Shown here: positions 1 through 64,000 of the stretch, piece after piece
Numbering within the stretch: the stretch's first letter is position 1
Layout: each line of letters begins with the position of its first letter
Virus record (IMG/VR): IMGVR_UViG_3300008255_004085
Source of the DNA: an uncultured virus (IMG/VR IMGVR_UViG_3300008255_004085)
Lineage: Duplodnaviria; Heunggongvirae; Uroviricota; Caudoviricetes
Direction: 5' to 3' (one strand)
Length of the DNA stretch: 64,000 bases
Position numbers and translations under genes: made by a program
Notes under the pieces: model-generated
Told to the model about the DNA's origin: nothing
Databases searched by the model: none
The model's input: the letters and a program-made list of their open reading frames with translations, nothing else

Positions 1-2232
1 ATCATATATAGCAAATTTTTTGTATTCTACTGAAGACTTAAAGTTATAAGATCTAACAAGTTTTCTAGCTTCTTTAAATGAAAGAAATTCTGTTTTATCT
101 TTTCCAAGATAATCATACCAATCTATCCAACCAGAATCTTTATAAACAATATGAGGATTTATTGGTAATCCTAATTCTTTTCCGTCATGTCTAGCAAATT
201 TTTTATATTCTATAATTGAATTAAAGCTATAAGATCTAACAAGTTTTCTAGCTTCTTTAAATGAAAGAAATTCTGTTTTATCTTTTCCAAGATAATCATA
301 CCAATCTATCCAACCAGAATCTTTATAAGTGCTTTGTGGATTTATTGGCAATCCTAAATCTTTCCCTTTATTTCTAATAAATTCTAGATATTTAGTTCTA
401 GAATTCAAGTTATAAGATCTAACAAGTTTTCTAGCTTCTTTAAATGAAAGGAAATCATTTCCATAAATCAATCTTCTTAATTGATTAAATGTTTGAATCC
501 CACAAAGTTGCGAGGTGTACCCTAGCAAAAACCCCAATGGATTTTCTTCAACCAAATCCAAATCAATTTGACTAACATCAATTCCTTTCAACTGAAGAGT
601 TCTTCTTTGCCAAGCCATCCAAATTTGACGGGCTATTTCTTCATGGAACTCTTCGATTTTGTTTTCTGTCAAAACAGAAGAAACAATTTGATTAAATTCC
701 TCTCTAAAACCAGCAATACCCCCAGGCTCTATAAATTCTTGATTCTCACCCATGAAAAAAATAGCTCTGTTGTAAATTTCTTGCTGAATTCTTGTGGCTT
801 CTGTTTCATCAGAGGTTTCTTCTAACAAATAATTAATTCTATTTTGCCTTTCTTCTCCATTGTTCTCTCCATTTCTTAAATTGATTGGGACAGGATTCAT
901 AATCTGTTCCAATGCCATCGAGGCAATAATTGCCTTCAAAAAATCATTCAAATCCTCTCTCAAAGCAACTCTGTTCAATTGGTCAAAAGAGAATTTCAAC
1001 AATTGAAAAGTTCTAACATATTCTTTCTGTGGGGCATCACGAAGAAGCCTTCCAACAATTTGAATAATTTCAGTTAAAGAATTTCGTTGCCCAATGATTA
1101 TCTCACGGTCTGCCCATCTCCAGTTAGCTCCTTCTTTGAACATCCCGAGGGTGATAATCACATCAATTTGGCTTTGATCGCTTTCGTGATCTTGTTCAAT
1201 CACAATTTTCTTTTCATCTCGAAGTTTTTCATCAACAAGGTTGACAACCCTAACCCATCCGTCCCCACGCTTCACACGCATAACTGGTTGATCAAAATCT
1301 TTGATTAAACAATTTTCTTCGCCAGAGATTGCTCTAAAAATAGCTTCAACATCATAGTTTTTTGAGCCAAGTGAATATCTTGAATTGACATAGGGGATAT
1401 AAACAATAGTTTTTCCAATGTCTTCAGAAAAAAGCTCCCTGATTGTTTCTTCATAATTTTCCTGATAAAGCAAAAAATCAAACTTAAAACCTTTGATGTA
1501 TTTGCATGTTGCAAGATATTTATCATAAGGAAGAAGAAACTTCTTAAATTCAGGCAAATATTTAAGAGGGACTATTGAATTCATATCCCCACGGAAGAAT
1601 GTTGCAGTTGCCAAACCTATTTTGATGTTTAAATCGGGGTTCACAAGGGCATGAGCAGCGACAGACCCAATTCCATTGGACATTTCTACATCAAGACCTA
1701 TGATTTCGCCATGTTTGATATGATGGGCTTCATCAATTACAATTCTAACATTTTGAAAAAGTTCTGGGGATTGTTTGAAAGCACGAACTAGGGTTGCATG
1801 TGAACAAATTGCAACTCTGTCTTGCCAAAAAGTTTTTGACTTTGGATTTTCTAGAAAACCGCACAGGTGTTGAATGCTACTTTCTGAAGATTCACAGCAA
1901 AGATCATGATTTGAAAACCAATCAAATCTTCTACCATTCGGGAATTCAATGTTAACCAATTTCTGAAAAGCAGAGGCAATAATTGTTTGTGGGACAGCGA
2001 TGATTGCTGTAAAATCTTTGTTTTTCTTTAATTCATAAGCAATAAGGCATTGGATTTCAAATGATTTTCCAGATCCCATCGGGCAATTTTGTAGCCAATG
2101 ACTAGCACTTTTTAATTCATTGAAACATTCTTCTTGCCATTCACGGAGTCGGAGATAATTATCTTTGGTAATTGTCGAACTTGTTTCTACTGGATTCCAA
2201 CCAAAAGAAAATGCAGGTTTACGCACATCCAT
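1..2232 (-). CDS. SF2 DEAH-box helicase with C-terminal ~61-aa repeats (integrase-repeat/helicase-associated-like); runs off the window edge
   Basis: Absent from the ORF track. Manual translation of segments from ATG 2232 (GGAGAG upstream) gives LREWQ, CPMGSGKS (Walker A), IVIDEAHH (motif II) and repeats YKDSGWIDWYDYLGKDKTEFLSFKEARKLVRSY. Confidence 0.85.
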   Translation of the reverse strand, partial: MDVRKPAFSFGWNPVETSSTITKDNYLRLREWQEECFNELKSASHWLQNCPMGSGKSFEIQCLIAYELKKNKDFTAIIAVPQTIIASAFQKLVNIEFPNGRRFDWFSNHDLCCESSESSIQHLCGFLENPKSKTFWQDRVAICSHATLVRAFKQSPELFQNVRIVIDEAHHIKHGEIIGLDVEMSNGIGSVAAHALVNPDLNIKIGLATATFFRGDMNSIVPLKYLPEFKKFLLPYDKYLATCKYIKGFKFDFLLYQENYEETIRELFSEDIGKTIVYIPYVNSRYSLGSKNYDVEAIFRAISGEENCLIKDFDQPVMRVKRGDGWVRVVNLVDEKLRDEKKIVIEQDHESDQSQIDVIITLGMFKEGANWRWADREIIIGQRNSLTEIIQIVGRLLRDAPQKEYVRTFQLLKFSFDQLNRVALREDLNDFLKAIIASMALEQIMNPVPINLRNGENNGEERQNRINYLLEETSDETEATRIQQEIYNRAIFFMGENQEFIEPGGIAGFREEFNQIVSSVLTENKIEEFHEEIARQIWMAWQRRTLQLKGIDVSQIDLDLVEENPLGFLLGYTSQLCGIQTFNQLRRLIYGNDFLSFKEARKLVRSYNLNSRTKYLEFIRNKGKDLGLPINPQSTYKDSGWIDWYDYLGKDKTEFLSFKEARKLVRSYSFNSIIEYKKFARHDGKELGLPINPHIVYKDSGWIDWYDYLGKDKTEFLSFKEARKLVRSYNFKSSVEYKKFAIYD
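44..455. repeat. 183-nt period coding repeat (at least 3 copies, partly near-identical)
   Basis: ataagatctaacaagttttctagcttctttaaatgaaag recurs at ~46, ~229 and ~412; the first two copies share ~100 identical nt. Confidence 0.9.
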
Positions 2233-2261
2233 CCGCTCTCTCCGCTTTTCCTTAATCACCG

Positions 2262-2299
2262 AACCAGCACTCAACCAGCACTCAACCAGCACTCAACCA
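2262..2299. repeat. 11-nt tandem repeat (aaccagcactc x3.5) upstream of the helicase
   Basis: Directly visible. Confidence 0.9.
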
Positions 2300-2400
2300 C
2301 GCCCGACAGAACAGTGACAGCGACACGGATAGTAACACCCACTCGGCCCAAGCAGGCACGGGGGGATCGCCTTGGAGGGCTTTTACAAAGAACACGGCTA

Positions 2401-2435
2401 GAAAGCCCTCCTGCTTTAGCGGAGGGGGTATGTCA
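2401..2435 (+). mobile_element. Possible orphan IS200/IS605-type right-end hairpin
   Basis: GAAAGCCCTCCTGCTTTAGCGGAGGGGGTATGTCA resembles GAAxCCCC..CTTTAG..GGGG...GTCA ends. No tnpA/tnpB nearby. Confidence 0.4.
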
Positions 2436-2436
2436 G

Positions 2437-3024
2437 TCAAGCATCAACTAAATTCTCGTCAAAATCTTCACTTGATTCCATTCTTCTTTCGCAAAGAGAA
2501 ATCCCACGATCAATTGATGACTCTAAATCTTCTGTTATAAACCCGATTAATTTATCTATATTTGTATTTAAATTATTATATTTAATATATCGTAGATAAT
2601 TCAAATATTTAAACGATAATCTTAAATCAACATATTCTGTAATATTCCCATCCATATCTAAAATTGAAATAGAAGGACTAGTATAATAATAATTATCAAA
2701 ATAAAAATCTCCATTAGAAAACTTACCAACACCACCTTTTAACCTAACATTTAAGTTTTTTATTTGGAGACAGAAATCAAAAGAATCTGTTTTTAGTTCA
2801 TTAAATTCAAGAGAAGCTTTTTTATAAATCCACTCTGGATTTGTTATTTCAAAATTATTATCAGCACAATAAAATTCTAAAAGACGATGAATAAGAAAAG
2901 ATTTTTCTCTTTTAAACATTTTTTTCCAAAAATATTCAAAAAACCACATAATTTTTATTCCAATTGGAATATCTCTGGATTTAATTTCTTTTTTTATTCT
3001 TGATGTTAGGATTTTTACTGACAT
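2437..3024 (-). CDS. hypothetical protein
   Basis: 195-aa ORF with GGAAGAG upstream. Confidence 0.7.
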   Translation of the reverse strand: MSVKILTSRIKKEIKSRDIPIGIKIMWFFEYFWKKMFKREKSFLIHRLLEFYCADNNFEITNPEWIYKKASLEFNELKTDSFDFCLQIKNLNVRLKGGVGKFSNGDFYFDNYYYTSPSISILDMDGNITEYVDLRLSFKYLNYLRYIKYNNLNTNIDKLIGFITEDLESSIDRGISLCERRMESSEDFDENLVDA

Positions 3025-3082
3025 AACTCTTCCATTCTTCTGAAATGCGTTGCTCTCACAGCCCTGTCATCATACCAGATTC

Positions 3083-3128
3083 ACAACATGGCCACGCAAA
3101 GGAAAAATTGCGTGGCCATGTTGTTTTT
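3083..3128. terminator. 17-bp perfect inverted repeat, probable terminator
   Basis: acaacatggccacgcaa-N8-ttgcgtggccatgttgt, just downstream of the 3146..4006 stop. Confidence 0.7.
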
Positions 3129-3145
3129 GTTCAAATTAATCAGAG

Positions 3146-4006
3146 TTACATTCTGATAGGATGATGATTTGTTGCTTTTGTGTGAAATTTTCTATCTAGA
3201 TAGCTTCGAACAACATTTGATTGAAGATTTAGCCCAACAGAATCCAAAAACTCTAGGACTGATTGCATATTCCCTCTTCTGGAATAAATCTCATTAACTG
3301 CGGAGGCCCATGGAGAATTTTCTATTGGACAATTTGGATCTGTTTCAAATTGATTTAAACCAAATTCTTCTTCAAAAATTTCTTTTCTTTTTTCTGTTTT
3401 ATCTCGCTTTTCAGCATTTCTAATTTCTCTTTGTCTTTCAAGGTCTAGACGTTCTTTTTCAATAGCCTTTTGTTTTTTAACAATATCTCTAAATTCTTTT
3501 TCGTAAGGGTCTTCTTCAACTTCTTCAACTTCTTCAACTTCTTCAACCAACTCTTCACCAAACTCTTCTTCTAAAACAACTTCTACTTGCCAATTGGTTG
3601 TTTGTATTTTTGAATTTAATTCTCTAGCGTCTTTTGCATTTCCATCTCTGAATTTTGTCAAAACATCTACGCTAATAGCTATTGAATCATTTTTTGAGTT
3701 CAATGCTTTAGTAAGCATTTCATCATACATTTTAGATGTTCCAATTAAGATATCTCTCAATGCTACTGCCTCTGACATTGTATAATTTGTTCCTTTAACC
3801 TTTGTGAGAGAATTTGTTTGACAAATTGCTCTAGTTAAAACGACAAGTTTATTTGCTAATGAGTTATATTCATCAACAAGAAGTTCTGATTTTCTTCTTG
3901 AATCTAGGACTGATGAAGAGACAACAATTGATGATAATTCAGATTGAATACTTCTAATTCTATCTTTAGTATTTTTCTTTTCAGATAACAATTCGGCTAA
4001 TTTCAT
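3146..4006 (-). CDS. DIP1984-like coiled-coil protein with acidic C-terminal extension
   Basis: MKLAELL...RI, AICQTN, SEAVALRD and IQTTNW match the DIP1984 family pattern; EEV repeats follow. Confidence 0.6.
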   Translation of the reverse strand: MKLAELLSEKKNTKDRIRSIQSELSSIVVSSSVLDSRRKSELLVDEYNSLANKLVVLTRAICQTNSLTKVKGTNYTMSEAVALRDILIGTSKMYDEMLTKALNSKNDSIAISVDVLTKFRDGNAKDARELNSKIQTTNWQVEVVLEEEFGEELVEEVEEVEEVEEDPYEKEFRDIVKKQKAIEKERLDLERQREIRNAEKRDKTEKRKEIFEEEFGLNQFETDPNCPIENSPWASAVNEIYSRRGNMQSVLEFLDSVGLNLQSNVVRSYLDRKFHTKATNHHPIRM

Positions 4007-4017
4007 TTTTATCTCCT

Positions 4018-4128
4018 AGACCTATGATTGAAAAGTGGTACTATATGACTAATGGACTTCTTCTAACAAAAAGCCAACGACCTATTGGCTTATGAATTCT
4101 AAACAAAATTCATCTCAATCATAGGCTA
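4018..4128 (-). promoter_or_regulatory. Structured 5' leader (multi-stem, attenuator-like) of the DIP1984-like gene
   Basis: TATAAT at 4139-4134; outer stem 4126-4115 with 4031-4020; two internal hairpins; G-U pairs are valid only on the minus strand. Confidence 0.55.
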
Positions 4129-4152
4129 AACAGATTATACATACAAATAAGG

Positions 4153-4677
4153 TTAATTGAACAAATTCTTGTATTTATTTTTTAGATAATTGCCATATCC
4201 TTCGTAGGGTTTATTTTCTTTTGTGGTTTTTTCTTGAGGATCTTCGATTTTTTCTTTTGCTCTTTCGCTCAACTCTTTTTGAATGAACTTGGGCATATTT
4301 TTAGTGTAACAATTAATACATAAATACATTTTTAGAACTGCCCATTCCGCTGCATTTTTGGGTTTTAATTTACTTATTGTTCCTTCATCACAAGCTTTAT
4401 CAATTTTGTTTTTGTTAAGATAACAATGCTGCCCCGTAGGTGCGGTCAAATGCTCTGCTCCAAGGTAATATGTGTCGCCACAGTTGCGACATAAACATCT
4501 TACCCTAACTTTGGCGACAGTATATTTTTTAGAAGATTTAGAAAATGGACTTGTTTTTTCATAATGACCAGAATGTTCTGGATTATCACCAAAATACTCT
4601 TCTTCTTTCCTCGCACTTTCTAAGTAAGGATTACCAAAATTATGAACTTTTCCCATAATAAAACTCCAATTTATCAT
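4153..4677 (-). CDS. Cys-rich putative Zn-binding protein
   Basis: CRNC and CINC pairs. Confidence 0.6.
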   Translation of the reverse strand: MINWSFIMGKVHNFGNPYLESARKEEEYFGDNPEHSGHYEKTSPFSKSSKKYTVAKVRVRCLCRNCGDTYYLGAEHLTAPTGQHCYLNKNKIDKACDEGTISKLKPKNAAEWAVLKMYLCINCYTKNMPKFIQKELSERAKEKIEDPQEKTTKENKPYEGYGNYLKNKYKNLFN

Positions 4678-5080
4678 AAATTAATGATTTAATTAAATTA
4701 ACCAATGATTTCACATCAGAAATTATAATTTTTGAATTAATTGGAAGCTCATTGACAACCTCTAACTCAAAGACATCTAACCCAATTTCTTTTTGATTTA
4801 TTTTAATAAATCTATAATTTAAATTATCATTTAATGATTTTAAACCAGGAGAAATAGAAAAAGTTGTTTTCCCCCATTTCTGAATGTGTTTTTCATTAAT
4901 ATTGATATACACAACAAAATCTGGTTTTTTATCAATTTTAGGGAAAATATTGCCATTTTTTAAAATTTCTAAAAACTCAACTTCAAATTCTAATTTTTTA
5001 AAAGCCATTGAAAGAGAATCGTTCAATTTTTTATTATAATTCCCAAATTCAGTATCTTTTGAATGAATTAAATAAATCAT
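4640..5080 (-). CDS. hypothetical protein
   Basis: 146-aa ORF with ATGA overlap to the upstream gene. Confidence 0.65.
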   Translation of the reverse strand: MIYLIHSKDTEFGNYNKKLNDSLSMAFKKLEFEVEFLEILKNGNIFPKIDKKPDFVVYININEKHIQKWGKTTFSISPGLKSLNDNLNYRFIKINQKEIGLDVFELEVVNELPINSKIIISDVKSLVNLIKSLIYDKLEFYYGKSS

Positions 5081-5628
5081 GCGTTGTGTTTATATCCAAT
5101 AGCTAGGTTGATACATTTTGTCGCATCCCAAAGACTATCAACAAAAATTGGCATTGGGTCTAGAGAAAGAAGTCTATTCCTTTCATTTATATCTAATGAT
5201 TTTACACTTGTTTTAGTTATAAAGATTTCATTAAATCCCATTTTCCTTGCGATTACTGCATCGTCGTAACAAGACCCAATCAAGAAACTCCTTTCAAAAT
5301 CAATAGAAATAGATTCTTTTATTTCTTGAAATAAATTTGAATATGTTTTTTTTGTAGAACAATAAAAAGTTGGTGCATAAATGCCTAATTTTCTTTGAAA
5401 TTCTTTTTCTAAATTTTCTTCTCTTTCATGATATCTTTCAGATCTATTTATAATAATAACTTGGAAATTTTCAGAAAGGCTTGCAATGCAAGGTTTAGAA
5501 AATCCATAGATAATTATATCTTTAATTTTTTCAACAAATTCTAGTGAATCATCTACGAGGACACCATCTTTAACAATAAAAACACAATCTTTGATATCGT
5601 TAATTCCGATTTCAAGATATTTATTCAT
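5077..5628 (-). CDS. Degenerate HAD IIIA (GmhB-like) phosphatase homolog
   Basis: CVFIVKDGVL aligns with FLDRDGVI; IDFERSFLIGS..DD..A.KMG aligns with IDLxxSxMIGD..D..AG. Catalytic Asp residues are substituted. Confidence 0.5.
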   Translation of the reverse strand: MNKYLEIGINDIKDCVFIVKDGVLVDDSLEFVEKIKDIIIYGFSKPCIASLSENFQVIIINRSERYHEREENLEKEFQRKLGIYAPTFYCSTKKTYSNLFQEIKESISIDFERSFLIGSCYDDAVIARKMGFNEIFITKTSVKSLDINERNRLLSLDPMPIFVDSLWDATKCINLAIGYKHNA

Positions 5629-5646
5629 TTATTTCTCCATTCAGAT

Positions 5647-5922
5647 CTAAAAATAAACTTTTGTTAAATCTACATCTAAATTATTTTTAACCAGACTAAC
5701 TTTAGAAGAAGAATTTAAAGAATTCCATGAAATCTTTACTAATTTCCATCCTTCTTTTTCACATTCTTTTTTTATAAAATCAAAGTTTTTATCTATTTGT
5801 TCTCTTCCAGATTTTATATCAACGAAAAATTCAAATTCACAGCAATTAACATCATTGCTTTCACTCAATTCTAATAATGGTTTTAATCCCTTTTCAAATG
5901 TTGAATTTATTAAAATTTTCAT
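5647..5922 (-). CDS. hypothetical protein
   Basis: 91-aa ORF with AGGAG RBS. Confidence 0.65.
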   Translation of the reverse strand: MKILINSTFEKGLKPLLELSESNDVNCCEFEFFVDIKSGREQIDKNFDFIKKECEKEGWKLVKISWNSLNSSSKVSLVKNNLDVDLTKVYF

Positions 5923-5944
5923 TTTTTTCTCCTATCCCTAAAAA

Positions 5945-6301
5945 TGGACAATGGGGGAATCGAACCCCCGTCCAAAAATCTCTTAAAATAAGGCTACTAC
6001 ATATTTAGTTTGTTATTTTTTAATTATTTTAAAAGCACAACAAACAAAACTTTTAAATAATAATCTTTTTAATTGTCAGTTATTATTTTTGTAAGATTAA
6101 ACTAGAACAATACTTATTCTCTATATGAACATTTTTAAGATCGAGAAATTCATTAAAAATGTCTTGTTGCTTATCTATGCAGCAAGTGGAAGTTCTATGT
6201 CTTCGTGTTTTGTTTTTTTGATATCTGTTTAACGTCGCCTATATCAACGACGATATGCTCCTAAATTTTCAGATAATTCCTGTCGAAACCTTTTATTGCC
6301 C
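5945..6301 (-). ncRNA. ssrA: tmRNA (no encoded CCA)
   Basis: 5' GGGCAAT...GGTTTCGAC; 3' GGGGGTTCGATTCCCCC ATTGTCC-A; acceptor stem has G3-U; internal tag frame ...TKHEDIELPLAA* (6213-6175). Confidence 0.93.
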
Positions 6302-6325
6302 TTTGCTCAACATTTCCCAACATTA

Positions 6326-6742
6326 TTATATAACATTTGTCTTTTTTTCAGGTAAATAGATGTTGATGCAACCACTCTTATTTATTGGAGATTTAATCAT
6401 TAAAATTTTAATTTTATTAATCTCCAATGACGCATTATAAAAATAGAATGGGATATTGTTAAATATTCCCCAATGTCCCATTCTTAAACTATCAATATCT
6501 TTTGATATTTTAAAATCTTCTAAACTAGATAAAACTTTAAAAATTCTTTTATCAGAGATAATACAATTTGGTCTAAATTCTTTTATTTCTTCAAAGATTA
6601 TAGAAGGATTGAAATTATCAAACATTTTAAATGAATTAATTACTGTGAAAGCATCGTAATTAGACATTGCTATCTTTTTTACAACCTTATCTTTTTCTAT
6701 ATACTTTTGATCTTTTTTTATTAAATTGTTAAATCTATTCAT
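6326..6742 (-). CDS. hypothetical protein
   Basis: 138-aa ORF abutting the upstream gene. Confidence 0.6.
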   Translation of the reverse strand: MNRFNNLIKKDQKYIEKDKVVKKIAMSNYDAFTVINSFKMFDNFNPSIIFEEIKEFRPNCIISDKRIFKVLSSLEDFKISKDIDSLRMGHWGIFNNIPFYFYNASLEINKIKILMIKSPINKSGCINIYLPEKKTNVI

Positions 6743-7234
6743 TTATCTTCCAATAGCTTCTATAGCTTTAATTATAGATTCTGGGATCACAGTGGGAACT
6801 GGTAAAACACCTAAAGATATAAACAAGCTTATTAATGTTAAGAATCCTATGACTGTATAAACAGAAGCAACTGATTTTTTTATAAAATCTTTAATCCAAT
6901 TAATATCTTTTTTCATTTCTGAAGTTGAAGTTTCTAAAGAATCAACCTTTTTATAAAGATTCCTAATATCATCAGGAATGGATTCTATTTCACATAACTC
7001 TACCAACTTGTCATCAACTCCGTCAAGTTCTTGTTTTAAAAGCTCTATTTTTATAATTATTTCATTGATTTTATCTTTTTCTTCTTTAATTATATCAGAT
7101 TTCATTTCATTGATTTTATCATTAAATGAAATAATTAATTTTTGAACTTGATCATATGTTTTTAGTAAAACATTTATTTTTTGATCGAGATTTTGGGTAT
7201 TATTTTCTTCTTTTAACTCCAATTCATCTGACAT
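6743..7234 (-). CDS. coiled-coil protein with C-terminal transmembrane segment
   Basis: Heptad-rich body, then VYTVIGFLTLISLFISLGVL. Confidence 0.7.
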   Translation of the reverse strand: MSDELELKEENNTQNLDQKINVLLKTYDQVQKLIISFNDKINEMKSDIIKEEKDKINEIIIKIELLKQELDGVDDKLVELCEIESIPDDIRNLYKKVDSLETSTSEMKKDINWIKDFIKKSVASVYTVIGFLTLISLFISLGVLPVPTVIPESIIKAIEAIGR

Positions 7235-7272
7235 AATTAATCCTTCGCAAATATAAATTAGAAATTAGAAAA

Positions 7273-8559
7273 TTATTTTCCCAATCTTTCTTCTATATAT
7301 TCGCAAGGAATAGCTAAATCCCCTTTATAATCACCAACATTGTCATAATAAAGTTCCATTAAAAAATTATCTAAAATATTTTTTAGACTTCTAGCTCCAG
7401 TTGAGCTTGTAATAGCTTTATCACAAATCAAATCAATAGCTCTTTCATCAATAGAAATATTAATTTCTGCAAGCTCAAACATTTTTTGATATTGTTTATA
7501 TAAAGAGTTTTTTGTGTTCATCAAAATATTAATCATATCATCTTTTGTTAAACTTCTAAATGGTACAATAATAGAAAATCTTCCTATTATTTCTGGTATA
7601 AATCCATATGAAATTAAATCATCACTTGAGATACTATTTAAAAGCTCATCTCTTTCTTGTTTTATTGTTTTTTCGTTATAATTGCTTTGATTTCTAAACC
7701 CAATGGATGGCTGAAGATTTATTCTTTTACTAATTATGTTTTCTATTTTTGGAAAAACTCCAGCAGCAATGAACAGGACATTTGATGTATTTATTTTAAT
7801 TGTGTCAATCATTGGATGTTTTCTTTTTCCAGATTGAATAGGTTGCACATAGACATCAGAGCCTTCAACAATTTTTAGTAATGCTTGTTGCACACCTTCT
7901 CCTGAAACATCTCTTGTTATTGAGGGATTATCACCAGTTTTTTTGGTTATTTTATCAAATTCGTCAAGAAAACAAATACCACTTTCTGCAAGGGGGGCAT
8001 CATTTTTTGCTTCTGCGAGTAAATATGAGATTATTGTATCTACATCATCACCGACGTATCCAGCTTCTGTAATACTTGTGCAATCCCCTATTGCAAATGG
8101 GACCTGAATTATCTTAGAGATAGTAGAAGCAATATAACTTTTTCCGACACCACTATCACCAACAAAAATTATATTACTCTTTTGATATGAACTATCTTTT
8201 TGTTTTTTTGCAATATAAGAATAATGCTTATGTAAAGCCACAGAAATAACTTTTTTAGCCATTTCTTGACCAATTATATAATCAGAGAGTTTTATAAAAA
8301 GATCTTTTGGTTTAATGATGCTAATATCTGAAAATTTATTTTTATTTAGGTTGCTCTTTTCATTTTTATCCACATCTTCTAGTTTTTTGTAATAGACTTG
8401 ACGAATTGCATCTTCAACTATTGATGCGCTTTTTTGGAAAAGTTCAGCGAAATCTTTATTAACAACAACTATTTTATCATAGACTTTAACCGCTTGTGCT
8501 TGAGATGCTTTGATCTTTTCCCCTGTTAATTCACACACAAAATCCATATTCTTATCCAT
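7273..8559 (-). CDS. clpX: ClpX AAA+ unfoldase
   Basis: GDSGVGKS, TEAGYVGDDV, FLDEFDKI, ITRDVSGEGVQQALLK, IGF loop and GARSL. The N-terminal Zn finger is degenerate. Confidence 0.95.
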   Translation of the reverse strand: MDKNMDFVCELTGEKIKASQAQAVKVYDKIVVVNKDFAELFQKSASIVEDAIRQVYYKKLEDVDKNEKSNLNKNKFSDISIIKPKDLFIKLSDYIIGQEMAKKVISVALHKHYSYIAKKQKDSSYQKSNIIFVGDSGVGKSYIASTISKIIQVPFAIGDCTSITEAGYVGDDVDTIISYLLAEAKNDAPLAESGICFLDEFDKITKKTGDNPSITRDVSGEGVQQALLKIVEGSDVYVQPIQSGKRKHPMIDTIKINTSNVLFIAAGVFPKIENIISKRINLQPSIGFRNQSNYNEKTIKQERDELLNSISSDDLISYGFIPEIIGRFSIIVPFRSLTKDDMINILMNTKNSLYKQYQKMFELAEINISIDERAIDLICDKAITSSTGARSLKNILDNFLMELYYDNVGDYKGDLAIPCEYIEERLGK

Positions 8560-8578
8560 AAATTATCCTTCTGACTTT

Positions 8579-9088
8579 CTAAATCACATCCCCTGCTTCG
8601 AATTTCTTTCTTTCAGATAATAACCAATTAATTCTATCTGTTCTTTTTGGATTGTTTTTTAACACTTTTTCTCTAATAGCATCACTTGATGGCATAACTA
8701 AACACTTATCGCAAATATAAAGACCCTCACCATCTTCTAAATCTGGTGGTGGCAATTGTGGAATTTGTTTCATTTTTTCAAAATTCATTCCCATAATTTC
8801 AGCATTAGCTAAATACATACCAATCTTTTTCCCACAAAAATCGCAACATACCTCTAAAACTGGAACTGATTGCAAAAACAATGGTTTATATGGACAATTT
8901 TTATCCTTAAAAGGATTTGCATACCTTGGATCATACTCACATGCATTAATATAAAATTCAGAACTATCCCAAAATAATTTCGCTTTTTCTTCGTCAACTT
9001 TATATTCAGATTCTTTCCATTTATCACAAGAACTGCAAGGCCAAATTAAATTATTTGGCCTATTCGAAATCTTTTTATTTTTATTCAT
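8579..9088 (-). CDS. Cys-rich hypothetical protein
   Basis: CSSC, CDFC and CDKC. Confidence 0.65.
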   Translation of the reverse strand: MNKNKKISNRPNNLIWPCSSCDKWKESEYKVDEEKAKLFWDSSEFYINACEYDPRYANPFKDKNCPYKPLFLQSVPVLEVCCDFCGKKIGMYLANAEIMGMNFEKMKQIPQLPPPDLEDGEGLYICDKCLVMPSSDAIREKVLKNNPKRTDRINWLLSERKKFEAGDVI

Positions 9089-9119
9089 GATTAACTTCCT
9101 GGTTGTTCCCTACGCAAAA

Positions 9120-11333
9120 TTAGATCCGTTTCAATCTATCTGTCAAAAAAGTATACCTCAATTCGTCTTGGTCATTAACTATAGCTTGATTTAATGCTCC
9201 CATTTGACCTACGATTACACACATCTCCTGCGCCCTTGTCAATCCAGTGTAATAAACTTTTCTTCTCAACATTCTACCAAAAGAATTATGAGCCAAAAGA
9301 ATTATAACTGGACATTCACCCCCCTGTGCTTTGTGAATAGTCATTACATACGCCAATTCTAATTCATCTAAATCTGTTTTTTTATAAAGAACAGTTTCTT
9401 CTTCTTTGTTCTCATCATTATCTGGAAAATAAACTTCTATAACTTCGTCATCTTCATAAACATCAACAACCTGACCTATATCACCATTAAAAACATTTTT
9501 ATTATAATTGTTAACTGTTTGAATAACTTTATCTCCCATCCTAAATTCAATTGGGCCATAATATGTTTGGCAAACTATTTTTGGAGAATTACTTTTGATC
9601 GGATTCATAAAATCTTGAAAAATATTATTCAAAGAGTTACATCCTAAATCCCATCTTCTCATTGGGCTGAGAATTTGGATATCATCTTTTGAATATCCCC
9701 TAGAAGGAAGAAAATCAGAAATTAGATATTCAACTGTTTTTCTTAAATCTTCTTTCTCATTTTTACCTATAAACAACATATCTTGATCTGAATACATTTT
9801 TGGCCTTGGAATTGTCATCTCTTGGCCAGAGTTAATTTGATATGCGTTTTTAATAATTAAAGAATCTTGTGATTGTCTAAATATTTGAGTTAATCTAAAA
9901 GTAGGTATTTTTTGGCTTTTAATAAAATCACGAAGAACCTGTCCTGGTCCAACACTAGGTAATTGATCTGCGTCTCCGACAAAAATAATCCGAGTGCCCA
10001 ACCCTGTTGAAAGGAGAAGGTTGTACATCAACAACAAATCAACCATTGAAACCTCATCAACAATCAAAACATCAGTGCTAATATAATTTTGTGCTCTTAC
10101 AAAATTATCATCATCTGTTGGTTTTAAATTGATGGTTCTATGAATCGTTCTAGCAAGTTTCCCTGTTAATTCAGAAAGCCTCTTGGCTGCTCGTCCGGTA
10201 GGAGAACAAAGAGTATAAGTCATTCCAGCAGCATCAAAAATTCCAACAAGAGCCCTAACTAATGAACTTTTCCCGACACCAGGGCCGCCAGTTAAAATAC
10301 TAACACTATTAGAAAGTATTAATCTAATTGCTTCAATTTGTTCATCTGAATAATCTATATTGAAATCTAATTGTTTTAAATCATAGATTGGTAACTCTCT
10401 TTTTATATTAACTCTTTCAACTATGTTATCAGCAACATAGTTTTCTGCATTAAAAACATAAGAAATATATATTTTTTCATCTTCTTTAATAACTAATCCA
10501 CTGATAATCAAATCTTCCAAAGACTTGTTGATATCCTCATCTGTTAAAAAAATAGGTTCTGTTGTTTTTGAGATTATTTCAGTTGCATAAGGTAGAACTG
10601 ATTTTAAAGGAGTAAAACAATGTCCTTCTCTTAAAAATTCATTTAATGTATAATAAACTAAAGCATTTTTTCTTCTTAAATCATTTGTCTCAATTCCCAT
10701 GTTTAAAGCTATAATATCTGCTATTTGAAAAGAAATTCCTCTAATTAGACAAAGGCTATATGGGTCTTTATTTATTTTATCAATAGCTAATTTCCCAAAT
10801 TTGTTAAATATCCTAAAAGCTTGTGAAATATTTATTCCATATTGTTGAAGTGCAATAACGATCTTGCTAACATATCTTGTTTCTTCCCAAGAGGAGATTA
10901 TTTTATCTAATGTTGTTTGACCTATTCTTGGAATTTCTAAAAGTCTTTGTGGCTCCTCGTCTAAAATTCTAAGTGTTTCATTCCCAAACTTTTTAACGAT
11001 ATCATTGGCGAATTTTTTACCAATCCCACCAAGACATCTCCTCATATATTCTTCTATTGCTTGAACATTTTGGAAACCAACTTCTTCATAAAATTTTACT
11101 GTAAATTGCCATCCATATTTTTCATTTTTTTCAAATTTTCCAGATATCTTTATAATCAATCCAACGGCCATAAATGTAAAACTTCCAACAACATTAAATC
11201 TTTTATTTTTACCATCTATAGCCGAAAAGACAGAATATCCATTGCTGTTGTTTCTGTATTTTATATATTCTACTGTTACCGTTGTTTCAAGATTTGTTTT
11301 ATCTATAGAATCAAAAGAATCACTAACACTCAT
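9120..11333 (-). CDS. recD2: RecD2-type SF1B helicase
   Basis: N-terminal OB/HhH region, TGGPGVGKS, DEVSM, GDADQLPSVG, FRQ and HKAQG. Confidence 0.93.
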   Translation of the reverse strand: MSVSDSFDSIDKTNLETTVTVEYIKYRNNSNGYSVFSAIDGKNKRFNVVGSFTFMAVGLIIKISGKFEKNEKYGWQFTVKFYEEVGFQNVQAIEEYMRRCLGGIGKKFANDIVKKFGNETLRILDEEPQRLLEIPRIGQTTLDKIISSWEETRYVSKIVIALQQYGINISQAFRIFNKFGKLAIDKINKDPYSLCLIRGISFQIADIIALNMGIETNDLRRKNALVYYTLNEFLREGHCFTPLKSVLPYATEIISKTTEPIFLTDEDINKSLEDLIISGLVIKEDEKIYISYVFNAENYVADNIVERVNIKRELPIYDLKQLDFNIDYSDEQIEAIRLILSNSVSILTGGPGVGKSSLVRALVGIFDAAGMTYTLCSPTGRAAKRLSELTGKLARTIHRTINLKPTDDDNFVRAQNYISTDVLIVDEVSMVDLLLMYNLLLSTGLGTRIIFVGDADQLPSVGPGQVLRDFIKSQKIPTFRLTQIFRQSQDSLIIKNAYQINSGQEMTIPRPKMYSDQDMLFIGKNEKEDLRKTVEYLISDFLPSRGYSKDDIQILSPMRRWDLGCNSLNNIFQDFMNPIKSNSPKIVCQTYYGPIEFRMGDKVIQTVNNYNKNVFNGDIGQVVDVYEDDEVIEVYFPDNDENKEEETVLYKKTDLDELELAYVMTIHKAQGGECPVIILLAHNSFGRMLRRKVYYTGLTRAQEMCVIVGQMGALNQAIVNDQDELRYTFLTDRLKRI

Positions 11334-13786
11334 TAAATTCTCCTAACATTTTTTACACCATTGCTCATTTCTCCATCAAAGATTATATCTCCCTCGTGAA
11401 GTTTCCCCCTCAACAAAACATTCTCTGCAAGGATGTTCACAATTGAATTATCTTTTAAGGTAATAACTAATTTATCTTTTTCATTTGTGGTCACAGAGGT
11501 AGCAACTACTTTATGACCTTTTTTAATTATCGGAGTCCCCTTTCCACCCTTGTTCGCTGCTGTTGAGATATCTTCTGATTTTATTCTTTTGCCAAAAGTA
11601 GCTAAACCATGTTTCCTTTTTGAAATTGTATCTTCAGAAAATATCAATACCTGATCTTGATTCCCACTAGAAACTTTCTCGAACGAAACAGGAGAACCAG
11701 CTTTTGCTGAAAAAGCATTAACGCCTTGAGTCATTCTTCCTGTATCTGAAATACAATCTGAAGAAAACCTAGAGGCATATCCATTATTTGAAATAATTAA
11801 ATAATCATTTTTGTCTTCTTCTTCAAATAGCGCAAATAAAACTATATCATTAGCACCTAGTTTGATTGCTGGATTTGGTTTTCTTGTTATTAAATCATAA
11901 TTAGAAATGTTTGTTTTCTTTAACTTCCCAGATTTTGTCAATAAAGTTAAGAATCTTTTATCTTTTTCTGAAACAATAAAATAATCTAAAATTTTATCAT
12001 CTTTATCAAGAGAAAACAATTTTTCTCCATAGCTTCTTCTTGTCAATAATTCAAAAGAATGAAGTTTTGCAGATACATATTTACCTTGTTCTGTGATTGC
12101 CATTAGATAGTCTGTATTTTTACAATCAATCATTTTTACTACAGATTGTTTTTCCTTATCCGAAAGACCTCCAGAAAATCTAGGGACAATTTTTCCTGTC
12201 ATATCATTATTTATCAAAATACAAATTTTTGTTTCTTTAATTAAATCTTCTACTTGAATTTCTTTTGGACCACCATTTATAATAACAGTTTTTCTATCAT
12301 CTCCACATTTTTCTATTATTTCATCTAATTCTAAATTAATTATATCATTTATTTTTGATGGGTTGGACAAAATCGATTCTAGATCTTTTATATTTTTAAG
12401 GATATTTTTATAATCTTCTTTTATTTTACTTTCTTCCATTGAGGAAAGTCTTCGAAGTTTAATTTCTAGAATATCTTCAGCTTGTTTTTGTGATATTTTT
12501 AATAGATCACACAATTTAGTCTTAACAGTTTGAACATCGAATTTCTTATTTCTGATTATTTTAATAACTTCATCAATATTTATCAAAGCAGCCAAATAAG
12601 CCTCAAGAGTTTCACAAACTTCCTTTGCTTTTTTTAATTCAAACTCACATCTTTTAAAAACAACTTCACGCCTATGACTAATGTAAGCAAAGATTATGTC
12701 AAAGATTGAAGCTTGTTGAGGTTTACTATCAAAAAGCACTGTTTGATTAACATTGAAATTGATTCTTAATTTTGTTTTTTTATACAATTCCTCTAGAACA
12801 AGGTTCGGATTAGAGGTTGATTTTAAATCAATAACAATTTGAATACCTTTTTCGTTATCAGAATAGTCATGAATATCAACTATTTCTTTTTCAAAAAGAT
12901 CACTTTTTTCATCTTTGATTAGATCAACTATTTCAGAAATCAATCCTGAAATCTTTTTACTTCCCGAACTACCATCGCTTGCCCCGACTTGATAGGGAAG
13001 TTCTGTAATTATGATTGTTGGGTTGTTGCCGCTATTGTCGATAGTAGCTTTGCCTTGAATTACTACTTTCCCACGGCCAGTTGTGTAATATTCTTTAACA
13101 CCATCCCCAGAAAAACAAATCCCACCAGATGGCCAATCTGGTCCTGGCATGATATTAATTAAATCATCAACAGTTGCCTTGGGGTTTTTGATGAAAAGCT
13201 TTATTGCATTGCAAACTTCTGTTGGATTATGACAAGGAGAACAAGAAGCCATCCCGACAGCAATCCCGCTATCCCCATTAATCAAAATATGTGGGAATTT
13301 TGAAGCAAGAAATTTAGGTTCTATTAATCTTTGATCGTAATTAGGCTCAAATAGAACAATTTGTTCAATTGTATCTTCAAGCATCAATTCTGCTGCAACA
13401 GAAAGTTTTCCTTCGATGTATCTAGCCGCTGCCGCAGGGTCTTTATCTCTACTTCCCCAATTCCCTTGAGCAATCATTAATGGGACACGCATCGTAAAAT
13501 CTTGGCCCAATCTAACTAATGCGTCTTCGACTGCTTTTTGCCCATGCGGGTGAAAATCCCCCAAAACACTTCCTGAAATGCTGGCGACTTTCCTAAAAGG
13601 CCCATTTGAAAAAATTCTTTCAACATTCATTGACCAAAGAATTCTTCTTTGAACTGGCTTTAACCCATCTCTACTTGAAACTAATGCTCTGTCCTGAATT
13701 ACTTCAAGAGCATAAGGGACATAACTATCACGCAACATTTCAACAAGATCAATCGTTTCAATTGTAGCGTTTTGTTTTTCACTCAT
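11333..13786 (-). CDS. gyrA: Type IIA topoisomerase subunit A (GyrA/ParC)
   Basis: DGLKPVQRRIL, HPHG, AAARY catalytic Tyr, GIAVGMA and pinwheel-like C-terminal repeats. Confidence 0.93.
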   Translation of the reverse strand: MSEKQNATIETIDLVEMLRDSYVPYALEVIQDRALVSSRDGLKPVQRRILWSMNVERIFSNGPFRKVASISGSVLGDFHPHGQKAVEDALVRLGQDFTMRVPLMIAQGNWGSRDKDPAAAARYIEGKLSVAAELMLEDTIEQIVLFEPNYDQRLIEPKFLASKFPHILINGDSGIAVGMASCSPCHNPTEVCNAIKLFIKNPKATVDDLINIMPGPDWPSGGICFSGDGVKEYYTTGRGKVVIQGKATIDNSGNNPTIIITELPYQVGASDGSSGSKKISGLISEIVDLIKDEKSDLFEKEIVDIHDYSDNEKGIQIVIDLKSTSNPNLVLEELYKKTKLRINFNVNQTVLFDSKPQQASIFDIIFAYISHRREVVFKRCEFELKKAKEVCETLEAYLAALINIDEVIKIIRNKKFDVQTVKTKLCDLLKISQKQAEDILEIKLRRLSSMEESKIKEDYKNILKNIKDLESILSNPSKINDIINLELDEIIEKCGDDRKTVIINGGPKEIQVEDLIKETKICILINNDMTGKIVPRFSGGLSDKEKQSVVKMIDCKNTDYLMAITEQGKYVSAKLHSFELLTRRSYGEKLFSLDKDDKILDYFIVSEKDKRFLTLLTKSGKLKKTNISNYDLITRKPNPAIKLGANDIVLFALFEEEDKNDYLIISNNGYASRFSSDCISDTGRMTQGVNAFSAKAGSPVSFEKVSSGNQDQVLIFSEDTISKRKHGLATFGKRIKSEDISTAANKGGKGTPIIKKGHKVVATSVTTNEKDKLVITLKDNSIVNILAENVLLRGKLHEGDIIFDGEMSNGVKNVRRI

Positions 13787-13798
13787 TTGTCTTCCTTC

Positions 13799-14488
13799 TC
13801 AAAAAATTAAATCATCAGCAAAATCAAAGATTGGTTTTTTAGATGTCTTCAAAAAAAATTCTTCTTCTGAAAGCTCGTTCCCGTTGATCCACCATTCTTT
13901 TGAGCCATTAGGCCATTCTCTGGCTGGCCCATCAAGTCGATGAAGTTTGCCATTGATGAACCAATGCTTTGATCTATTGACTAATTCAATAGCTGGCCCA
14001 TCAAGGCGGTGAAGCTGGCCATTGATCCGCCATTCTTTTGAGCCGTCGGCTCTTTCAATAGCTGGGCCATCAAGGCGGTGAAGCTGGCCATTTTGAAACC
14101 ATTCTTTTGCCCCATCGGATCTTTCAATTGCTGGGCCATCAAGGCGATGAGGTTGGCCATTTTGAAACCATTGTTTTGAGCCATCGGCATTTTCAATTGC
14201 TGGTCCATCAATGCGATGGCGTTGACCGTTTTGCCACCAAAATTTTGAGCCATCGGCCCATTCTCTTGCTGGGCCATCAAGGCGATGAAGTTTGCCGTTG
14301 ATCCACCATTCTTTTGAACCATTGGCAAATTCTTTTGCTGGCCCATCTGTTCGATGAAGTTTGCCGTTGATGAACCATTCTTTTGAGCCATTAGCTCTTT
14401 CAACAGCAGGCCCATCTTCCCTGTGAAGCGATAACAATCTTATCCAAATTTTATCGCCTTTTTTATTTGTGAAAGCTTCTGCACTCAT
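13799..14488 (-). CDS. Repeat protein with 8 x 23-aa LHRxDGPA.E..xGSKxW..NG units
   Basis: 69-nt periodicity over ~13881-14432; ATGA overlap with the gyrB stop. Confidence 0.9.
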   Translation of the reverse strand: MSAEAFTNKKGDKIWIRLLSLHREDGPAVERANGSKEWFINGKLHRTDGPAKEFANGSKEWWINGKLHRLDGPAREWADGSKFWWQNGQRHRIDGPAIENADGSKQWFQNGQPHRLDGPAIERSDGAKEWFQNGQLHRLDGPAIERADGSKEWRINGQLHRLDGPAIELVNRSKHWFINGKLHRLDGPAREWPNGSKEWWINGNELSEEEFFLKTSKKPIFDFADDLIF

Positions 14489-16455
14489 AGAATCAAATTA
14501 TCCAAGGTTCCTATATCGCTATGTTCTATGATATAATTCTTTCTGGATTCAACATTTGAACCCATTAAAGTCCTCATCAGTTTATCGGCCGCTGCGATAT
14601 GTTCTGTTTCTATTTTAACAATTCTTCTTGTTAAAGGGCTAATCACTGTTTCTTTTAATTCTGGGACATTCATTTCACCCAGGCCCTTGAACCGTGTCAC
14701 CTTTGCCCTACTTCCATATTGTTTAATAGCTTCCGTTAATTCATCATTAGAATAACAATATTTCTTTGATCTTGGACCAACAACCATAAACAATGGAGGT
14801 TGTGCAATATAAATGTTCCCGTTCTCAATTAATGGCCTCATCCATCTAAAGAAGAAATTTGCGAGTAAACATCTGATGTGAAAACCATCGATGTCTCCAT
14901 CTGTAGCTATGATAACCTTTCCATATCTGAGTTTCCCTAGATTAAAGTTTTCATCTTCTTCTGTATTAAAATCAATAATTCCACAACCAAGCGCAGAAAT
15001 AATTCCAGAAAGTTCCTCATTGCCAAGAATTTTTGTAATTGAATGTCTTTCTGTGTTCAAACTTTTACCTTTAAGCGGAAAGACAGCTTGAAAACTAGAA
15101 TCTCTACCTTGTTTTGCTGGCCCAGCAGCAGAATCTCCCTCAACAATGAAAATCTCTCTCTTTGAAGCCACAGTGTTCTTGTCACAATCAACAAGTTTTC
15201 CAGGGAGTGTTGTTCTATTGATGCCTCTTTTTTTCCTAAAAAGTTCGGCTTGTTTTTTAGCTGCTTCTCTTGATTTTTTAGCAATTATTGCATTTTCTAT
15301 AACTCTTTTTGCAAAAATAGAATTACTTTTTAGAATATCTGGAAGCTGTTTTAGAACCACATCGGAGACAGATGAAACAACCTCAGAATTAGTTAATTTC
15401 CCCTTTGTTTGACTATCAAATTGTGGCTCTGCTATTTTTATTGAAACAATAGATGTCAAACCATTCCTTAAATCAGATCCATCAATTCCACCATCCTGAA
15501 TGTTATTATCTTTTGCAAAATTGTTTAAGGTCTTGTGAAAACCATTCCTAAATCCAGTAACATGAACACCACCACTTGAGGTTCGGATGTTGTTACAAAA
15601 AGAGATGCTCGTTTCTGTGTCTTCTTCTGAATATTGGAAGACAATATCAACAAGGACACCATTTGATTCACCAGAGATTTGAATTGGATTTGCTGGGAAA
15701 GAATTTGACATATCATCATTGAGATAGATGATATAGTCAGAAAGACCATTGGAATTCAAAAACTCAACTTGTTTGTCTTCTTTTTTTCTTTTATCAATAA
15801 AAACCATTTTTACATTTGGGCAAAGGAAAGAAAGCTCTCTTAATCTATCTGCTATTTCATCAAAATCAAATCTAATTTTTTGAGTGAAGATTTCAGAATC
15901 AAGAGAAAACCGAACTGTTGTTCCAGATGGCTCGTCTTTTTTAAGCTGTTTGGTTGATATTTCACCGACTGGTTTACCTTTTGAATAAACACGATGGTAA
16001 CCAACCCCTTCACGCCTAACCCAAACTTCCATTTTTTCAGAGACTGCATTAACACAGGAAATCCCGACTCCATGCAACCCTCCAGATGTTTTATATGCAG
16101 ATCCTGATTTTTTAAATTTACCACCAGCATGTAACTTTGTCATTACAACATCAAGAGTTGAAATGTTTAAAATTGGGTGGATGCCGCAAGGAATGCCACG
16201 GCCAAGATCAGAGACAGTAATTACATCTATATCATTTTCTCGCTCAACAATAACTCTTATTTCATCACCAAAACCAGAAATAGCCTCATCAATTGAATTG
16301 TCAATGGCTTCGATCAAGCAATGATGAATGCCGTGCCTATCTATTCCACCAATAAACATAGAAGGTCGTTGGCGAACTGCCTCAAGACCCTCTAATGCTT
16401 CAATTGATCCTTCATCATAAGACGAAGACATAATATCATTCTTTGTGTTTGCCAT
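14485..16455 (-). CDS. gyrB: Type IIA topoisomerase subunit B (GyrB/ParE); probable ATG start at 16455
   Basis: EAIDNSIDE, LHAGGKF, GGLHGVG, EGDSA, PLKGK, DGDIDG and RFKGLGEM. Confidence 0.95.
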   Translation of the reverse strand: MANTKNDIMSSSYDEGSIEALEGLEAVRQRPSMFIGGIDRHGIHHCLIEAIDNSIDEAISGFGDEIRVIVERENDIDVITVSDLGRGIPCGIHPILNISTLDVVMTKLHAGGKFKKSGSAYKTSGGLHGVGISCVNAVSEKMEVWVRREGVGYHRVYSKGKPVGEISTKQLKKDEPSGTTVRFSLDSEIFTQKIRFDFDEIADRLRELSFLCPNVKMVFIDKRKKEDKQVEFLNSNGLSDYIIYLNDDMSNSFPANPIQISGESNGVLVDIVFQYSEEDTETSISFCNNIRTSSGGVHVTGFRNGFHKTLNNFAKDNNIQDGGIDGSDLRNGLTSIVSIKIAEPQFDSQTKGKLTNSEVVSSVSDVVLKQLPDILKSNSIFAKRVIENAIIAKKSREAAKKQAELFRKKRGINRTTLPGKLVDCDKNTVASKREIFIVEGDSAAGPAKQGRDSSFQAVFPLKGKSLNTERHSITKILGNEELSGIISALGCGIIDFNTEEDENFNLGKLRYGKVIIATDGDIDGFHIRCLLANFFFRWMRPLIENGNIYIAQPPLFMVVGPRSKKYCYSNDELTEAIKQYGSRAKVTRFKGLGEMNVPELKETVISPLTRRIVKIETEHIAAADKLMRTLMGSNVESRKNYIIEHSDIGTLDNLIL

Positions 16456-16562
16456 GTAAAAATAGATTCCTTTGAACGTTCGGACGCCACAGACCAGATG
16501 CGTTAGTATACGCCAAAACGAGGATAAATTATTTTGGAACAAAAATTAATTAAAAATGATTT

Positions 16563-17297
16563 TTAAGATTTTAAATCATTAATTATTATGGATAGATCTT
16601 CTGCAAAATCAATTTCATCTTCTGATAAAAATATTTCTCTTATTTTTTCGGCTTTTTTAATCATGTCTATTTTTGAGGAAGCCATTTCTCCTATACCGCC
16701 GACACCTCCCATATCTGGGGGTGGCATAGGGGGTGCCCCACCGCCGTCACCAAGGCCACCAAATAGGCCACCCATGCCGCCACCCGGAGCGCCACCCGGA
16801 GCGCCCCCCTGTGCTCCTCCTGAACCAATTTCTTTAACTACAGACAAAGACATTTGTTTTAGGAATTCCCCTATTTCTTCTTTTGAGGTTATCTCTGTAA
16901 TTGTTTTGCCTTTAGGCAGTCTTTCCCATTTTCTTTCTTCGTTTAATTCTCTCTCTTTTTTTACGTCTAATATTTTTCTCTTTGCATCTTGTGGGACACG
17001 TTCTCCTATTGCAAATGATTTTGCTTTGCCGTTTGGTAAACCACCATAATCTTCCCATATTTTGCTTATAATTTCATCAATCTTTCGTGGGGAAATCAAT
17101 AATTTTTTAATTCCAGCGTCCACTAGAATCTTTTCTGGTGTATCCAGAGGCCCGAGCACAATTCTTGGTTGATTTATATCTTCGTCATCTTTTGGTTGAA
17201 CATTTCCTTGTTGCGGAACAGCAGGTGGCATTGGTGGTAGCATCCCGCCTAATGGTGGAAGTTGTGAAAGTTTTGTGAAAGTTTTCTTTGAACCCAT
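16563..17297 (-). CDS. Pro/Gly-rich hypothetical protein, possibly virion-associated
   Basis: N-terminal KKTFTKLSQ; GGAP low-complexity tract. Confidence 0.75.
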   Translation of the reverse strand: MGSKKTFTKLSQLPPLGGMLPPMPPAVPQQGNVQPKDDEDINQPRIVLGPLDTPEKILVDAGIKKLLISPRKIDEIISKIWEDYGGLPNGKAKSFAIGERVPQDAKRKILDVKKERELNEERKWERLPKGKTITEITSKEEIGEFLKQMSLSVVKEIGSGGAQGGAPGGAPGGGMGGLFGGLGDGGGAPPMPPPDMGGVGGIGEMASSKIDMIKKAEKIREIFLSEDEIDFAEDLSIIINDLKS

Positions 17298-17361
17298 TTT
17301 TATTTCCCTCTTTTGATAAATTAGACAAAATCAAAGATTTTCCTCTTTTTAGGATTCGAAT

Positions 17362-17811
17362 TCATTTAAGCATTGAAAGTCTACCATAAGTATCTGGATT
17401 ATAATCTATAAAACTGTAACCATTTATAGTTTTTTCATAAATCTTGCATTCAATTTGAAATTCTGAAAATTTATTAATCCATTCAAAAACTATTCTAAAT
17501 CTTGTGGATATCCCAGGGCCTACCAAACACAACCTCACTTCAGCCCCTTCATGTGTTGAACAAGAGATATAATAACATAATGCTTGTGAAATATCTTTAT
17601 GATTTAATTCTTTTGCTTTTAATTCAACAATTAGGATTTTATCATTTTCATCGACACCTTTGAGGTCAATAATCCCAATTTTCTCACTATGCCAATAAGA
17701 AATTTTTTGATTCCCAATCCATTTAATACCCGATTCAAAATTTTCTGGATTTTCAAGAATCCAATGTTCTAATTGACTTTCTTCATTCTTCTTCGTCTTG
17801 ATATCGTTCAT
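17362..17811 (-). CDS. NucS/DUF91-like PD-(D/E)xK nuclease domain
   Basis: ESQLEHWI..NP, IDL.G.D, IVELK and QAL.Y. Confidence 0.7.
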   Translation of the reverse strand: MNDIKTKKNEESQLEHWILENPENFESGIKWIGNQKISYWHSEKIGIIDLKGVDENDKILIVELKAKELNHKDISQALCYYISCSTHEGAEVRLCLVGPGISTRFRIVFEWINKFSEFQIECKIYEKTINGYSFIDYNPDTYGRLSMLK

Positions 17812-18097
17812 TATAACAACTTTCACAAAATGGAGCACTTATTGATTTAAAATATTGATAACTATGAGAAAAATTTATATGTTGATTTAACTCTTTGATC
17901 AATCTAGAATTGTAATCCTTCCCCAAGTCCATTAAAATAATTTGATCTAATCTTTTTTTAGCTTCATTGATAGTTAAAAGATTTGAATACTCTAAATGAT
18001 CTGAACAGAAGACATAACCACAAATAAAACATACATCATCTATTTCATCTTCTTCTATTTTATTTGAGCAAAAAGACTGCGAACATTTTTTTTTCAT
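17783..18097 (-). CDS. Zn-finger protein
   Basis: C-x4-C, CFICG, FCSDH and CESC. Confidence 0.65.
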   Translation of the reverse strand: MKKKCSQSFCSNKIEEDEIDDVCFICGYVFCSDHLEYSNLLTINEAKKRLDQIILMDLGKDYNSRLIKELNQHINFSHSYQYFKSISAPFCESCYNERYQDEEE

Positions 18098-18106
18098 ATT
18101 TTCTCC

Positions 18107-18820
18107 CTATTTAGAATATTTTGTTGATATATGTGGTTTAAAATCTTTAGTATCAATTGTTAATATAAATTTGAAGTTAAAATTATTAACTTTACATTTA
18201 TATCCTATATTAAAACTCTTAATTTTTGTAATTCCAGTTGAAGAATCGCTAACTGCTCTTTTAAAATGGATTAAATCTCCACCATCTCCATATTTTTTTA
18301 ATGAAAATGAGATTGGCATATGTGAATCTTCTTGATTTACAGATTCTGGAATTGCTAATGAAACTCTTGTTCCATTGATAATAATTTCTCCAGTAAACAA
18401 ATCAATAGCATAATTTTCGTCTCTAGGGATATTATACAGCCCAAAATATCTCATATTTCTTGATGGGAGAAGATTGAATGGGACTGTTTCAGATCCATTT
18501 TTTTCAAATTCAAATATTTGGTTTTTATTATCTAGATTATAAAAAATTGCCTCATTTTTTATATTTTCTTTTAATTCTTCATAACAATAATGTGCTGTGT
18601 TGCATGTAAAAACTCTTTCAATCCCATCATCATCTTTTTTGATGATGTTATTTCTACAAATAGGAATGTTATCATTTTCTAGGAGCTTCATGTAACTTCC
18701 ACATTTTTTACATTTAGGAATAATTAATTGATTTATTTCATAATATTTTGCGAACCAAATACAGTGATATTCTGTCTCCCAAATCTCTTTGTCTTCTAAA
18801 TCTCCATCATTCTGCATCAT
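18107..18820 (-). CDS. hypothetical protein with CxxC
   Basis: 237-aa ORF containing CKKCG. Confidence 0.65.
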   Translation of the reverse strand: MMQNDGDLEDKEIWETEYHCIWFAKYYEINQLIIPKCKKCGSYMKLLENDNIPICRNNIIKKDDDGIERVFTCNTAHYCYEELKENIKNEAIFYNLDNKNQIFEFEKNGSETVPFNLLPSRNMRYFGLYNIPRDENYAIDLFTGEIIINGTRVSLAIPESVNQEDSHMPISFSLKKYGDGGDLIHFKRAVSDSSTGITKIKSFNIGYKCKVNNFNFKFILTIDTKDFKPHISTKYSK

Positions 18821-18830
18821 ATTGTTTCCC

Positions 18831-19532
18831 CTATTCCTCTTTAAGATATGGTCTAATTTTATTTAAAGTTGAAACAAACTCTGACCTTTTTTCTTGTGGA
18901 ATCAAAGGTGCCCATTTTGAATATAGTGTTCTATACAATGAAATTTGTTCTGATTCTGCGATATCAACAACATTAGGATTTTTTCTAACTTCTGAAATAA
19001 ATTTTGTTAAATCAAATTTTTCCCCAGGGCAAGTTTTGAAAGCCCCAGGAACTTCTCTATGCCCAATAATCAAAGCATTGGGATATTCACCTAAAAGATA
19101 CCTGAAAAGTTTAACTGCCCCATCCCATTGAACTTTTGGGACTTCGTTCACATCAAAATTCCCAGGGAGAACAACTCCAATTGCATTGTCATTGATTGGC
19201 CTCTTAAAACCTTGTTTGTTTAAAGGATGATTCGGCCATTCTTTTTTCCAATTCCTAGTTGTTGTACCAATGTGATAAGTGCAAAGTTCTTCTTCATTTA
19301 AAAGATAAGCAACACCATCATCGTCGTTGACACCGTAGTGATAAGCGATTCCAGGCCAATTTAAATCATTTACATGATAATTTGAATAAGCGATAAAATC
19401 CTTCGTACCAGGGAACGTTGGGGTTGCAGAATGATGGACAACTAAATAAAGAACTGTTAATTTTCTTTTTGAATATTTTTTAGTTTTATGTTTAGTTAAT
19501 TCATTCCTCAAATCTTTAATATCTAAACTCAT
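18831..19532 (-). CDS. N-acetylmuramoyl-L-alanine amidase (Amidase_2/PGRP-like)
   Basis: VVHHSA, WPGIAYHY, IGV...GNF, IIGHREV and TCPG. Confidence 0.9.
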   Translation of the reverse strand: MSLDIKDLRNELTKHKTKKYSKRKLTVLYLVVHHSATPTFPGTKDFIAYSNYHVNDLNWPGIAYHYGVNDDDGVAYLLNEEELCTYHIGTTTRNWKKEWPNHPLNKQGFKRPINDNAIGVVLPGNFDVNEVPKVQWDGAVKLFRYLLGEYPNALIIGHREVPGAFKTCPGEKFDLTKFISEVRKNPNVVDIAESEQISLYRTLYSKWAPLIPQEKRSEFVSTLNKIRPYLKEE

Positions 19533-19534
19533 TT

Positions 19535-20242
19535 TTAATTCCTTTCGTAGAACAATTCCATAAATTTTTCTTCATTTGGGTCTGTGGTCCCCGTAAAGCT
19601 CAAATTTTTCTTTTGCATCCATGTTTCAGATTTTTTCATTAATTTAGAAAAATCTTTTCTAAATTTTTTAATCATTTGATCAATTTCTTCAACATACCCA
19701 AAAAATCTAATAGATTTTTTATCAATTAAATCTAAGTAAGTTTCAAAATACTGTTGATAAAAAAGCGCATTTTTTGCAAAAGTTATTGGGGATGTATTAA
19801 AAACAAATTGCCAAGCATTGAATTCATGTAAAAGTGTTTTTTTAAAATAAGAAATTGTTATTTTTATTTTTTCTTCTGTATTTCCTATTCTTCCAAATAT
19901 TTCATCCATTTTTTTAAGTTCAGTTTCAGTATTAAAAACTTCTCTTTCTCCCTGAAGAATATGACCTAATTCATGTAACCAAACTCCATAATCTTGCCCA
20001 TGATTATCTTTATTAATATTGATTCTTCCAAGAAGTCCACTCCAACTTTCAGGTGGGAAAAATTTTGTTCCTTCTTCTGGATTAAATGTATTTTCAAATC
20101 TTATAACTTTTTCAGGATTAAGAATATCAGCCTTTGTATCTTCTGTTTCAAATCTAGGAATAGAAATTAAGGTATGTCCTGTATCGGGGAAATGTAATGT
20201 TTCCATTCCATCAATTGTTTTTAGACATAATTTTAACCACAT
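19535..20242 (-). CDS. HExxH Zn-metallopeptidase-like protein (probable start MWLKLC)
   Basis: LHELGH with downstream HEFNAW; AGGAG before ATG 20242. Confidence 0.65.
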   Translation of the reverse strand: MWLKLCLKTIDGMETLHFPDTGHTLISIPRFETEDTKADILNPEKVIRFENTFNPEEGTKFFPPESWSGLLGRININKDNHGQDYGVWLHELGHILQGEREVFNTETELKKMDEIFGRIGNTEEKIKITISYFKKTLLHEFNAWQFVFNTSPITFAKNALFYQQYFETYLDLIDKKSIRFFGYVEEIDQMIKKFRKDFSKLMKKSETWMQKKNLSFTGTTDPNEEKFMELFYERN

Positions 20243-20243
20243 T

Positions 20244-20789
20244 TTAACTCCTAGATTTTTTCCCTTTAAGTTTAAATTTATGTTTTTTCCCGCCGGTTTT
20301 GAATTGAACAATTATTTCATCTGCTGTCCACGAGTATCTCCTTAACTCATCTATCTTTGCTTCATCTTCTTGGTTAATATATCTAAGGGTCACATGCGGG
20401 AGGAAATTATATCGTCTTTCAAATTCGTGCCAATGATTATTAATTGATTCGATCAAACTTGAATAAATTTCTGCACCATTTTCTACATTCACATTCGCTA
20501 CAAGCGTATTTTCACCATTGTCCATTAAACCAATCTCTGTGAACTTGCATTTTAATGGTGAAAATTTTGAGGCAACTTCTTCAACAGCCTTGAGAATTGA
20601 ATCTCTATCTTTTTGTTCCTTGACACCATTAGGAACAAAAACCAATGTCATATGTAGAAAATCATCCAAATCTTCAATGTGTTTCATTCTTTTATAAACA
20701 TTTTCTGGGAGATGAAATGCTATAAAAGCAGTTTCACCTGCTGGCCCTGGTTTTGATGAAATTTTTTTCATAGCAAATGAAAACCACAT
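20244..20789 (-). CDS. 2H phosphoesterase (2'-5' RNA ligase-like/Acb1-like)
   Basis: Two HxT motifs: LHMTLVF and PHVTLRY. Confidence 0.85.
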   Translation of the reverse strand: MWFSFAMKKISSKPGPAGETAFIAFHLPENVYKRMKHIEDLDDFLHMTLVFVPNGVKEQKDRDSILKAVEEVASKFSPLKCKFTEIGLMDNGENTLVANVNVENGAEIYSSLIESINNHWHEFERRYNFLPHVTLRYINQEDEAKIDELRRYSWTADEIIVQFKTGGKKHKFKLKGKKSRS

Positions 20790-20846
20790 TTTAAATTACC
20801 TCTTCATTCAGATATTTTTATTAAATAATCCATGTCAAATCCTTTT

Positions 20847-21380
20847 TTAACTAAATTCAAATCCTACTTGGACCGAGAAGTTTGTGTAAGTCCCGTCTTG
20901 TGCGCTTGTGTTTGGTTTGAATGAGACACCAATAAATTTGCTCCAATAGCTTGTTTCACCAGAAAGAAGTCCTGCGGAAAGTCCTAAATCAAATCCATCT
21001 GCTAAAGCATCAGCATCTTTTGATGCTGCTATTTTTGCGAACCCAACTTGATCACCAGTCGTTAAAGCGATTGCAGGACAAGTGACACCAGCGCTTTGAA
21101 CACTTGATAAACCTGCTGTCGCAGTATAAACATAGGTTGCTGTCCAATTATCTAGAGCTTCATTAGCATCATTAACAGTTGCGTTATAATCATTCCACCA
21201 AACCTTAACATTGTCTAAATCAAAAGAGGTGGCTCTTTCGAAACCAATTCTCAATGCAACCCCATTTGACCAGTTGTTTACGGTAACAGAATTCAAAGTG
21301 CAAACAGACCCAGAGCCTAATGTAGCAAAACTGGCTGTTTCCGCAATATATTTGTAGTATTTAACAGTTGGTGCTGCCAT
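20847..21380 (-). CDS. Ala/Thr/Ser-rich beta-rich protein, probably structural
   Basis: Composition, AGGAG RBS. Confidence 0.6.
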   Translation of the reverse strand: MAAPTVKYYKYIAETASFATLGSGSVCTLNSVTVNNWSNGVALRIGFERATSFDLDNVKVWWNDYNATVNDANEALDNWTATYVYTATAGLSSVQSAGVTCPAIALTTGDQVGFAKIAASKDADALADGFDLGLSAGLLSGETSYWSKFIGVSFKPNTSAQDGTYTNFSVQVGFEFS

Positions 21381-21400
21381 TACACATTCTCCTTTTTCAA

Positions 21401-22390
21401 TTAATTCACAGGGCTTATAACATAATCCATTGATTCTCTATAACGAACCCATGTCAATTCTAAAACTTTCTCGACTTCAATGCCCTTTCCCTTTTCTGAA
21501 TAGTTATTTATGAAATCTTTAAATTGATTTTGTTCAATTAGATCACCAAAAAAAATTCCTTGTTCAGAACAATTATGAAAATTGACACCACTCCATTGCG
21601 TTGTTATCATTTCATTTATCCATTCTTTAAAGATTATAAAAGTTTGATGAGTTAAAACAGTTTCACCTTTTAAATCTTTAAATTCAATTAAATCATCAAA
21701 TTTAAGTTTCTCTTGTCTCTGTTTCTTTTCTTCGCTGATCCCTTCTACATAACCTTTATTCCCTGGATAACTTAAATCATGCCCTAAAAATGCAATTCTT
21801 CTCAAACCCATCCAAATTGCTGCTTGGAGACCGATTGCACTTGTTAAAACACCTGGAATTAGAGCGCCTTTTTTACCAACAATTCTTGCAATACAACGAC
21901 AAGCATGAGATTCAACATCAGCAAGATTATACCAAAGAATTCTTGCTTTTGCCCTTCTTGCTTCATCAAATGTTAAAGGGTGAACAATAGAGGCCATAAA
22001 AACAAAAGAAGAAGAGACATCAAGTCCTTCAAAGTTTTTTGATTGATTTTGACCAGGATCACAACAAACTATCAAATTAGGTTCAATCCCATTTTTCTTC
22101 AAAACTGGCAAAGCAGCATCAACGGAGATAATGAAAAGATTCTTTTCATTTTTTTTCAGAATTTCTAAATGATTTGTTAAAGATGGTCCAGCACCAACAA
22201 CAACCGCCGAGACATCTCTAAAATCTTTTAAAACATCATTGAAAACCATAATCCCAGGTTGACTCAAAGGGTATTTCCAAAGATGTCCAAAATTTTCTAG
22301 ATAAATATCGTTCAGCTTGTTTGCTTTTTGTTTATAATCCAATCTTAATTCTTCAAGATCTAAATTTTGCATGATTAGATTATATCTCAA
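21401..22390 (-). CDS. DUF115/Maf (motility-associated factor glycosyltransferase-like) protein
   Basis: AVVVGAGPSL, IISVDAAL, GIEPNL..CDP and MG...IAFLGHDLSY. Confidence 0.85.
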   Translation of the reverse strand: MRYNLIMQNLDLEELRLDYKQKANKLNDIYLENFGHLWKYPLSQPGIMVFNDVLKDFRDVSAVVVGAGPSLTNHLEILKKNEKNLFIISVDAALPVLKKNGIEPNLIVCCDPGQNQSKNFEGLDVSSSFVFMASIVHPLTFDEARRAKARILWYNLADVESHACRCIARIVGKKGALIPGVLTSAIGLQAAIWMGLRRIAFLGHDLSYPGNKGYVEGISEEKKQRQEKLKFDDLIEFKDLKGETVLTHQTFIIFKEWINEMITTQWSGVNFHNCSEQGIFFGDLIEQNQFKDFINNYSEKGKGIEVEKVLELTWVRYRESMDYVISPVN

Positions 22391-22397
22391 TTTTAGA

Positions 22398-23405
22398 TCA
22401 TTCTTCTAAATTTTCTGGTTCTGACAAAGAAATTCCCTTTTTAAATCCTGGCTCTTGCAATTCGGACAATGAGATACTTGAACTGTTTAGTGTCGGAATC
22501 CATCTGATTTCGAATGTTAGAAATATACTTGTTGGGATGATTAATGATGAACTTTCATCTTCTAATTGATGAACTTTAATCGCACGCATTGATAAATCAT
22601 TAAAATTATCTAAATATTCTTTTCTTTTCAATGGATTTAATTTATTTGATTTATTTTTTATAAATACCATTTCAAAATCAAAAATAAAAGAGAGACTGTT
22701 AAGTGATAGATATTCGTCTGGTGCTTTGATTACCATGAACGCTTTTGAGTTTTTATTTGCAAGAAACGAAGAATTTCTTTTTGGACTGATTTTTTCAAAA
22801 ATAGAATTTCTAAATTTATTCTTAAGATTCAGAAATTCATTTTCTGTTCGCTTAATTTTAATGAAATTAATAAACAATTTAAAATGATCTGATATGAAAT
22901 TATATTGCAAAATTGAATCTAAATAATATTGAAGCCTTTCATTTGGAAGAGTCACCTCTTTTGTCGTAATTCCTGATAAAATAGGTGACCAACCAGGGAA
23001 TTTTTGTTCAATTCTTTTAACTGTTTCATCTGCAATCTCTACCATAAATTCATATAATAATTTATGGGGAATTAAATCAATAATATTATGTTTCTTTGTT
23101 AGTGTTTTCAAAACATTTTCTAATTCTATTATTGATACATCTAAATATTTTGCAATTGATTTTAAGAATAAATTAATTAAGAATAAGTCACTACTAAAAT
23201 TATCTGGTTGATCTTGTGTTATTATTTCATTTAAATCTATTTCATAATTAGAATGTTCTATTGGGAGATTGGGATAAACCATCATTTTATCCAAATAATC
23301 TTCTCCGTTATCTTCTTCTTGTGAAAGTTTAAACATCAGGAGATCACTTTTTTTGTGATCTCCTGATGAATCTAGTTTTTCACTTTTTATAATCAACTCT
23401 TTCAT
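22398..23405 (-). CDS. hypothetical protein with N-terminal LDxxG...KLSQ leader
   Basis: MKELIIKSEKLDSSGDHKKSDLLMFKLSQ. Confidence 0.7.
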   Translation of the reverse strand: MKELIIKSEKLDSSGDHKKSDLLMFKLSQEEDNGEDYLDKMMVYPNLPIEHSNYEIDLNEIITQDQPDNFSSDLFLINLFLKSIAKYLDVSIIELENVLKTLTKKHNIIDLIPHKLLYEFMVEIADETVKRIEQKFPGWSPILSGITTKEVTLPNERLQYYLDSILQYNFISDHFKLFINFIKIKRTENEFLNLKNKFRNSIFEKISPKRNSSFLANKNSKAFMVIKAPDEYLSLNSLSFIFDFEMVFIKNKSNKLNPLKRKEYLDNFNDLSMRAIKVHQLEDESSSLIIPTSIFLTFEIRWIPTLNSSSISLSELQEPGFKKGISLSEPENLEE

Positions 23406-23415
23406 TTGTTGTTAA

Positions 23416-25851
23416 TTATAGAAGATTTGCTGCCATCCCTGCAAGTTTTGACCTTTCTGATTTTTCAAGTTCGACACAACCAAAGATTGATGTGTTTTTG
23501 AAAGAATTAATCAGATGAACGATTCCACAGCTTTCTTTGTCGATGTAAGGAGTATCAATTTGAGAAGGATCAGCGAGTGCGATAATTTTAGAACCTTCTC
23601 CTGCTCTTGTTAAAATCGTTTTAACATCATTTTTTGTGATGTTCTGCAATTCGTCAACAATTATCCAAGTATTAGGGATTGATCTTCCACGAATATATGT
23701 CATGGCTTCAAGTTCAAGAACTCTTTGATCCATAAGGTCATTGACATAATCAACACCTTTTTTCCCAGATTTTTTTGCAAGATAAGCTATGTTGTCAAAA
23801 TAAGGTGCAAGCCAAGGAGAAAGTTTTTCTGTTTTATCACCTGGGAGAAACCCTATGTCTTTGCCACCAACAGGGATTATTGGTTTTAAACAAACCATTT
23901 TTTCATAAAGAGAATCTTTCAAAATTTGCTCTAAACCAGCAGCAAGAGAAAGAAGTGTATTATGGGTCAATATAAAATCATCAGTCACATATAGATGATC
24001 TTCAGAATCTATAAGTATACATTTTGCTTCTTTTTTACCAATATATTCAACTTCTATTATATATTTTTTAGGAGTATATTTGGTTCTAGGTGTATATCTT
24101 TCTGCTTTTCTAGATAATAAAAATGGATTTATATTTGGATCCATTGAGATCAAAACAACATAACAATCTTGACTAATTCTATATTCACCATTATAAGTAT
24201 ATTTGGGGTGTTTAATTGTTATAGTTGTTTTGCCACCAAAAGATTTTACTAAAAATGAAACATCTTCAGCAAGTTGTTTGGAAATAGTATAAAATACAAC
24301 ATCTTTCCCATTTTTAGAACAATAACCATCTGTATCCATCAATCCTCTTAAAATATTTAATCTAATATCTATAGAATTATATTTATAAATTTCTGGTATA
24401 AATTTTTCATTACTGTATTTATTCATTAAAAGATCTTTTAATGCATTAATTAATGGATTTATAATATTTGGATTTCTAGGACTATTTTTAACTAATCTAT
24501 AATCATAATTATCTTCTTTACATTTAACTATTTTCATAGAATCTTCTAAATTATTATTAATATAATCTATTATTTCTTGATCTGATGAAGACATATATAC
24601 TGTGTGTGTTGTTAAATTTCCATTTCCTAATAATAAACCTAGTAAATATGGATCAACTGGAACATCTTTTTTATTAAATTCAATAGGATCAACTGTTGGA
24701 ATAGAGTGGTTTTTATGAGAACCCCCTCTTACATATAGGGAATTCATTATTTCTTCTAAATTTTTAACTGTTCCATTTTGATGTTTAGATCTGTCGTTAT
24801 ATGTTTCAGTATACCATAGATGTTCTTTACAACATTCTGTTTCTGACCCATCAGAAAATTTAACTTTATAAATATCTTTCATCCCTTGTGGAAAAATATT
24901 TAATACTTTTTTAGATTTCCCATCACTACCAATAACATAATCATCTATTTTTATATCTCCCATCTTAACCCATCCATCTGGAGTTAGAATGTTAGCATTA
25001 AGGGGTTGGGCTTTTCCGGTTCCAGCATTTCCAGTTAATGCAACAAGTTGAATCTTTTCATCAAGCAAAAGATCTAAAGCCATTTGTTGACAAGCATTTT
25101 TAGCTTTAATCCCATAAGTCTGCTCTGGGTTTCTAACAAGTTTTAGCTTATCCCCAACCCTTCTAGCTATTGCAGAAGAACTTTCGCCGCCCTTGATGAT
25201 CACAAATTGATTTTGAAACATATAATTTAAATCTTCTGGAATATCTATGTTCTTTTCAGAATATAAATCAGAAATCAAAGTCCCAGGATCTTGATAGTAA
25301 TCTTTTACTTTTCCAAGATAAAAACTATCTTCTTCAAGATCTTTAATTCTATCACTTTCGTAATTCTCGGCGTTCACACCAAGCGCATCTGATTTAATTC
25401 TCATACCAATGTCTTTACTAACCAAAGCAATAGAAGAATATTTATTTTTATTTTTAGATATAAAATCTTTTGCAATATTAATTATGATATTGTCAGCAAG
25501 AATTTTACCATCATTGATCTCTTTAAAGATTTTATCTGTTGAACCTATGATAAATAATTTTCCACCGTTACCCAGGTCTAATCCATTAAATTTTTTATAT
25601 TTTTCTCTTAAAGCATCAATTAATCTAATTGCTTCTCTAGCAGATCTGCCTCTGCCATTTGGCGCTTTTCTAAGACCGTCTACTTCATGAATAACAACAA
25701 ATGGAATTAGAACGTCATTATTATCAAAATTAAATAAACAATTCGGATCATGAATAATAACACTTGAATCTAAAATAAAAGCCTTCTTGTTGTTTGCTGT
25801 AATTGAATCAACGGACAGATTGTCTGGATACAGAAGTTGTTCTTGTTGCAT
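23416..25851 (-). CDS. phoH: PIN-PhoH (YlaK/PhoH2-like) protein containing an intein
   Basis: PIN motifs ILDSSVIIHDP and VSKD..MRIK; GNAGTGK|intein|T; YIRGRS, DELQN, TRAGEGSK and RS.LA. Confidence 0.92.
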   Translation of the reverse strand: MQQEQLLYPDNLSVDSITANNKKAFILDSSVIIHDPNCLFNFDNNDVLIPFVVIHEVDGLRKAPNGRGRSAREAIRLIDALREKYKKFNGLDLGNGGKLFIIGSTDKIFKEINDGKILADNIIINIAKDFISKNKNKYSSIALVSKDIGMRIKSDALGVNAENYESDRIKDLEEDSFYLGKVKDYYQDPGTLISDLYSEKNIDIPEDLNYMFQNQFVIIKGGESSSAIARRVGDKLKLVRNPEQTYGIKAKNACQQMALDLLLDEKIQLVALTGNAGTGKAQPLNANILTPDGWVKMGDIKIDDYVIGSDGKSKKVLNIFPQGMKDIYKVKFSDGSETECCKEHLWYTETYNDRSKHQNGTVKNLEEIMNSLYVRGGSHKNHSIPTVDPIEFNKKDVPVDPYLLGLLLGNGNLTTHTVYMSSSDQEIIDYINNNLEDSMKIVKCKEDNYDYRLVKNSPRNPNIINPLINALKDLLMNKYSNEKFIPEIYKYNSIDIRLNILRGLMDTDGYCSKNGKDVVFYTISKQLAEDVSFLVKSFGGKTTITIKHPKYTYNGEYRISQDCYVVLISMDPNINPFLLSRKAERYTPRTKYTPKKYIIEVEYIGKKEAKCILIDSEDHLYVTDDFILTHNTLLSLAAGLEQILKDSLYEKMVCLKPIIPVGGKDIGFLPGDKTEKLSPWLAPYFDNIAYLAKKSGKKGVDYVNDLMDQRVLELEAMTYIRGRSIPNTWIIVDELQNITKNDVKTILTRAGEGSKIIALADPSQIDTPYIDKESCGIVHLINSFKNTSIFGCVELEKSERSKLAGMAANLL
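23959..25011 (-). mobile_element. 351-aa class 3 (Ala1, W-C-T) intein with LAGLIDADG endonuclease domain
   Basis: Starts AQPL, has EHLW and KCILID, ends THN/T; contains LLGLLLGNG and LRGLMDTDG; inserted in Walker A. Confidence 0.9.
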
Positions 25852-26021
25852 AGTTATGGTTACTCCTTGGTTTTAATAGGATAATTCTTGATAGAGGAAA
25901 AGTTAAGTTCAAAATCAAAAGGGGTAAATCTAAACAAAAGGTTCGGAATAATCTCACAGAGCATTTCATTCTCCTCTGATTAACTATTCTGAACCCTAAA
26001 AATTTATACCTTTTTGGTTTA

Positions 26022-27707
26022 TCATTTTTTGTTTGATTTGTTTAAATCATTCAAAACTAATTCTTTAATCTTTTCTAAAACATCTTGTGAAATATCTACT
26101 TTGTTAAGCAAATCATTAATTTTTGAAAAGATGATTTCTGGTTTAAGAATCAAAATTTCTTTATTTAATTCAGAAATAGCATCACCAGCATCCCGAGCAG
26201 ATTTAGCAGAATAACGAATTGCATCAGCAACATCATTGGTTGGAGTTATTTCTTTTCTCTTAATCCTTTTATCAGATTTAATTATATTTTTTTTCATTTC
26301 TAGAAGTGAATCTAATTTGTCTTTTAGATCATTGCAATCTTTACTCTCTTCAATCCATTCTTTGTTTTTATATGGGTCTATATGATCTGTCCTTAAATTT
26401 TTTTCTATCTCAATCAAATATTCTTCAATTTCAATAACTCTTTTATTTAATCTGTTGAAAATTCTTTCAAGTTTGTTTAGCAATAAAAAAGAATTTTTTG
26501 ATTCTTTGCCCCAGGAAAGTTCTTCTTGTTTTTCTTGTTTGTATGTCTCAAATTCTTGATTTATAAATAAATCTCTTGGTTTTAAATATTTGTTTGCTTT
26601 TATTTTATCATCAAAAGCATTTTCTAATTTTTCTGCTTCTTTTTCAAATTTATTTAAATCTAAATAATTAAAAACATTAAATAATCTCGATATTTTTAAT
26701 GTTTTTAATTCATTGTTTGTTTCTTCGAATTTGTTTTTATCAACAGACAAATCAATCATCTCGGCTTCAATTTGAAATTCATCTTCACCAAAAGGAAGTT
26801 CTGTCTGTTCGTTTGGAATTAATCTTTTTATTTTATCAATATGTCCTTCGGGTTCAATTTCTTTTTCAGAATAATTTTCTAAATAAAAATCTAACAGATC
26901 ATATTCATAAAGAAGACACTTAAAATTAATTTCAACTTGTTCTTCATATTTTCTTGGTTCTTTGGACGATCTAAATTCATTGAAATGAGTTAATTTTGAT
27001 CTTTCTTTTAAAGAACGAATCAACATCATTTTTCTAATTTCATTAGATTTTTTATAATCAATCTTTCCAACAATTCTTTTGTTTGAAAAGAATTGTTCTA
27101 ATATTTTATATGCTGGAATTGTTTCATTTTTTTCAAAATCAAAATTAACAAAAGCACAAGAGGGATTTAAAACTCTTTCAATTGTTAAAATATCATAGTT
27201 ATTATCTATTTCAATAATTTTATTTTTAAATTCTTCTGCGTGTTTATTTTTATGTAAAACATAAAATGTTTCTAATTTATCTAATAAATTAACTAAACTC
27301 ATTGATTTTATTTTATTTTCAATTGCCCATTTTAAACTCATTGGAAAAATTTTCATAGCAAATGAATTGTGTTCACTAAAAAATTCATTAATTTCTGTTT
27401 TTAGATCAAGGATTTCTTTTTTTGCTTGTTCTGGAATATCAATTGTATCAATCAGTTGGTATTTATAACCTTCGTTTGAACACAATTTATCATTCAGTCT
27501 TATAAAACTTTGAATTCTTGGTTCATAGTAATATTTTGATTGTGAAAACTCACCCTTTTCATTTAGCTCACTAAAATCACTAAAATCACTAAAATCACTA
27601 AAATCACTGAACTCGTTTGGTTTTTCTTGTGAATAAATTTTTCCAACATCTAAAGATTTTTCTTTTCTTTTAAATGGATTTCTGTTTAATACATCGTCTG
27701 ATAACAT
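26022..27707 (-). CDS. large charged/coiled-coil hypothetical protein
   Basis: 561-aa ORF; FSD x4 from a 9-nt repeat at ~27568-27609. Confidence 0.75.
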   Translation of the reverse strand: MLSDDVLNRNPFKRKEKSLDVGKIYSQEKPNEFSDFSDFSDFSDFSELNEKGEFSQSKYYYEPRIQSFIRLNDKLCSNEGYKYQLIDTIDIPEQAKKEILDLKTEINEFFSEHNSFAMKIFPMSLKWAIENKIKSMSLVNLLDKLETFYVLHKNKHAEEFKNKIIEIDNNYDILTIERVLNPSCAFVNFDFEKNETIPAYKILEQFFSNKRIVGKIDYKKSNEIRKMMLIRSLKERSKLTHFNEFRSSKEPRKYEEQVEINFKCLLYEYDLLDFYLENYSEKEIEPEGHIDKIKRLIPNEQTELPFGEDEFQIEAEMIDLSVDKNKFEETNNELKTLKISRLFNVFNYLDLNKFEKEAEKLENAFDDKIKANKYLKPRDLFINQEFETYKQEKQEELSWGKESKNSFLLLNKLERIFNRLNKRVIEIEEYLIEIEKNLRTDHIDPYKNKEWIEESKDCNDLKDKLDSLLEMKKNIIKSDKRIKRKEITPTNDVADAIRYSAKSARDAGDAISELNKEILILKPEIIFSKINDLLNKVDISQDVLEKIKELVLNDLNKSNKK

Positions 27708-27754
27708 CGCCCTTCTCCTTATTTTCTTAATTATATATTTATTTTTTGGAGTTT

Positions 27755-28669
27755 TTAGGATTTCCCAAGAAATTCTTTTAATTTTTTAATTTTTTCATTA
27801 TCTTCTGGTTTTTTAATCGAAACTGTCTGTTTCTTTTCTTCTTCTTTCTCTTCTTTAAATGGCCGAAGAGTTCCATCGATATATTCTTGAATTTGGCTTT
27901 GAAAAATATCTGATTCTATGAAGTCGATAGCATCTTGGAGAGAAGTCCCTTCGAAAAGCTCAATATCAACAGTCTTTGCGTTTTGCATTTTCCCTTTTAG
28001 GATATAGATCAAATTGCCTTCTTTGTCAAAGAAGCCTTGGTGTGGGTCTCTTTCATAGACAATCGCTGCACTTGGGAAAAAGATGTAGATTTTGAATGGA
28101 AGACTTTGTTTCAGTTTCTCGCCACTTGTTAATCGAAGGACTTCTTCTGAATCTTTAACAATTGTCAAAGCTAACAATTTTTCTGCTCCTTCGATTTCTA
28201 TTTCCCAAATATAGTTGTGTGATGCTTCGTCATTGGGGAAAAAACTAACAGTATGATTTTGTTTTATCTCTGACATCATTTTTAAGAACAAATTGGTCCC
28301 AACTTCATTTTCAAGGCTTTCTTTTTGGAAGATGCCTATATTCTCCCAATTAACAATAACTCTTTGCCCTGCCTCTGGAAGTTCACCTTTCAGATAAATC
28401 TTTTTCAGAACATCTGTTGAAAGAATTGTGTGTGCAAAAACGATTTCTTTAAATTCTGATTGTTTTTGTTCTTTTTCTTCTCCTGAAAATTTATCTGGGT
28501 GAACATCAAAGATTCTTTTCCGATAAGCAGATTCGAGAACTTTTTTGTTGCTAATTTTTTCAGCAGTTGTTTTTCCTTCTAAAAGATCATTTTTTGAGAT
28601 TCCAAGAACTTCAAAATAATCTTTTGAAAAATCTATTTGATTGATAAGATTTGAAAGTGTGTTTGTCAT
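27755..28669 (-). CDS. J-domain protein with uncharacterised C-terminus
   Basis: DYFEVLGI, AYRK, HPDK and FKEI..AH.IL. Confidence 0.8.
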   Translation of the reverse strand: MTNTLSNLINQIDFSKDYFEVLGISKNDLLEGKTTAEKISNKKVLESAYRKRIFDVHPDKFSGEEKEQKQSEFKEIVFAHTILSTDVLKKIYLKGELPEAGQRVIVNWENIGIFQKESLENEVGTNLFLKMMSEIKQNHTVSFFPNDEASHNYIWEIEIEGAEKLLALTIVKDSEEVLRLTSGEKLKQSLPFKIYIFFPSAAIVYERDPHQGFFDKEGNLIYILKGKMQNAKTVDIELFEGTSLQDAIDFIESDIFQSQIQEYIDGTLRPFKEEKEEEKKQTVSIKKPEDNEKIKKLKEFLGKS

Positions 28670-28733
28670 TTTTTCTCCTGATTCAATTCAATCTAATCTA
28701 ATCTAATTATATCTAAAAGCTTCACCCAAAAAC

Positions 28734-28763
28734 AAAAACAGTCAGGAATTCCTGACTGTTTTT
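28734..28763. terminator. Perfect 30-bp palindrome, probably a bidirectional intrinsic terminator
   Basis: aaaaacagtcaggaattcctgactgttttt, just after the 28787..30580 stop. Confidence 0.75.
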
Positions 28764-28786
28764 AAAATTACGCTGTTGTTTTTAAA

Positions 28787-30580
28787 TTATGCTGTTCCTA
28801 TATAATGTCGGTTTTTATAAGGGCGTCCATTACTATCATAAAGGAATTCGTCTTTTGTGTTTATTCCATTCGCTTGTTGTTTAGGTTGTGCCGTAAGTTT
28901 TTGGGGTGTGGGAGCAACATTCATTGTGTTTGGGTTGTTTTGGTTATTTGAATCTGGGGAAATAGAACCTCGATATTGAGATATGTCAGCATATTCTCGT
29001 GGAACTTGCCTATGTCGAGATGGTCTTTCAAAAGTTGGATTACTTAAATACATTCCTTCAAAATTAGCTGGTTTAATAGCACTATTATGAACCCAACCAT
29101 ACTGAATCCCTTGTAGTGAAAGATATTGTGCAAATTCCCATTGTGTATAACCAGGAATTGAGATTGTTGGATTAATAAAAATTTGTGAATTAGCCGGCAA
29201 AAGGTCAAGATTTGATTCTCTTAAATCAAGTTTTTTTGTTTCAGGATCTGAATAATAAAAATGAGCACCAGCAACTGTTGTATAAGGTTGCCAATTTTCT
29301 GCCGGGGATGCTGCCGGGGATGCTGCCGGGGATGCTGCCGGGGATGCTGCCGGGGATGCTGCCGGGGATGCCGCCGGGGATGCTGCCGGGGATGTTGCCG
29401 GGGATTCTGCTGATGAGGCTGATTCTTTAAAATCTTTATATTCCATTTTGTTATTAGATAAATCTAAAATAAAATGATCAAGATATTCTTTAAGCTGATT
29501 ATTAAGATTTCCTAATTTAATAAATTTATTTTTTATTTTTATTTTTTGATAGTTAGTTTTTGTTTTTTCTAAAACAGAATCCATATTATCTAATATTATT
29601 TTTATGTCATTTTGTAGTGGAATTATTACATAAGAAAATAATGTTTTAATATTTTCTTGAAAAGGTAGGTTGTTTTTTTCTAGGTCTTTATACATTCCAT
29701 AAAAACCCAGGTTTATTAAGCTCCAACAATACTCTGATTCTCGATCTAAATATTTGTTGAAATTTTTAATTAATTCTGAGCTTTCTTTAGTTTCGGTTTG
29801 GATATTTAGTTTTACATACGGTATATATTTTTGATTATAATTAGTAATACTATTATCAAAATCATCTTGATATTCACTTTGTCCTGTTGTTTTAAACGAA
29901 TCTATTTTCATCAAAGGATCATCTTTAAATTCATTGAATTGATTTAATGAACTTTCATATGAAAGTTGATTTCTAGATGAGTTTTTAACTGTGATATCTG
30001 TAAAATTTTTAATTTGTTCAAGTTTAAGATGCAATGTGTCTAAATTTCCTTTAACAGTCGGATTGTCTATGACCTTTTTTGCAATCTCTTCAACTATTTT
30101 TATATCTTCTGCATATGGATAAATAATATATTGAATTATTAGAAATAGGGCTTGTTCTATATCTCTCTGTATTATCCCGTCAGAAGCAGCTTCATTTATT
30201 GTGTCAAAAATTATACCTCTACCTGCTACCCATGTTCTAAAATTATTAAATCCACCCTGTCCACGCCCCATAATTTGATCACCTTTTATTATTAATTTGG
30301 TTGTATATCCATTTACTTTTGAAATAAATTTTTCTGGATTTGTACTAAGCCAATTAGTTAATTGGTTAAAAATATTATCAATACCTCCTCTCATCCCACT
30401 AAAAATAGATTTATAAGGTTCAACAGTCACTCTCTTTGCTGTTTTTTGGAAAGAGATAGAATTTGAAGCGGCTTTATCAAAAATAGAGGCAAGTTTGTGT
30501 TGGCCAAAGGCTTCTCTCACCCCTGCTTCTTTGATTGCACTTTTTAGATCTTGAATTATAATTTTTTCTTTTTGTTTCAT
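28787..30580 (-). CDS. hypothetical protein with SPAA linker and possible SH3b-like C-terminal domain
   Basis: Nine SPAx units; YGWVHNSAI. Confidence 0.75.
   Translation of the reverse strand: MKQKEKIIIQDLKSAIKEAGVREAFGQHKLASIFDKAASNSISFQKTAKRVTVEPYKSIFSGMRGGIDNIFNQLTNWLSTNPEKFISKVNGYTTKLIIKGDQIMGRGQGGFNNFRTWVAGRGIIFDTINEAASDGIIQRDIEQALFLIIQYIIYPYAEDIKIVEEIAKKVIDNPTVKGNLDTLHLKLEQIKNFTDITVKNSSRNQLSYESSLNQFNEFKDDPLMKIDSFKTTGQSEYQDDFDNSITNYNQKYIPYVKLNIQTETKESSELIKNFNKYLDRESEYCWSLINLGFYGMYKDLEKNNLPFQENIKTLFSYVIIPLQNDIKIILDNMDSVLEKTKTNYQKIKIKNKFIKLGNLNNQLKEYLDHFILDLSNNKMEYKDFKESASSAESPATSPAASPAASPAASPAASPAASPAASPAASPAENWQPYTTVAGAHFYYSDPETKKLDLRESNLDLLPANSQIFINPTISIPGYTQWEFAQYLSLQGIQYGWVHNSAIKPANFEGMYLSNPTFERPSRHRQVPREYADISQYRGSISPDSNNQNNPNTMNVAPTPQKLTAQPKQQANGINTKDEFLYDSNGRPYKNRHYIGTA
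29300..29404. repeat. 12-nt GC-rich VNTR (9 copies)
   Basis: gccgggga at 29301, 29313 ... 29397. Confidence 0.95.
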
Positions 30581-30599
30581 CGAAACTCCAACACAATTT

Positions 30600-31619
30600 T
30601 TAATTCTCTTTCACTTCTTCGAAGTTTGGAACAAATTCACCTTCATTTTCGATAAAGTTCATTGTCATCATTTTATCTTGTCGTTTTTGAACTGATAAAA
30701 TTTTTGATTCAATCAGAGCGATTCTTGAGGCATCCCACCCAATTTCAACATCTTTGTCTAAAACAGGAAGAATATCTCTCAACAAAGCTACACCTGAACT
30801 ATTGACGATGTTGATTTTGATCTCGATATCTTTCCCATCTTTTTTGATAATCACACGATCTGGTTTTGGTTGATAAATCCATTCAATTGGTTTACTATTC
30901 AAAAAAACCTGTGTCAAAAACGATCTAATCCCAACAACTGTTGAACCGTTTTCAAGCCAAGCCTCAACGTCTGGCTCAAGTTCTTTACCATTAATTTGAA
31001 TTTTAACTGGTCTTTTTCTTAAATCTTGAATTGCATCATTGAGAGTCCTTGAATGAATTGTCCAATATTTAAATTGTTGATTTAATTTTTGATATCCTAA
31101 ATTTTTGAATTGAGGCCAATAAGAAGCTAAAATGTTTGTACATCCAGCAGAATTCAATCCAATCCAATCACCACTTGCCCCTCTGTGAACGTTAATTCCC
31201 TCTGTGATACTGACATAAATATCTTTTGAATCAAATGCCCCATTTTGATTTCTATCTCTCCATCCTTTGGCGTTGTCAACTCTAAAGGCTTCATACTTCC
31301 CTTGATGCATTCCTTTGTGAGCATCATGGAGGCCATCGCCCAAATGGAAACACCCGCCACCAGGATAACCTGAGCGGGCGCTTCTTTGTGTCCATTCATA
31401 TCCTGGTTCAATTGTTCCTTTGAAAAGTTTAACTGAATTTTCAAAAACTAAACCAACTGTGTCGTTGTTATAATAAGGCTTGTTGTCATTTGTCTCAACA
31501 ACAGAGTTTTTTGTTGTCAAGCACCCACGCAAACCTATCATGTAACTAGGTGGTGCTTTTTGGTTGAACAAATTAGAAAAAACTTGATCAAGATTTCCTT
31601 TTGTTATTTCAATTTTCAT
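30600..31619 (-). CDS. YkuD/L,D-transpeptidase-like cysteine peptidoglycan enzyme with copper-amine-oxidase-N-like domain
   Basis: GINVH-x11-SAGC; C-terminal VKIQINGKEL..AWLENGSTVVGIR and VEIGWD. Confidence 0.65.
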   Translation of the reverse strand: MKIEITKGNLDQVFSNLFNQKAPPSYMIGLRGCLTTKNSVVETNDNKPYYNNDTVGLVFENSVKLFKGTIEPGYEWTQRSARSGYPGGGCFHLGDGLHDAHKGMHQGKYEAFRVDNAKGWRDRNQNGAFDSKDIYVSITEGINVHRGASGDWIGLNSAGCTNILASYWPQFKNLGYQKLNQQFKYWTIHSRTLNDAIQDLRKRPVKIQINGKELEPDVEAWLENGSTVVGIRSFLTQVFLNSKPIEWIYQPKPDRVIIKKDGKDIEIKINIVNSSGVALLRDILPVLDKDVEIGWDASRIALIESKILSVQKRQDKMMTMNFIENEGEFVPNFEEVKEN

Positions 31620-31636
31620 TGTCCCCCCTCGAATTT

Positions 31637-31906
31637 TTAAATTCCAGCTATTTTTAAATTACCTTTTTCATATCTTTCAACTTTGAATTGGTCAATTTTG
31701 TCAAGATTGATCACAATTTTGACGTTTGGTGCTGGCACACAGAGAATTATTGATCCATCAGAAGTATCAGTGACAACATATTTCAAGTTGTCAACTTGAA
31801 TTTCGCCTGCAATTGGTGGCAAGTCTAAACTTTTTTCTTCATCCCTTAAATAGAATTTCCAATTACCAAGAAATTTATGGTTCGGTCTTCTTTCATTTTC
31901 AGTCAT
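31637..31906 (-). CDS. hypothetical protein
   Basis: 89-aa ORF with AAGGA RBS. Confidence 0.6.
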   Translation of the reverse strand: MTENERRPNHKFLGNWKFYLRDEEKSLDLPPIAGEIQVDNLKYVVTDTSDGSIILCVPAPNVKIVINLDKIDQFKVERYEKGNLKIAGI

Positions 31907-31923
31907 TTCAAAATCCTTTCAAT

Positions 31924-32631
31924 TTATTGGGGTCCAACATTTTGTCCTGTTGTGGCTGCCTTTTCTTTAATTTTATTAATTTTATTAATTTTATTAATTT
32001 TATTAGTTGCAATCTCAATTAAATTGTCTTTTGCTTTATTTAATTTAAAATAAGGTTCTTTATTGGATTCGTCAAAACCATTGGATTTATTAAAATGATT
32101 TTCGTCAACTTCTGCTAAAGATCCTCCTCTTAATGAAATCAAAATAGGATCGGCTTGTTTTACCCACTCGTTAACAAAATTTTTAATTTGTTCAATATTG
32201 TTGTTTCTATTAATAAAATTAATTGTATTATTAGCATAGATAATAAGAATACTAACATAATTTTGTGGATTTTCTACAATTTGTGGATTCATTTTATTAT
32301 AATCATAATATGGATCGTCTGGATTGTTTTTATAACCAAGATAATCATAGTAAGTGTTCTTTGCATAATTTGGTGGTTCTTCTTTATAGTTTTGTAAGAA
32401 TTTTTTTTGTTCTTCAAGTTCTAATTTCCACTTATCATAATCAGTGAAATTTATAGGTCGGGGGTGTTCGGAAAACCATTCCCGCATTCTTTTTTTGATA
32501 TCTTTGTCTGTTTGTGCTATTTTTATAATTTTTTCATCAATCAGTTTAGCTTCTTTTTGGAACCCAAGATCATCAAGCTTTTGAGCCTCACTCAACATTT
32601 TTCTAATTTTTTCTAGATTTTTAACTAACAT
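31924..32631 (-). CDS. leader-family protein, paralog of 32660..33223
   Basis: EAQKLDDLGFQKEAKLIDEKIIKIAQ; C-terminal VNEWVKQA. Confidence 0.8.
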   Translation of the reverse strand: MLVKNLEKIRKMLSEAQKLDDLGFQKEAKLIDEKIIKIAQTDKDIKKRMREWFSEHPRPINFTDYDKWKLELEEQKKFLQNYKEEPPNYAKNTYYDYLGYKNNPDDPYYDYNKMNPQIVENPQNYVSILIIYANNTINFINRNNNIEQIKNFVNEWVKQADPILISLRGGSLAEVDENHFNKSNGFDESNKEPYFKLNKAKDNLIEIATNKINKINKINKIKEKAATTGQNVGPQ

Positions 32632-32659
32632 TTAAAATACCTCCAAATCACCGAAATGT

Positions 32660-33223
32660 TTAAGCAATAACAGTTCCTGGTTGTTGTTCTTTTTGTTTAA
32701 CAAAATAAATCATCGTATTTTTAATTGTATTTATTTGTTCTTTTTGTTCAGGGGAAGCCAATGGCAAAATTTCATTTGCTTGTGCAACCCAAGAATCAAC
32801 ATATCTCTTCAAAAAATTAACATCTTGAATTTGATTAATTTGTTGAAGAAATTGATTACCAGATTGAACTAACCCTGAAAATGTTGCTTCAACATTTCCA
32901 GCAACTTGCCCTTCAACTTGCTGTTGTTGAATTGGTTGATTTGTTTGGCCAGATTGATCCAACCCAATTCTGCTATAAACAGAATCCCAATCAACATTTT
33001 TATATTTTGGATCTGCCCTCATTGTAGATATTTCATCAGCTAATTGTTGTCTTTCTTTTGCACTTTGTTGCTCAAAATCTTCATTTTCAGAATCAGTGCG
33101 GTAATCAATGTTTTGAGCAATTTTTATAACTTTTCGATCAATTGCTTTTGCCTCTTTTGAAAGCCCAAGATCATCAAGCCTTTGTGCTTCAATTAGCATC
33201 TCTTTGATTTTCTGAATTTCCAT
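32660..33223 (-). CDS. leader-family protein, paralog of 31924..32631
   Basis: EAQRLDDLGLSKEAKAIDRKVIKIAQ; C-terminal VDSWVAQA. Confidence 0.8.
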   Translation of the reverse strand: MEIQKIKEMLIEAQRLDDLGLSKEAKAIDRKVIKIAQNIDYRTDSENEDFEQQSAKERQQLADEISTMRADPKYKNVDWDSVYSRIGLDQSGQTNQPIQQQQVEGQVAGNVEATFSGLVQSGNQFLQQINQIQDVNFLKRYVDSWVAQANEILPLASPEQKEQINTIKNTMIYFVKQKEQQPGTVIA

Positions 33224-34775
33224 TTATTTTCTCCAAAAAACTTATAGCAGACTCTAATTGCTGCTCAAAATTCATATCTACTAAACTATCTTCTAAATGC
33301 TGTTTGATTTTACCTACAATTGGTCCAGAATTAATTCCTAATTCTTTCATAACAACATCCATCGGAATAATTTCTCTAAACAAACTTCTTCCTTTTGCAA
33401 ACCCTGAAACCAACACATCATCAATATCTTTTGGATCACAAAAATAAGACAACAAACATTTTCTTCTCAAAAAATCTTGTGAAGCAATTCTTTGTGCTTC
33501 TTTTTCAGATTCGCAAACACCTCTGTCAAATTTTGTGATATCTCTTGCCCATTTGAAAACAGAATTTTCCCTTGGATCTTGTGGAAACATTGGGCATTCA
33601 ATATCATCAACAATCTTGGAAATCAATGAATTGCCAAAGCCCAATTGAGATAAACACAAACTTGGTACTAATCCATCTGTTTCTAATCCATAACCAGTTC
33701 CCAAACAAGATCTAAATAAATATGCAATTCTGATCATAAAAACTTGCTCCACATCATTGAAGTCAGGGGGTAAAATTTCATCTAAAAATCTAATAGCGAT
33801 ATCGAATTTGTTTAGATTAAACAACAAATGTCTTGAAATATATGGAATCATACAAAAACTAAAAAGATAATTCATTGCTTTATAAGCATACTTACCCGTT
33901 ATTAATTTAAAAAATTCTTCAGAATATGCCATTGGCTCAACAATATCCAAATTTCTTTTAACATTTGATGTTTTCCCTTTTCCTTTAAATGTTTCTGGCA
34001 TATTCATTGGGTCATCTGGTGCTAATTTAAAACCATGAAACACCTCATCAATAGCCATTGCTCTGTCAATTGCTCGACATGTTTCACCGCTGATGTAAAA
34101 ACCTAATTGTGAAACAAATCTTACAGCACGCCAAATTCTCAAAGGATCATCAGAAAAAACTTTGATTGGATCTTCCGAATTTGCGACATGAAGAATTCCT
34201 TTTGTTAAATCATCAATCCCACGACCTGTTAAATCAAGAATTTTAAATGTTTCCAAATCAATCATCAAAGTATTGATCGTAAAATCACGACGAATCACAT
34301 CCTCAAAGATGTCGGACATTTTCGTCTCTGGTTGCCGAACTTTGGTTTGTTGCTCACCGATTCTTTTGATTTGATAACTTTCACTTCTGGCATGGGCAAA
34401 TTCAATTTCAATCCCCTTGAAATTGATTTTAGCAGTTTTTGTTCTGAAAAAAACAGCAGGTAAATTCAAATTGAATTCCAAAGCTAAAATGATTGCAAAA
34501 ATGATTCCACCGCCACAAGTTGACATAAACTCATCGAAATCAACATCATCACAATATTTATCTTTGACAACATCTAAAACTTTTTGATTAATTTGTGAAA
34601 TATCTGGGATTGTTGAAATAACAATATCAATATCTTTTGATGTTCTTCCTAAAAACAAATCTCTTACAAAACCACCGACGATATATGCCTTAAAGCCATT
34701 TTGTTTAGCTTTTTCTGCAATTATTCTGATTTCATCATCCTGATCAAATTCTACCTTAGAGCCCGAGATCACCAT
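33189..34775 (-). CDS. cca: CCA-adding enzyme/poly(A) polymerase family nucleotidyltransferase (start uncertain)
   Basis: VGGFVRD...DIDI, ARSESY, DVIRRDFTIN and DDPLRIWRAVRF. Confidence 0.88.
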   Translation of the reverse strand: MVISGSKVEFDQDDEIRIIAEKAKQNGFKAYIVGGFVRDLFLGRTSKDIDIVISTIPDISQINQKVLDVVKDKYCDDVDFDEFMSTCGGGIIFAIILALEFNLNLPAVFFRTKTAKINFKGIEIEFAHARSESYQIKRIGEQQTKVRQPETKMSDIFEDVIRRDFTINTLMIDLETFKILDLTGRGIDDLTKGILHVANSEDPIKVFSDDPLRIWRAVRFVSQLGFYISGETCRAIDRAMAIDEVFHGFKLAPDDPMNMPETFKGKGKTSNVKRNLDIVEPMAYSEEFFKLITGKYAYKAMNYLFSFCMIPYISRHLLFNLNKFDIAIRFLDEILPPDFNDVEQVFMIRIAYLFRSCLGTGYGLETDGLVPSLCLSQLGFGNSLISKIVDDIECPMFPQDPRENSVFKWARDITKFDRGVCESEKEAQRIASQDFLRRKCLLSYFCDPKDIDDVLVSGFAKGRSLFREIIPMDVVMKELGINSGPIVGKIKQHLEDSLVDMNFEQQLESAISFLEKINGNSENQRDAN

Positions 34776-34880
34776 GCCGCACCCGCCTTCCTGTAACTGC
34801 CCCGCCGCCGCCGATGGTAGCACAGAAGTGGTTGGAGGTCAAACCATAATTAGAAAAGAATATAAACAACGGAGGAAAAA

Positions 34881-35819
34881 ATGTTCGGCAATCCTGATCT
34901 TGGAAATCTAAGAGTTGTTCTAATTAATGGTTCTCCTTTGTTCTGTTCAAATGTTGATTTCTATCCAAAACAAGAGATGGATCCAGTTGAACTACTTCAA
35001 GGTGGGCCAAGAACATTGATTTATTCTATTGGTAAGAAAACATTTGAGGGGACACTCTCAATCCCTCTTTATGTTGACACAGATGGGAACATAGCAGAAC
35101 CTTGTAAAGAAGTTATTAGATGTGCTGACAATCCATTGAGAAGCTTGTCATTAACAATGAATTATGGAATTATGGGAGAACCATTAACAGCAGATCTTTA
35201 TCAAAGTCCTCTTTCCACAGATTCGCATAAAAGATTAACATTAGGATGTTGTTATATTCAAAAATTAACAATAACTGTTGAAAATGCTGGCCCTATAACT
35301 ATGGAGGTTTCAATTATTGGTCTCCCAGATGATGAAAATGAAGATGACTATGATGTCGATGTCCCAACAGAGGGATTAATGGCTAGACAATGTTCATTTG
35401 CTGATTGCATCATTAGGAGTGGAGCAGACGGATCATATGTCTATTGGGAAAATATTCAAGAGTTTAATTTATCATTTGAAAATAAAGTTGAACCTTTGTA
35501 TCTTGTTACACAATCTAAAAGAGATTATGCTGATTATTTATTAGCAGGAGAAACGCATATTTTTGGAGAATGGACAGAAATAAAGAAGGCAGAAGAGTGG
35601 GATGATGAGAAAGGTCAATGGAAGCACGGTGGATATTTTGATGATTTTTATCTAAAAATAAAAATTGCTGACATAGTGGCTGACATAAGAGATATTGTTA
35701 TGAAACCACAAAGTCAGCCTTTAGGTGTAGGAATATTAAAAAGGAAAACAGAATTTATAGTTACATTTAGACATGGATGGGTAAGTGAGACAAGAAACCT
35801 AGTGTTCAGCGACTTATAA
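34881..35819 (+). CDS. Tail-tube-like protein, paralog 1 of 6
   Basis: GCCYIQKLTITVENAGPITMEVSIIG and IQEFNLSFEN resemble phage tail tube (Phage_tube_2-like) strands. Confidence 0.6.
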   Translation: MFGNPDLGNLRVVLINGSPLFCSNVDFYPKQEMDPVELLQGGPRTLIYSIGKKTFEGTLSIPLYVDTDGNIAEPCKEVIRCADNPLRSLSLTMNYGIMGEPLTADLYQSPLSTDSHKRLTLGCCYIQKLTITVENAGPITMEVSIIGLPDDENEDDYDVDVPTEGLMARQCSFADCIIRSGADGSYVYWENIQEFNLSFENKVEPLYLVTQSKRDYADYLLAGETHIFGEWTEIKKAEEWDDEKGQWKHGGYFDDFYLKIKIADIVADIRDIVMKPQSQPLGVGILKRKTEFIVTFRHGWVSETRNLVFSDL

Positions 35820-35848
35820 ATCTTTGACTAAATTAGGAGAAAAGAGAT

Positions 35849-37042
35849 ATGCCTATAAGAAATAACATAACTGGTATTTGGAGACATCTATATTTAAGGA
35901 ATCTTAGTAATAGTTATCAAACCTCAGTTTCATCTGCTGGAGGATATGATGGTTCTGGTGGATCCAGTGTTTCTAATCTGAATACTGTTGTTTTAATTGT
36001 TGAAAGCGCAAATTTTAGAACAGAACAAGATGTTAGTACATCAAGTCTACTTCAAGGTACTGTTAAGACAAAGGTGCTTCAAATTGGAGCGGCGACAGAC
36101 AGTTTAGAGGTTTCTGGTCCGACATTATTTGCAGAATCTTCTACAACATCAGATACAACACCAAAACTTCTTTATGCAGCTTCCACCGGAACAAAATATG
36201 GTGATGCTGGGAACGTTGCAGTTTCGTTCTTGGAAGGTGCCCTTGATATCACAAGTAGTTCTGCTCAAAATAGCTTTGTTGAAAAGATCGGATTAAGCAT
36301 TGACGAGAGTGGTGTTAAATGGGATGTGTCACTTAAAGGCGACCCAACCTCTCTTTATCCAGAATTCGGAAGTTCTGGAACAACTCTTCCTTATGGAGAA
36401 TCCACAAACTCACCAGCAGGACCTGACACAAGTGATGGTCTTCCAACAGCATTAAGAGAAGGTAGATGGTTTGACTTTTATGTCCCAACAACTGTTACCT
36501 TCTGGGATGGAGCCACAGGGACACCAGGGGCTGTTGATATTTCTGCAACAATTAAAAGTTATTCTGCAAACATAGACATCGGATACGACCAAATCAATTT
36601 GGTCGGTACTGGTCAGGCACCTTGGTTCGCAATTAATAAAATTGCAATGAATGGGACTATTAGTCTTGTTTTCCCATTATTAGAAATCCTTTATGGACAA
36701 GAATATGCTCCGGTCCCAACTTGGCAAGCTGTTCCTAATGCTTGGACTGCTGGTTCAAGTGTTTACACATCTTATGGGTCTAGGCTTCCTAGCTCAACAG
36801 GTGTTGATCCTGCAACAACAGGGACCTTCCCAGATAGGCCAGACATCTGTACTGTTGATAGTATGGCTGTAATTCCCAAGTTCGTTTCAAATGGTGGGGA
36901 TGTTTTCCCATCAACCTTGTTCGGGTTCCCAAGCGGTAACTCAACCACAGCAATTGTTATGAAAAGTTCAAGCATCAATGTTGGGACTGGAATTTTAACA
37001 GCAGATATGGACTATGAAGTTATTTTCACTCCAGTCTTATAA
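35849..37042 (+). CDS. Tail-tube-like protein, paralog 2 (Ser/Thr/Gly-rich)
   Basis: LLQG, SGPTLFAE, VEKIGLSID and REGRWFDF. Confidence 0.6.
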   Translation: MPIRNNITGIWRHLYLRNLSNSYQTSVSSAGGYDGSGGSSVSNLNTVVLIVESANFRTEQDVSTSSLLQGTVKTKVLQIGAATDSLEVSGPTLFAESSTTSDTTPKLLYAASTGTKYGDAGNVAVSFLEGALDITSSSAQNSFVEKIGLSIDESGVKWDVSLKGDPTSLYPEFGSSGTTLPYGESTNSPAGPDTSDGLPTALREGRWFDFYVPTTVTFWDGATGTPGAVDISATIKSYSANIDIGYDQINLVGTGQAPWFAINKIAMNGTISLVFPLLEILYGQEYAPVPTWQAVPNAWTAGSSVYTSYGSRLPSSTGVDPATTGTFPDRPDICTVDSMAVIPKFVSNGGDVFPSTLFGFPSGNSTTAIVMKSSSINVGTGILTADMDYEVIFTPVL

Positions 37043-37056
37043 AAAGTGAGGTTTTT

Positions 37057-38178
37057 ATGCCGATTTTTAACAATGCTACTGGCATCTATAAGATCGGTTA
37101 TGATACTGGTTTAGGGACAGGAGTTATTTGTCAAGATTTTACACACGATTATGATCTCAGTATTAGCAACATTCAAGAATTAATGTGTGGTGGTGGTGGC
37201 AGCATCGTTAAAAAAATTGACAATGTAATTTCCTCGACAGTTGTCACTGGACCAATGTTATTTGCCGAAAGTTCATATTTAGGTGAAAGATTAGCAGCCT
37301 TTGTAGATTATTTAGGTCTAAATTCATTAGATGATATAGGTTTTTATGATACTTATTGGTATGCTGTTAGATTAATGGGTAAACATTGGCTAAATATTGG
37401 TGGATCTTCTTTATTATCAGGAATTATGGTAGAATCTGTTAATATTTCTATTGATGATAATGGATTAACAACAAAAATTCAGTATTTCACAGATCCAGTA
37501 GATGCCGGTGACACTTCTATCGGAAGAATTATAAAAGCAACGACACCAGATCCAGGGATCACAGCTTTAAGAGAAAGTCGATGGTATGATTTTTATGCTA
37601 AAATGTCATATTCTCCTACTCCGAGTGTAACTGATGTTATTTCTTTTCCAATAAAAAATTGTGTAATTGACATAGGATTTGAGTATGAAACAGTTAATCC
37701 AATCGGTGGATTGGCAAAATTTTTATCAAAAGACACATCTTCTTTAACAAATCAATATTGGATGCATACTCCTTTTAGAACATTAAAAAATGTTATGATT
37801 AATTGTACAATTACAGGTCTTATGAGGAATGATATAACAAATGATTGGGGTAAATCAAAAATTTTAGGAATTACAAGTTCAGATTTAAGAAAAGATTATT
37901 TTCATGTAAGCACACAAAAAGAAGATGTTGGATATTTTGAACCATATGATTTTGATATTTTTACAATTAATGGAAGTTCTATTTATCCGTTGATCAAAAC
38001 AATTTTATTTGGATCAACAAGTGTCAACAGCATCCTTTATCCATATTATTCTGGTTCAAAAGTTTTTGTTGAGAATGTTGCTTGGTATATAATGGAAGTT
38101 ATTGAAAATAATACCGCTGGATTTTTAGATGTTGATATAAAACTTGAAGGAATAGCACCAATAAGGATGGTCCAATAG
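37057..38178 (+). CDS. Tail-tube-like protein, paralog 3
   Basis: MPIFNNATGI, TGPMLFAE, VESVNISID and RESRWYDF. Confidence 0.6.
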   Translation: MPIFNNATGIYKIGYDTGLGTGVICQDFTHDYDLSISNIQELMCGGGGSIVKKIDNVISSTVVTGPMLFAESSYLGERLAAFVDYLGLNSLDDIGFYDTYWYAVRLMGKHWLNIGGSSLLSGIMVESVNISIDDNGLTTKIQYFTDPVDAGDTSIGRIIKATTPDPGITALRESRWYDFYAKMSYSPTPSVTDVISFPIKNCVIDIGFEYETVNPIGGLAKFLSKDTSSLTNQYWMHTPFRTLKNVMINCTITGLMRNDITNDWGKSKILGITSSDLRKDYFHVSTQKEDVGYFEPYDFDIFTINGSSIYPLIKTILFGSTSVNSILYPYYSGSKVFVENVAWYIMEVIENNTAGFLDVDIKLEGIAPIRMVQ

Positions 38179-39312
38179 ATGGCAACTTTTTTAGAATATA
38201 ATAAATTAATAAAAAATATTTTTTATAAATGGAAAAATTTTACATTTGATGGAGCTATTGACAATCAAGTTATTTCAAGTTTTGCGAACACTGGTGTAAT
38301 GCATCAGCAAATAGGAAAATATTTCACAATGAGTTATGGTGAAGAAACTTTATTTGCAGAAAATATTTCTGTTTATAATTCAAACGAATCACAAACAAAA
38401 GCTATGTTCACAGGTAGAGCCCAATTAAGAACAGATAATTCTACAGATGCAGATATTGATTATGATGTTTTTAATAAACAATTTCCTAGTAGAGAAATAA
38501 AATTATCTGGGATTGCTACTTATAACAATGATGCTTGGATAACTCTTTTAAAAGATTCAATTGATTATACTTTAGGTAAAAATATAGATTTTGATAATGA
38601 ATCTCTAATCCCTGTTGTTTCTAATATTTCATTAGACATCTCTCCACAACAAGCCACTTGGTCAATAACATGGAAAGCATTTGGTGAGGATTATGATAAT
38701 TTATTTTCATCTGGGAGTGATGAATTAGATGTTATTTTAACATCAGAAGAGAATGTGGAAACAAGAATTGTCAAATGGTATGATGTGTTAATAGTTTTTG
38801 ATACTAGTATTTTTCCTAATTTTCCTATTCCAAATAGTTCTGATGAAATTGAATGTTATGTTAATTCAATAAACATCTCATGGGATATAGAAAATAAAAT
38901 ATATTTTACAATTGAAAAAAATGGAACAATCAAAGATCTTCCTTATTATCTTCCAACAAGACTAAAGACAGGATTAAATTTTTCTGGATATAGCCCATTG
39001 GTTACTGATAAAAATTCTGAAAGTTATTATAAAGTTTTTAAAGACAATAAATTAAATCCAATTGAAGATGTTGTTTCAGAGAAATTTTTTATGACAGATA
39101 GACAAAAAAACGATGATGCTATAAAAATTTATATTGCAAATCAAGGAGGAGTTATTAATGATAATAGAAGAATAGATAAAAGAATTGGTGAGGTTTCTAT
39201 TGATGGTGCTTCAACAGAAAATGCATTTTGGCTAATTCATAATTCTTCTTTTTCGTTATCTCCTGGTGATCCTATGGAAGTTACAATAGATGCAACAAAG
39301 ATATTTAGTTAA
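38179..39312 (+). CDS. Tail-tube-like protein, paralog 4
   Basis: LSG, VSNISLDIS, RIVKWYDV and VNSINISWD. Confidence 0.55.
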   Translation: MATFLEYNKLIKNIFYKWKNFTFDGAIDNQVISSFANTGVMHQQIGKYFTMSYGEETLFAENISVYNSNESQTKAMFTGRAQLRTDNSTDADIDYDVFNKQFPSREIKLSGIATYNNDAWITLLKDSIDYTLGKNIDFDNESLIPVVSNISLDISPQQATWSITWKAFGEDYDNLFSSGSDELDVILTSEENVETRIVKWYDVLIVFDTSIFPNFPIPNSSDEIECYVNSINISWDIENKIYFTIEKNGTIKDLPYYLPTRLKTGLNFSGYSPLVTDKNSESYYKVFKDNKLNPIEDVVSEKFFMTDRQKNDDAIKIYIANQGGVINDNRRIDKRIGEVSIDGASTENAFWLIHNSSFSLSPGDPMEVTIDATKIFS

Positions 39313-39324
39313 TAGAGAAAAAAC

Positions 39325-40590
39325 ATGGCAATAATTCCTTCTAGTTTTGGTACTGCTTTTAAAATAATTCAATGGGGTAAATCCGATTATATAAATCCTA
39401 ATTTTGCAATTATATGTCAAAGCTCCACAGAAAAAGAGAGTATGGATTTGTCTCATGTTAGATTAACAAGTGGTTCTGCTATGCCATTTTTAAAAGAAAT
39501 TGATAGCCGTGAAATGAGTTATTCTTTATCTGGGCCTTGTTTGGTTAATGGAACAACTAGAGGAGAGTTTCCAAATGAAGAAACAAGTCAATTTTTAAAT
39601 GATATTGAGTATGGAGACCCGAATGGAGAATTAGATCCTATTCTTTTATCTCCATATTCAAATTCATCTGGATATATAACAAAAGATCAAGTTAAAATGT
39701 TAGATGTCCCAGGGTTGTCAATTATTCTTTTACTTGAGAATTTATCAAATTCTTTAGATACTTCTAAAAATCCAGATTTAACAAATGGTAAAAGTGTTTT
39801 ATATTGGTTGTCAGATTCTGATGAAACACCAGTTTTAGATAGCATTAATCTAAATCTTTCAACAGATGGATTATCTTCTACAATTAATTTTAAAGGTGGA
39901 ATTTATGACATTCCACATCAAACACAAATTTTTGATTTTGCACATCCAATGCGAGAAAGTAATTGGTATGATTTTGCATCTGGGATTTCAATAGATGAAA
40001 TAATTATAGGGAATGATTCGGTTTATGATATTCCAGCTTTTATAACAGATGCAAGTATTTCAGTTAATTATGAATATCTAGATATTGATTACATCGGAAA
40101 AACACAATCAAAAAGCTATATTCCAAATGGTGGGGTTTTTAATTTTGAAATAACGATTCTATTCGATTTTGATAAACTTCATACTTATGTTGATCGTCAA
40201 GATGGATTTGATGCAGTTAATTCTGTTCTATATTCAGAAGAAGCTATTAAAACTTTTCCATATAGAAGTTCAAAGCCAAAATTCTCTCTTTCAAATTTTA
40301 AATTTATAGTTGGATCAATAGAAGATCATATATCTAGTTTATCTTCTGCTTTAATCGATCAGGTTTCTAATGCAGAGTCTAGCAATAATTTTGGTGCAAA
40401 ACTCGCAAGGGTTTTTAATACATTTTTATCTGATAATATTTCTAATGATTTTGTGATAAATAATTTTGGTCAACCAACTTTAAATAATGATTTAAATAAT
40501 CAATCTTCAAGAATTATAACAGATGTTTCTATTGATAGAAAAATGACATTTTCGACAATAACAATTTCTGGACAAAAACTTTTTAATTAA
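39325..40590 (+). CDS. Tail-tube-like protein, paralog 5
   Basis: SGPCL, LDSINLNLS and RESNWYDF. Confidence 0.55.
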   Translation: MAIIPSSFGTAFKIIQWGKSDYINPNFAIICQSSTEKESMDLSHVRLTSGSAMPFLKEIDSREMSYSLSGPCLVNGTTRGEFPNEETSQFLNDIEYGDPNGELDPILLSPYSNSSGYITKDQVKMLDVPGLSIILLLENLSNSLDTSKNPDLTNGKSVLYWLSDSDETPVLDSINLNLSTDGLSSTINFKGGIYDIPHQTQIFDFAHPMRESNWYDFASGISIDEIIIGNDSVYDIPAFITDASISVNYEYLDIDYIGKTQSKSYIPNGGVFNFEITILFDFDKLHTYVDRQDGFDAVNSVLYSEEAIKTFPYRSSKPKFSLSNFKFIVGSIEDHISSLSSALIDQVSNAESSNNFGAKLARVFNTFLSDNISNDFVINNFGQPTLNNDLNNQSSRIITDVSIDRKMTFSTITISGQKLFN

Positions 40591-40599
40591 GAGGTAACA

Positions 40600-41766
40600 A
40601 TGGATCCAAAAGTAATAAATGCTAATAGTAAACTAGTTAAAGACACCATAAGCGGAGTAATGCTTCTTTGTGATAGTTTTGATTTTTCCACAAAAATGTC
40701 TCACTCATCAAAGGATCTTTTAGTTACTGGATTAGGGGATTGGGTCGAAGACATAGATGATTTAAATAAATCAATAACAATGTCTGGACCAATTTTAATT
40801 GGTAGTTCAGAAGATCAAATAGGATATAGAAAGACTTTACCAACAAAAGATCATACTGGATTATTATCTTCAAAAATTTTTAATGATTTATATACTTGGG
40901 TGTCAGATTCCAGAATCCCTATTTTTTCTATAGAAAATATTTCAATAGATATTTCAAATAATGCCACCATAAATATTTCTTTAGCTCCACACTCTCCGTA
41001 TGTTGTACAAGAAAGTGGTGCTTTAGTTAATCTGTTCTCTATCCCAAGTTTTACTGTATATTCAACTAATGAAATATTTAGAGATTTGCAAACAGCAGAA
41101 AATTTTATTGCTGCTAGAACTTTAAAATATTATGATTTAAATCTTGATAATGGGCAAGAGGTTCCAATTGAGATTCGAAATGTATATGTTTCGAATCTCA
41201 AAATAGATTTTTCAATGGACTGGAATCCGATCAAAACAATTCCGACAGCAACAACAATTACAGATCACAATACTCTTGAACAAGTTAATTACTCTACTGT
41301 TGCTTCTTCTGATATTTATAATTATGTCATTCGCCAAGAGCCAACGAATGAATCTGAAACAACAACATCAGCTTCATCTGGTTATACCCCTTATTATGGT
41401 CCAATCATTCCTATGAATGTTTTGCAAAATGTGCATAGTTCTTGCACAATTGAAATGTATAATTTCGGTTATCTCCCTGGGAACTCTCTAGAAAAATGGA
41501 TTGCTGGGTATTGGAATGATGGGCCGCCACTACATGTAAAACTCAGAGATAATAATCTAATAAAATTAACTAGATTTTTAGATCCCGCACAAAATTCAGA
41601 TGTTTTAGGAATTTCTGATGTTGTTTCTTCTAATTGTTATTGGAGAGTTGAGGACATTGATGTAAAAGCTTCCGGTGGTGAATTAGTTAAATACACAATA
41701 ACACTCAAAGGTATTTATAAATCAGTTCCAAATATTCTTCGAAATGTTCCGGTCGCACTTGCTTAA
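40600..41766 (+). CDS. Tail-tube-like protein, paralog 6
   Basis: SGPIL, IENISIDIS and RTLKYYDL. Confidence 0.55.
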   Translation: MDPKVINANSKLVKDTISGVMLLCDSFDFSTKMSHSSKDLLVTGLGDWVEDIDDLNKSITMSGPILIGSSEDQIGYRKTLPTKDHTGLLSSKIFNDLYTWVSDSRIPIFSIENISIDISNNATINISLAPHSPYVVQESGALVNLFSIPSFTVYSTNEIFRDLQTAENFIAARTLKYYDLNLDNGQEVPIEIRNVYVSNLKIDFSMDWNPIKTIPTATTITDHNTLEQVNYSTVASSDIYNYVIRQEPTNESETTTSASSGYTPYYGPIIPMNVLQNVHSSCTIEMYNFGYLPGNSLEKWIAGYWNDGPPLHVKLRDNNLIKLTRFLDPAQNSDVLGISDVVSSNCYWRVEDIDVKASGGELVKYTITLKGIYKSVPNILRNVPVALA

Positions 41767-42236
41767 TCACCCCCATTGATATATTCATCCATAAAATTCA
41801 ATGGCATTTCTGTAATTATAGAATAAATTAAAGCATCACTTGCTGGAATTGTCATAGAATCTATATGATTATCAATTTGATAAGTTAAAGCAGCAATTGG
41901 ACAACCATATTTTTCACCCATAACCGTGATGTCTATCACATCTCCACCATAATTACAGATCATAGAAAGGACTTGTTCATATGGTGTTGAATAAAAATTA
42001 TCTTCATCTGAAAGAACATCATTAAAATAGAAGAAATGTGTAATTTGAGAAGGTGTCAAAGGAAGTGAAATAATTCTACTTTTAGTATCTGTTAAAAAGA
42101 CATGAAACATTTGGTCTTTATCAACTTGTATTTCTTTAACAAAAAATTGACTTGCTAATAATCCATTGATTGGTTTGATTAAAGATTTTTTTGTTTTTTC
42201 TGGAGCAACGCTTTGGGTGCTTTTACTGCTTTTCAT
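41763..42236 (-). CDS. DUF151/bifunctional nuclease-like protein
   Basis: PASDALIYS...MPL resembles RPSDAIALA...PI; the preceding strands fit the same layout. Confidence 0.55.
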   Translation of the reverse strand: MKSSKSTQSVAPEKTKKSLIKPINGLLASQFFVKEIQVDKDQMFHVFLTDTKSRIISLPLTPSQITHFFYFNDVLSDEDNFYSTPYEQVLSMICNYGGDVIDITVMGEKYGCPIAALTYQIDNHIDSMTIPASDALIYSIITEMPLNFMDEYINGGD

Positions 42237-42589
42237 TTTTTCTCCAATAAACTTCCACTTATTTTAAGTTTTCTAGATTTACTAAATGGTTTGATTATTT
42301 TATAAGATTCAAATTCTATTCCATTAGTTGAATTGTACAATTGGGATTTAAAATAATCTTTAAAATCTGAAGCTCTTATCCCATCTGATAATTTTAGAAT
42401 AACCATCCAACTAAAATGATCATTTTCTAATTTTATATGAAAATTTTCACATTGACCAAATTGAAATAAAAGGGTTGAAATAAAACTAAAAGTATTTTTT
42501 ATTTTATCACAAAGATTTATGTTTTCAGAAGAATCGTCTGAAGAAAGACGAATGTTGTTTAAACCAAAAAGATCAAAATATTCACTCAT
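42233..42589 (-). CDS. hypothetical protein
   Basis: 118-aa ORF with AGGAG RBS. Confidence 0.65.
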   Translation of the reverse strand: MSEYFDLFGLNNIRLSSDDSSENINLCDKIKNTFSFISTLLFQFGQCENFHIKLENDHFSWMVILKLSDGIRASDFKDYFKSQLYNSTNGIEFESYKIIKPFSKSRKLKISGSLLEKK

Positions 42590-42610
42590 GGGTTTTTCTC
42601 CTAATATTTT

Positions 42611-42635
42611 ATTCTTCTATTTTTTTAAAAATCCT
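42611..42635 (-). promoter_or_regulatory. sigmaH-like promoter AGGA-N17-GAAT
   Basis: AAGGATTTTTAAAAAAATAGAAGAATA upstream of 42589. Confidence 0.45.
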
Positions 42636-44421
42636 TTTCATTTGTTTCATTGTTTTTATCATCGCAATTTTCATAGATTTTCTGTCCAGCTTGCATCATT
42701 GTCTTTCTTAAATATTCTATTGATTGATTTAAAATATCTGTATTTTCAGAATCTAAATTCTGCTTAACAGTTTGTATTGCATCTTCTATTTTTTTATTAA
42801 AAGGTTCTTCTTCATCAAACAAGTTTTCTAATTGTTCTTTGTTGTTTTTTAGCATTGATTCCGCTGAATATATTTCTTGTTCAGCTAAATTATTTAATTC
42901 AATTCTTGCTTTTTTCTTTGCGTCTTTTTCTTTTTCTTTTTCTGCGCTCTCTAAAATTTTAGAGATTTCTTCAGAAGATAAATTAGATCCGCCTTCTATT
43001 CTTATTTTTTGTTCTTTATTTGTTGCTTTATCTTTTGCTTGAACACTCAAAATTCCATCTGCGTCAATATCAAAAGTAACTTCAATTTGTGGAATACCTC
43101 TTGGCGCTGGTGGGATATCTGTGAGTTTAAACCGCCCCAAGCTTTTATTGTCCACAACAAAAGATCGTTCTCCTTGAACAACATGGATATCAACCATTGT
43201 CTGCCCATCTTCTGCTGTAGAAAAGACTTCTGATCTTGAGACCGGAATAGTTGTGTTTCTTTCTATCATCCTAGTTGAAACACCACCTTTGGTTTCGATA
43301 CATAATGACAAAGGAGTAACATCAAGCAAAACAATATCTTTAACATCACCTGTTAAAACAGATCCCATGATAGCAGCACCCATGGAAACAACCTCGTCTG
43401 GATTAACACCTTTCTTTGGTTCTTTCCCAAGCCATGATTTAACTTTATCATAAACCATAGGGATTCTTGTTGATCCTCCGACAAAAATAACTTCATCTAT
43501 ATCTTTCGGTTTTAATCCAGCATCTTTTAGAGCATTATCAACTGAAACTTTTGTTTTGTCAATAGTTTTTTCAATTAGAGACTCAAATTTTGCTCTTGTT
43601 ATAGAATGTTGGAAACTAAATGGTCCATTATCACCTGGAGCAAGATACGGTTCAATTATCTCTGCTACCTTTGAACTAGAAAGATCAATTTTTGCTTTTT
43701 CAGCCGCAATTGAGATTCTTGCGATTATTGCAGGATCTTTTTTAGAATATTCCTGCACATCGTCTGGAAGAAGATCAAATAGATATTCAAAAACTATTTG
43801 ATCAAAATCATCTCCACCTAGCTTTGTGTCTCCACTTGTTGATTTAACTTCGAACAACCCATCTCCAAATTCTAGGATTGTCACATCAAAAGTTCCACCG
43901 CCCAAGTCATAGACAAGAATAGTTTCCCCATCCTTTTTACCAAGCCCATAAGCTAAAGAAGCCGCTGTTGGTTCATTTATAATTCTCAAGACCTCCAAGC
44001 CAGCAATTTCACCTGCTGTTTTTGTAGCTTCTCGTTGATCATTGTCAAAATAAGCAGGGACTGTAATTACAGCTTTTGTGACTTCTTCACCTAGATAAGT
44101 CTCTGCATCTTCTTTTAATTTTTGAAGAATTTTTGAAGATATTTCTTCTGGTGATAAATCAAATTCGCCGATTTTAATTTTAGTTCTTTGACCCATAGAT
44201 CTTTTAATTGACGAAATTGTGTTATCTATGTCAATTATTCTTTTTCTTTTTGCTTTTTCTCCAATAATAAAAGAGCCATCAGATTTATCACAATTAACTA
44301 TTGATGGTGTTGTTCTAGAACCAATGTCATTTGCAATAACAACTGGTTGGTTGTCTTCCATAATAGAAACAACACTATTACTTGTCCCTAAATCGATTCC
44401 TATAGCTTTTATACTAATCAT
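42625..44421 (-). CDS. dnaK: Hsp70 chaperone DnaK
   Basis: [31 protein letters not shown] and NPDE; lacks the proteobacterial ~24-aa insert. Confidence 0.97.
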
Positions 44422-44438
44422 TTTTTAACCTCATAAAT

Positions 44439-44858
44439 TTATAAGATGTCTTCATTTTCATCTTCTTCATCTATATCAAACTCCTCATAATCTTCAAGAA
44501 TTTGATCATTTTCTATAACAAGTTTTTTATATATTTCACTATAAATATCTAAATTAGATTTTATTTCTTTTAAAAACTCAGATGTGTTTTCCATCTTCTT
44601 TTCTAATTCAACGATATCCTCAAAATCTATTGGTGGAGCAGACGGAAGGACATCCATCCAAACATGAATTAAAAAAGAAGGGAGAGGAAAAGTTGTTATT
44701 TTTCTACATTTATGACATTCACATATCACATTAACAATATTACCAAATATTGGGTGGCGGCCCTTAACATCTTCTTTAAAAAATGGCTCTCTGCACTTTC
44801 TATTCTCACACTTTGAAGGAAGTTCTCCGTGAATTCTAACAAAATCACTTGACGACAT
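44439..44858 (-). CDS. Zn-ribbon protein with acidic tail
   Basis: CENRKC and CHKC. Confidence 0.65.
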   Translation of the reverse strand: MSSSDFVRIHGELPSKCENRKCREPFFKEDVKGRHPIFGNIVNVICECHKCRKITTFPLPSFLIHVWMDVLPSAPPIDFEDIVELEKKMENTSEFLKEIKSNLDIYSEIYKKLVIENDQILEDYEEFDIDEEDENEDIL

Positions 44859-44860
44859 TT

Positions 44861-45754
44861 TTAATCTCCTTTAATCATTTCCGAACATAAATTGAATATA
44901 CTTTTCAAATTATCTTCTTTTTTAATTATAGAATTGTGCTCCAACATATTTATACCTTGAATTATTTCAGAAATATCATATTTTGACATTTTTTCATTAA
45001 AAAGTTTCCCAGGTTTGTCGTTTATATAATATCCTTTTGAATTAATAACATAGCCACCACTAGGAAAAACGTCCGATGTTGTTAAACACGGAATCCCAAT
45101 CGACAAAGCTATCACAGATGAGAATGAGATACTCTTATGTTTTTTTAAATCTAAAATTATTTTAGATTTTTTAATTTCATTTTTTATCATTTCATAAGAT
45201 GCGTTTTGTGGAGTTGAGACAAAAATTTTTTCTTCTTTTGAAATCTGTTTTCTATAATATTTTATCAAATCAACAATTACTTTTTTAGAAAAATATGGGG
45301 CTAATATTTTTAATGGCTCTGAACTTTTTGAATATAACCAAGCCTCTATTGTTTCTCGAAGCATAGATTCGTCGTTAGGCCAAAAATAAGATAAAATCCC
45401 ACTTTTTTCTTGTTGGTTTTCCTCGAAAATTGGGAATATCATATTCTCTAAATAAAAATACTTATTCATTTGAAATAAACAACTTGGTTTTAGATGATGA
45501 TCTGTTGTTAAAAAGGCATAGTTTTTATAATTAGATAAATTAAAATTTCTAGCTGGCCCAAACCAAAGATTTATGCTGTTGTGTGGAACACTTGAAGAAA
45601 AAACATCTAAATAATTAGTTGGTATTGCAGGAAAAGGAAAATCACTATTTGTAAATTTAATTCCAACATTAAAAAACTTGCTTATAGCTTCTGCATATCT
45701 ATAAGCAATCAAAAAATCATCTGTTAAATTTGGGAAGGCTCTAATTATAAACAT
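44861..45754 (-). CDS. possible degenerate GT-B (GT4-like) glycosyltransferase
   Basis: SISFSSVIALSIGIPCLTT resembles EGFGLPxxEAMxxGxPVIT but lacks the Glu residues. Confidence 0.4.
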   Translation of the reverse strand: MFIIRAFPNLTDDFLIAYRYAEAISKFFNVGIKFTNSDFPFPAIPTNYLDVFSSSVPHNSINLWFGPARNFNLSNYKNYAFLTTDHHLKPSCLFQMNKYFYLENMIFPIFEENQQEKSGILSYFWPNDESMLRETIEAWLYSKSSEPLKILAPYFSKKVIVDLIKYYRKQISKEEKIFVSTPQNASYEMIKNEIKKSKIILDLKKHKSISFSSVIALSIGIPCLTTSDVFPSGGYVINSKGYYINDKPGKLFNEKMSKYDISEIIQGINMLEHNSIIKKEDNLKSIFNLCSEMIKGD

Positions 45755-46012
45755 TTAAAATTCTTCCCATAAAATAGGATCTAAAACTAAATTACTATTT
45801 GTTTTTTTAACATTGCTTGGTCTTAATTTCATTTCTTTAATTTCTTTTTTAACCTGGTCTATAGACATTGAATTGTTTATTTTGATATCTTTAGGGATCA
45901 AAAGACATGCAAGATTTTTTTCAACAATTTTAGGTTTTTCACCAGAAATTATTTCTAAAATTTCTCCATTTGTTTTATTAAACTTTATCCATCTCATTTT
46001 TTTCTCAATCAA
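45755..46012 (-). CDS. hypothetical protein
   Basis: 85-aa ORF coupled to its neighbours. Confidence 0.6.
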   Translation of the reverse strand: MIEKKMRWIKFNKTNGEILEIISGEKPKIVEKNLACLLIPKDIKINNSMSIDQVKKEIKEMKLRPSNVKKTNSNLVLDPILWEEF

Positions 46013-47771
46013 TTATTTTTGAATTCAATTCAAGGCGTTTGTATATTTTTCTTCTTGCTGTTGCTTGTGGGCGAAGATATTTATTTGTGGGCCAAGTATC
46101 TATGATGATTGCGTACTCGCTACCTTTTCTAACAAGTCTTCCAGCTTTTTGTTCAAGTCTTCCACCAAATTTTATATCTTCTTCTGAAAAATCTTCCCAA
46201 TCCACAACTACTTCTTTAAACAGTTCTTTGTCTTTTTCCCAAGTTACACAGTCTTTTGCACGAACAATTTGTTTTGGTTTAAAACCACTATGTTTTGTTG
46301 GATCGGAACCACCTGCCCCAGCTAGGATTAGAACATCAAGGGTTTTAATATCCAATCCTTGATCTGCGATACTAGTTGCGATCAAAGATAATAATTTTTT
46401 CTCTCTTAAATCTGAAACTGCTTGAATTCTCTTTTTTGTTGTATCTTTTCCACTTAAAAACAAAGATTCTGGAATTAAACTTTCTAGATATTCACCTTGA
46501 GCATACTCATTAACGAGGATTAAACAACTTAGTCCTCGTTTATTAAATCTTTCTGCAAATAAAGCTAATTTTGTATTCCATTCTTTTCCATTAACTACTA
46601 TTGTTTTATAAGCATCTTGATAACTCCATTCATCAGCAGGGATATAAATTGTTTTTTCCTCTTTTTTTACTTCTCCTGTTGCTTCATCTTTTGTTTCTAT
46701 GGTTTTTACTAATTCAGCACCTTCTGGATCGTCATAAATTCTAACCATATAAATTTCTGGATTTAAAAGATAATTAGCATCAATTAATTGTTTTAATGTG
46801 ATATCTGAAAGGAGCTTCCCGAAAGAAGCTTCAATCTCCAAATCTCTACCATCAGATCTGTAATTAGTAGCTGAGAAAGCATACCTATGATAAGCATTTG
46901 AACATTTTTGGAGAATTGTCTGCCATTTAGCAGAGGCACTCAAATGGCTTTCGTCTGCAATTATAATTGTCGCAGTTTCAATTAATTTCTGAATTTGATT
47001 GCTAAATTTTGAAACTTCTGTTTCTTTTTTTGTTTTCTTTGTCTTTTTAATTATTTTTTTCTTTGATTCATCAAATCTTAACCCATAAGCGGACAAAGCA
47101 GAATCTATAATAACAACTGTTACATCTTTTATTTTTACAACACCATCTCCGATTACACCGACTTCAATATTCTCACCATTCTCTTTAATTCTCTCTTCAA
47201 TTGCACCTTTGGTTTGATAAAGCAAATCTATAGTGGGGACAAACACAATAGCAGGAGCACAGTTTAACTTTTGGATTAAAGCAGAGAAGATTGTGGTTTT
47301 ACCAGATCCAGTGGCACAAGAACAACAACCACGACCAACACGCAAACAAATATCAAGGACTGCTTCTTGGTAATCTCGGAGGGAAAAAGGTACTTGTTCA
47401 CCTTTTTCATTATCAATAGTTTTAGATAATTCCCAAAATTTATTTTTTTCTGGTTTACTCCGATTGTCTGAAATAGAAATAAACCAACCTTTTGAATTTA
47501 ATAATCGCCCAACACGAGTAAAACAGCCAGTCGGAAAAACTTGGTTTTTATAATCAAAAAGATAAAATTTCCCACTCCATTTGTTTGATCTGAATTTAGC
47601 TGACCATCTAGCTTCTGGAACAGGATAACTCAATTCTTCAAAAATTTGTTTGGAAAGCGTGTATGGTATTTTTTTATTTGAAAACCCTTGGCCCTCAACC
47701 TCTTCTTTAAATCCTTTTATTTTTGAAAAATCATTGTTTATTTCAATAAATACTATTTTCTTTTTGTCCAT
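46005..47771 (-). CDS. SF2 helicase (UvsW/RadD-like)
   Basis: LRDYQ, ATGSGKT, DESH, SAT, GLDI and QKAGRLVR. Confidence 0.9.
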   Translation of the reverse strand: MDKKKIVFIEINNDFSKIKGFKEEVEGQGFSNKKIPYTLSKQIFEELSYPVPEARWSAKFRSNKWSGKFYLFDYKNQVFPTGCFTRVGRLLNSKGWFISISDNRSKPEKNKFWELSKTIDNEKGEQVPFSLRDYQEAVLDICLRVGRGCCSCATGSGKTTIFSALIQKLNCAPAIVFVPTIDLLYQTKGAIEERIKENGENIEVGVIGDGVVKIKDVTVVIIDSALSAYGLRFDESKKKIIKKTKKTKKETEVSKFSNQIQKLIETATIIIADESHLSASAKWQTILQKCSNAYHRYAFSATNYRSDGRDLEIEASFGKLLSDITLKQLIDANYLLNPEIYMVRIYDDPEGAELVKTIETKDEATGEVKKEEKTIYIPADEWSYQDAYKTIVVNGKEWNTKLALFAERFNKRGLSCLILVNEYAQGEYLESLIPESLFLSGKDTTKKRIQAVSDLREKKLLSLIATSIADQGLDIKTLDVLILAGAGGSDPTKHSGFKPKQIVRAKDCVTWEKDKELFKEVVVDWEDFSEEDIKFGGRLEQKAGRLVRKGSEYAIIIDTWPTNKYLRPQATARRKIYKRLELNSKIID

Positions 47772-47899
47772 AACAAAATTTTACTCCAACGTATTATACT
47801 CACAATCTGCATCAGCAATATATTATAAAAACCTCGAACATGAAATTAGTCAACTTAATAACCAATTTCATGTTCGAAGTAGAGATATTATGATCGATA

Positions 47900-48442
47900 C
47901 TATACAGAAACGGAAGACTTTGGAGAAACCAACATAGATATTTTTATCTTTTTCTTAACACGCCCACCTTCAGATGGGGCCTGATCAATATTGCATTGAT
48001 CTGTAAGAGACAAAGTTATTTTAGAAAAGATTTCAAGACCTATTTCCTTGTGGGAATATTCCCTATCAGAAAAGAACATCTCAAATTTAACTTTATTCCC
48101 TTTATTAAGGAATCTCTTTGCTTGATTGATTTTAACATCCAAATCGTGTTTCTCTATGACTGGAGATAGCCAAATAGTCTTCACCTTTGTTGTTTTGGCT
48201 ATCTTGTTAATCTCTTTTGATTTTTTCTTCTGATCAAAATAGAATTTTTCCCAATTCATAATTTTGCAAACAGGTGGATTCGCAACAGGGCTAATTTCTA
48301 CTAAATCTAAAGATAATTTCTGGGCTTCATTTAAAGCTTTGGAAACATCTACAATACCCAATTGTTCTCCATCCTCGTCGATTAAACGAACGACTTTAGA
48401 TCTAATTTGATTGTTTATTCTTGGCTGTGTGTGTTTTTCCAC
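47900..48442 (-). CDS. infC: Translation initiation factor IF-3 (GTG start)
   Basis: RINNQIR..VRLID, LDLVEISP...PPVCKIM, I..HD..K and GNKVK. Confidence 0.93.
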   Translation of the reverse strand: MEKHTQPRINNQIRSKVVRLIDEDGEQLGIVDVSKALNEAQKLSLDLVEISPVANPPVCKIMNWEKFYFDQKKKSKEINKIAKTTKVKTIWLSPVIEKHDLDVKINQAKRFLNKGNKVKFEMFFSDREYSHKEIGLEIFSKITLSLTDQCNIDQAPSEGGRVKKKIKISMLVSPKSSVSV

Positions 48443-48534
48443 TGGTTATTTTTAATATCCTTTGTTGCTCAATAGGTCAATAGGTCAATTTTGCCAACCG
48501 TCCTACAAGCGGCTTGCCTCTAGTATATACGGAT

Positions 48535-48975
48535 CTACAACTGCTCATAACTGAAACTTTGGACAGCATTTTTAGTGGCTTTATCATCTCTAATAAAAAT
48601 ACCAACAAGCATTTTAAGCAACGAAAAGACAATCTCATGCTCCTCTTCCCCAAGTTCAATGTTGCCAGCCTTTAGAGAGGCTTCTAGGACCTCAGAGGCC
48701 ACCTTTTGAGCCTCTTCTTCCGTCACTTGTCCATCCCAAATGGAAGTCAGAGATAAAAGGACAGCATCGTAAACTTTTTGATATCTATCACCAAGATATT
48801 TTTTCAAAACAACTTCTTGAGTTTTTAATATATTCGTGATTAATTCAATATTAAATCCAGTTTTTTCTTCCAATTTATCTTTGGCTTCTTTTGCTTTATT
48901 TGAATATTTTTTCATAAAAAAGACAAAAAGAAGAGACAACAGAGCAAAACAACCGACTATAATCCAAGTAGCCAT
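48535..48975 (-). CDS. N-terminally membrane-anchored protein (holin-like candidate)
   Basis: WIIVGCFALLSLLFVFF followed by KK. Confidence 0.6.
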   Translation of the reverse strand: MATWIIVGCFALLSLLFVFFMKKYSNKAKEAKDKLEEKTGFNIELITNILKTQEVVLKKYLGDRYQKVYDAVLLSLTSIWDGQVTEEEAQKVASEVLEASLKAGNIELGEEEHEIVFSLLKMLVGIFIRDDKATKNAVQSFSYEQL

Positions 48976-48993
48976 AATTTACCTCATTTCTGT

Positions 48994-49161
48994 TTAAGAT
49001 TCAGATATTCCTTTTTTGCAATAATTACATTTGCCATCATTTTTTTCAATTGTTTTTATTGAAATTACTTTTCCGCAATGTGGACAGGTTTTTATTTCAG
49101 CTTTTTCAGCATATGATAAACCACCTGAAACCTTTGAGGAAACACCTTTTTTAATCATCAT
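48994..49161 (-). CDS. 55-aa Zn-ribbon protein (below the ORF-track cutoff)
   Basis: MMIKKG...CPHCG...CNYCKK; AAGGAG RBS. Confidence 0.7.
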   Translation of the reverse strand: MMIKKGVSSKVSGGLSYAEKAEIKTCPHCGKVISIKTIEKNDGKCNYCKKGISES

Positions 49162-49231
49162 AATTAAATCTCCTTTGTAGTTACTTATATAATTTTAATA
49201 AAAATCCTCTATTTTTTGTATAACTAATGAA

Positions 49232-50263
49232 ATGAAACAAGATCAACCGATAGTGGTAATAACTGGCGCAGCAGGTTTTATAGGATCCAATTTGATTAAA
49301 GCACTAGATCAAAGTTTTAATGTTATAGCTGTAGATTTCTTCGAAAATTGCAATTGGGAAAATTTAAAAAATAGTTGTATTTATGATTTTTTACAACCCC
49401 ATGAATTATTAAAAATAAGACCAACAGTCGCAGACAAACAAATCAAAGCAATTTTTCATATGGGAGCAATAAGCTCCACAACATCAACAGACTTCAAAGA
49501 ATTAATTGAAAAAAATACTAAATATTCAATTGATTTAATTAGAAAATTTGGCGGTGGTGAAATAAAAGTAGTCTATGCTTCTTCTGCTGCTGTCTATGGG
49601 AAAGAATCGTGGAATCAAAACGAAGCAGAAATATTTTCTCCAACCAATGCCTATGGGGCAAGCAAACTTTGGGTAGATCGAATCGCAAGAGGTATTCCAA
49701 ATGTCTATGGATTAAGATATTTTAATGTTTATGGCCCAGGAGAAGATCATAAAATAGGACAATCATCTCCTGTTTTGAAATTTTTCCATGAGTTCAAAGA
49801 AAACGGAAAGATAAAACTTTTCAAAAGCTATGACAAGGCAATTGCTGATGGGGAACAAAAAAGAGATTTTATTTTTATTGATGATGTAGTCGAAGCAACC
49901 ACCTGGATCGCTGGAATGGGTTCTCTTAAATCTAACGAAAGTGTTTTTGAACTTCAACATAAGAATAGAAATATCTTTAACATTGGGACAGGGAAAGCAG
50001 AGACATTCTTGACAATTGGATTAGAATGTTTAAAAAATCTAACTGGAAACTCTGGAAAGGTTGATGAACTTTTAGAATGGGTTGAAACGCCTGAAAATAT
50101 CCAAAAGCACTACCAATCAGCGACACAAGCAAATATGACAAACTTCTTGGATTGCGGTGGAAAATCTTGGTGGAGACCACACACAACCCAAGAAGGTGTC
50201 GAAAAATATATAAACTTTTTAAATTCAAATTTAAGAGGAACATTCCATGGGACAGAAGGTTGA
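49232..50263 (+). CDS. hldD: ADP-L-glycero-D-manno-heptose 6-epimerase
   Basis: VITGAAGFIGSN, FHMGAISSTT, YASSAAVYG, YGASK, RYFNVYGP, RDFIFIDD and YQ..TQA. Confidence 0.85.
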   Translation: MKQDQPIVVITGAAGFIGSNLIKALDQSFNVIAVDFFENCNWENLKNSCIYDFLQPHELLKIRPTVADKQIKAIFHMGAISSTTSTDFKELIEKNTKYSIDLIRKFGGGEIKVVYASSAAVYGKESWNQNEAEIFSPTNAYGASKLWVDRIARGIPNVYGLRYFNVYGPGEDHKIGQSSPVLKFFHEFKENGKIKLFKSYDKAIADGEQKRDFIFIDDVVEATTWIAGMGSLKSNESVFELQHKNRNIFNIGTGKAETFLTIGLECLKNLTGNSGKVDELLEWVETPENIQKHYQSATQANMTNFLDCGGKSWWRPHTTQEGVEKYINFLNSNLRGTFHGTEG

Positions 50264-50319
50264 TTGGCATCTACTGTCTCTTCTACAAATTTATCCCAAG
50301 GAATAATTGATTTTATCCT

Positions 50320-50685
50320 CTAATCTTTAATTACTATCTCAAAATTTATCTTAATTGGAATAAACCAATCATCACTATCTAAATCATAAAGATTTTCTAG
50401 AAAATAAATAATATCATGAGTCGTAATTGTTCTGACCTTTTCTTTAACTTCTTCCATTGTTTCAAACCCAAGGCCACACAAATCACTCCAAGGGCTTTGA
50501 AATCTTTTGGGAATTTCAAAATTTTTGTTTGTTAAATACAGATAAACATCTAACATAACTTCTTCTATTATTTTTTCATAATTAGAAAAATTATATTTTC
50601 TAACAACAATTAATCTAAAGATTCTTTGTTGATCTGATTCTGAAAGATTTTCAAAATTTTCTTTCCCCACGCTGTTCTCTGTCAT
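50320..50685 (-). CDS. hypothetical protein
   Basis: 121-aa ORF overlapping the dnaJ stop. Confidence 0.6.
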
Positions 50686-51725
50686 TTGAGTTTCTCCATT
50701 GCATCCAGATACTTTTGGAGGATCTTCCTTTGCTTGTCGTTTGGATCTGGGATTTTGAATTTTATTTCAGCGACAAGATTTCCTCTTAAACCCATTCTAT
50801 TGAAGACACCTTGATTTTTAAAACTTAAAATCATTCCTTCTTCTACTTTTTTATCAAGCTTGACTTTCTTCTCGACGCCCTCAAGGGTTTTGACTGAAAT
50901 TTCTAGATTATCTTTCAACAAAGCCTCTATAGGATTCACAAAAATGGTTGTGGCTGTTGTTCCATCAATATCAATCACTTTAAAATTAGAACTTTCAGAG
51001 GAAATAAATCTGACTAACAAATCCCCTTGTGACACTTTTTTATTTGCAAAATGTCCTTCTTCAGAAAATTTTAAAACCCCACCAAGAACAGCTTGTGGGA
51101 ATTCTATTTTTTTAGTTTTTTTCTCTTGTTTAAAACCACGTCCACGACATTCTTGACATGTATCTCCAGGGGTTTTACCTGCCCCAGCACATTCTTTACA
51201 AGTTACTCTTTGGGACATCATGTATGGACCTTGGGTTATTTGATTTGTTTTAAATCCATCCCCATTGCAAGATTGACATGTTTTAAAATCAAAACCACCT
51301 TCGCCATTACATTTTTCACAAAAAGTTTTTATTTGAAATTTAATTTCTTTATCAATTTTATTAATCATTTCTTCTGGTGTTAAGATAAGCTCATAAACAA
51401 CATCGTCGTTTGATTCAACAGATTCCCCCCATTGCGAAAACGGTGAATTTCTACCCGAAAAGAATTGTTCAAATGCAGCCCTCATAGAATCTGGGAAACC
51501 ATCAGAAAATTGTGAAGCAGGGCTATCATATTGAGAACGTCTATTTTCATCAGACAAGACATAGTAGGCTTCGGAAATTTCCTTAAATTTTTCCGAAGCT
51601 TCTACTTTTTCATCTTCTGGCTTTGTGTCAGGATGCCATTTTTTTGCTAGATTCCGATAACTTTTTTTGATATCTTCTTCTGAAGCATCCTTCTCAACGC
51701 CGAGTATTTCGTAGTAGTCTTTCAT
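50682..51725 (-). CDS. dnaJ: DnaJ (class A)
   Basis: J-domain HPD and four CxxCxGxG motifs. Confidence 0.93.
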
Positions 51726-52378
51726 TCAGCCTCAACCTTTAACAAACCACTTCCTGTCTCTAACTCTTCTTGTTCTACCAGAGAAAAAACATGGTCTCCA
51801 CATTTTTCTCGACCACATTCATCTGCATGTTTTTCACTGAAAGCATCAAGATTCGCTTTTTTAATTTGTTCCAAAACTTCCAAAGAATCTGAAATTTCTA
51901 TTGCAACATCTTCGGGCCTAACCCCATTCAAATGATCAATCTCATGTTGGGTGATAATACTATTCAAACCCTCAAATTCTTCAATAACTTCTGTTTTTTC
52001 AAATGTTAAATATTTTAATTTAATCTTTTTAGATCTTTCAATTTTAAATGATTTATCTGGATAGCTTAAACATCCTTCCCAATCTACTTCTTTTTCTTCT
52101 GATGCTTCAATTATTTCTGGATTGAAATAAGCCATCAACATCAAATTTTCTTCATCTATTTTTTCTGTTTTCATATTCCTAACAGCTAGGAAAAAATTCA
52201 AATTTATTCCAATTTGATTTGCTGCAAGAGCAACACCTGTTGGGCAAGCCATCAATGTGTCACCGACATCTCTCACTTTTCCTAAAAGAAATTTTCCTCT
52301 AAATTGTTTCTCTGAAATATCTTTTGTCTTATTTTTCATTATTTTAGAATCTGTACTAACAAAACTTCTATATGGCAT
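51722..52378 (-). CDS. def: Peptide deformylase
   Basis: [15 protein letters not shown] and QHEIDHLNG. Confidence 0.93.
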
Positions 52379-53183
52379 TAATCTGTCCTCTTTTCTTCTA
52401 TTCCATAGTATTTATCAAATTGGTTTTTCAAAAAATTAAAAAACTCTTCTTTTGTTTCTCTAAAATGCGGTGAATTTTCACAAGTAACCCATTTTTTCTA
52501 ACTGAATCATTTGGTCCATCAAATTTTTCTTTTATGATAAACTCACCCCAAACATGAGGTGTCTTTGGGACTTCTACTTCAAAATCTAAATCAAATTTTT
52601 TTCTAATAAGTTCAATTTGTTTAGATCCATATTTCTTTTCCAAAGATTTAAATGAATAATGATTATCAGTTGACCAAATCTTTCGACACCAAGAACTAAT
52701 TGCATTTCTTTCACAATCTTGTTGTCGATAGACAACGTAATTGCAGACTTCTATAAAGTCAGGCAAAGTAAAAGCTCTTGCATCAAAGAATGGGCCATTC
52801 CCACCATTTAATTCTATAATTTCATATTCTTGAATTGCTTTTAACATATGAACAGAAGCGATTGATGAACTTAATGAAACAATTTTGTTTATTTTATTAC
52901 CAAACCAAGGTTCTGTTCTATATTCTTTGTCATTCAAAAGAATAATTGATATTTCATCAGAATGATGGTAAACAAAAACTGCCCCACTAATTTCTTCTGC
53001 TAGTGCAATTGCTGTGTCTCTCATCGCAAAGTAAAATCTTTCATCCCATGGTTTTTTAAGATTTCTTGTAAATGTTGAAAACTTTTTACCATCAATTCGA
53101 ATCACAACTGGCAATCTAGATGGAAGTTGGTCTGAAAATTCAAATTCATAGTTCTTCATTCTCTCTTTTAATGGGATCTTCAT
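52378..53183 (-). CDS. Thg1-like tRNA(His) guanylyltransferase with a frameshift near the 3' end
   Basis: RMKNYE, RIDGKKF, SDEIS, FDAR and RQQD..RN. The 0 frame stops at 52428; the -1 frame from the A6 run (52497-52492) ends at a TAATG overlap with def. Confidence 0.85.
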
Positions 53184-53364
53184 CTCAAACGTTACCTTCC
53201 TTGAAAAAATCCAACAGCATTGGCACCACCTATTATACACCAGGGGCAGAACACGATTCTCTGGGAATATTATTTTTCATCGAGTCCTAAAATTTGGACC
53301 CTAATAGATGGTGTTGGTTAGTTGGCTTGGGGGTGACTAGAGAAAACCATGGAATTAATTCCAA

Positions 53365-54138
53365 TCAAACAAGTTGAGAAGTTGATTTATGAGTTTGTTC
53401 AATTATTTGAATAATCTTTGAAACAGGAGAAACTGCTCTTTGACCAATTCCAGATTCTGCATTTTCACCAATTAAAGCCATGACGATTCCGATAACATTT
53501 CCATCAACATCGATCACAGGAGATCCAGAAGATCCAGATTCTATATCAGCATCAATTAAAATCATATTTTGAAGAGATGGTTCTTCTATATTATTTAAAC
53601 TTTTATTAACCGCTGAAATAATTCCAGTTGTTACAACATTGTGCCAACCAGAAGGAGAACCTATAACAGCAATGTTTTCACCGACTGAAATATCATTTGG
53701 ATTTGCAAATTTAAGAGGTTGGATTCCTTCTGGAACTTCATCTAGAATTAAAACAGCAGCATCAATAGCAACATCAGCAGAAGCAACTTTTGCACTAAAC
53801 ATATTTTTTTCATCAAAAGAAACAACAATCTCTCCATTTTCTGGGATATCAACAACCACATGTCTTGCTGTGATAAATCTTTTATTAGCAATTAGAAAAC
53901 CACTTCCATTCCAAGTTTCTTCTTCTGAATTTACCCAAATTGTTCCAACTGATGGCATAGTTTTTTGAATCGCCATCCCCAATGGATCTAAATTCTTTTT
54001 AACTCTTTCAAATTCTTGTGCAAACTTGTTCCAATCAACAGATTGAGATTTTTTAAGTTGATGATCTGTCATAAGATCAAATTTTTCTTGTTGAAAAGCA
54101 TCAACAACCCATTGTGGAACCCATTTATCATTTTTCAT
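53365..54138 (-). CDS. Trypsin-like (S1C, PDZ-less) serine protease
   Basis: GSGF, TARHVV, DAAVL, TTGIIS and GSSGSP. Confidence 0.9.
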   Translation of the reverse strand: MKNDKWVPQWVVDAFQQEKFDLMTDHQLKKSQSVDWNKFAQEFERVKKNLDPLGMAIQKTMPSVGTIWVNSEEETWNGSGFLIANKRFITARHVVVDIPENGEIVVSFDEKNMFSAKVASADVAIDAAVLILDEVPEGIQPLKFANPNDISVGENIAVIGSPSGWHNVVTTGIISAVNKSLNNIEEPSLQNMILIDADIESGSSGSPVIDVDGNVIGIVMALIGENAESGIGQRAVSPVSKIIQIIEQTHKSTSQLV

Positions 54139-54158
54139 AATTTCTCCAATAAAAGAGT

Positions 54159-54183
54159 ATTCTTAAAAAATTAAGAATTTCCT
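54159..54183 (-). promoter_or_regulatory. sigmaH-like promoter AGGA-N17-GAAT upstream of the S1 protease
   Basis: CAGGAAATTCTTAATTTTTTAAGAATA; the same spacing occurs at 42635-42611. Confidence 0.5.
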
Positions 54184-54195
54184 GTTGATTCAAAT

Positions 54196-54537
54196 CTACT
54201 TTTCTTTTTCTTCCTTTTTAGTTGTTCTTCTTTTTAGCTTGGGTTTTTCTTCTTCAATTGGCTCTTCGGCTGGCTCTTCAACTTCTGGAAAAACTTTATT
54301 CTTTTCAATTATTTTAAGAATAAAAAGGAAGAGTTCAGATTTTTCACTATCTTGTTTTTCATATTTTTTAACTTCTTTTTTAAAATCTTTTTCATCAAGT
54401 TCCAAATAATCATTTATATTTTTAACTATCTCATCAATTCCTACTTTTTTATCAATGAAAGCCCAATAATATTTTAGAACCTCATCAAAGACTTTTGTAG
54501 TTGTTAATTCTTCTAATTCATTTATTTTTATAATCAT
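54196..54537 (-). CDS. hypothetical protein
   Basis: 113-aa ORF with AAGGAG RBS. Confidence 0.65.
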   Translation of the reverse strand: MIIKINELEELTTTKVFDEVLKYYWAFIDKKVGIDEIVKNINDYLELDEKDFKKEVKKYEKQDSEKSELFLFILKIIEKNKVFPEVEEPAEEPIEEEKPKLKRRTTKKEEKEK

Positions 54538-54557
54538 AATTTATCTCCTTGTTGATT

Positions 54558-55268
54558 TTAAATCCCTAAAATATCTATGTCTTTAATTTTTAAATATTTT
54601 TCAAAAAATTCATTTATAGATTCATTTGAATAATTAAAAATATCTCTCAAATCTTGGATAATGTTTGAGAGACCATATTTAATTGAATAAATATTTATAT
54701 AAATATTAAAGAAATAAAGAGAATATTCAAAAGTTGTCATTTGAAGCTGATGAAGATCTAATTGATTAATTAGATCTTTTGGAATTCTTATATCTTCAAA
54801 TCCATTTATATATTTATAAACTTCTGTTGGATAGGAATCAAAAACATTTTTAAAAACTAAATAAGAATTCCAATTTAGTTTTAAATTATCATAATTTTCT
54901 ATTATTTTAATAACTAAATCTTCTTTTGAGATGTTTAGTAAACTTTTCGTTTCTTCTCGTAATTCATATAAAAGTTTTAAATCTATATTTTGTGGATCAA
55001 TTCCTCTCCCTTGAAGAATTTTTTCATTTATGAATTTGTCAATTTCTTCTTCTCCGAATTGTGGGATATAATCTGGATATTCATCAAGTGAATATGCAGT
55101 TGGTTTATAGATTTCACCAGTTTTTGGATCTTCAAAAGAACGAGATCTATCACCAGATGATTCAGATGGTCTTTTAGATGAATCGTCTTTTAAAAAATCT
55201 CTGAAGGCATCTTCGTCCCAAGGTAAACCTTGGGCAAAAATTTTTCTAATTGCGAGTTTTAACCACAT
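54558..55268 (-). CDS. leader-family protein
   Basis: MWLKLAIRKIFAQ. Confidence 0.75.
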   Translation of the reverse strand: MWLKLAIRKIFAQGLPWDEDAFRDFLKDDSSKRPSESSGDRSRSFEDPKTGEIYKPTAYSLDEYPDYIPQFGEEEIDKFINEKILQGRGIDPQNIDLKLLYELREETKSLLNISKEDLVIKIIENYDNLKLNWNSYLVFKNVFDSYPTEVYKYINGFEDIRIPKDLINQLDLHQLQMTTFEYSLYFFNIYINIYSIKYGLSNIIQDLRDIFNYSNESINEFFEKYLKIKDIDILGI

Positions 55269-55270
55269 AA

Positions 55271-56962
55271 TTAAATCTCCTCTGATAAATCTATCCCCAT
55301 TTGTTGTAAATCAGAAATTAATCCTCTAACTTTTGCGGGATTCCCTTCAAGGGTATGTTTAACATCATCTCTTTGTTGATAAAGTTGATGATTCTTAATT
55401 TTTGAAATAATTGAATCTAAAATTTCTTGTTTGACTGCTTTGTCAAGGAGTCCAATTTCACTATCAGAAGATTCTCTTGAAAAATGATAAACAACAGATC
55501 TAAAAGTATTTGCATCAACACAACCATTAATCAAAAATTCTATAACTTTTTGTTTTGTCTCATCAGAATATTCATTGAACCTTCTAATAAAATCAGTTCC
55601 AACCCAATCATTAACATCTGGTGTGCTTTGTGTTACAGCTATGGCTGCTTCATCTGGGTGCCCTATTTTAAATAATCCTTCTATTGCTCTTTCATTTAAC
55701 CAATTCCATTCAGAATTTTGAGAGATTGTTTGCCCTGGTTTAGAAAAATCATGTGTTGCAACTTTCAAAAGCAAATTCTTAAATTTATCAGGGTTTGCTT
55801 TTGCCATTCTAACTAAATTTTTCAAATTTCTTGTGGCAACTCTTAATTCATCGCTAAAAACAAATTTTGCAACACTTATTGGATCTGTTGAATCTTCTCC
55901 TTCAAGATCAAAAATTCTTATCCATTTATCTTTATTTAAAGCAAAATCTAAAAGCTTTCTTTTTTGTTGAACAGACGAAGGATAAAGCAAAGATTCTTCT
56001 GGATATCTTTCTTCAATCTCTTCTGGAGTCATTGATAAATTTTCAGTTATGTAATCAAAATAATTAAATTTATTTGCCATATAATTGCAAAAAAGTTCTG
56101 TTAATTTTTCATCAAAATTGTCTTTATTTTCTAGAAAAATTTGTGGCAGTTGAATTCCAAGACCAGCAATTGTTTCTATATCTCTTTTGATTACTTCTCT
56201 TTGTGGTAAATCAAGAATTCCACCTATGGTATGATCTTTTTCATAGGGTCGATACCAGCCACCTTGAGCACCTGCTGGCCCAAAATGCAAAGGGACAGTT
56301 CCAAGAAGAAGATAAGCAACAGAATCAAGAGAGATAGGGATTTCATTTTCAAAAGATTCAAAAATATATTCGATTTTTGAAAGAAGTGCTTTCTCTTCAA
56401 CTTTTCCTTGTGCGACATCAAAATCATCTTGGTAAAGCTGTCTATCATCAGCACCACGACCAGTTAAATATGGATTTGTCCCAATTGGTTTAACATAAAC
56501 ACGACCCTCTTGTTCCATGCCCTCTTCAACAAGATCACCAAGGCCCTCTGGGGCTGGTTCAATATTGTCTTCCACCTCCCAATAAGGAGATAAATTCAAT
56601 TGATCGTCTGCAATTTGGTCTCCTGGTTTTAAAGCAGAAGCAGACCAAGCATCATCCCAATTAATATAAAAACGACCATCATCGTTTTGCTTAAACATTT
56701 GAAATGGAATTTGAACTAAACCCATAGAAAAAAATTGAGATTGATTCTGCATTTGAAAGGTCAATCTTTCAGCAGACCTTAAAGATTCGATATCAATTTC
56801 TGGGAGATTTGAGTTCAAAATAAATTGAACAAATGTTTTTAAAATTCTTTGAGAATTTGGGAATAATCTTTTAGTTCCCAAAACCCTCAAGGTTAAATTT
56901 TCAATCACTTGTTGAAGATTTTGATTTCTTTCCATTTCATAAATTGCAAGTTTTAACCACAT
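55271..56962 (-). CDS. leader-family protein, paralog of 60771..62363 (probable start MWLKLA)
   Basis: GGAG RBS before ATG 56962; VYVKPIGTNP and GTVPLHFGPAGAQGGWY. Confidence 0.8.
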   Translation of the reverse strand: MWLKLAIYEMERNQNLQQVIENLTLRVLGTKRLFPNSQRILKTFVQFILNSNLPEIDIESLRSAERLTFQMQNQSQFFSMGLVQIPFQMFKQNDDGRFYINWDDAWSASALKPGDQIADDQLNLSPYWEVEDNIEPAPEGLGDLVEEGMEQEGRVYVKPIGTNPYLTGRGADDRQLYQDDFDVAQGKVEEKALLSKIEYIFESFENEIPISLDSVAYLLLGTVPLHFGPAGAQGGWYRPYEKDHTIGGILDLPQREVIKRDIETIAGLGIQLPQIFLENKDNFDEKLTELFCNYMANKFNYFDYITENLSMTPEEIEERYPEESLLYPSSVQQKRKLLDFALNKDKWIRIFDLEGEDSTDPISVAKFVFSDELRVATRNLKNLVRMAKANPDKFKNLLLKVATHDFSKPGQTISQNSEWNWLNERAIEGLFKIGHPDEAAIAVTQSTPDVNDWVGTDFIRRFNEYSDETKQKVIEFLINGCVDANTFRSVVYHFSRESSDSEIGLLDKAVKQEILDSIISKIKNHQLYQQRDDVKHTLEGNPAKVRGLISDLQQMGIDLSEEI

Positions 56963-56976
56963 CTTTTGATCTCCAG

Positions 56977-58023
56977 TCATACAATCCACATGATATCCAT
57001 GCTTTTGCTTTTCATTTTATTTCCAGTCCATTTCCAATCAAAAGTATCTAATTTTTTAGCAATTTCTTCATCGAATTTTTCATCAACATATTCTCCAATA
57101 CTTTGAATTGATATATTCGAAAAGGATGGAATTCCAATGTTGTAATTCTTTGTTATTTTTGCAATAGCATCATTCTTTGTTGAGATTTCATTCAAAGAGA
57201 AAATTGCATCTTTATAATTTTTCATTTTCTCTTTATCTGCTGCTTTTAATAAGGCACAAATCCCAGATATCATTGGAGATGCTTGGCTTGAACCAGTTAA
57301 AATAGCATATTTATCCAGTGGATAAGTCGAGAAGATGTCAACCCCAGGAGCAAGAAAGTTAAGAATTTTTCCACGATTTGAAAAATATGCCAAATTTCCA
57401 TTTTTATCTATTGCTGCGACACTGATAACTTCATCATATCTGGCTGGGTAAGCGACATCTAATTTTGTTGGTCTTGATGGGGTTGAGTTAGGATCGTTCC
57501 CTGCTGCTGCGATGATGATCACACCTTTACCAACAGCCCATTTTATAGTTTCGTGAACTAATTGAGGGGGTTCTCTCATATCTCCAAGAGAAAGATTGAT
57601 CACATCAGCACATTGATGAACAGACCACTGAATACAAGCAACAATTTTATTCCAATCACCAAAACCATCGTCATCAAGTCCCTTTGCAATCAAAAGTTGA
57701 CATTCAGGGGCAATACCAACAACACCAATGTCATTATCTCTTGCTCCAATTATTCCTGCGACATGTGTTCCATGTCCGACACGATCTTCAGGCCAACTTC
57801 TGCTATATGGATTGAAAATATCAAAAATTGCACCCTCAAGATCTGGATGTGTTTTAGCACAACCAGTATCAATAATCGCAACTTTTATTCCAGCACCTTT
57901 TGTTTTTGTGAAAAAAGTATCAGATTTAATGATTGTGTTACTCCAATCTCTTCTTTGACCTCTTGAAAACGATGAAATAAATTCTTTTTCTTTATATGGA
58001 AAGAGCATTTTTATTTTGTCCAT
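56977..58023 (-). CDS. Subtilisin-like S8 serine protease
   Basis: IDTG, HGTHVAG, AAAGN and GSSQASP. Confidence 0.92.
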   Translation of the reverse strand: MDKIKMLFPYKEKEFISSFSRGQRRDWSNTIIKSDTFFTKTKGAGIKVAIIDTGCAKTHPDLEGAIFDIFNPYSRSWPEDRVGHGTHVAGIIGARDNDIGVVGIAPECQLLIAKGLDDDGFGDWNKIVACIQWSVHQCADVINLSLGDMREPPQLVHETIKWAVGKGVIIIAAAGNDPNSTPSRPTKLDVAYPARYDEVISVAAIDKNGNLAYFSNRGKILNFLAPGVDIFSTYPLDKYAILTGSSQASPMISGICALLKAADKEKMKNYKDAIFSLNEISTKNDAIAKITKNYNIGIPSFSNISIQSIGEYVDEKFDEEIAKKLDTFDWKWTGNKMKSKSMDIMWIV

Positions 58024-58049
58024 GATTTTTCTCCTCAGATAAACATTCT

Positions 58050-58120
58050 TTTCTTAAATTTCAAATTAATTCCTTGAAATCAAACTAAAATTATAGGAAG
58101 ACTCTTCTCTGATTAAGAAA
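58050..58120. promoter_or_regulatory. Back-to-back divergent AGGA-N17/18-GAAA promoters
   Basis: Minus strand 58074-58050 and plus strand 58095-58120; both read TTAAGAAAAG at the -10 box. Confidence 0.45.
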
Positions 58121-58143
58121 AGTTGGAGTTGGAGAACTAATTC

Positions 58144-60774
58144 ATGAAGAAATCAACATTTACAAAAATATCATTTTATGAAACACAAAGAATAGACTTT
58201 AATTTCAATGAGATCTTTAATTTAGAAGAAAGGTATTTAGAAGAAATTTTAGATGTTGGGATAGATTCTTTAACATCTGAACACCAAGATATTTTTGATG
58301 AATTAATTAAAAGTGCATCAGATGGATTTCTAAGATTTATGCTTTTTGTTATTCAGCGTGGTTATTTTGATTATTCAGAATTTTTAGATAGTGGAACAGA
58401 TGTCTTTCGAGAAGCTGTTGAGACATATATCCTTCAAAGAAGTTTAACAAAACTCCCACCTCTCTCAAACCAAGTGATTCGATATTTATTAGTAAGTGCA
58501 ATTAATGCTATGGAATCTGGTCAAAGTTATGATTTTTTAAATGGTTCATCAGGGAGATGGGGGGCTTCATACGAAACCGCCGAAGATGTATTTTTTGGAC
58601 CGACTGTAGATGAATTAAAAAAATTAATAAAAATTAGAAGTTTAAGAGATGCTTTTGATCTTGGCATGATGTCAGATGAAGAAATCGGATTGGCAGTAGA
58701 AGATTTAGAAAATCAAATAGCTAATTTTGTAAATAATAACAGAAATCTTCCATTAGAACAAATAATTAATTCACTCAAACAAATTACAGAACAACATATT
58801 TTAAATAATCCACCAGAAATTCCAGAACCTACAGAAGAACAAGAACAACAATTCTATTTAGATCAAATGACAGGAAAAACAAATTATGAAGGGATTGATG
58901 AATATTTAAAAAATCTTCCAAGATTTGAAGAGGAACCTCAAGAAGAACAACCACAAGGAGCAGATAGTTTAATAGAAATAATTAAAAAATACTTTTCTAA
59001 TTTTATTAAAAGTATTTATTCTAAATTTAGAAAACAAGTTCAAAAAGAGCAACAGGTTTCAGAACAAATTCAAGAAGAATCAGAGCCAGAAGAGGTTTTT
59101 CAAAGTCTAAAATATTATCATCTTTATGGTTCACCAATTAAAGGAAGGTCAGACGAAAAAGCTATTTCTGAAAGAGTTAATAAAATAATTGGAATTAAAA
59201 AAGAAAGAGATCTTTTAAGCACAGAAGATATTCAAAAAGTTAGAGATGAAATTATGAGTGTACCATATGATGAACTTATAATGATTAACCCCGAGGAATA
59301 TTTAACTTCAATTGATGATATAGATGATTTTGCAGAATATAATTGGAGAGGAACATATAATACTTTTTCTAATGTAGAAGATTATTATACAAGTGCTGTT
59401 AATGAGATTTTAGATGAAAATGTTCCAGAGGGCATAACAGAATATTATCAAAGTCTATATAGAAATCCAAATTACGATCCAGATAGTTTGGATGATGATG
59501 CAGAAGGCGAATTTCGTGAGTTTGATGATTTAAATCAAGAAGAAAAAGATAGTATTGAAAAAGATATGGAGACTTATAATAAATCGATAATTGAATCTGC
59601 ATTAGCCGAGGATTATCAATCCTATGTGACAGAAGTCACAGAGATCAGAAATAATGAATTGGAGATTTTAGAACAAGAATATGGATTTAGACATCAACTT
59701 TTTTTAAATTTTGGAAGAGATAGAGATGAGTTGGTTGTTCTTTTTACAGAACATCTTGAAGAATCTATTATAAAATTGATCGAAAATGGAACGCTTTCAA
59801 TTAAAGATATTTATTTAGGAAACACCGAAAAATTTTATAATATAGCAAAACAATTAATTCAAGAGAATCCTTATTATAATGAATTTTATATTTATGAACC
59901 AGGGGAAGAAGATCATGGAGAAGATTTTGATCAAATAAATAGAGATATCAATTTCTCTATTGAAAATATAATATCAAGGATAAAAATAAAAGTTCAAAAT
60001 GCCATAGTCCCACAAAGAGCGGAGGTTTCAAAAAGGATTGGTAATTTTATAGAACAAAATCAAATTACCATTGAAAAATTTGAAAAATATGGAATTATTT
60101 TATTTCTTCCATTAATAGATGGGTTATTTAAAGAAAACCCCAAGATACAATTTGAAATTCCTTATGGAGATTTAATTGAAATAAGGGATCAAAATGATAA
60201 ATTTGTTGAAAGAACAAGAGACAAATTAAATCAAGAATTAAATCTTTTTGATTTTTTCACCACTGATGATTTAATTATCTTGATCGCAGAAAATCTTCAA
60301 AATCTAAATAAAAATGAGCTTGGTTATGTCAAACATGAAAGTAAATTGTTAGATACTTTAACAGTTTTGCATCCAGAAAAGTATGTAGATATAAGAAGAT
60401 TTCAATTGAAGAAACAATTCCAAGAATTTCTTTTAAGGGCTGGTTCTGGGGATCCTGAAGCTTATCAGGTTTGGATGCAATTAGCTCCATATCTCATCAA
60501 TGCACCGAAACAAGTTCAAGAATATCTTCTTCCACGACATTTGTTAGATCAATATATGACTTGGGTTCCAGAAATTTTTGAAGATAAAGAAGAGGCCCTA
60601 AAATCAAGAGAAAGAATTAACAAAAGGAATAGAGAAGAAGCAGGCATTGAAGAGTTTGACAAACAGAAAAATGAAGACGCAGAATTAAATGAAGACAAAA
60701 GAATTGCTGAATCAAATAAATATCCAAATGTTAAAATGATGATAACATCTATTAATGTGAGAAATTTTAAATGA
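58144..60774 (+). CDS. large acidic hypothetical protein, possibly internal virion protein
   Basis: 876-aa ORF; N-terminal KKSTFTKIS resembles KKTFTKLS of 16563..17297. Confidence 0.8.
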   Translation: MKKSTFTKISFYETQRIDFNFNEIFNLEERYLEEILDVGIDSLTSEHQDIFDELIKSASDGFLRFMLFVIQRGYFDYSEFLDSGTDVFREAVETYILQRSLTKLPPLSNQVIRYLLVSAINAMESGQSYDFLNGSSGRWGASYETAEDVFFGPTVDELKKLIKIRSLRDAFDLGMMSDEEIGLAVEDLENQIANFVNNNRNLPLEQIINSLKQITEQHILNNPPEIPEPTEEQEQQFYLDQMTGKTNYEGIDEYLKNLPRFEEEPQEEQPQGADSLIEIIKKYFSNFIKSIYSKFRKQVQKEQQVSEQIQEESEPEEVFQSLKYYHLYGSPIKGRSDEKAISERVNKIIGIKKERDLLSTEDIQKVRDEIMSVPYDELIMINPEEYLTSIDDIDDFAEYNWRGTYNTFSNVEDYYTSAVNEILDENVPEGITEYYQSLYRNPNYDPDSLDDDAEGEFREFDDLNQEEKDSIEKDMETYNKSIIESALAEDYQSYVTEVTEIRNNELEILEQEYGFRHQLFLNFGRDRDELVVLFTEHLEESIIKLIENGTLSIKDIYLGNTEKFYNIAKQLIQENPYYNEFYIYEPGEEDHGEDFDQINRDINFSIENIISRIKIKVQNAIVPQRAEVSKRIGNFIEQNQITIEKFEKYGIILFLPLIDGLFKENPKIQFEIPYGDLIEIRDQNDKFVERTRDKLNQELNLFDFFTTDDLIILIAENLQNLNKNELGYVKHESKLLDTLTVLHPEKYVDIRRFQLKKQFQEFLLRAGSGDPEAYQVWMQLAPYLINAPKQVQEYLLPRHLLDQYMTWVPEIFEDKEEALKSRERINKRNREEAGIEEFDKQKNEDAELNEDKRIAESNKYPNVKMMITSINVRNFK

Positions 60775-62363
60775 AAAAAATAATTCTAAAATTAGCAAAA
60801 ATATTTGAGAACAAAGGGAATCATGACAAGTTTGATTATCTAATCAAACTTGCAGAAGAAGGCAATCTTGATGATTTTGATAAATTTCAAAGAGCGTTTG
60901 GGAATTGGAAAACTCACCAACAAATGAATGATGCAGCAGGTCAAGAATTGCCAGAAGATTTAACCGGAGATATAAATCAGGAAAATCCATTAGACCTTTT
61001 AGGGGCCATCAAATTATTCAAAGCGACTAATCAGTGGCGAATTCCATTCAAACTTTTTAGAATCGATCCTAGCGGCTTCTGGTATCTACCTGTTAGCTCA
61101 ACTGCTTTGTCTGAGGTTATGGAACCAGGGCAAGAGATATCTGATAGATCAATGCATGGTGACAATGCACCTGTTTATTGGATAGTAGAAAAAATAGAGG
61201 ACGACAAAGTTTATGTTAAACCAGTTGGATCAAATCCATTTGCTAAAACTGGAGACGATGGAGAAATTGTTGGTGCTGGTGGAAAAAGAATTGATGAACA
61301 CGATATTGATGTTTTAAGTGGAGATTATGAAAGAAATAGATTAAATCAAATCAAACAAAAAGTTTTAGAAGGGAATCCAACAATTGATGACATAAGTTAT
61401 GCATTAATGGGAACATGCCCCCTACATTTTGGTCCAAATGGCGCTCAAGGAGGTTGGTATTCTGCAAAAGATACTCGAAACAATCGTGGAGGAAGGCGTG
61501 GAATGTCCCCAGAAGAAGTAATGAGAAAAGATGTTGAAATAATTTCCAATTTAGGAATAAGACTTCCCAAAAAAGCTTTATCGGGTGAAATGGGTGTCTC
61601 GGATTGGGAAGAATATGTAAAAGGATATCATTATTATTCAGGATATACAAGCGCAAGTGGAGATAGAAGACCAATAATTGAAACAGAATTTGATGTTGAA
61701 GGTGAAGATTCAATGAATTCAGATAGCATAATCAAAAACTCTAAAGATCCAGACGAAAGAATTGCTCTTAGAAATCTTATAAATCTTAGAAATCTTTCTT
61801 CCCATTATTTTACTGAATTCTTTCCGCATATACTTGAAGCTATTGAATCTGAAACATTATCTGATCATGCTAAACTTTTAGCTGGAGAATATGCGTTTGA
61901 TGCTATACATTGGACGGGAAGATGGGAAATGATGATTCCATTAATTGATTTTTCAGCAAAACAACATGGAACTTTTGCCTCTTCTTCATGGCTTGAATTA
62001 ATTGAGAGAGTTCTTCATCAATTTAATCTTTATAATCCACAAAATAATTCAGAAAAAGATAAACAAAAAGAAAGAAAATTAATAAGTATCTTAACAGAAA
62101 TAAGAGAAATTATTAATAATGATCTTTTAAAATCATTTGAACAAACAAAAAGTTATTTTGAAATAGGAGAAATGTTGAAATCTTTAAAAACAATTATAAA
62201 TCTTTCATCTCAACTCAAAAAATATAATTATATTTTTTATGATTTGATTGATCAATCCTTTATAGATATGACAAAAGAAATTATATTAGAAAAATTAGAT
62301 GAAATAAACGAAGAAAAAGATTGGTATTATAAAGAAATAATTAAAAATCTAGAATTAATCTAA
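60771..62363 (+). CDS. leader-family protein, paralog of 55271..56962
   Basis: KLAKIFENKGNHDKFDYLIKLAE; VYVKPVGSNP and GTCPLHFGPNGAQGGWY. Confidence 0.8.
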   Translation: MKKIILKLAKIFENKGNHDKFDYLIKLAEEGNLDDFDKFQRAFGNWKTHQQMNDAAGQELPEDLTGDINQENPLDLLGAIKLFKATNQWRIPFKLFRIDPSGFWYLPVSSTALSEVMEPGQEISDRSMHGDNAPVYWIVEKIEDDKVYVKPVGSNPFAKTGDDGEIVGAGGKRIDEHDIDVLSGDYERNRLNQIKQKVLEGNPTIDDISYALMGTCPLHFGPNGAQGGWYSAKDTRNNRGGRRGMSPEEVMRKDVEIISNLGIRLPKKALSGEMGVSDWEEYVKGYHYYSGYTSASGDRRPIIETEFDVEGEDSMNSDSIIKNSKDPDERIALRNLINLRNLSSHYFTEFFPHILEAIESETLSDHAKLLAGEYAFDAIHWTGRWEMMIPLIDFSAKQHGTFASSSWLELIERVLHQFNLYNPQNNSEKDKQKERKLISILTEIREIINNDLLKSFEQTKSYFEIGEMLKSLKTIINLSSQLKKYNYIFYDLIDQSFIDMTKEIILEKLDEINEEKDWYYKEIIKNLELI

Positions 62364-63113
62364 TCTTTTTTTAATCATCTCAAAATATTCTTCATTCTTT
62401 TCAATTAGAATAAATTCTCTTTGTTCACCGGCTTTAATAACTGCTTCTCCGGTTGTTCCTGACCCTGCAAATGGATCAAGAATAACAGATTTTGGTGGAG
62501 ATAGTGCTTGAATCCATTTAGAACAAAAATCTAAATCTTTTTGTGTTGGGTGTTTTGTTCTTTCCTTTTTTGGTAAATGATTCTTTGACTTCATTTCCAT
62601 TACAGAGATTGGTTTTCTAAATCCATCTTTATTTTCGAAAGAATATTCATCTTTTGTTCGAAGCATTTGTTCATGTGAGGCACTCACATGTTTCTTTCTT
62701 TTTCTTGAGTATGGTTCTTTGAAATAACCCAGAGGTCTTTCATTGAAAAAAACATCTGAATTCTTTTTTCTGAAGACCAATCCATATTCATGACAATTAA
62801 CAGGTCTTTTTTTATAACTAGCAGCAAAATAATTAGAATGTTTGATGATTACTTCATAATAAAATTCAAGAGTTTTCCATTCTTGAAGCAATTGAAACCA
62901 AAGTTGCCAAGAAGAAAAAAGAAAAATAGAACCATCCTTTTTCAAAACTCTAACAAATTCATTTTCGATATTTTTTAAATCAATTTTCCCTTCCCACTCA
63001 ACATGTTTAGTGTTCAACACTCCATAGGGAGGGTCTGTAAAAATTAAATCAATAGAATTTGAAGGAATTTCAGAAAAATTTTCTAAACAATCACCAAGAA
63101 TTATACTATTCAT
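62355..63113 (-). CDS. beta-class N6A/N4C DNA methyltransferase (probable ATG 63113)
   Basis: GDCL, TDPPY, HPTQK and LDPFAGSGTT. Confidence 0.92.
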   Translation of the reverse strand: MNSIILGDCLENFSEIPSNSIDLIFTDPPYGVLNTKHVEWEGKIDLKNIENEFVRVLKKDGSIFLFSSWQLWFQLLQEWKTLEFYYEVIIKHSNYFAASYKKRPVNCHEYGLVFRKKNSDVFFNERPLGYFKEPYSRKRKKHVSASHEQMLRTKDEYSFENKDGFRKPISVMEMKSKNHLPKKERTKHPTQKDLDFCSKWIQALSPPKSVILDPFAGSGTTGEAVIKAGEQREFILIEKNEEYFEMIKKRLD

Positions 63114-63142
63114 AGATATAATTATACAAATTGGAGGATGAA

Positions 63143-63745
63143 ATGAAAACATTTTTGAGAATAATAGAAGAATTTAGTGAACATGGATCTTTAGTTAGAA
63201 ACGAATATCTTTTAAGTGCTGGGAAATTTGTTAAAGATGAAATTTTAATTCAAGGATCAATTGTTGAATTAGGATCTTATCGAGGTGGATTGACGATCAA
63301 ACTTGCAAAGATTGCCAACGAATTAGGAATAGAACCTATTTTCGCAGTAGATCTTTGGAAAGAAACTGAAACAGCACAATCAAAACTTGAAAGAATTTCA
63401 GAAGAAATTTATCAATCATTTTTAGATAAATTAGAATCTTTTAATGTTTCAGATGATGTCTTTGTCATCAGGCAAGACACAGCAGAGACAGGAGAAAATT
63501 GGGATGAAGGCCCCATCTCTTTTCTTGTAATTGATGCAAACCATAGATATGAAGCTGTTGTTCAAGATATAATTTCGTGGAAAGATCATGTAATCGAGGG
63601 CGGCTACATTTTCGTTGATGATTTTGGACCTTGGGATGGGACAAATGGTCCACAAGGGGCTGTTGAAGATAAATTACTCAAAACACAAGAAGCAGAACTA
63701 ATTGATCAAATTGGATGTTATGCATTGCTGAAAAAATTAAATTAA
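63143..63745 (+). CDS. class I SAM-dependent methyltransferase (Methyltransf_24-like)
   Basis: VELGSYRG, AVDLW, IDANH.YE.V..D and GG.I..DD; GGAGG RBS. Confidence 0.85.
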   Translation: MKTFLRIIEEFSEHGSLVRNEYLLSAGKFVKDEILIQGSIVELGSYRGGLTIKLAKIANELGIEPIFAVDLWKETETAQSKLERISEEIYQSFLDKLESFNVSDDVFVIRQDTAETGENWDEGPISFLVIDANHRYEAVVQDIISWKDHVIEGGYIFVDDFGPWDGTNGPQGAVEDKLLKTQEAELIDQIGCYALLKKLN

Positions 63746-64000
63746 AATTGAAGAATAATCATTTATCTCTAAACTATAATCATTTTCAATAAAAGATCTA
63801 TATTCTAATTCTATTATTTTTTCTAGATTTTTTGCAGAAAATAATGCTTTCTCTTTTATCCCAATAGAAGAGATATTCTCAAATTTTCTATTTAAAACTA
63901 ATTCTTCCTCAAAATCAACTTCTAAAATTTTTAGAATTTCAATTAAATCTTCTTTTAGATTTTCTGTTTTACCTATAAAATTGATTTTTTTAAATCCTTC
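63737..64000 (-). CDS. 3' end of a possible sulfotransferase-family protein (partial)
   Basis: Manual translation: ...INFIGKTENLKEDL...ENIS...; FIGxxExLxED is typical of Sulfotransfer_2 C-termini. Confidence 0.45.
   Translation of the reverse strand, partial: EGFKKINFIGKTENLKEDLIEILKILEVDFEEELVLNRKFENISSIGIKEKALFSAKNLEKIIELEYRSFIENDYSLEINDYSSILI

Follow-up and report, generated by a model that had tools for sequence, protein, structure and literature searches.

Six tandem tail-tube paralogues in a giant uncultured phage, and a putative tail of one major and five minor ring types

A cassette of six consecutive genes, T1 to T6, in the genome of an uncultured virus encodes related proteins predicted to have the two-domain fold of phage tail tubes, and we propose, with a probability of roughly 0.55, that they would form a non-contractile tail composed of one major ring type (T2) and five minor, position-specific ring types. 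The window, by which we mean the whole 64,000-nucleotide stretch analysed, is best explained as belonging to a giant bacteriophage (contig of at least ~273 kb) whose tail is long and non-contractile. The cassette occupies positions 34881-41766 as six intact, co-oriented ORFs of the plus strand with intergenic gaps of 0-29 nt; the coordinates and lengths (312-421 aa) given in the original prediction proved exact, as did the location of the flanking genes on the opposite (minus) strand. A contig from the X1 run covers the entire stretch at 0 differences, and pieces from X3 and X4 likewise show 0 differences; X1 and X2 are possible source runs. Scans for promoters (41 vs 40.6 in shuffles) and terminators (5 vs 3.0) returned counts at the level of shuffled sequence.

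Paralogy and predicted fold

Raw pairwise scores among the six proteins are weak (z>=5 in 5 of 15 pairs, 200 shuffles). Profile-profile comparison, which had been suggested as a check, links the whole set as a single chain through T1-T2 (7e-7), T2-T3 (2e-19), T2-T5 (2e-10), T3-T6 (2e-5) and T3-T4 (8e-5), with 8e-3 as the best of 30 reversed controls. In a further comparison by hhalign, T2-T3 scored 2e-21, T2-T5 7e-13, T3-T5 2e-13 and T3-T6 1e-5. T4 and T6, the weakest members, were also recovered by profiles built without them and searched against a background of ~2,400 ORFs, with 4/4 orthologues found in each case (T4, E 5e-13 to 3e-9, best background 0.2; T6, E 8.5e-17 to 3e-9, best background 0.08). 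By these sequence comparisons, T1-T6 are paralogues. The motifs of the four collinear blocks on which their relationship was first proposed were overstated as written: block (i) is found in 0/6 proteins under strict coding and 4/6 in loose form, block (ii) in 2/6 and 6/6, block (iii) in 5/6 (T1 retaining R and D without the aromatic pair), and the strings listed for block (iv) in 6/6. The loose patterns, which were fitted after seeing the six, match 0 of the 35 other ORFs of the window.

A two-repeat tail-tube fold had been anticipated, and it is predicted for T1, more weakly for T2, with profile homology extending it to T3-T6. The AlphaFold model of T1 (34881-35819, 312 aa; pLDDT 85.8) is most similar to the P74-26 tube (VIA-align Z 18.8 over 262 residues, rmsd 3.3), followed by the SH-Ab15497 major tail protein (Z 18.6), a 298-aa chain of the phage T5 tip that is p140 by its length (Z 16.3) and pb6 (Z 15.1), compared with Z <=9.3 for single-domain tubes. 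Foldseek (E 1e-12) likewise placed pb6 of phages T5 and DT57C, p140 and the P74-26 tube among its best matches, and ESM Atlas neighbours of T1 include clusters in which 12-100% of members carry PF23779, the phage T5 p140 baseplate tube protein. The model of T2 (35849-37042, 397 aa, with Ser/Thr/Gly-rich insertions) is poor (pLDDT 52), yet its top five structural matches fall in the same class as those of T1 (Z 9.7 to the P74-26 tube over 243 residues; 8.9 to the SH-Ab15497 protein). The modelling and fold search originally suggested thus assign T1 and T2 to the two-domain trimeric tube class of phage T5 pb6/p140 and P74-26. Among the others, T3 (37057-38178, 373 aa) is a fast-evolving paralogue nearest T2 by hhalign, and the T5 ORF (39325-40590, 421 aa) lies near T2 and T3 by the same measure. 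T4 (38179-39312, 377 aa), whose ESM Atlas model is uninformative (pLDDT 0.35), appears from leave-one-out profile and alignment to be the most divergent, with a lengthened first hairpin loop; T6 (40600-41766, 388 aa), placed by the same means, has a long second hairpin loop.

The stacking hairpins of the T1 model comprise strands 24-36/47-62 and 192-206/219-235. All six proteins can be aligned over the two hairpins and the pair of strands at the C terminus. Their loop tips vary both in length and in sequence, the limits of the loops being approximate in an alignment of sequences this distant. The T1 and T2 models terminate with the tube strand pair, no Ig domain was matched in Pfam, and the insertions of T2-T6 lie outside the models. 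T1 scored 13.8 bits (E 0.043) against Pfam Phage_tube_2 (PF18906), below the curated cut-off of 27 bits; 21 of 41 T1 homologues match this family at E<=0.1 (best 1.3e-13). T2-T6 yielded no Pfam or PHROG match, those of T1 being sub-threshold, and a PDB sequence search with the T1 alignment found 0. Overall, T1-T6 are best regarded as putative full-length two-domain tube proteins of the phage T5 pb6/P74-26 class, on predicted structure for T1 and T2 and on sequence for T3-T6.

Genomic setting and relatives of the cassette

As originally noted, no sheath or tape-measure gene adjoins the cassette; none was recognised anywhere in the window, where the sole tape-measure matches are weak and lie on a 163-aa ORF at 6743-7234. 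That no sheath lies nearby is unsurprising, non-contractile tails being where tubes of this class are known. Nor does the cassette adjoin a chaperone, distal-tail or collar gene, or take the canonical siphophage major-tail position directly before the tail chaperones and tape measure. What follows it downstream, in relatives as well as here, is a set of opposite-strand genes together with DnaK (in the window at 41763-44421, minus strand, outside the cassette: a 157-aa conserved unknown, a 118-aa ORF and DnaK). Because the cassette lies away from such genes, the places that the rings would take in the tail cannot be read from its location.

The order of the six genes is found again in three further lineages (L002/L003, L004 and L006), which bears out the synteny originally sought, and DnaK and a homologue of the 157-aa ORF follow it in L002, L004 and L006. 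Each of the six positions forms its own clade (SH-aLRT 97-100, from a quick search of 58 rows). T1 is the most conserved member, at 47-54% identity to its orthologues; T3 retains 27-28% and T3-T6 as a whole 27-34%, with terminal branches of 0.83-1.46 vs 0.31-0.45 for T1 and T2, that is, two to four times faster evolution. Third codon positions are far more divergent than second (identity 0.32-0.44 vs 0.66-0.93 between L003 and L004), which argues that all six are under purifying selection. That the order is kept across lineages whose T3-T6 share so little sequence argues further that each copy has its own job.

A sister clade has two genes, A1 and A2, at the cassette locus and DnaK downstream, each in 8/8 loci, and 5-6 tube-family genes per genome, including one or two at a locus B (G007 being without B2) and C1 in the usual major-tube position. 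By hhalign, T1 corresponds to A1 (1e-29) and T2 to A2 (2e-16). The notion that T3-T6 are the scattered C genes of the sister clade gathered together was rejected, T-to-C profile scores being at background (E 0.01-0.7). Compared with B1 and B2, T3 and the T5 ORF are nearer T2, and T6 scores 2e-6 with B2 and 1e-5 with T3. The cassette probably expanded from an ancestor with two genes (T1 and one of T2 type) through tandem duplications that predate the separation of the lineages sampled; a topology test on 32 of the 58 tree rows, M rows left out, did not reject a single clade of T2-T6 (p-AU 0.46) or a single clade of T2 and A2 (p-AU 0.26).

More remote is a tube gene, M, of uncultured phages of 350-550 kb (L008-L018), which is homologous to T1 (profile E 3e-12) and exceeded the PF18906 cut-off in 2/2 tested. 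M occupies the customary location, ahead of two genes the size of chaperones and one the size of a tape measure. G001 and G003 each have one clear copy (G003 with a weak second candidate), and L018 has two in tandem. A tblastn search with T1, T2 and an M-type protein gave no match in 50,697 phage records, so no cultured relative was found, and a peptide-pattern search of IMG/VR found no relative of T1, T2, P0023 or P0055. The single match in genome_contigs, of 42 residues to L007 (E 9e-4), was taken as chance, an extra search for relatives of T4 brought in no additional lineage, and Moraphages were ruled out as this group by the sheath described in the accessible text of PMC12619734.

The candidate major subunit

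Codon bias, an indirect proxy for abundance, singles out T2 rather than T1 as the probable major tube protein, though some relatives lack the signal. The share of C-ending codons is 0.36 in T2 and 0.05-0.15 in its five neighbours (p 2.6e-7), with four-fold GC flat (0.07-0.19); T2 ranks 2/41 among ORFs of the window, and the T5 ORF has the lowest share of the 41. T2 likewise leads the cassette in L003 (p 7e-3) and, weakly, in L004 (p 0.07), and the signal is missing in L006 (0.34, p 0.8). In the sister clade, A2 ranks 4/159 in G009 and 3-4/148 in G010, beside the major capsid gene, and neither gene ever uses the ATA codon there; elsewhere its rank is moderate (G008, 17-30/178) or low (G007, 55-98/205). 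T1 in the window, and A1 and C1 in 4/4 sister genomes, show low-expression codon usage, A1 ranking 114-142 and C1 134-186 of 148-205 ORFs in likeness to the capsid gene.

A low-copy tube duplicate has precedent in p140 of phage T5 and the baseplate-tail connector (BTC) of HFTV1. According to the accessible text of 10.1101/2022.09.20.507954 and PMC10713586, p140 is a diverged, low-copy duplicate of pb6, at 9% identity, that forms one ring and bears the fibre collar. HFTV1 gp41, the BTC, is described in the accessible part of PMC12494034 as a pseudo-hexameric trimer of two fused domains in one adaptor ring; T1 matches a 284-residue chain of PDB 9FKB (HFTV1), presumably gp41, at Z 11.5. By analogy, T1 is probably a single-ring adaptor of this kind, and T3, T4, the T5 ORF and T6 would each probably be a minor ring.

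The likeness to these systems has its bounds. The pb6 proteins of phages T5 and DT57C (PDB 7QG9, 8HQZ, 5NGJ) likewise have two tandem tube domains per chain, but pb6 carries a C-terminal Ig domain, which is not seen in the T1 and T2 models or as a Pfam match, and shares ~10% sequence identity; phage T5 keeps its pair of such genes within the tail module, whereas T1-T6 form a single cassette of six at a distance from tape-measure genes. In HFTV1, an archaeal virus, a single adaptor ring lies beneath a hexameric tube, unlike T1-T6. The Loop1 and Loop2 hairpins of the P74-26 tail tube protein (PDB 8ED0; accessible text of PMC10034513) are present in all six as well; P74-26 and SH-Ab15497 (PDB 8XAN) have single major tube proteins, and no paralogous ring set is described in the accessible accounts.

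Competing readings and implications for tail design

Between the heteromeric and position-specific tubes originally envisaged, the position-specific form with one major subunit fits best, the codon bias pointing to T2, and a filament or injection apparatus of a new type is not needed to explain T1-T6. Each protein would most likely form a trimeric, pseudo-six-fold ring stacked on its neighbours through the two hairpin loops, as expected of the family. T2, abundant by its codon bias, would build most of the shaft; T1 would be a conserved low-copy adaptor ring like p140; and T3-T6 may be low-copy rings, with altered loop tips and with insertions on the outside, that take fixed positions, most likely close to the tip, and serve collars and fibres as anchors or joints.

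The retention of full length and of both stacking hairpins in all six, their single tight operon, their strict co-retention in three other lineages and their number, two times three, could also describe a co-polymer shaft in which paralogues mix along its length or within rings (for example as two heterotrimers) to give a mosaic surface or graded flexibility. We consider this unlikely, given that unequal codon bias implies unequal amounts, that loop tips vary in length and sequence, and that two genes at the sister cassette locus, with one or two at locus B, are unfit for obligate heterotrimers. We at first took T1 for the major tube protein, a view made less likely by the codon results, and the broader reading in which T1, or a C1-type gene outside the window beside the head-tail connector genes, fills that role and T2-T6 are minor seems quite improbable in light of the low-expression codon usage of T1, A1 and C1. 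In its favour are the conservation of T1 and its proximity to M (hhalign 3e-6 vs 7e-2 for T2), the fact that in sister genomes C1 comes ahead of a gene homologous (E 2e-4) to the one after M, and the absence of the T2-type codon signal from L006 and G007.

The location of the cassette outside the tail module and on a strand of its own, and the rapid evolution of T3-T6, might instead suggest alternative tube subunits or a second tube-like appendage, such as host-specific tail variants or a non-tail filament. We hold this to be very improbable: no repeats, invertase or switch, and no supported joint, were found in the reads, the lineages agree in how many genes there are and in their order, the main tube candidate shares the cassette, and there is no nearby second gene for a tape measure or base. 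Least probable of all is a contractile tail in which these would be the inner-tube and initiator rings, its sheath having diverged past detection or being encoded beyond the window. Myophages and injection systems do have several tube-fold proteins, such as gp19, gp48 and gp54 of phage T4 (accessible text of 10.1101/2022.09.20.507954), and the sheath search of this phage covers the window. However, full-length structural matches of the two-domain form come entirely from non-contractile tails, and the sheath families PF04984 and PF17482 and Baseplate_J (PF04865) were matched in 0/5 related records, two of them 100% complete, by profiles whose controls were positive in 3-4/14 genomes and which a divergent sheath could escape.

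Solved tails of the two-domain class have, to our knowledge, one tube protein and at most one duplicate ring. A literature search of main texts in open papers found no description of such a six-gene tube array, and the accessible part of a preprint on huge-phage structure (10.64898/2026.10.24.761521) describes none. The tail tube proposed here, of T2 and five minor ring types, is thus probably built from more ring kinds than any we found described. A tentative and on balance doubtful extension is that the whole giant sheathless group has a segmented tube of five to eight ring types, ordered by matching loop tips, with the sets enlarged independently in two clades (T2-T6; A2, B1, B2) and the major role passed from C1, in the ancestral position, to a duplicated gene housed in another cassette. 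If T2 is the main tube protein, the major subunit does not have to come from the best-conserved tube gene or from the one at the customary place. If the rings are stacked in order, the cassette would point to an unstudied tail design among giant non-contractile phages and would offer a natural system for testing how one fold encodes ring-to-ring specificity.

Six tube-fold paralogues in a conserved order

The six plus-strand ORFs T1-T6 lie at 34881-41766, where the original prediction had placed them, and the contigs, as far as they can show, give no sign of an assembly artefact. Their mutual similarity is faint in raw pairwise scores (z at least 5 in 5 of 15 pairs), yet profile-profile comparison links all six, bearing out the predicted paralogy, and leave-one-out profiles recover T4 at E 5e-13 (best background match 0.2) and T6 at E 8.5e-17 (0.08). 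The four motif blocks proposed as their signature hold in a looser form, not as written, the best being block (iii) in five of the six ORFs.

The predicted tail-tube fold is upheld by the AlphaFold2 model of T1 (pLDDT 85.8; 41 aligned sequences), for which Foldseek returned DT57C and T5 tube and tip chains, the SH-Ab15497 major tail protein and the P74-26 tube (E 1e-12 to 3e-8). VIA-align matched it to five two-domain chains over 229-264 residues (Z 18.8, 18.6, 16.3, 15.1 and 11.5), single-domain tubes falling to Z 9.3 or less. The T2 model is poor (pLDDT 52; 18 sequences) and has the same five best matches (E 4e-6; Z 7.7-9.7, next 4.9); T3-T6 can be aligned across the two domains, including the hairpin of each and the final pair of strands. 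By fold the cassette belongs with the T5 major tube protein pb6 and its low-copy duplicate p140, whereas T1-T6 differ from canonical tube genes in falling short of the Pfam cut-off and lying outside the usual gene position.

Among six metagenome loci with a T1 relative, two (L001, L005) end at T1; all four that reach far enough (L002 and L003, from the same phage, L004 and L006) carry the six genes in the same order. T1 of the window is 47-54% identical to its orthologues, T2 42-47% and T3-T6 27-34%. In each of the six genes, change is much heavier at third than at second codon positions, and T1-T6 are, judged from their coding sequences, under purifying selection. Each cassette position forms one clade in a quick tree (support 97-100), which implies that the six genes are older than the split of these lineages. 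The six-paralogue tube cassette is real; the literature searched yielded no description of six such paralogues.

Genomic setting

The window looks like a section of a giant phage genome, its genes dense and for the most part on the minus strand; a contig that includes T2 is 272,967 bases long. The window's genes include gyrase A and B, RecD2, a Clp-type AAA ATPase, a tRNA nucleotidyltransferase, an amidase, DnaK, two DnaJ proteins, IF3, peptide deformylase, Thg1 and a PIN-PhoH gene with an intein (Hint and LAGLIDADG; 23416-25851, minus), with orthologues of 452 aa in L003 and 810 aa in L004. Among these, DnaK, DnaJ, IF3, peptide deformylase and Thg1 make up a block of host-like translation and chaperone genes (42625-53240, minus). 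The DNA is present in aquifer and groundwater metagenomes, at least half of its words occurring in 6 of the 19 runs listed, two of these possibly the source.

Several unrelated-looking ORFs (31924-33223 and 22398-23405, minus; 60771-62363, plus) begin with a similar short leader whose last residues form a K-I/L-A-Q-like motif; many sister-clade proteins begin similarly, and we would guess at a capsid-targeting role. By eye, the last of these ORFs has an internal segment resembling one in another of unknown function on the opposite strand (55271-56989, minus). A 597-aa unknown with a linker of tandem Ala/Ser/Pro four-residue repeats (28787-30580, minus) is absent from between the same flanking genes in L003 and L004. 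A beta-rich unknown of 177 aa (20847-21380, minus), 43-45% identical in L003 and L004, is possibly structural; against the T2 profile it scored at chance level (E 0.27).

Copy number in related phages

The T1-family profile search gave 41 proteins; P0042, a false repeat match, and the shortest fragments were excluded from the protein set. A second-tier motif led to eight IMG/VR sister loci (L080/L082 and L081/L083 being near copies), all with two tube genes that run opposite to the DnaK gene downstream of them: A1, by profile comparison the T1 orthologue (1e-29), and A2, nearest to T2 (2e-16). Four sister genomes (73-100% complete) carry 5-6 tube-family genes each in total, the further ones lying at two other loci, with positions 69030, 152918 and 154690 in G007, 73689, 74570, 148889 and 150648 in G008, 181226, 182964, 247488 and 248363 in G009, and 143761, 145521, 228670 and 229660 in G010. 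B1 is present in all four and B2 in three; C1 and C2 lie downstream of a head-tail adaptor gene. Leave-out profiles back C1 in 4/4 (E 2e-7 to 1e-3) and C2 more weakly (1/4, at 2e-4), and both tested C1 and both tested C2 match PF18906 below cut-off. C1 has an inserted domain and low-expression codons, and sits ahead of a gene homologous to the one behind M, the canonical tube gene; in G008 it bears an N-terminal extension of 500 aa common to a large repeat protein.

More distant phages (L008-L018) carry the homologous M where a tube gene normally stands, ahead of genes of chaperone and tape-measure size. It is single in G001 and G003, apart from one weak second candidate; L018 has two in tandem (10001-11981), of 324 and 328 aa, at the customary tail site, the other ten M loci showing one. 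G003 (499 kb, with terminal repeats) and G001 (548 kb), both with a T5-class tube gene, are candidate very large siphoviruses; no sheath match was found in the G003 record. Candidate tape-measure genes of the sister genomes (665-1119 aa; G007 175622, G008 167172, G009 162638, G010 123296), picked by composition and position, are short for phages so large, and none is preceded by a tube gene; the two tested gave no Pfam match.

In profile comparison T3 and T5 are nearer to T2 than to A2 or B, and in the tree A2 falls together with B (support 89). Both results are consistent with separate expansions in the window and sister clades; AU tests reject neither duplication history.

Subunit amounts and ring order

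Codon bias serves as a proxy for subunit amount, with two exceptions (L006 and G007). In all four sister genomes, the major capsid gene stands first or second by its share of C-ending Phe/Tyr/Asn/Ile codons. T2 ranks second among 41 window ORFs (25/69, 0.36), against 0.05-0.15 for T1 and T3-T6 (p 2.6e-7); four-fold GC does not track this share, so it does not reflect general GC content. T2 has the top share in L003 and L004 too, whereas in L006 it does not. A2 exceeds A1 at 7/8 sister loci (p<0.001 in four, two of them near copies), ranking 3-4 in G009 and G010, 17-30 in G008 and 55-98 in G007; A1, B, C1 and C2 have a low-copy look in most cases.

Tube proteins of this class are reported from P74-26 to form trimeric rings stacked through Loop1 and Loop2 (PMC10034513), and the DT57C tail is described as a stack of 40 of them, the rise being 41.8 Å (PMC10713586). 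We favour, at a probability of roughly 0.55, a tube with ordered minor rings: the proteins would form trimeric rings, T2 building the shaft and T1 a conserved adaptor ring, while T3-T6 would supply low-copy rings whose changed loops fix which rings adjoin. A tube co-polymerized from several paralogues is the foremost rival, though a doubtful one, the unequal codon bias counting against it. That a subunit other than T2 is the major one is unlikely. Alternative tails, or another filament, are less probable still, and a contractile tail seems very improbable, none of five related records matching sheath or Baseplate_J families.

With ordered minor rings, the cassette would work like the T5 pair, in which p140 serves, as reported, as binding site of the p132 collar (10.1101/2022.09.20.507954). 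Very large Ser/Thr/Gly-rich proteins (1,000-2,900 aa) are numerous in the sister genomes; by composition they look like fibres or baseplate parts, which would need attachment points; by analogy with p140, outer insertions of T3-T6 may bind such collars or fibres.
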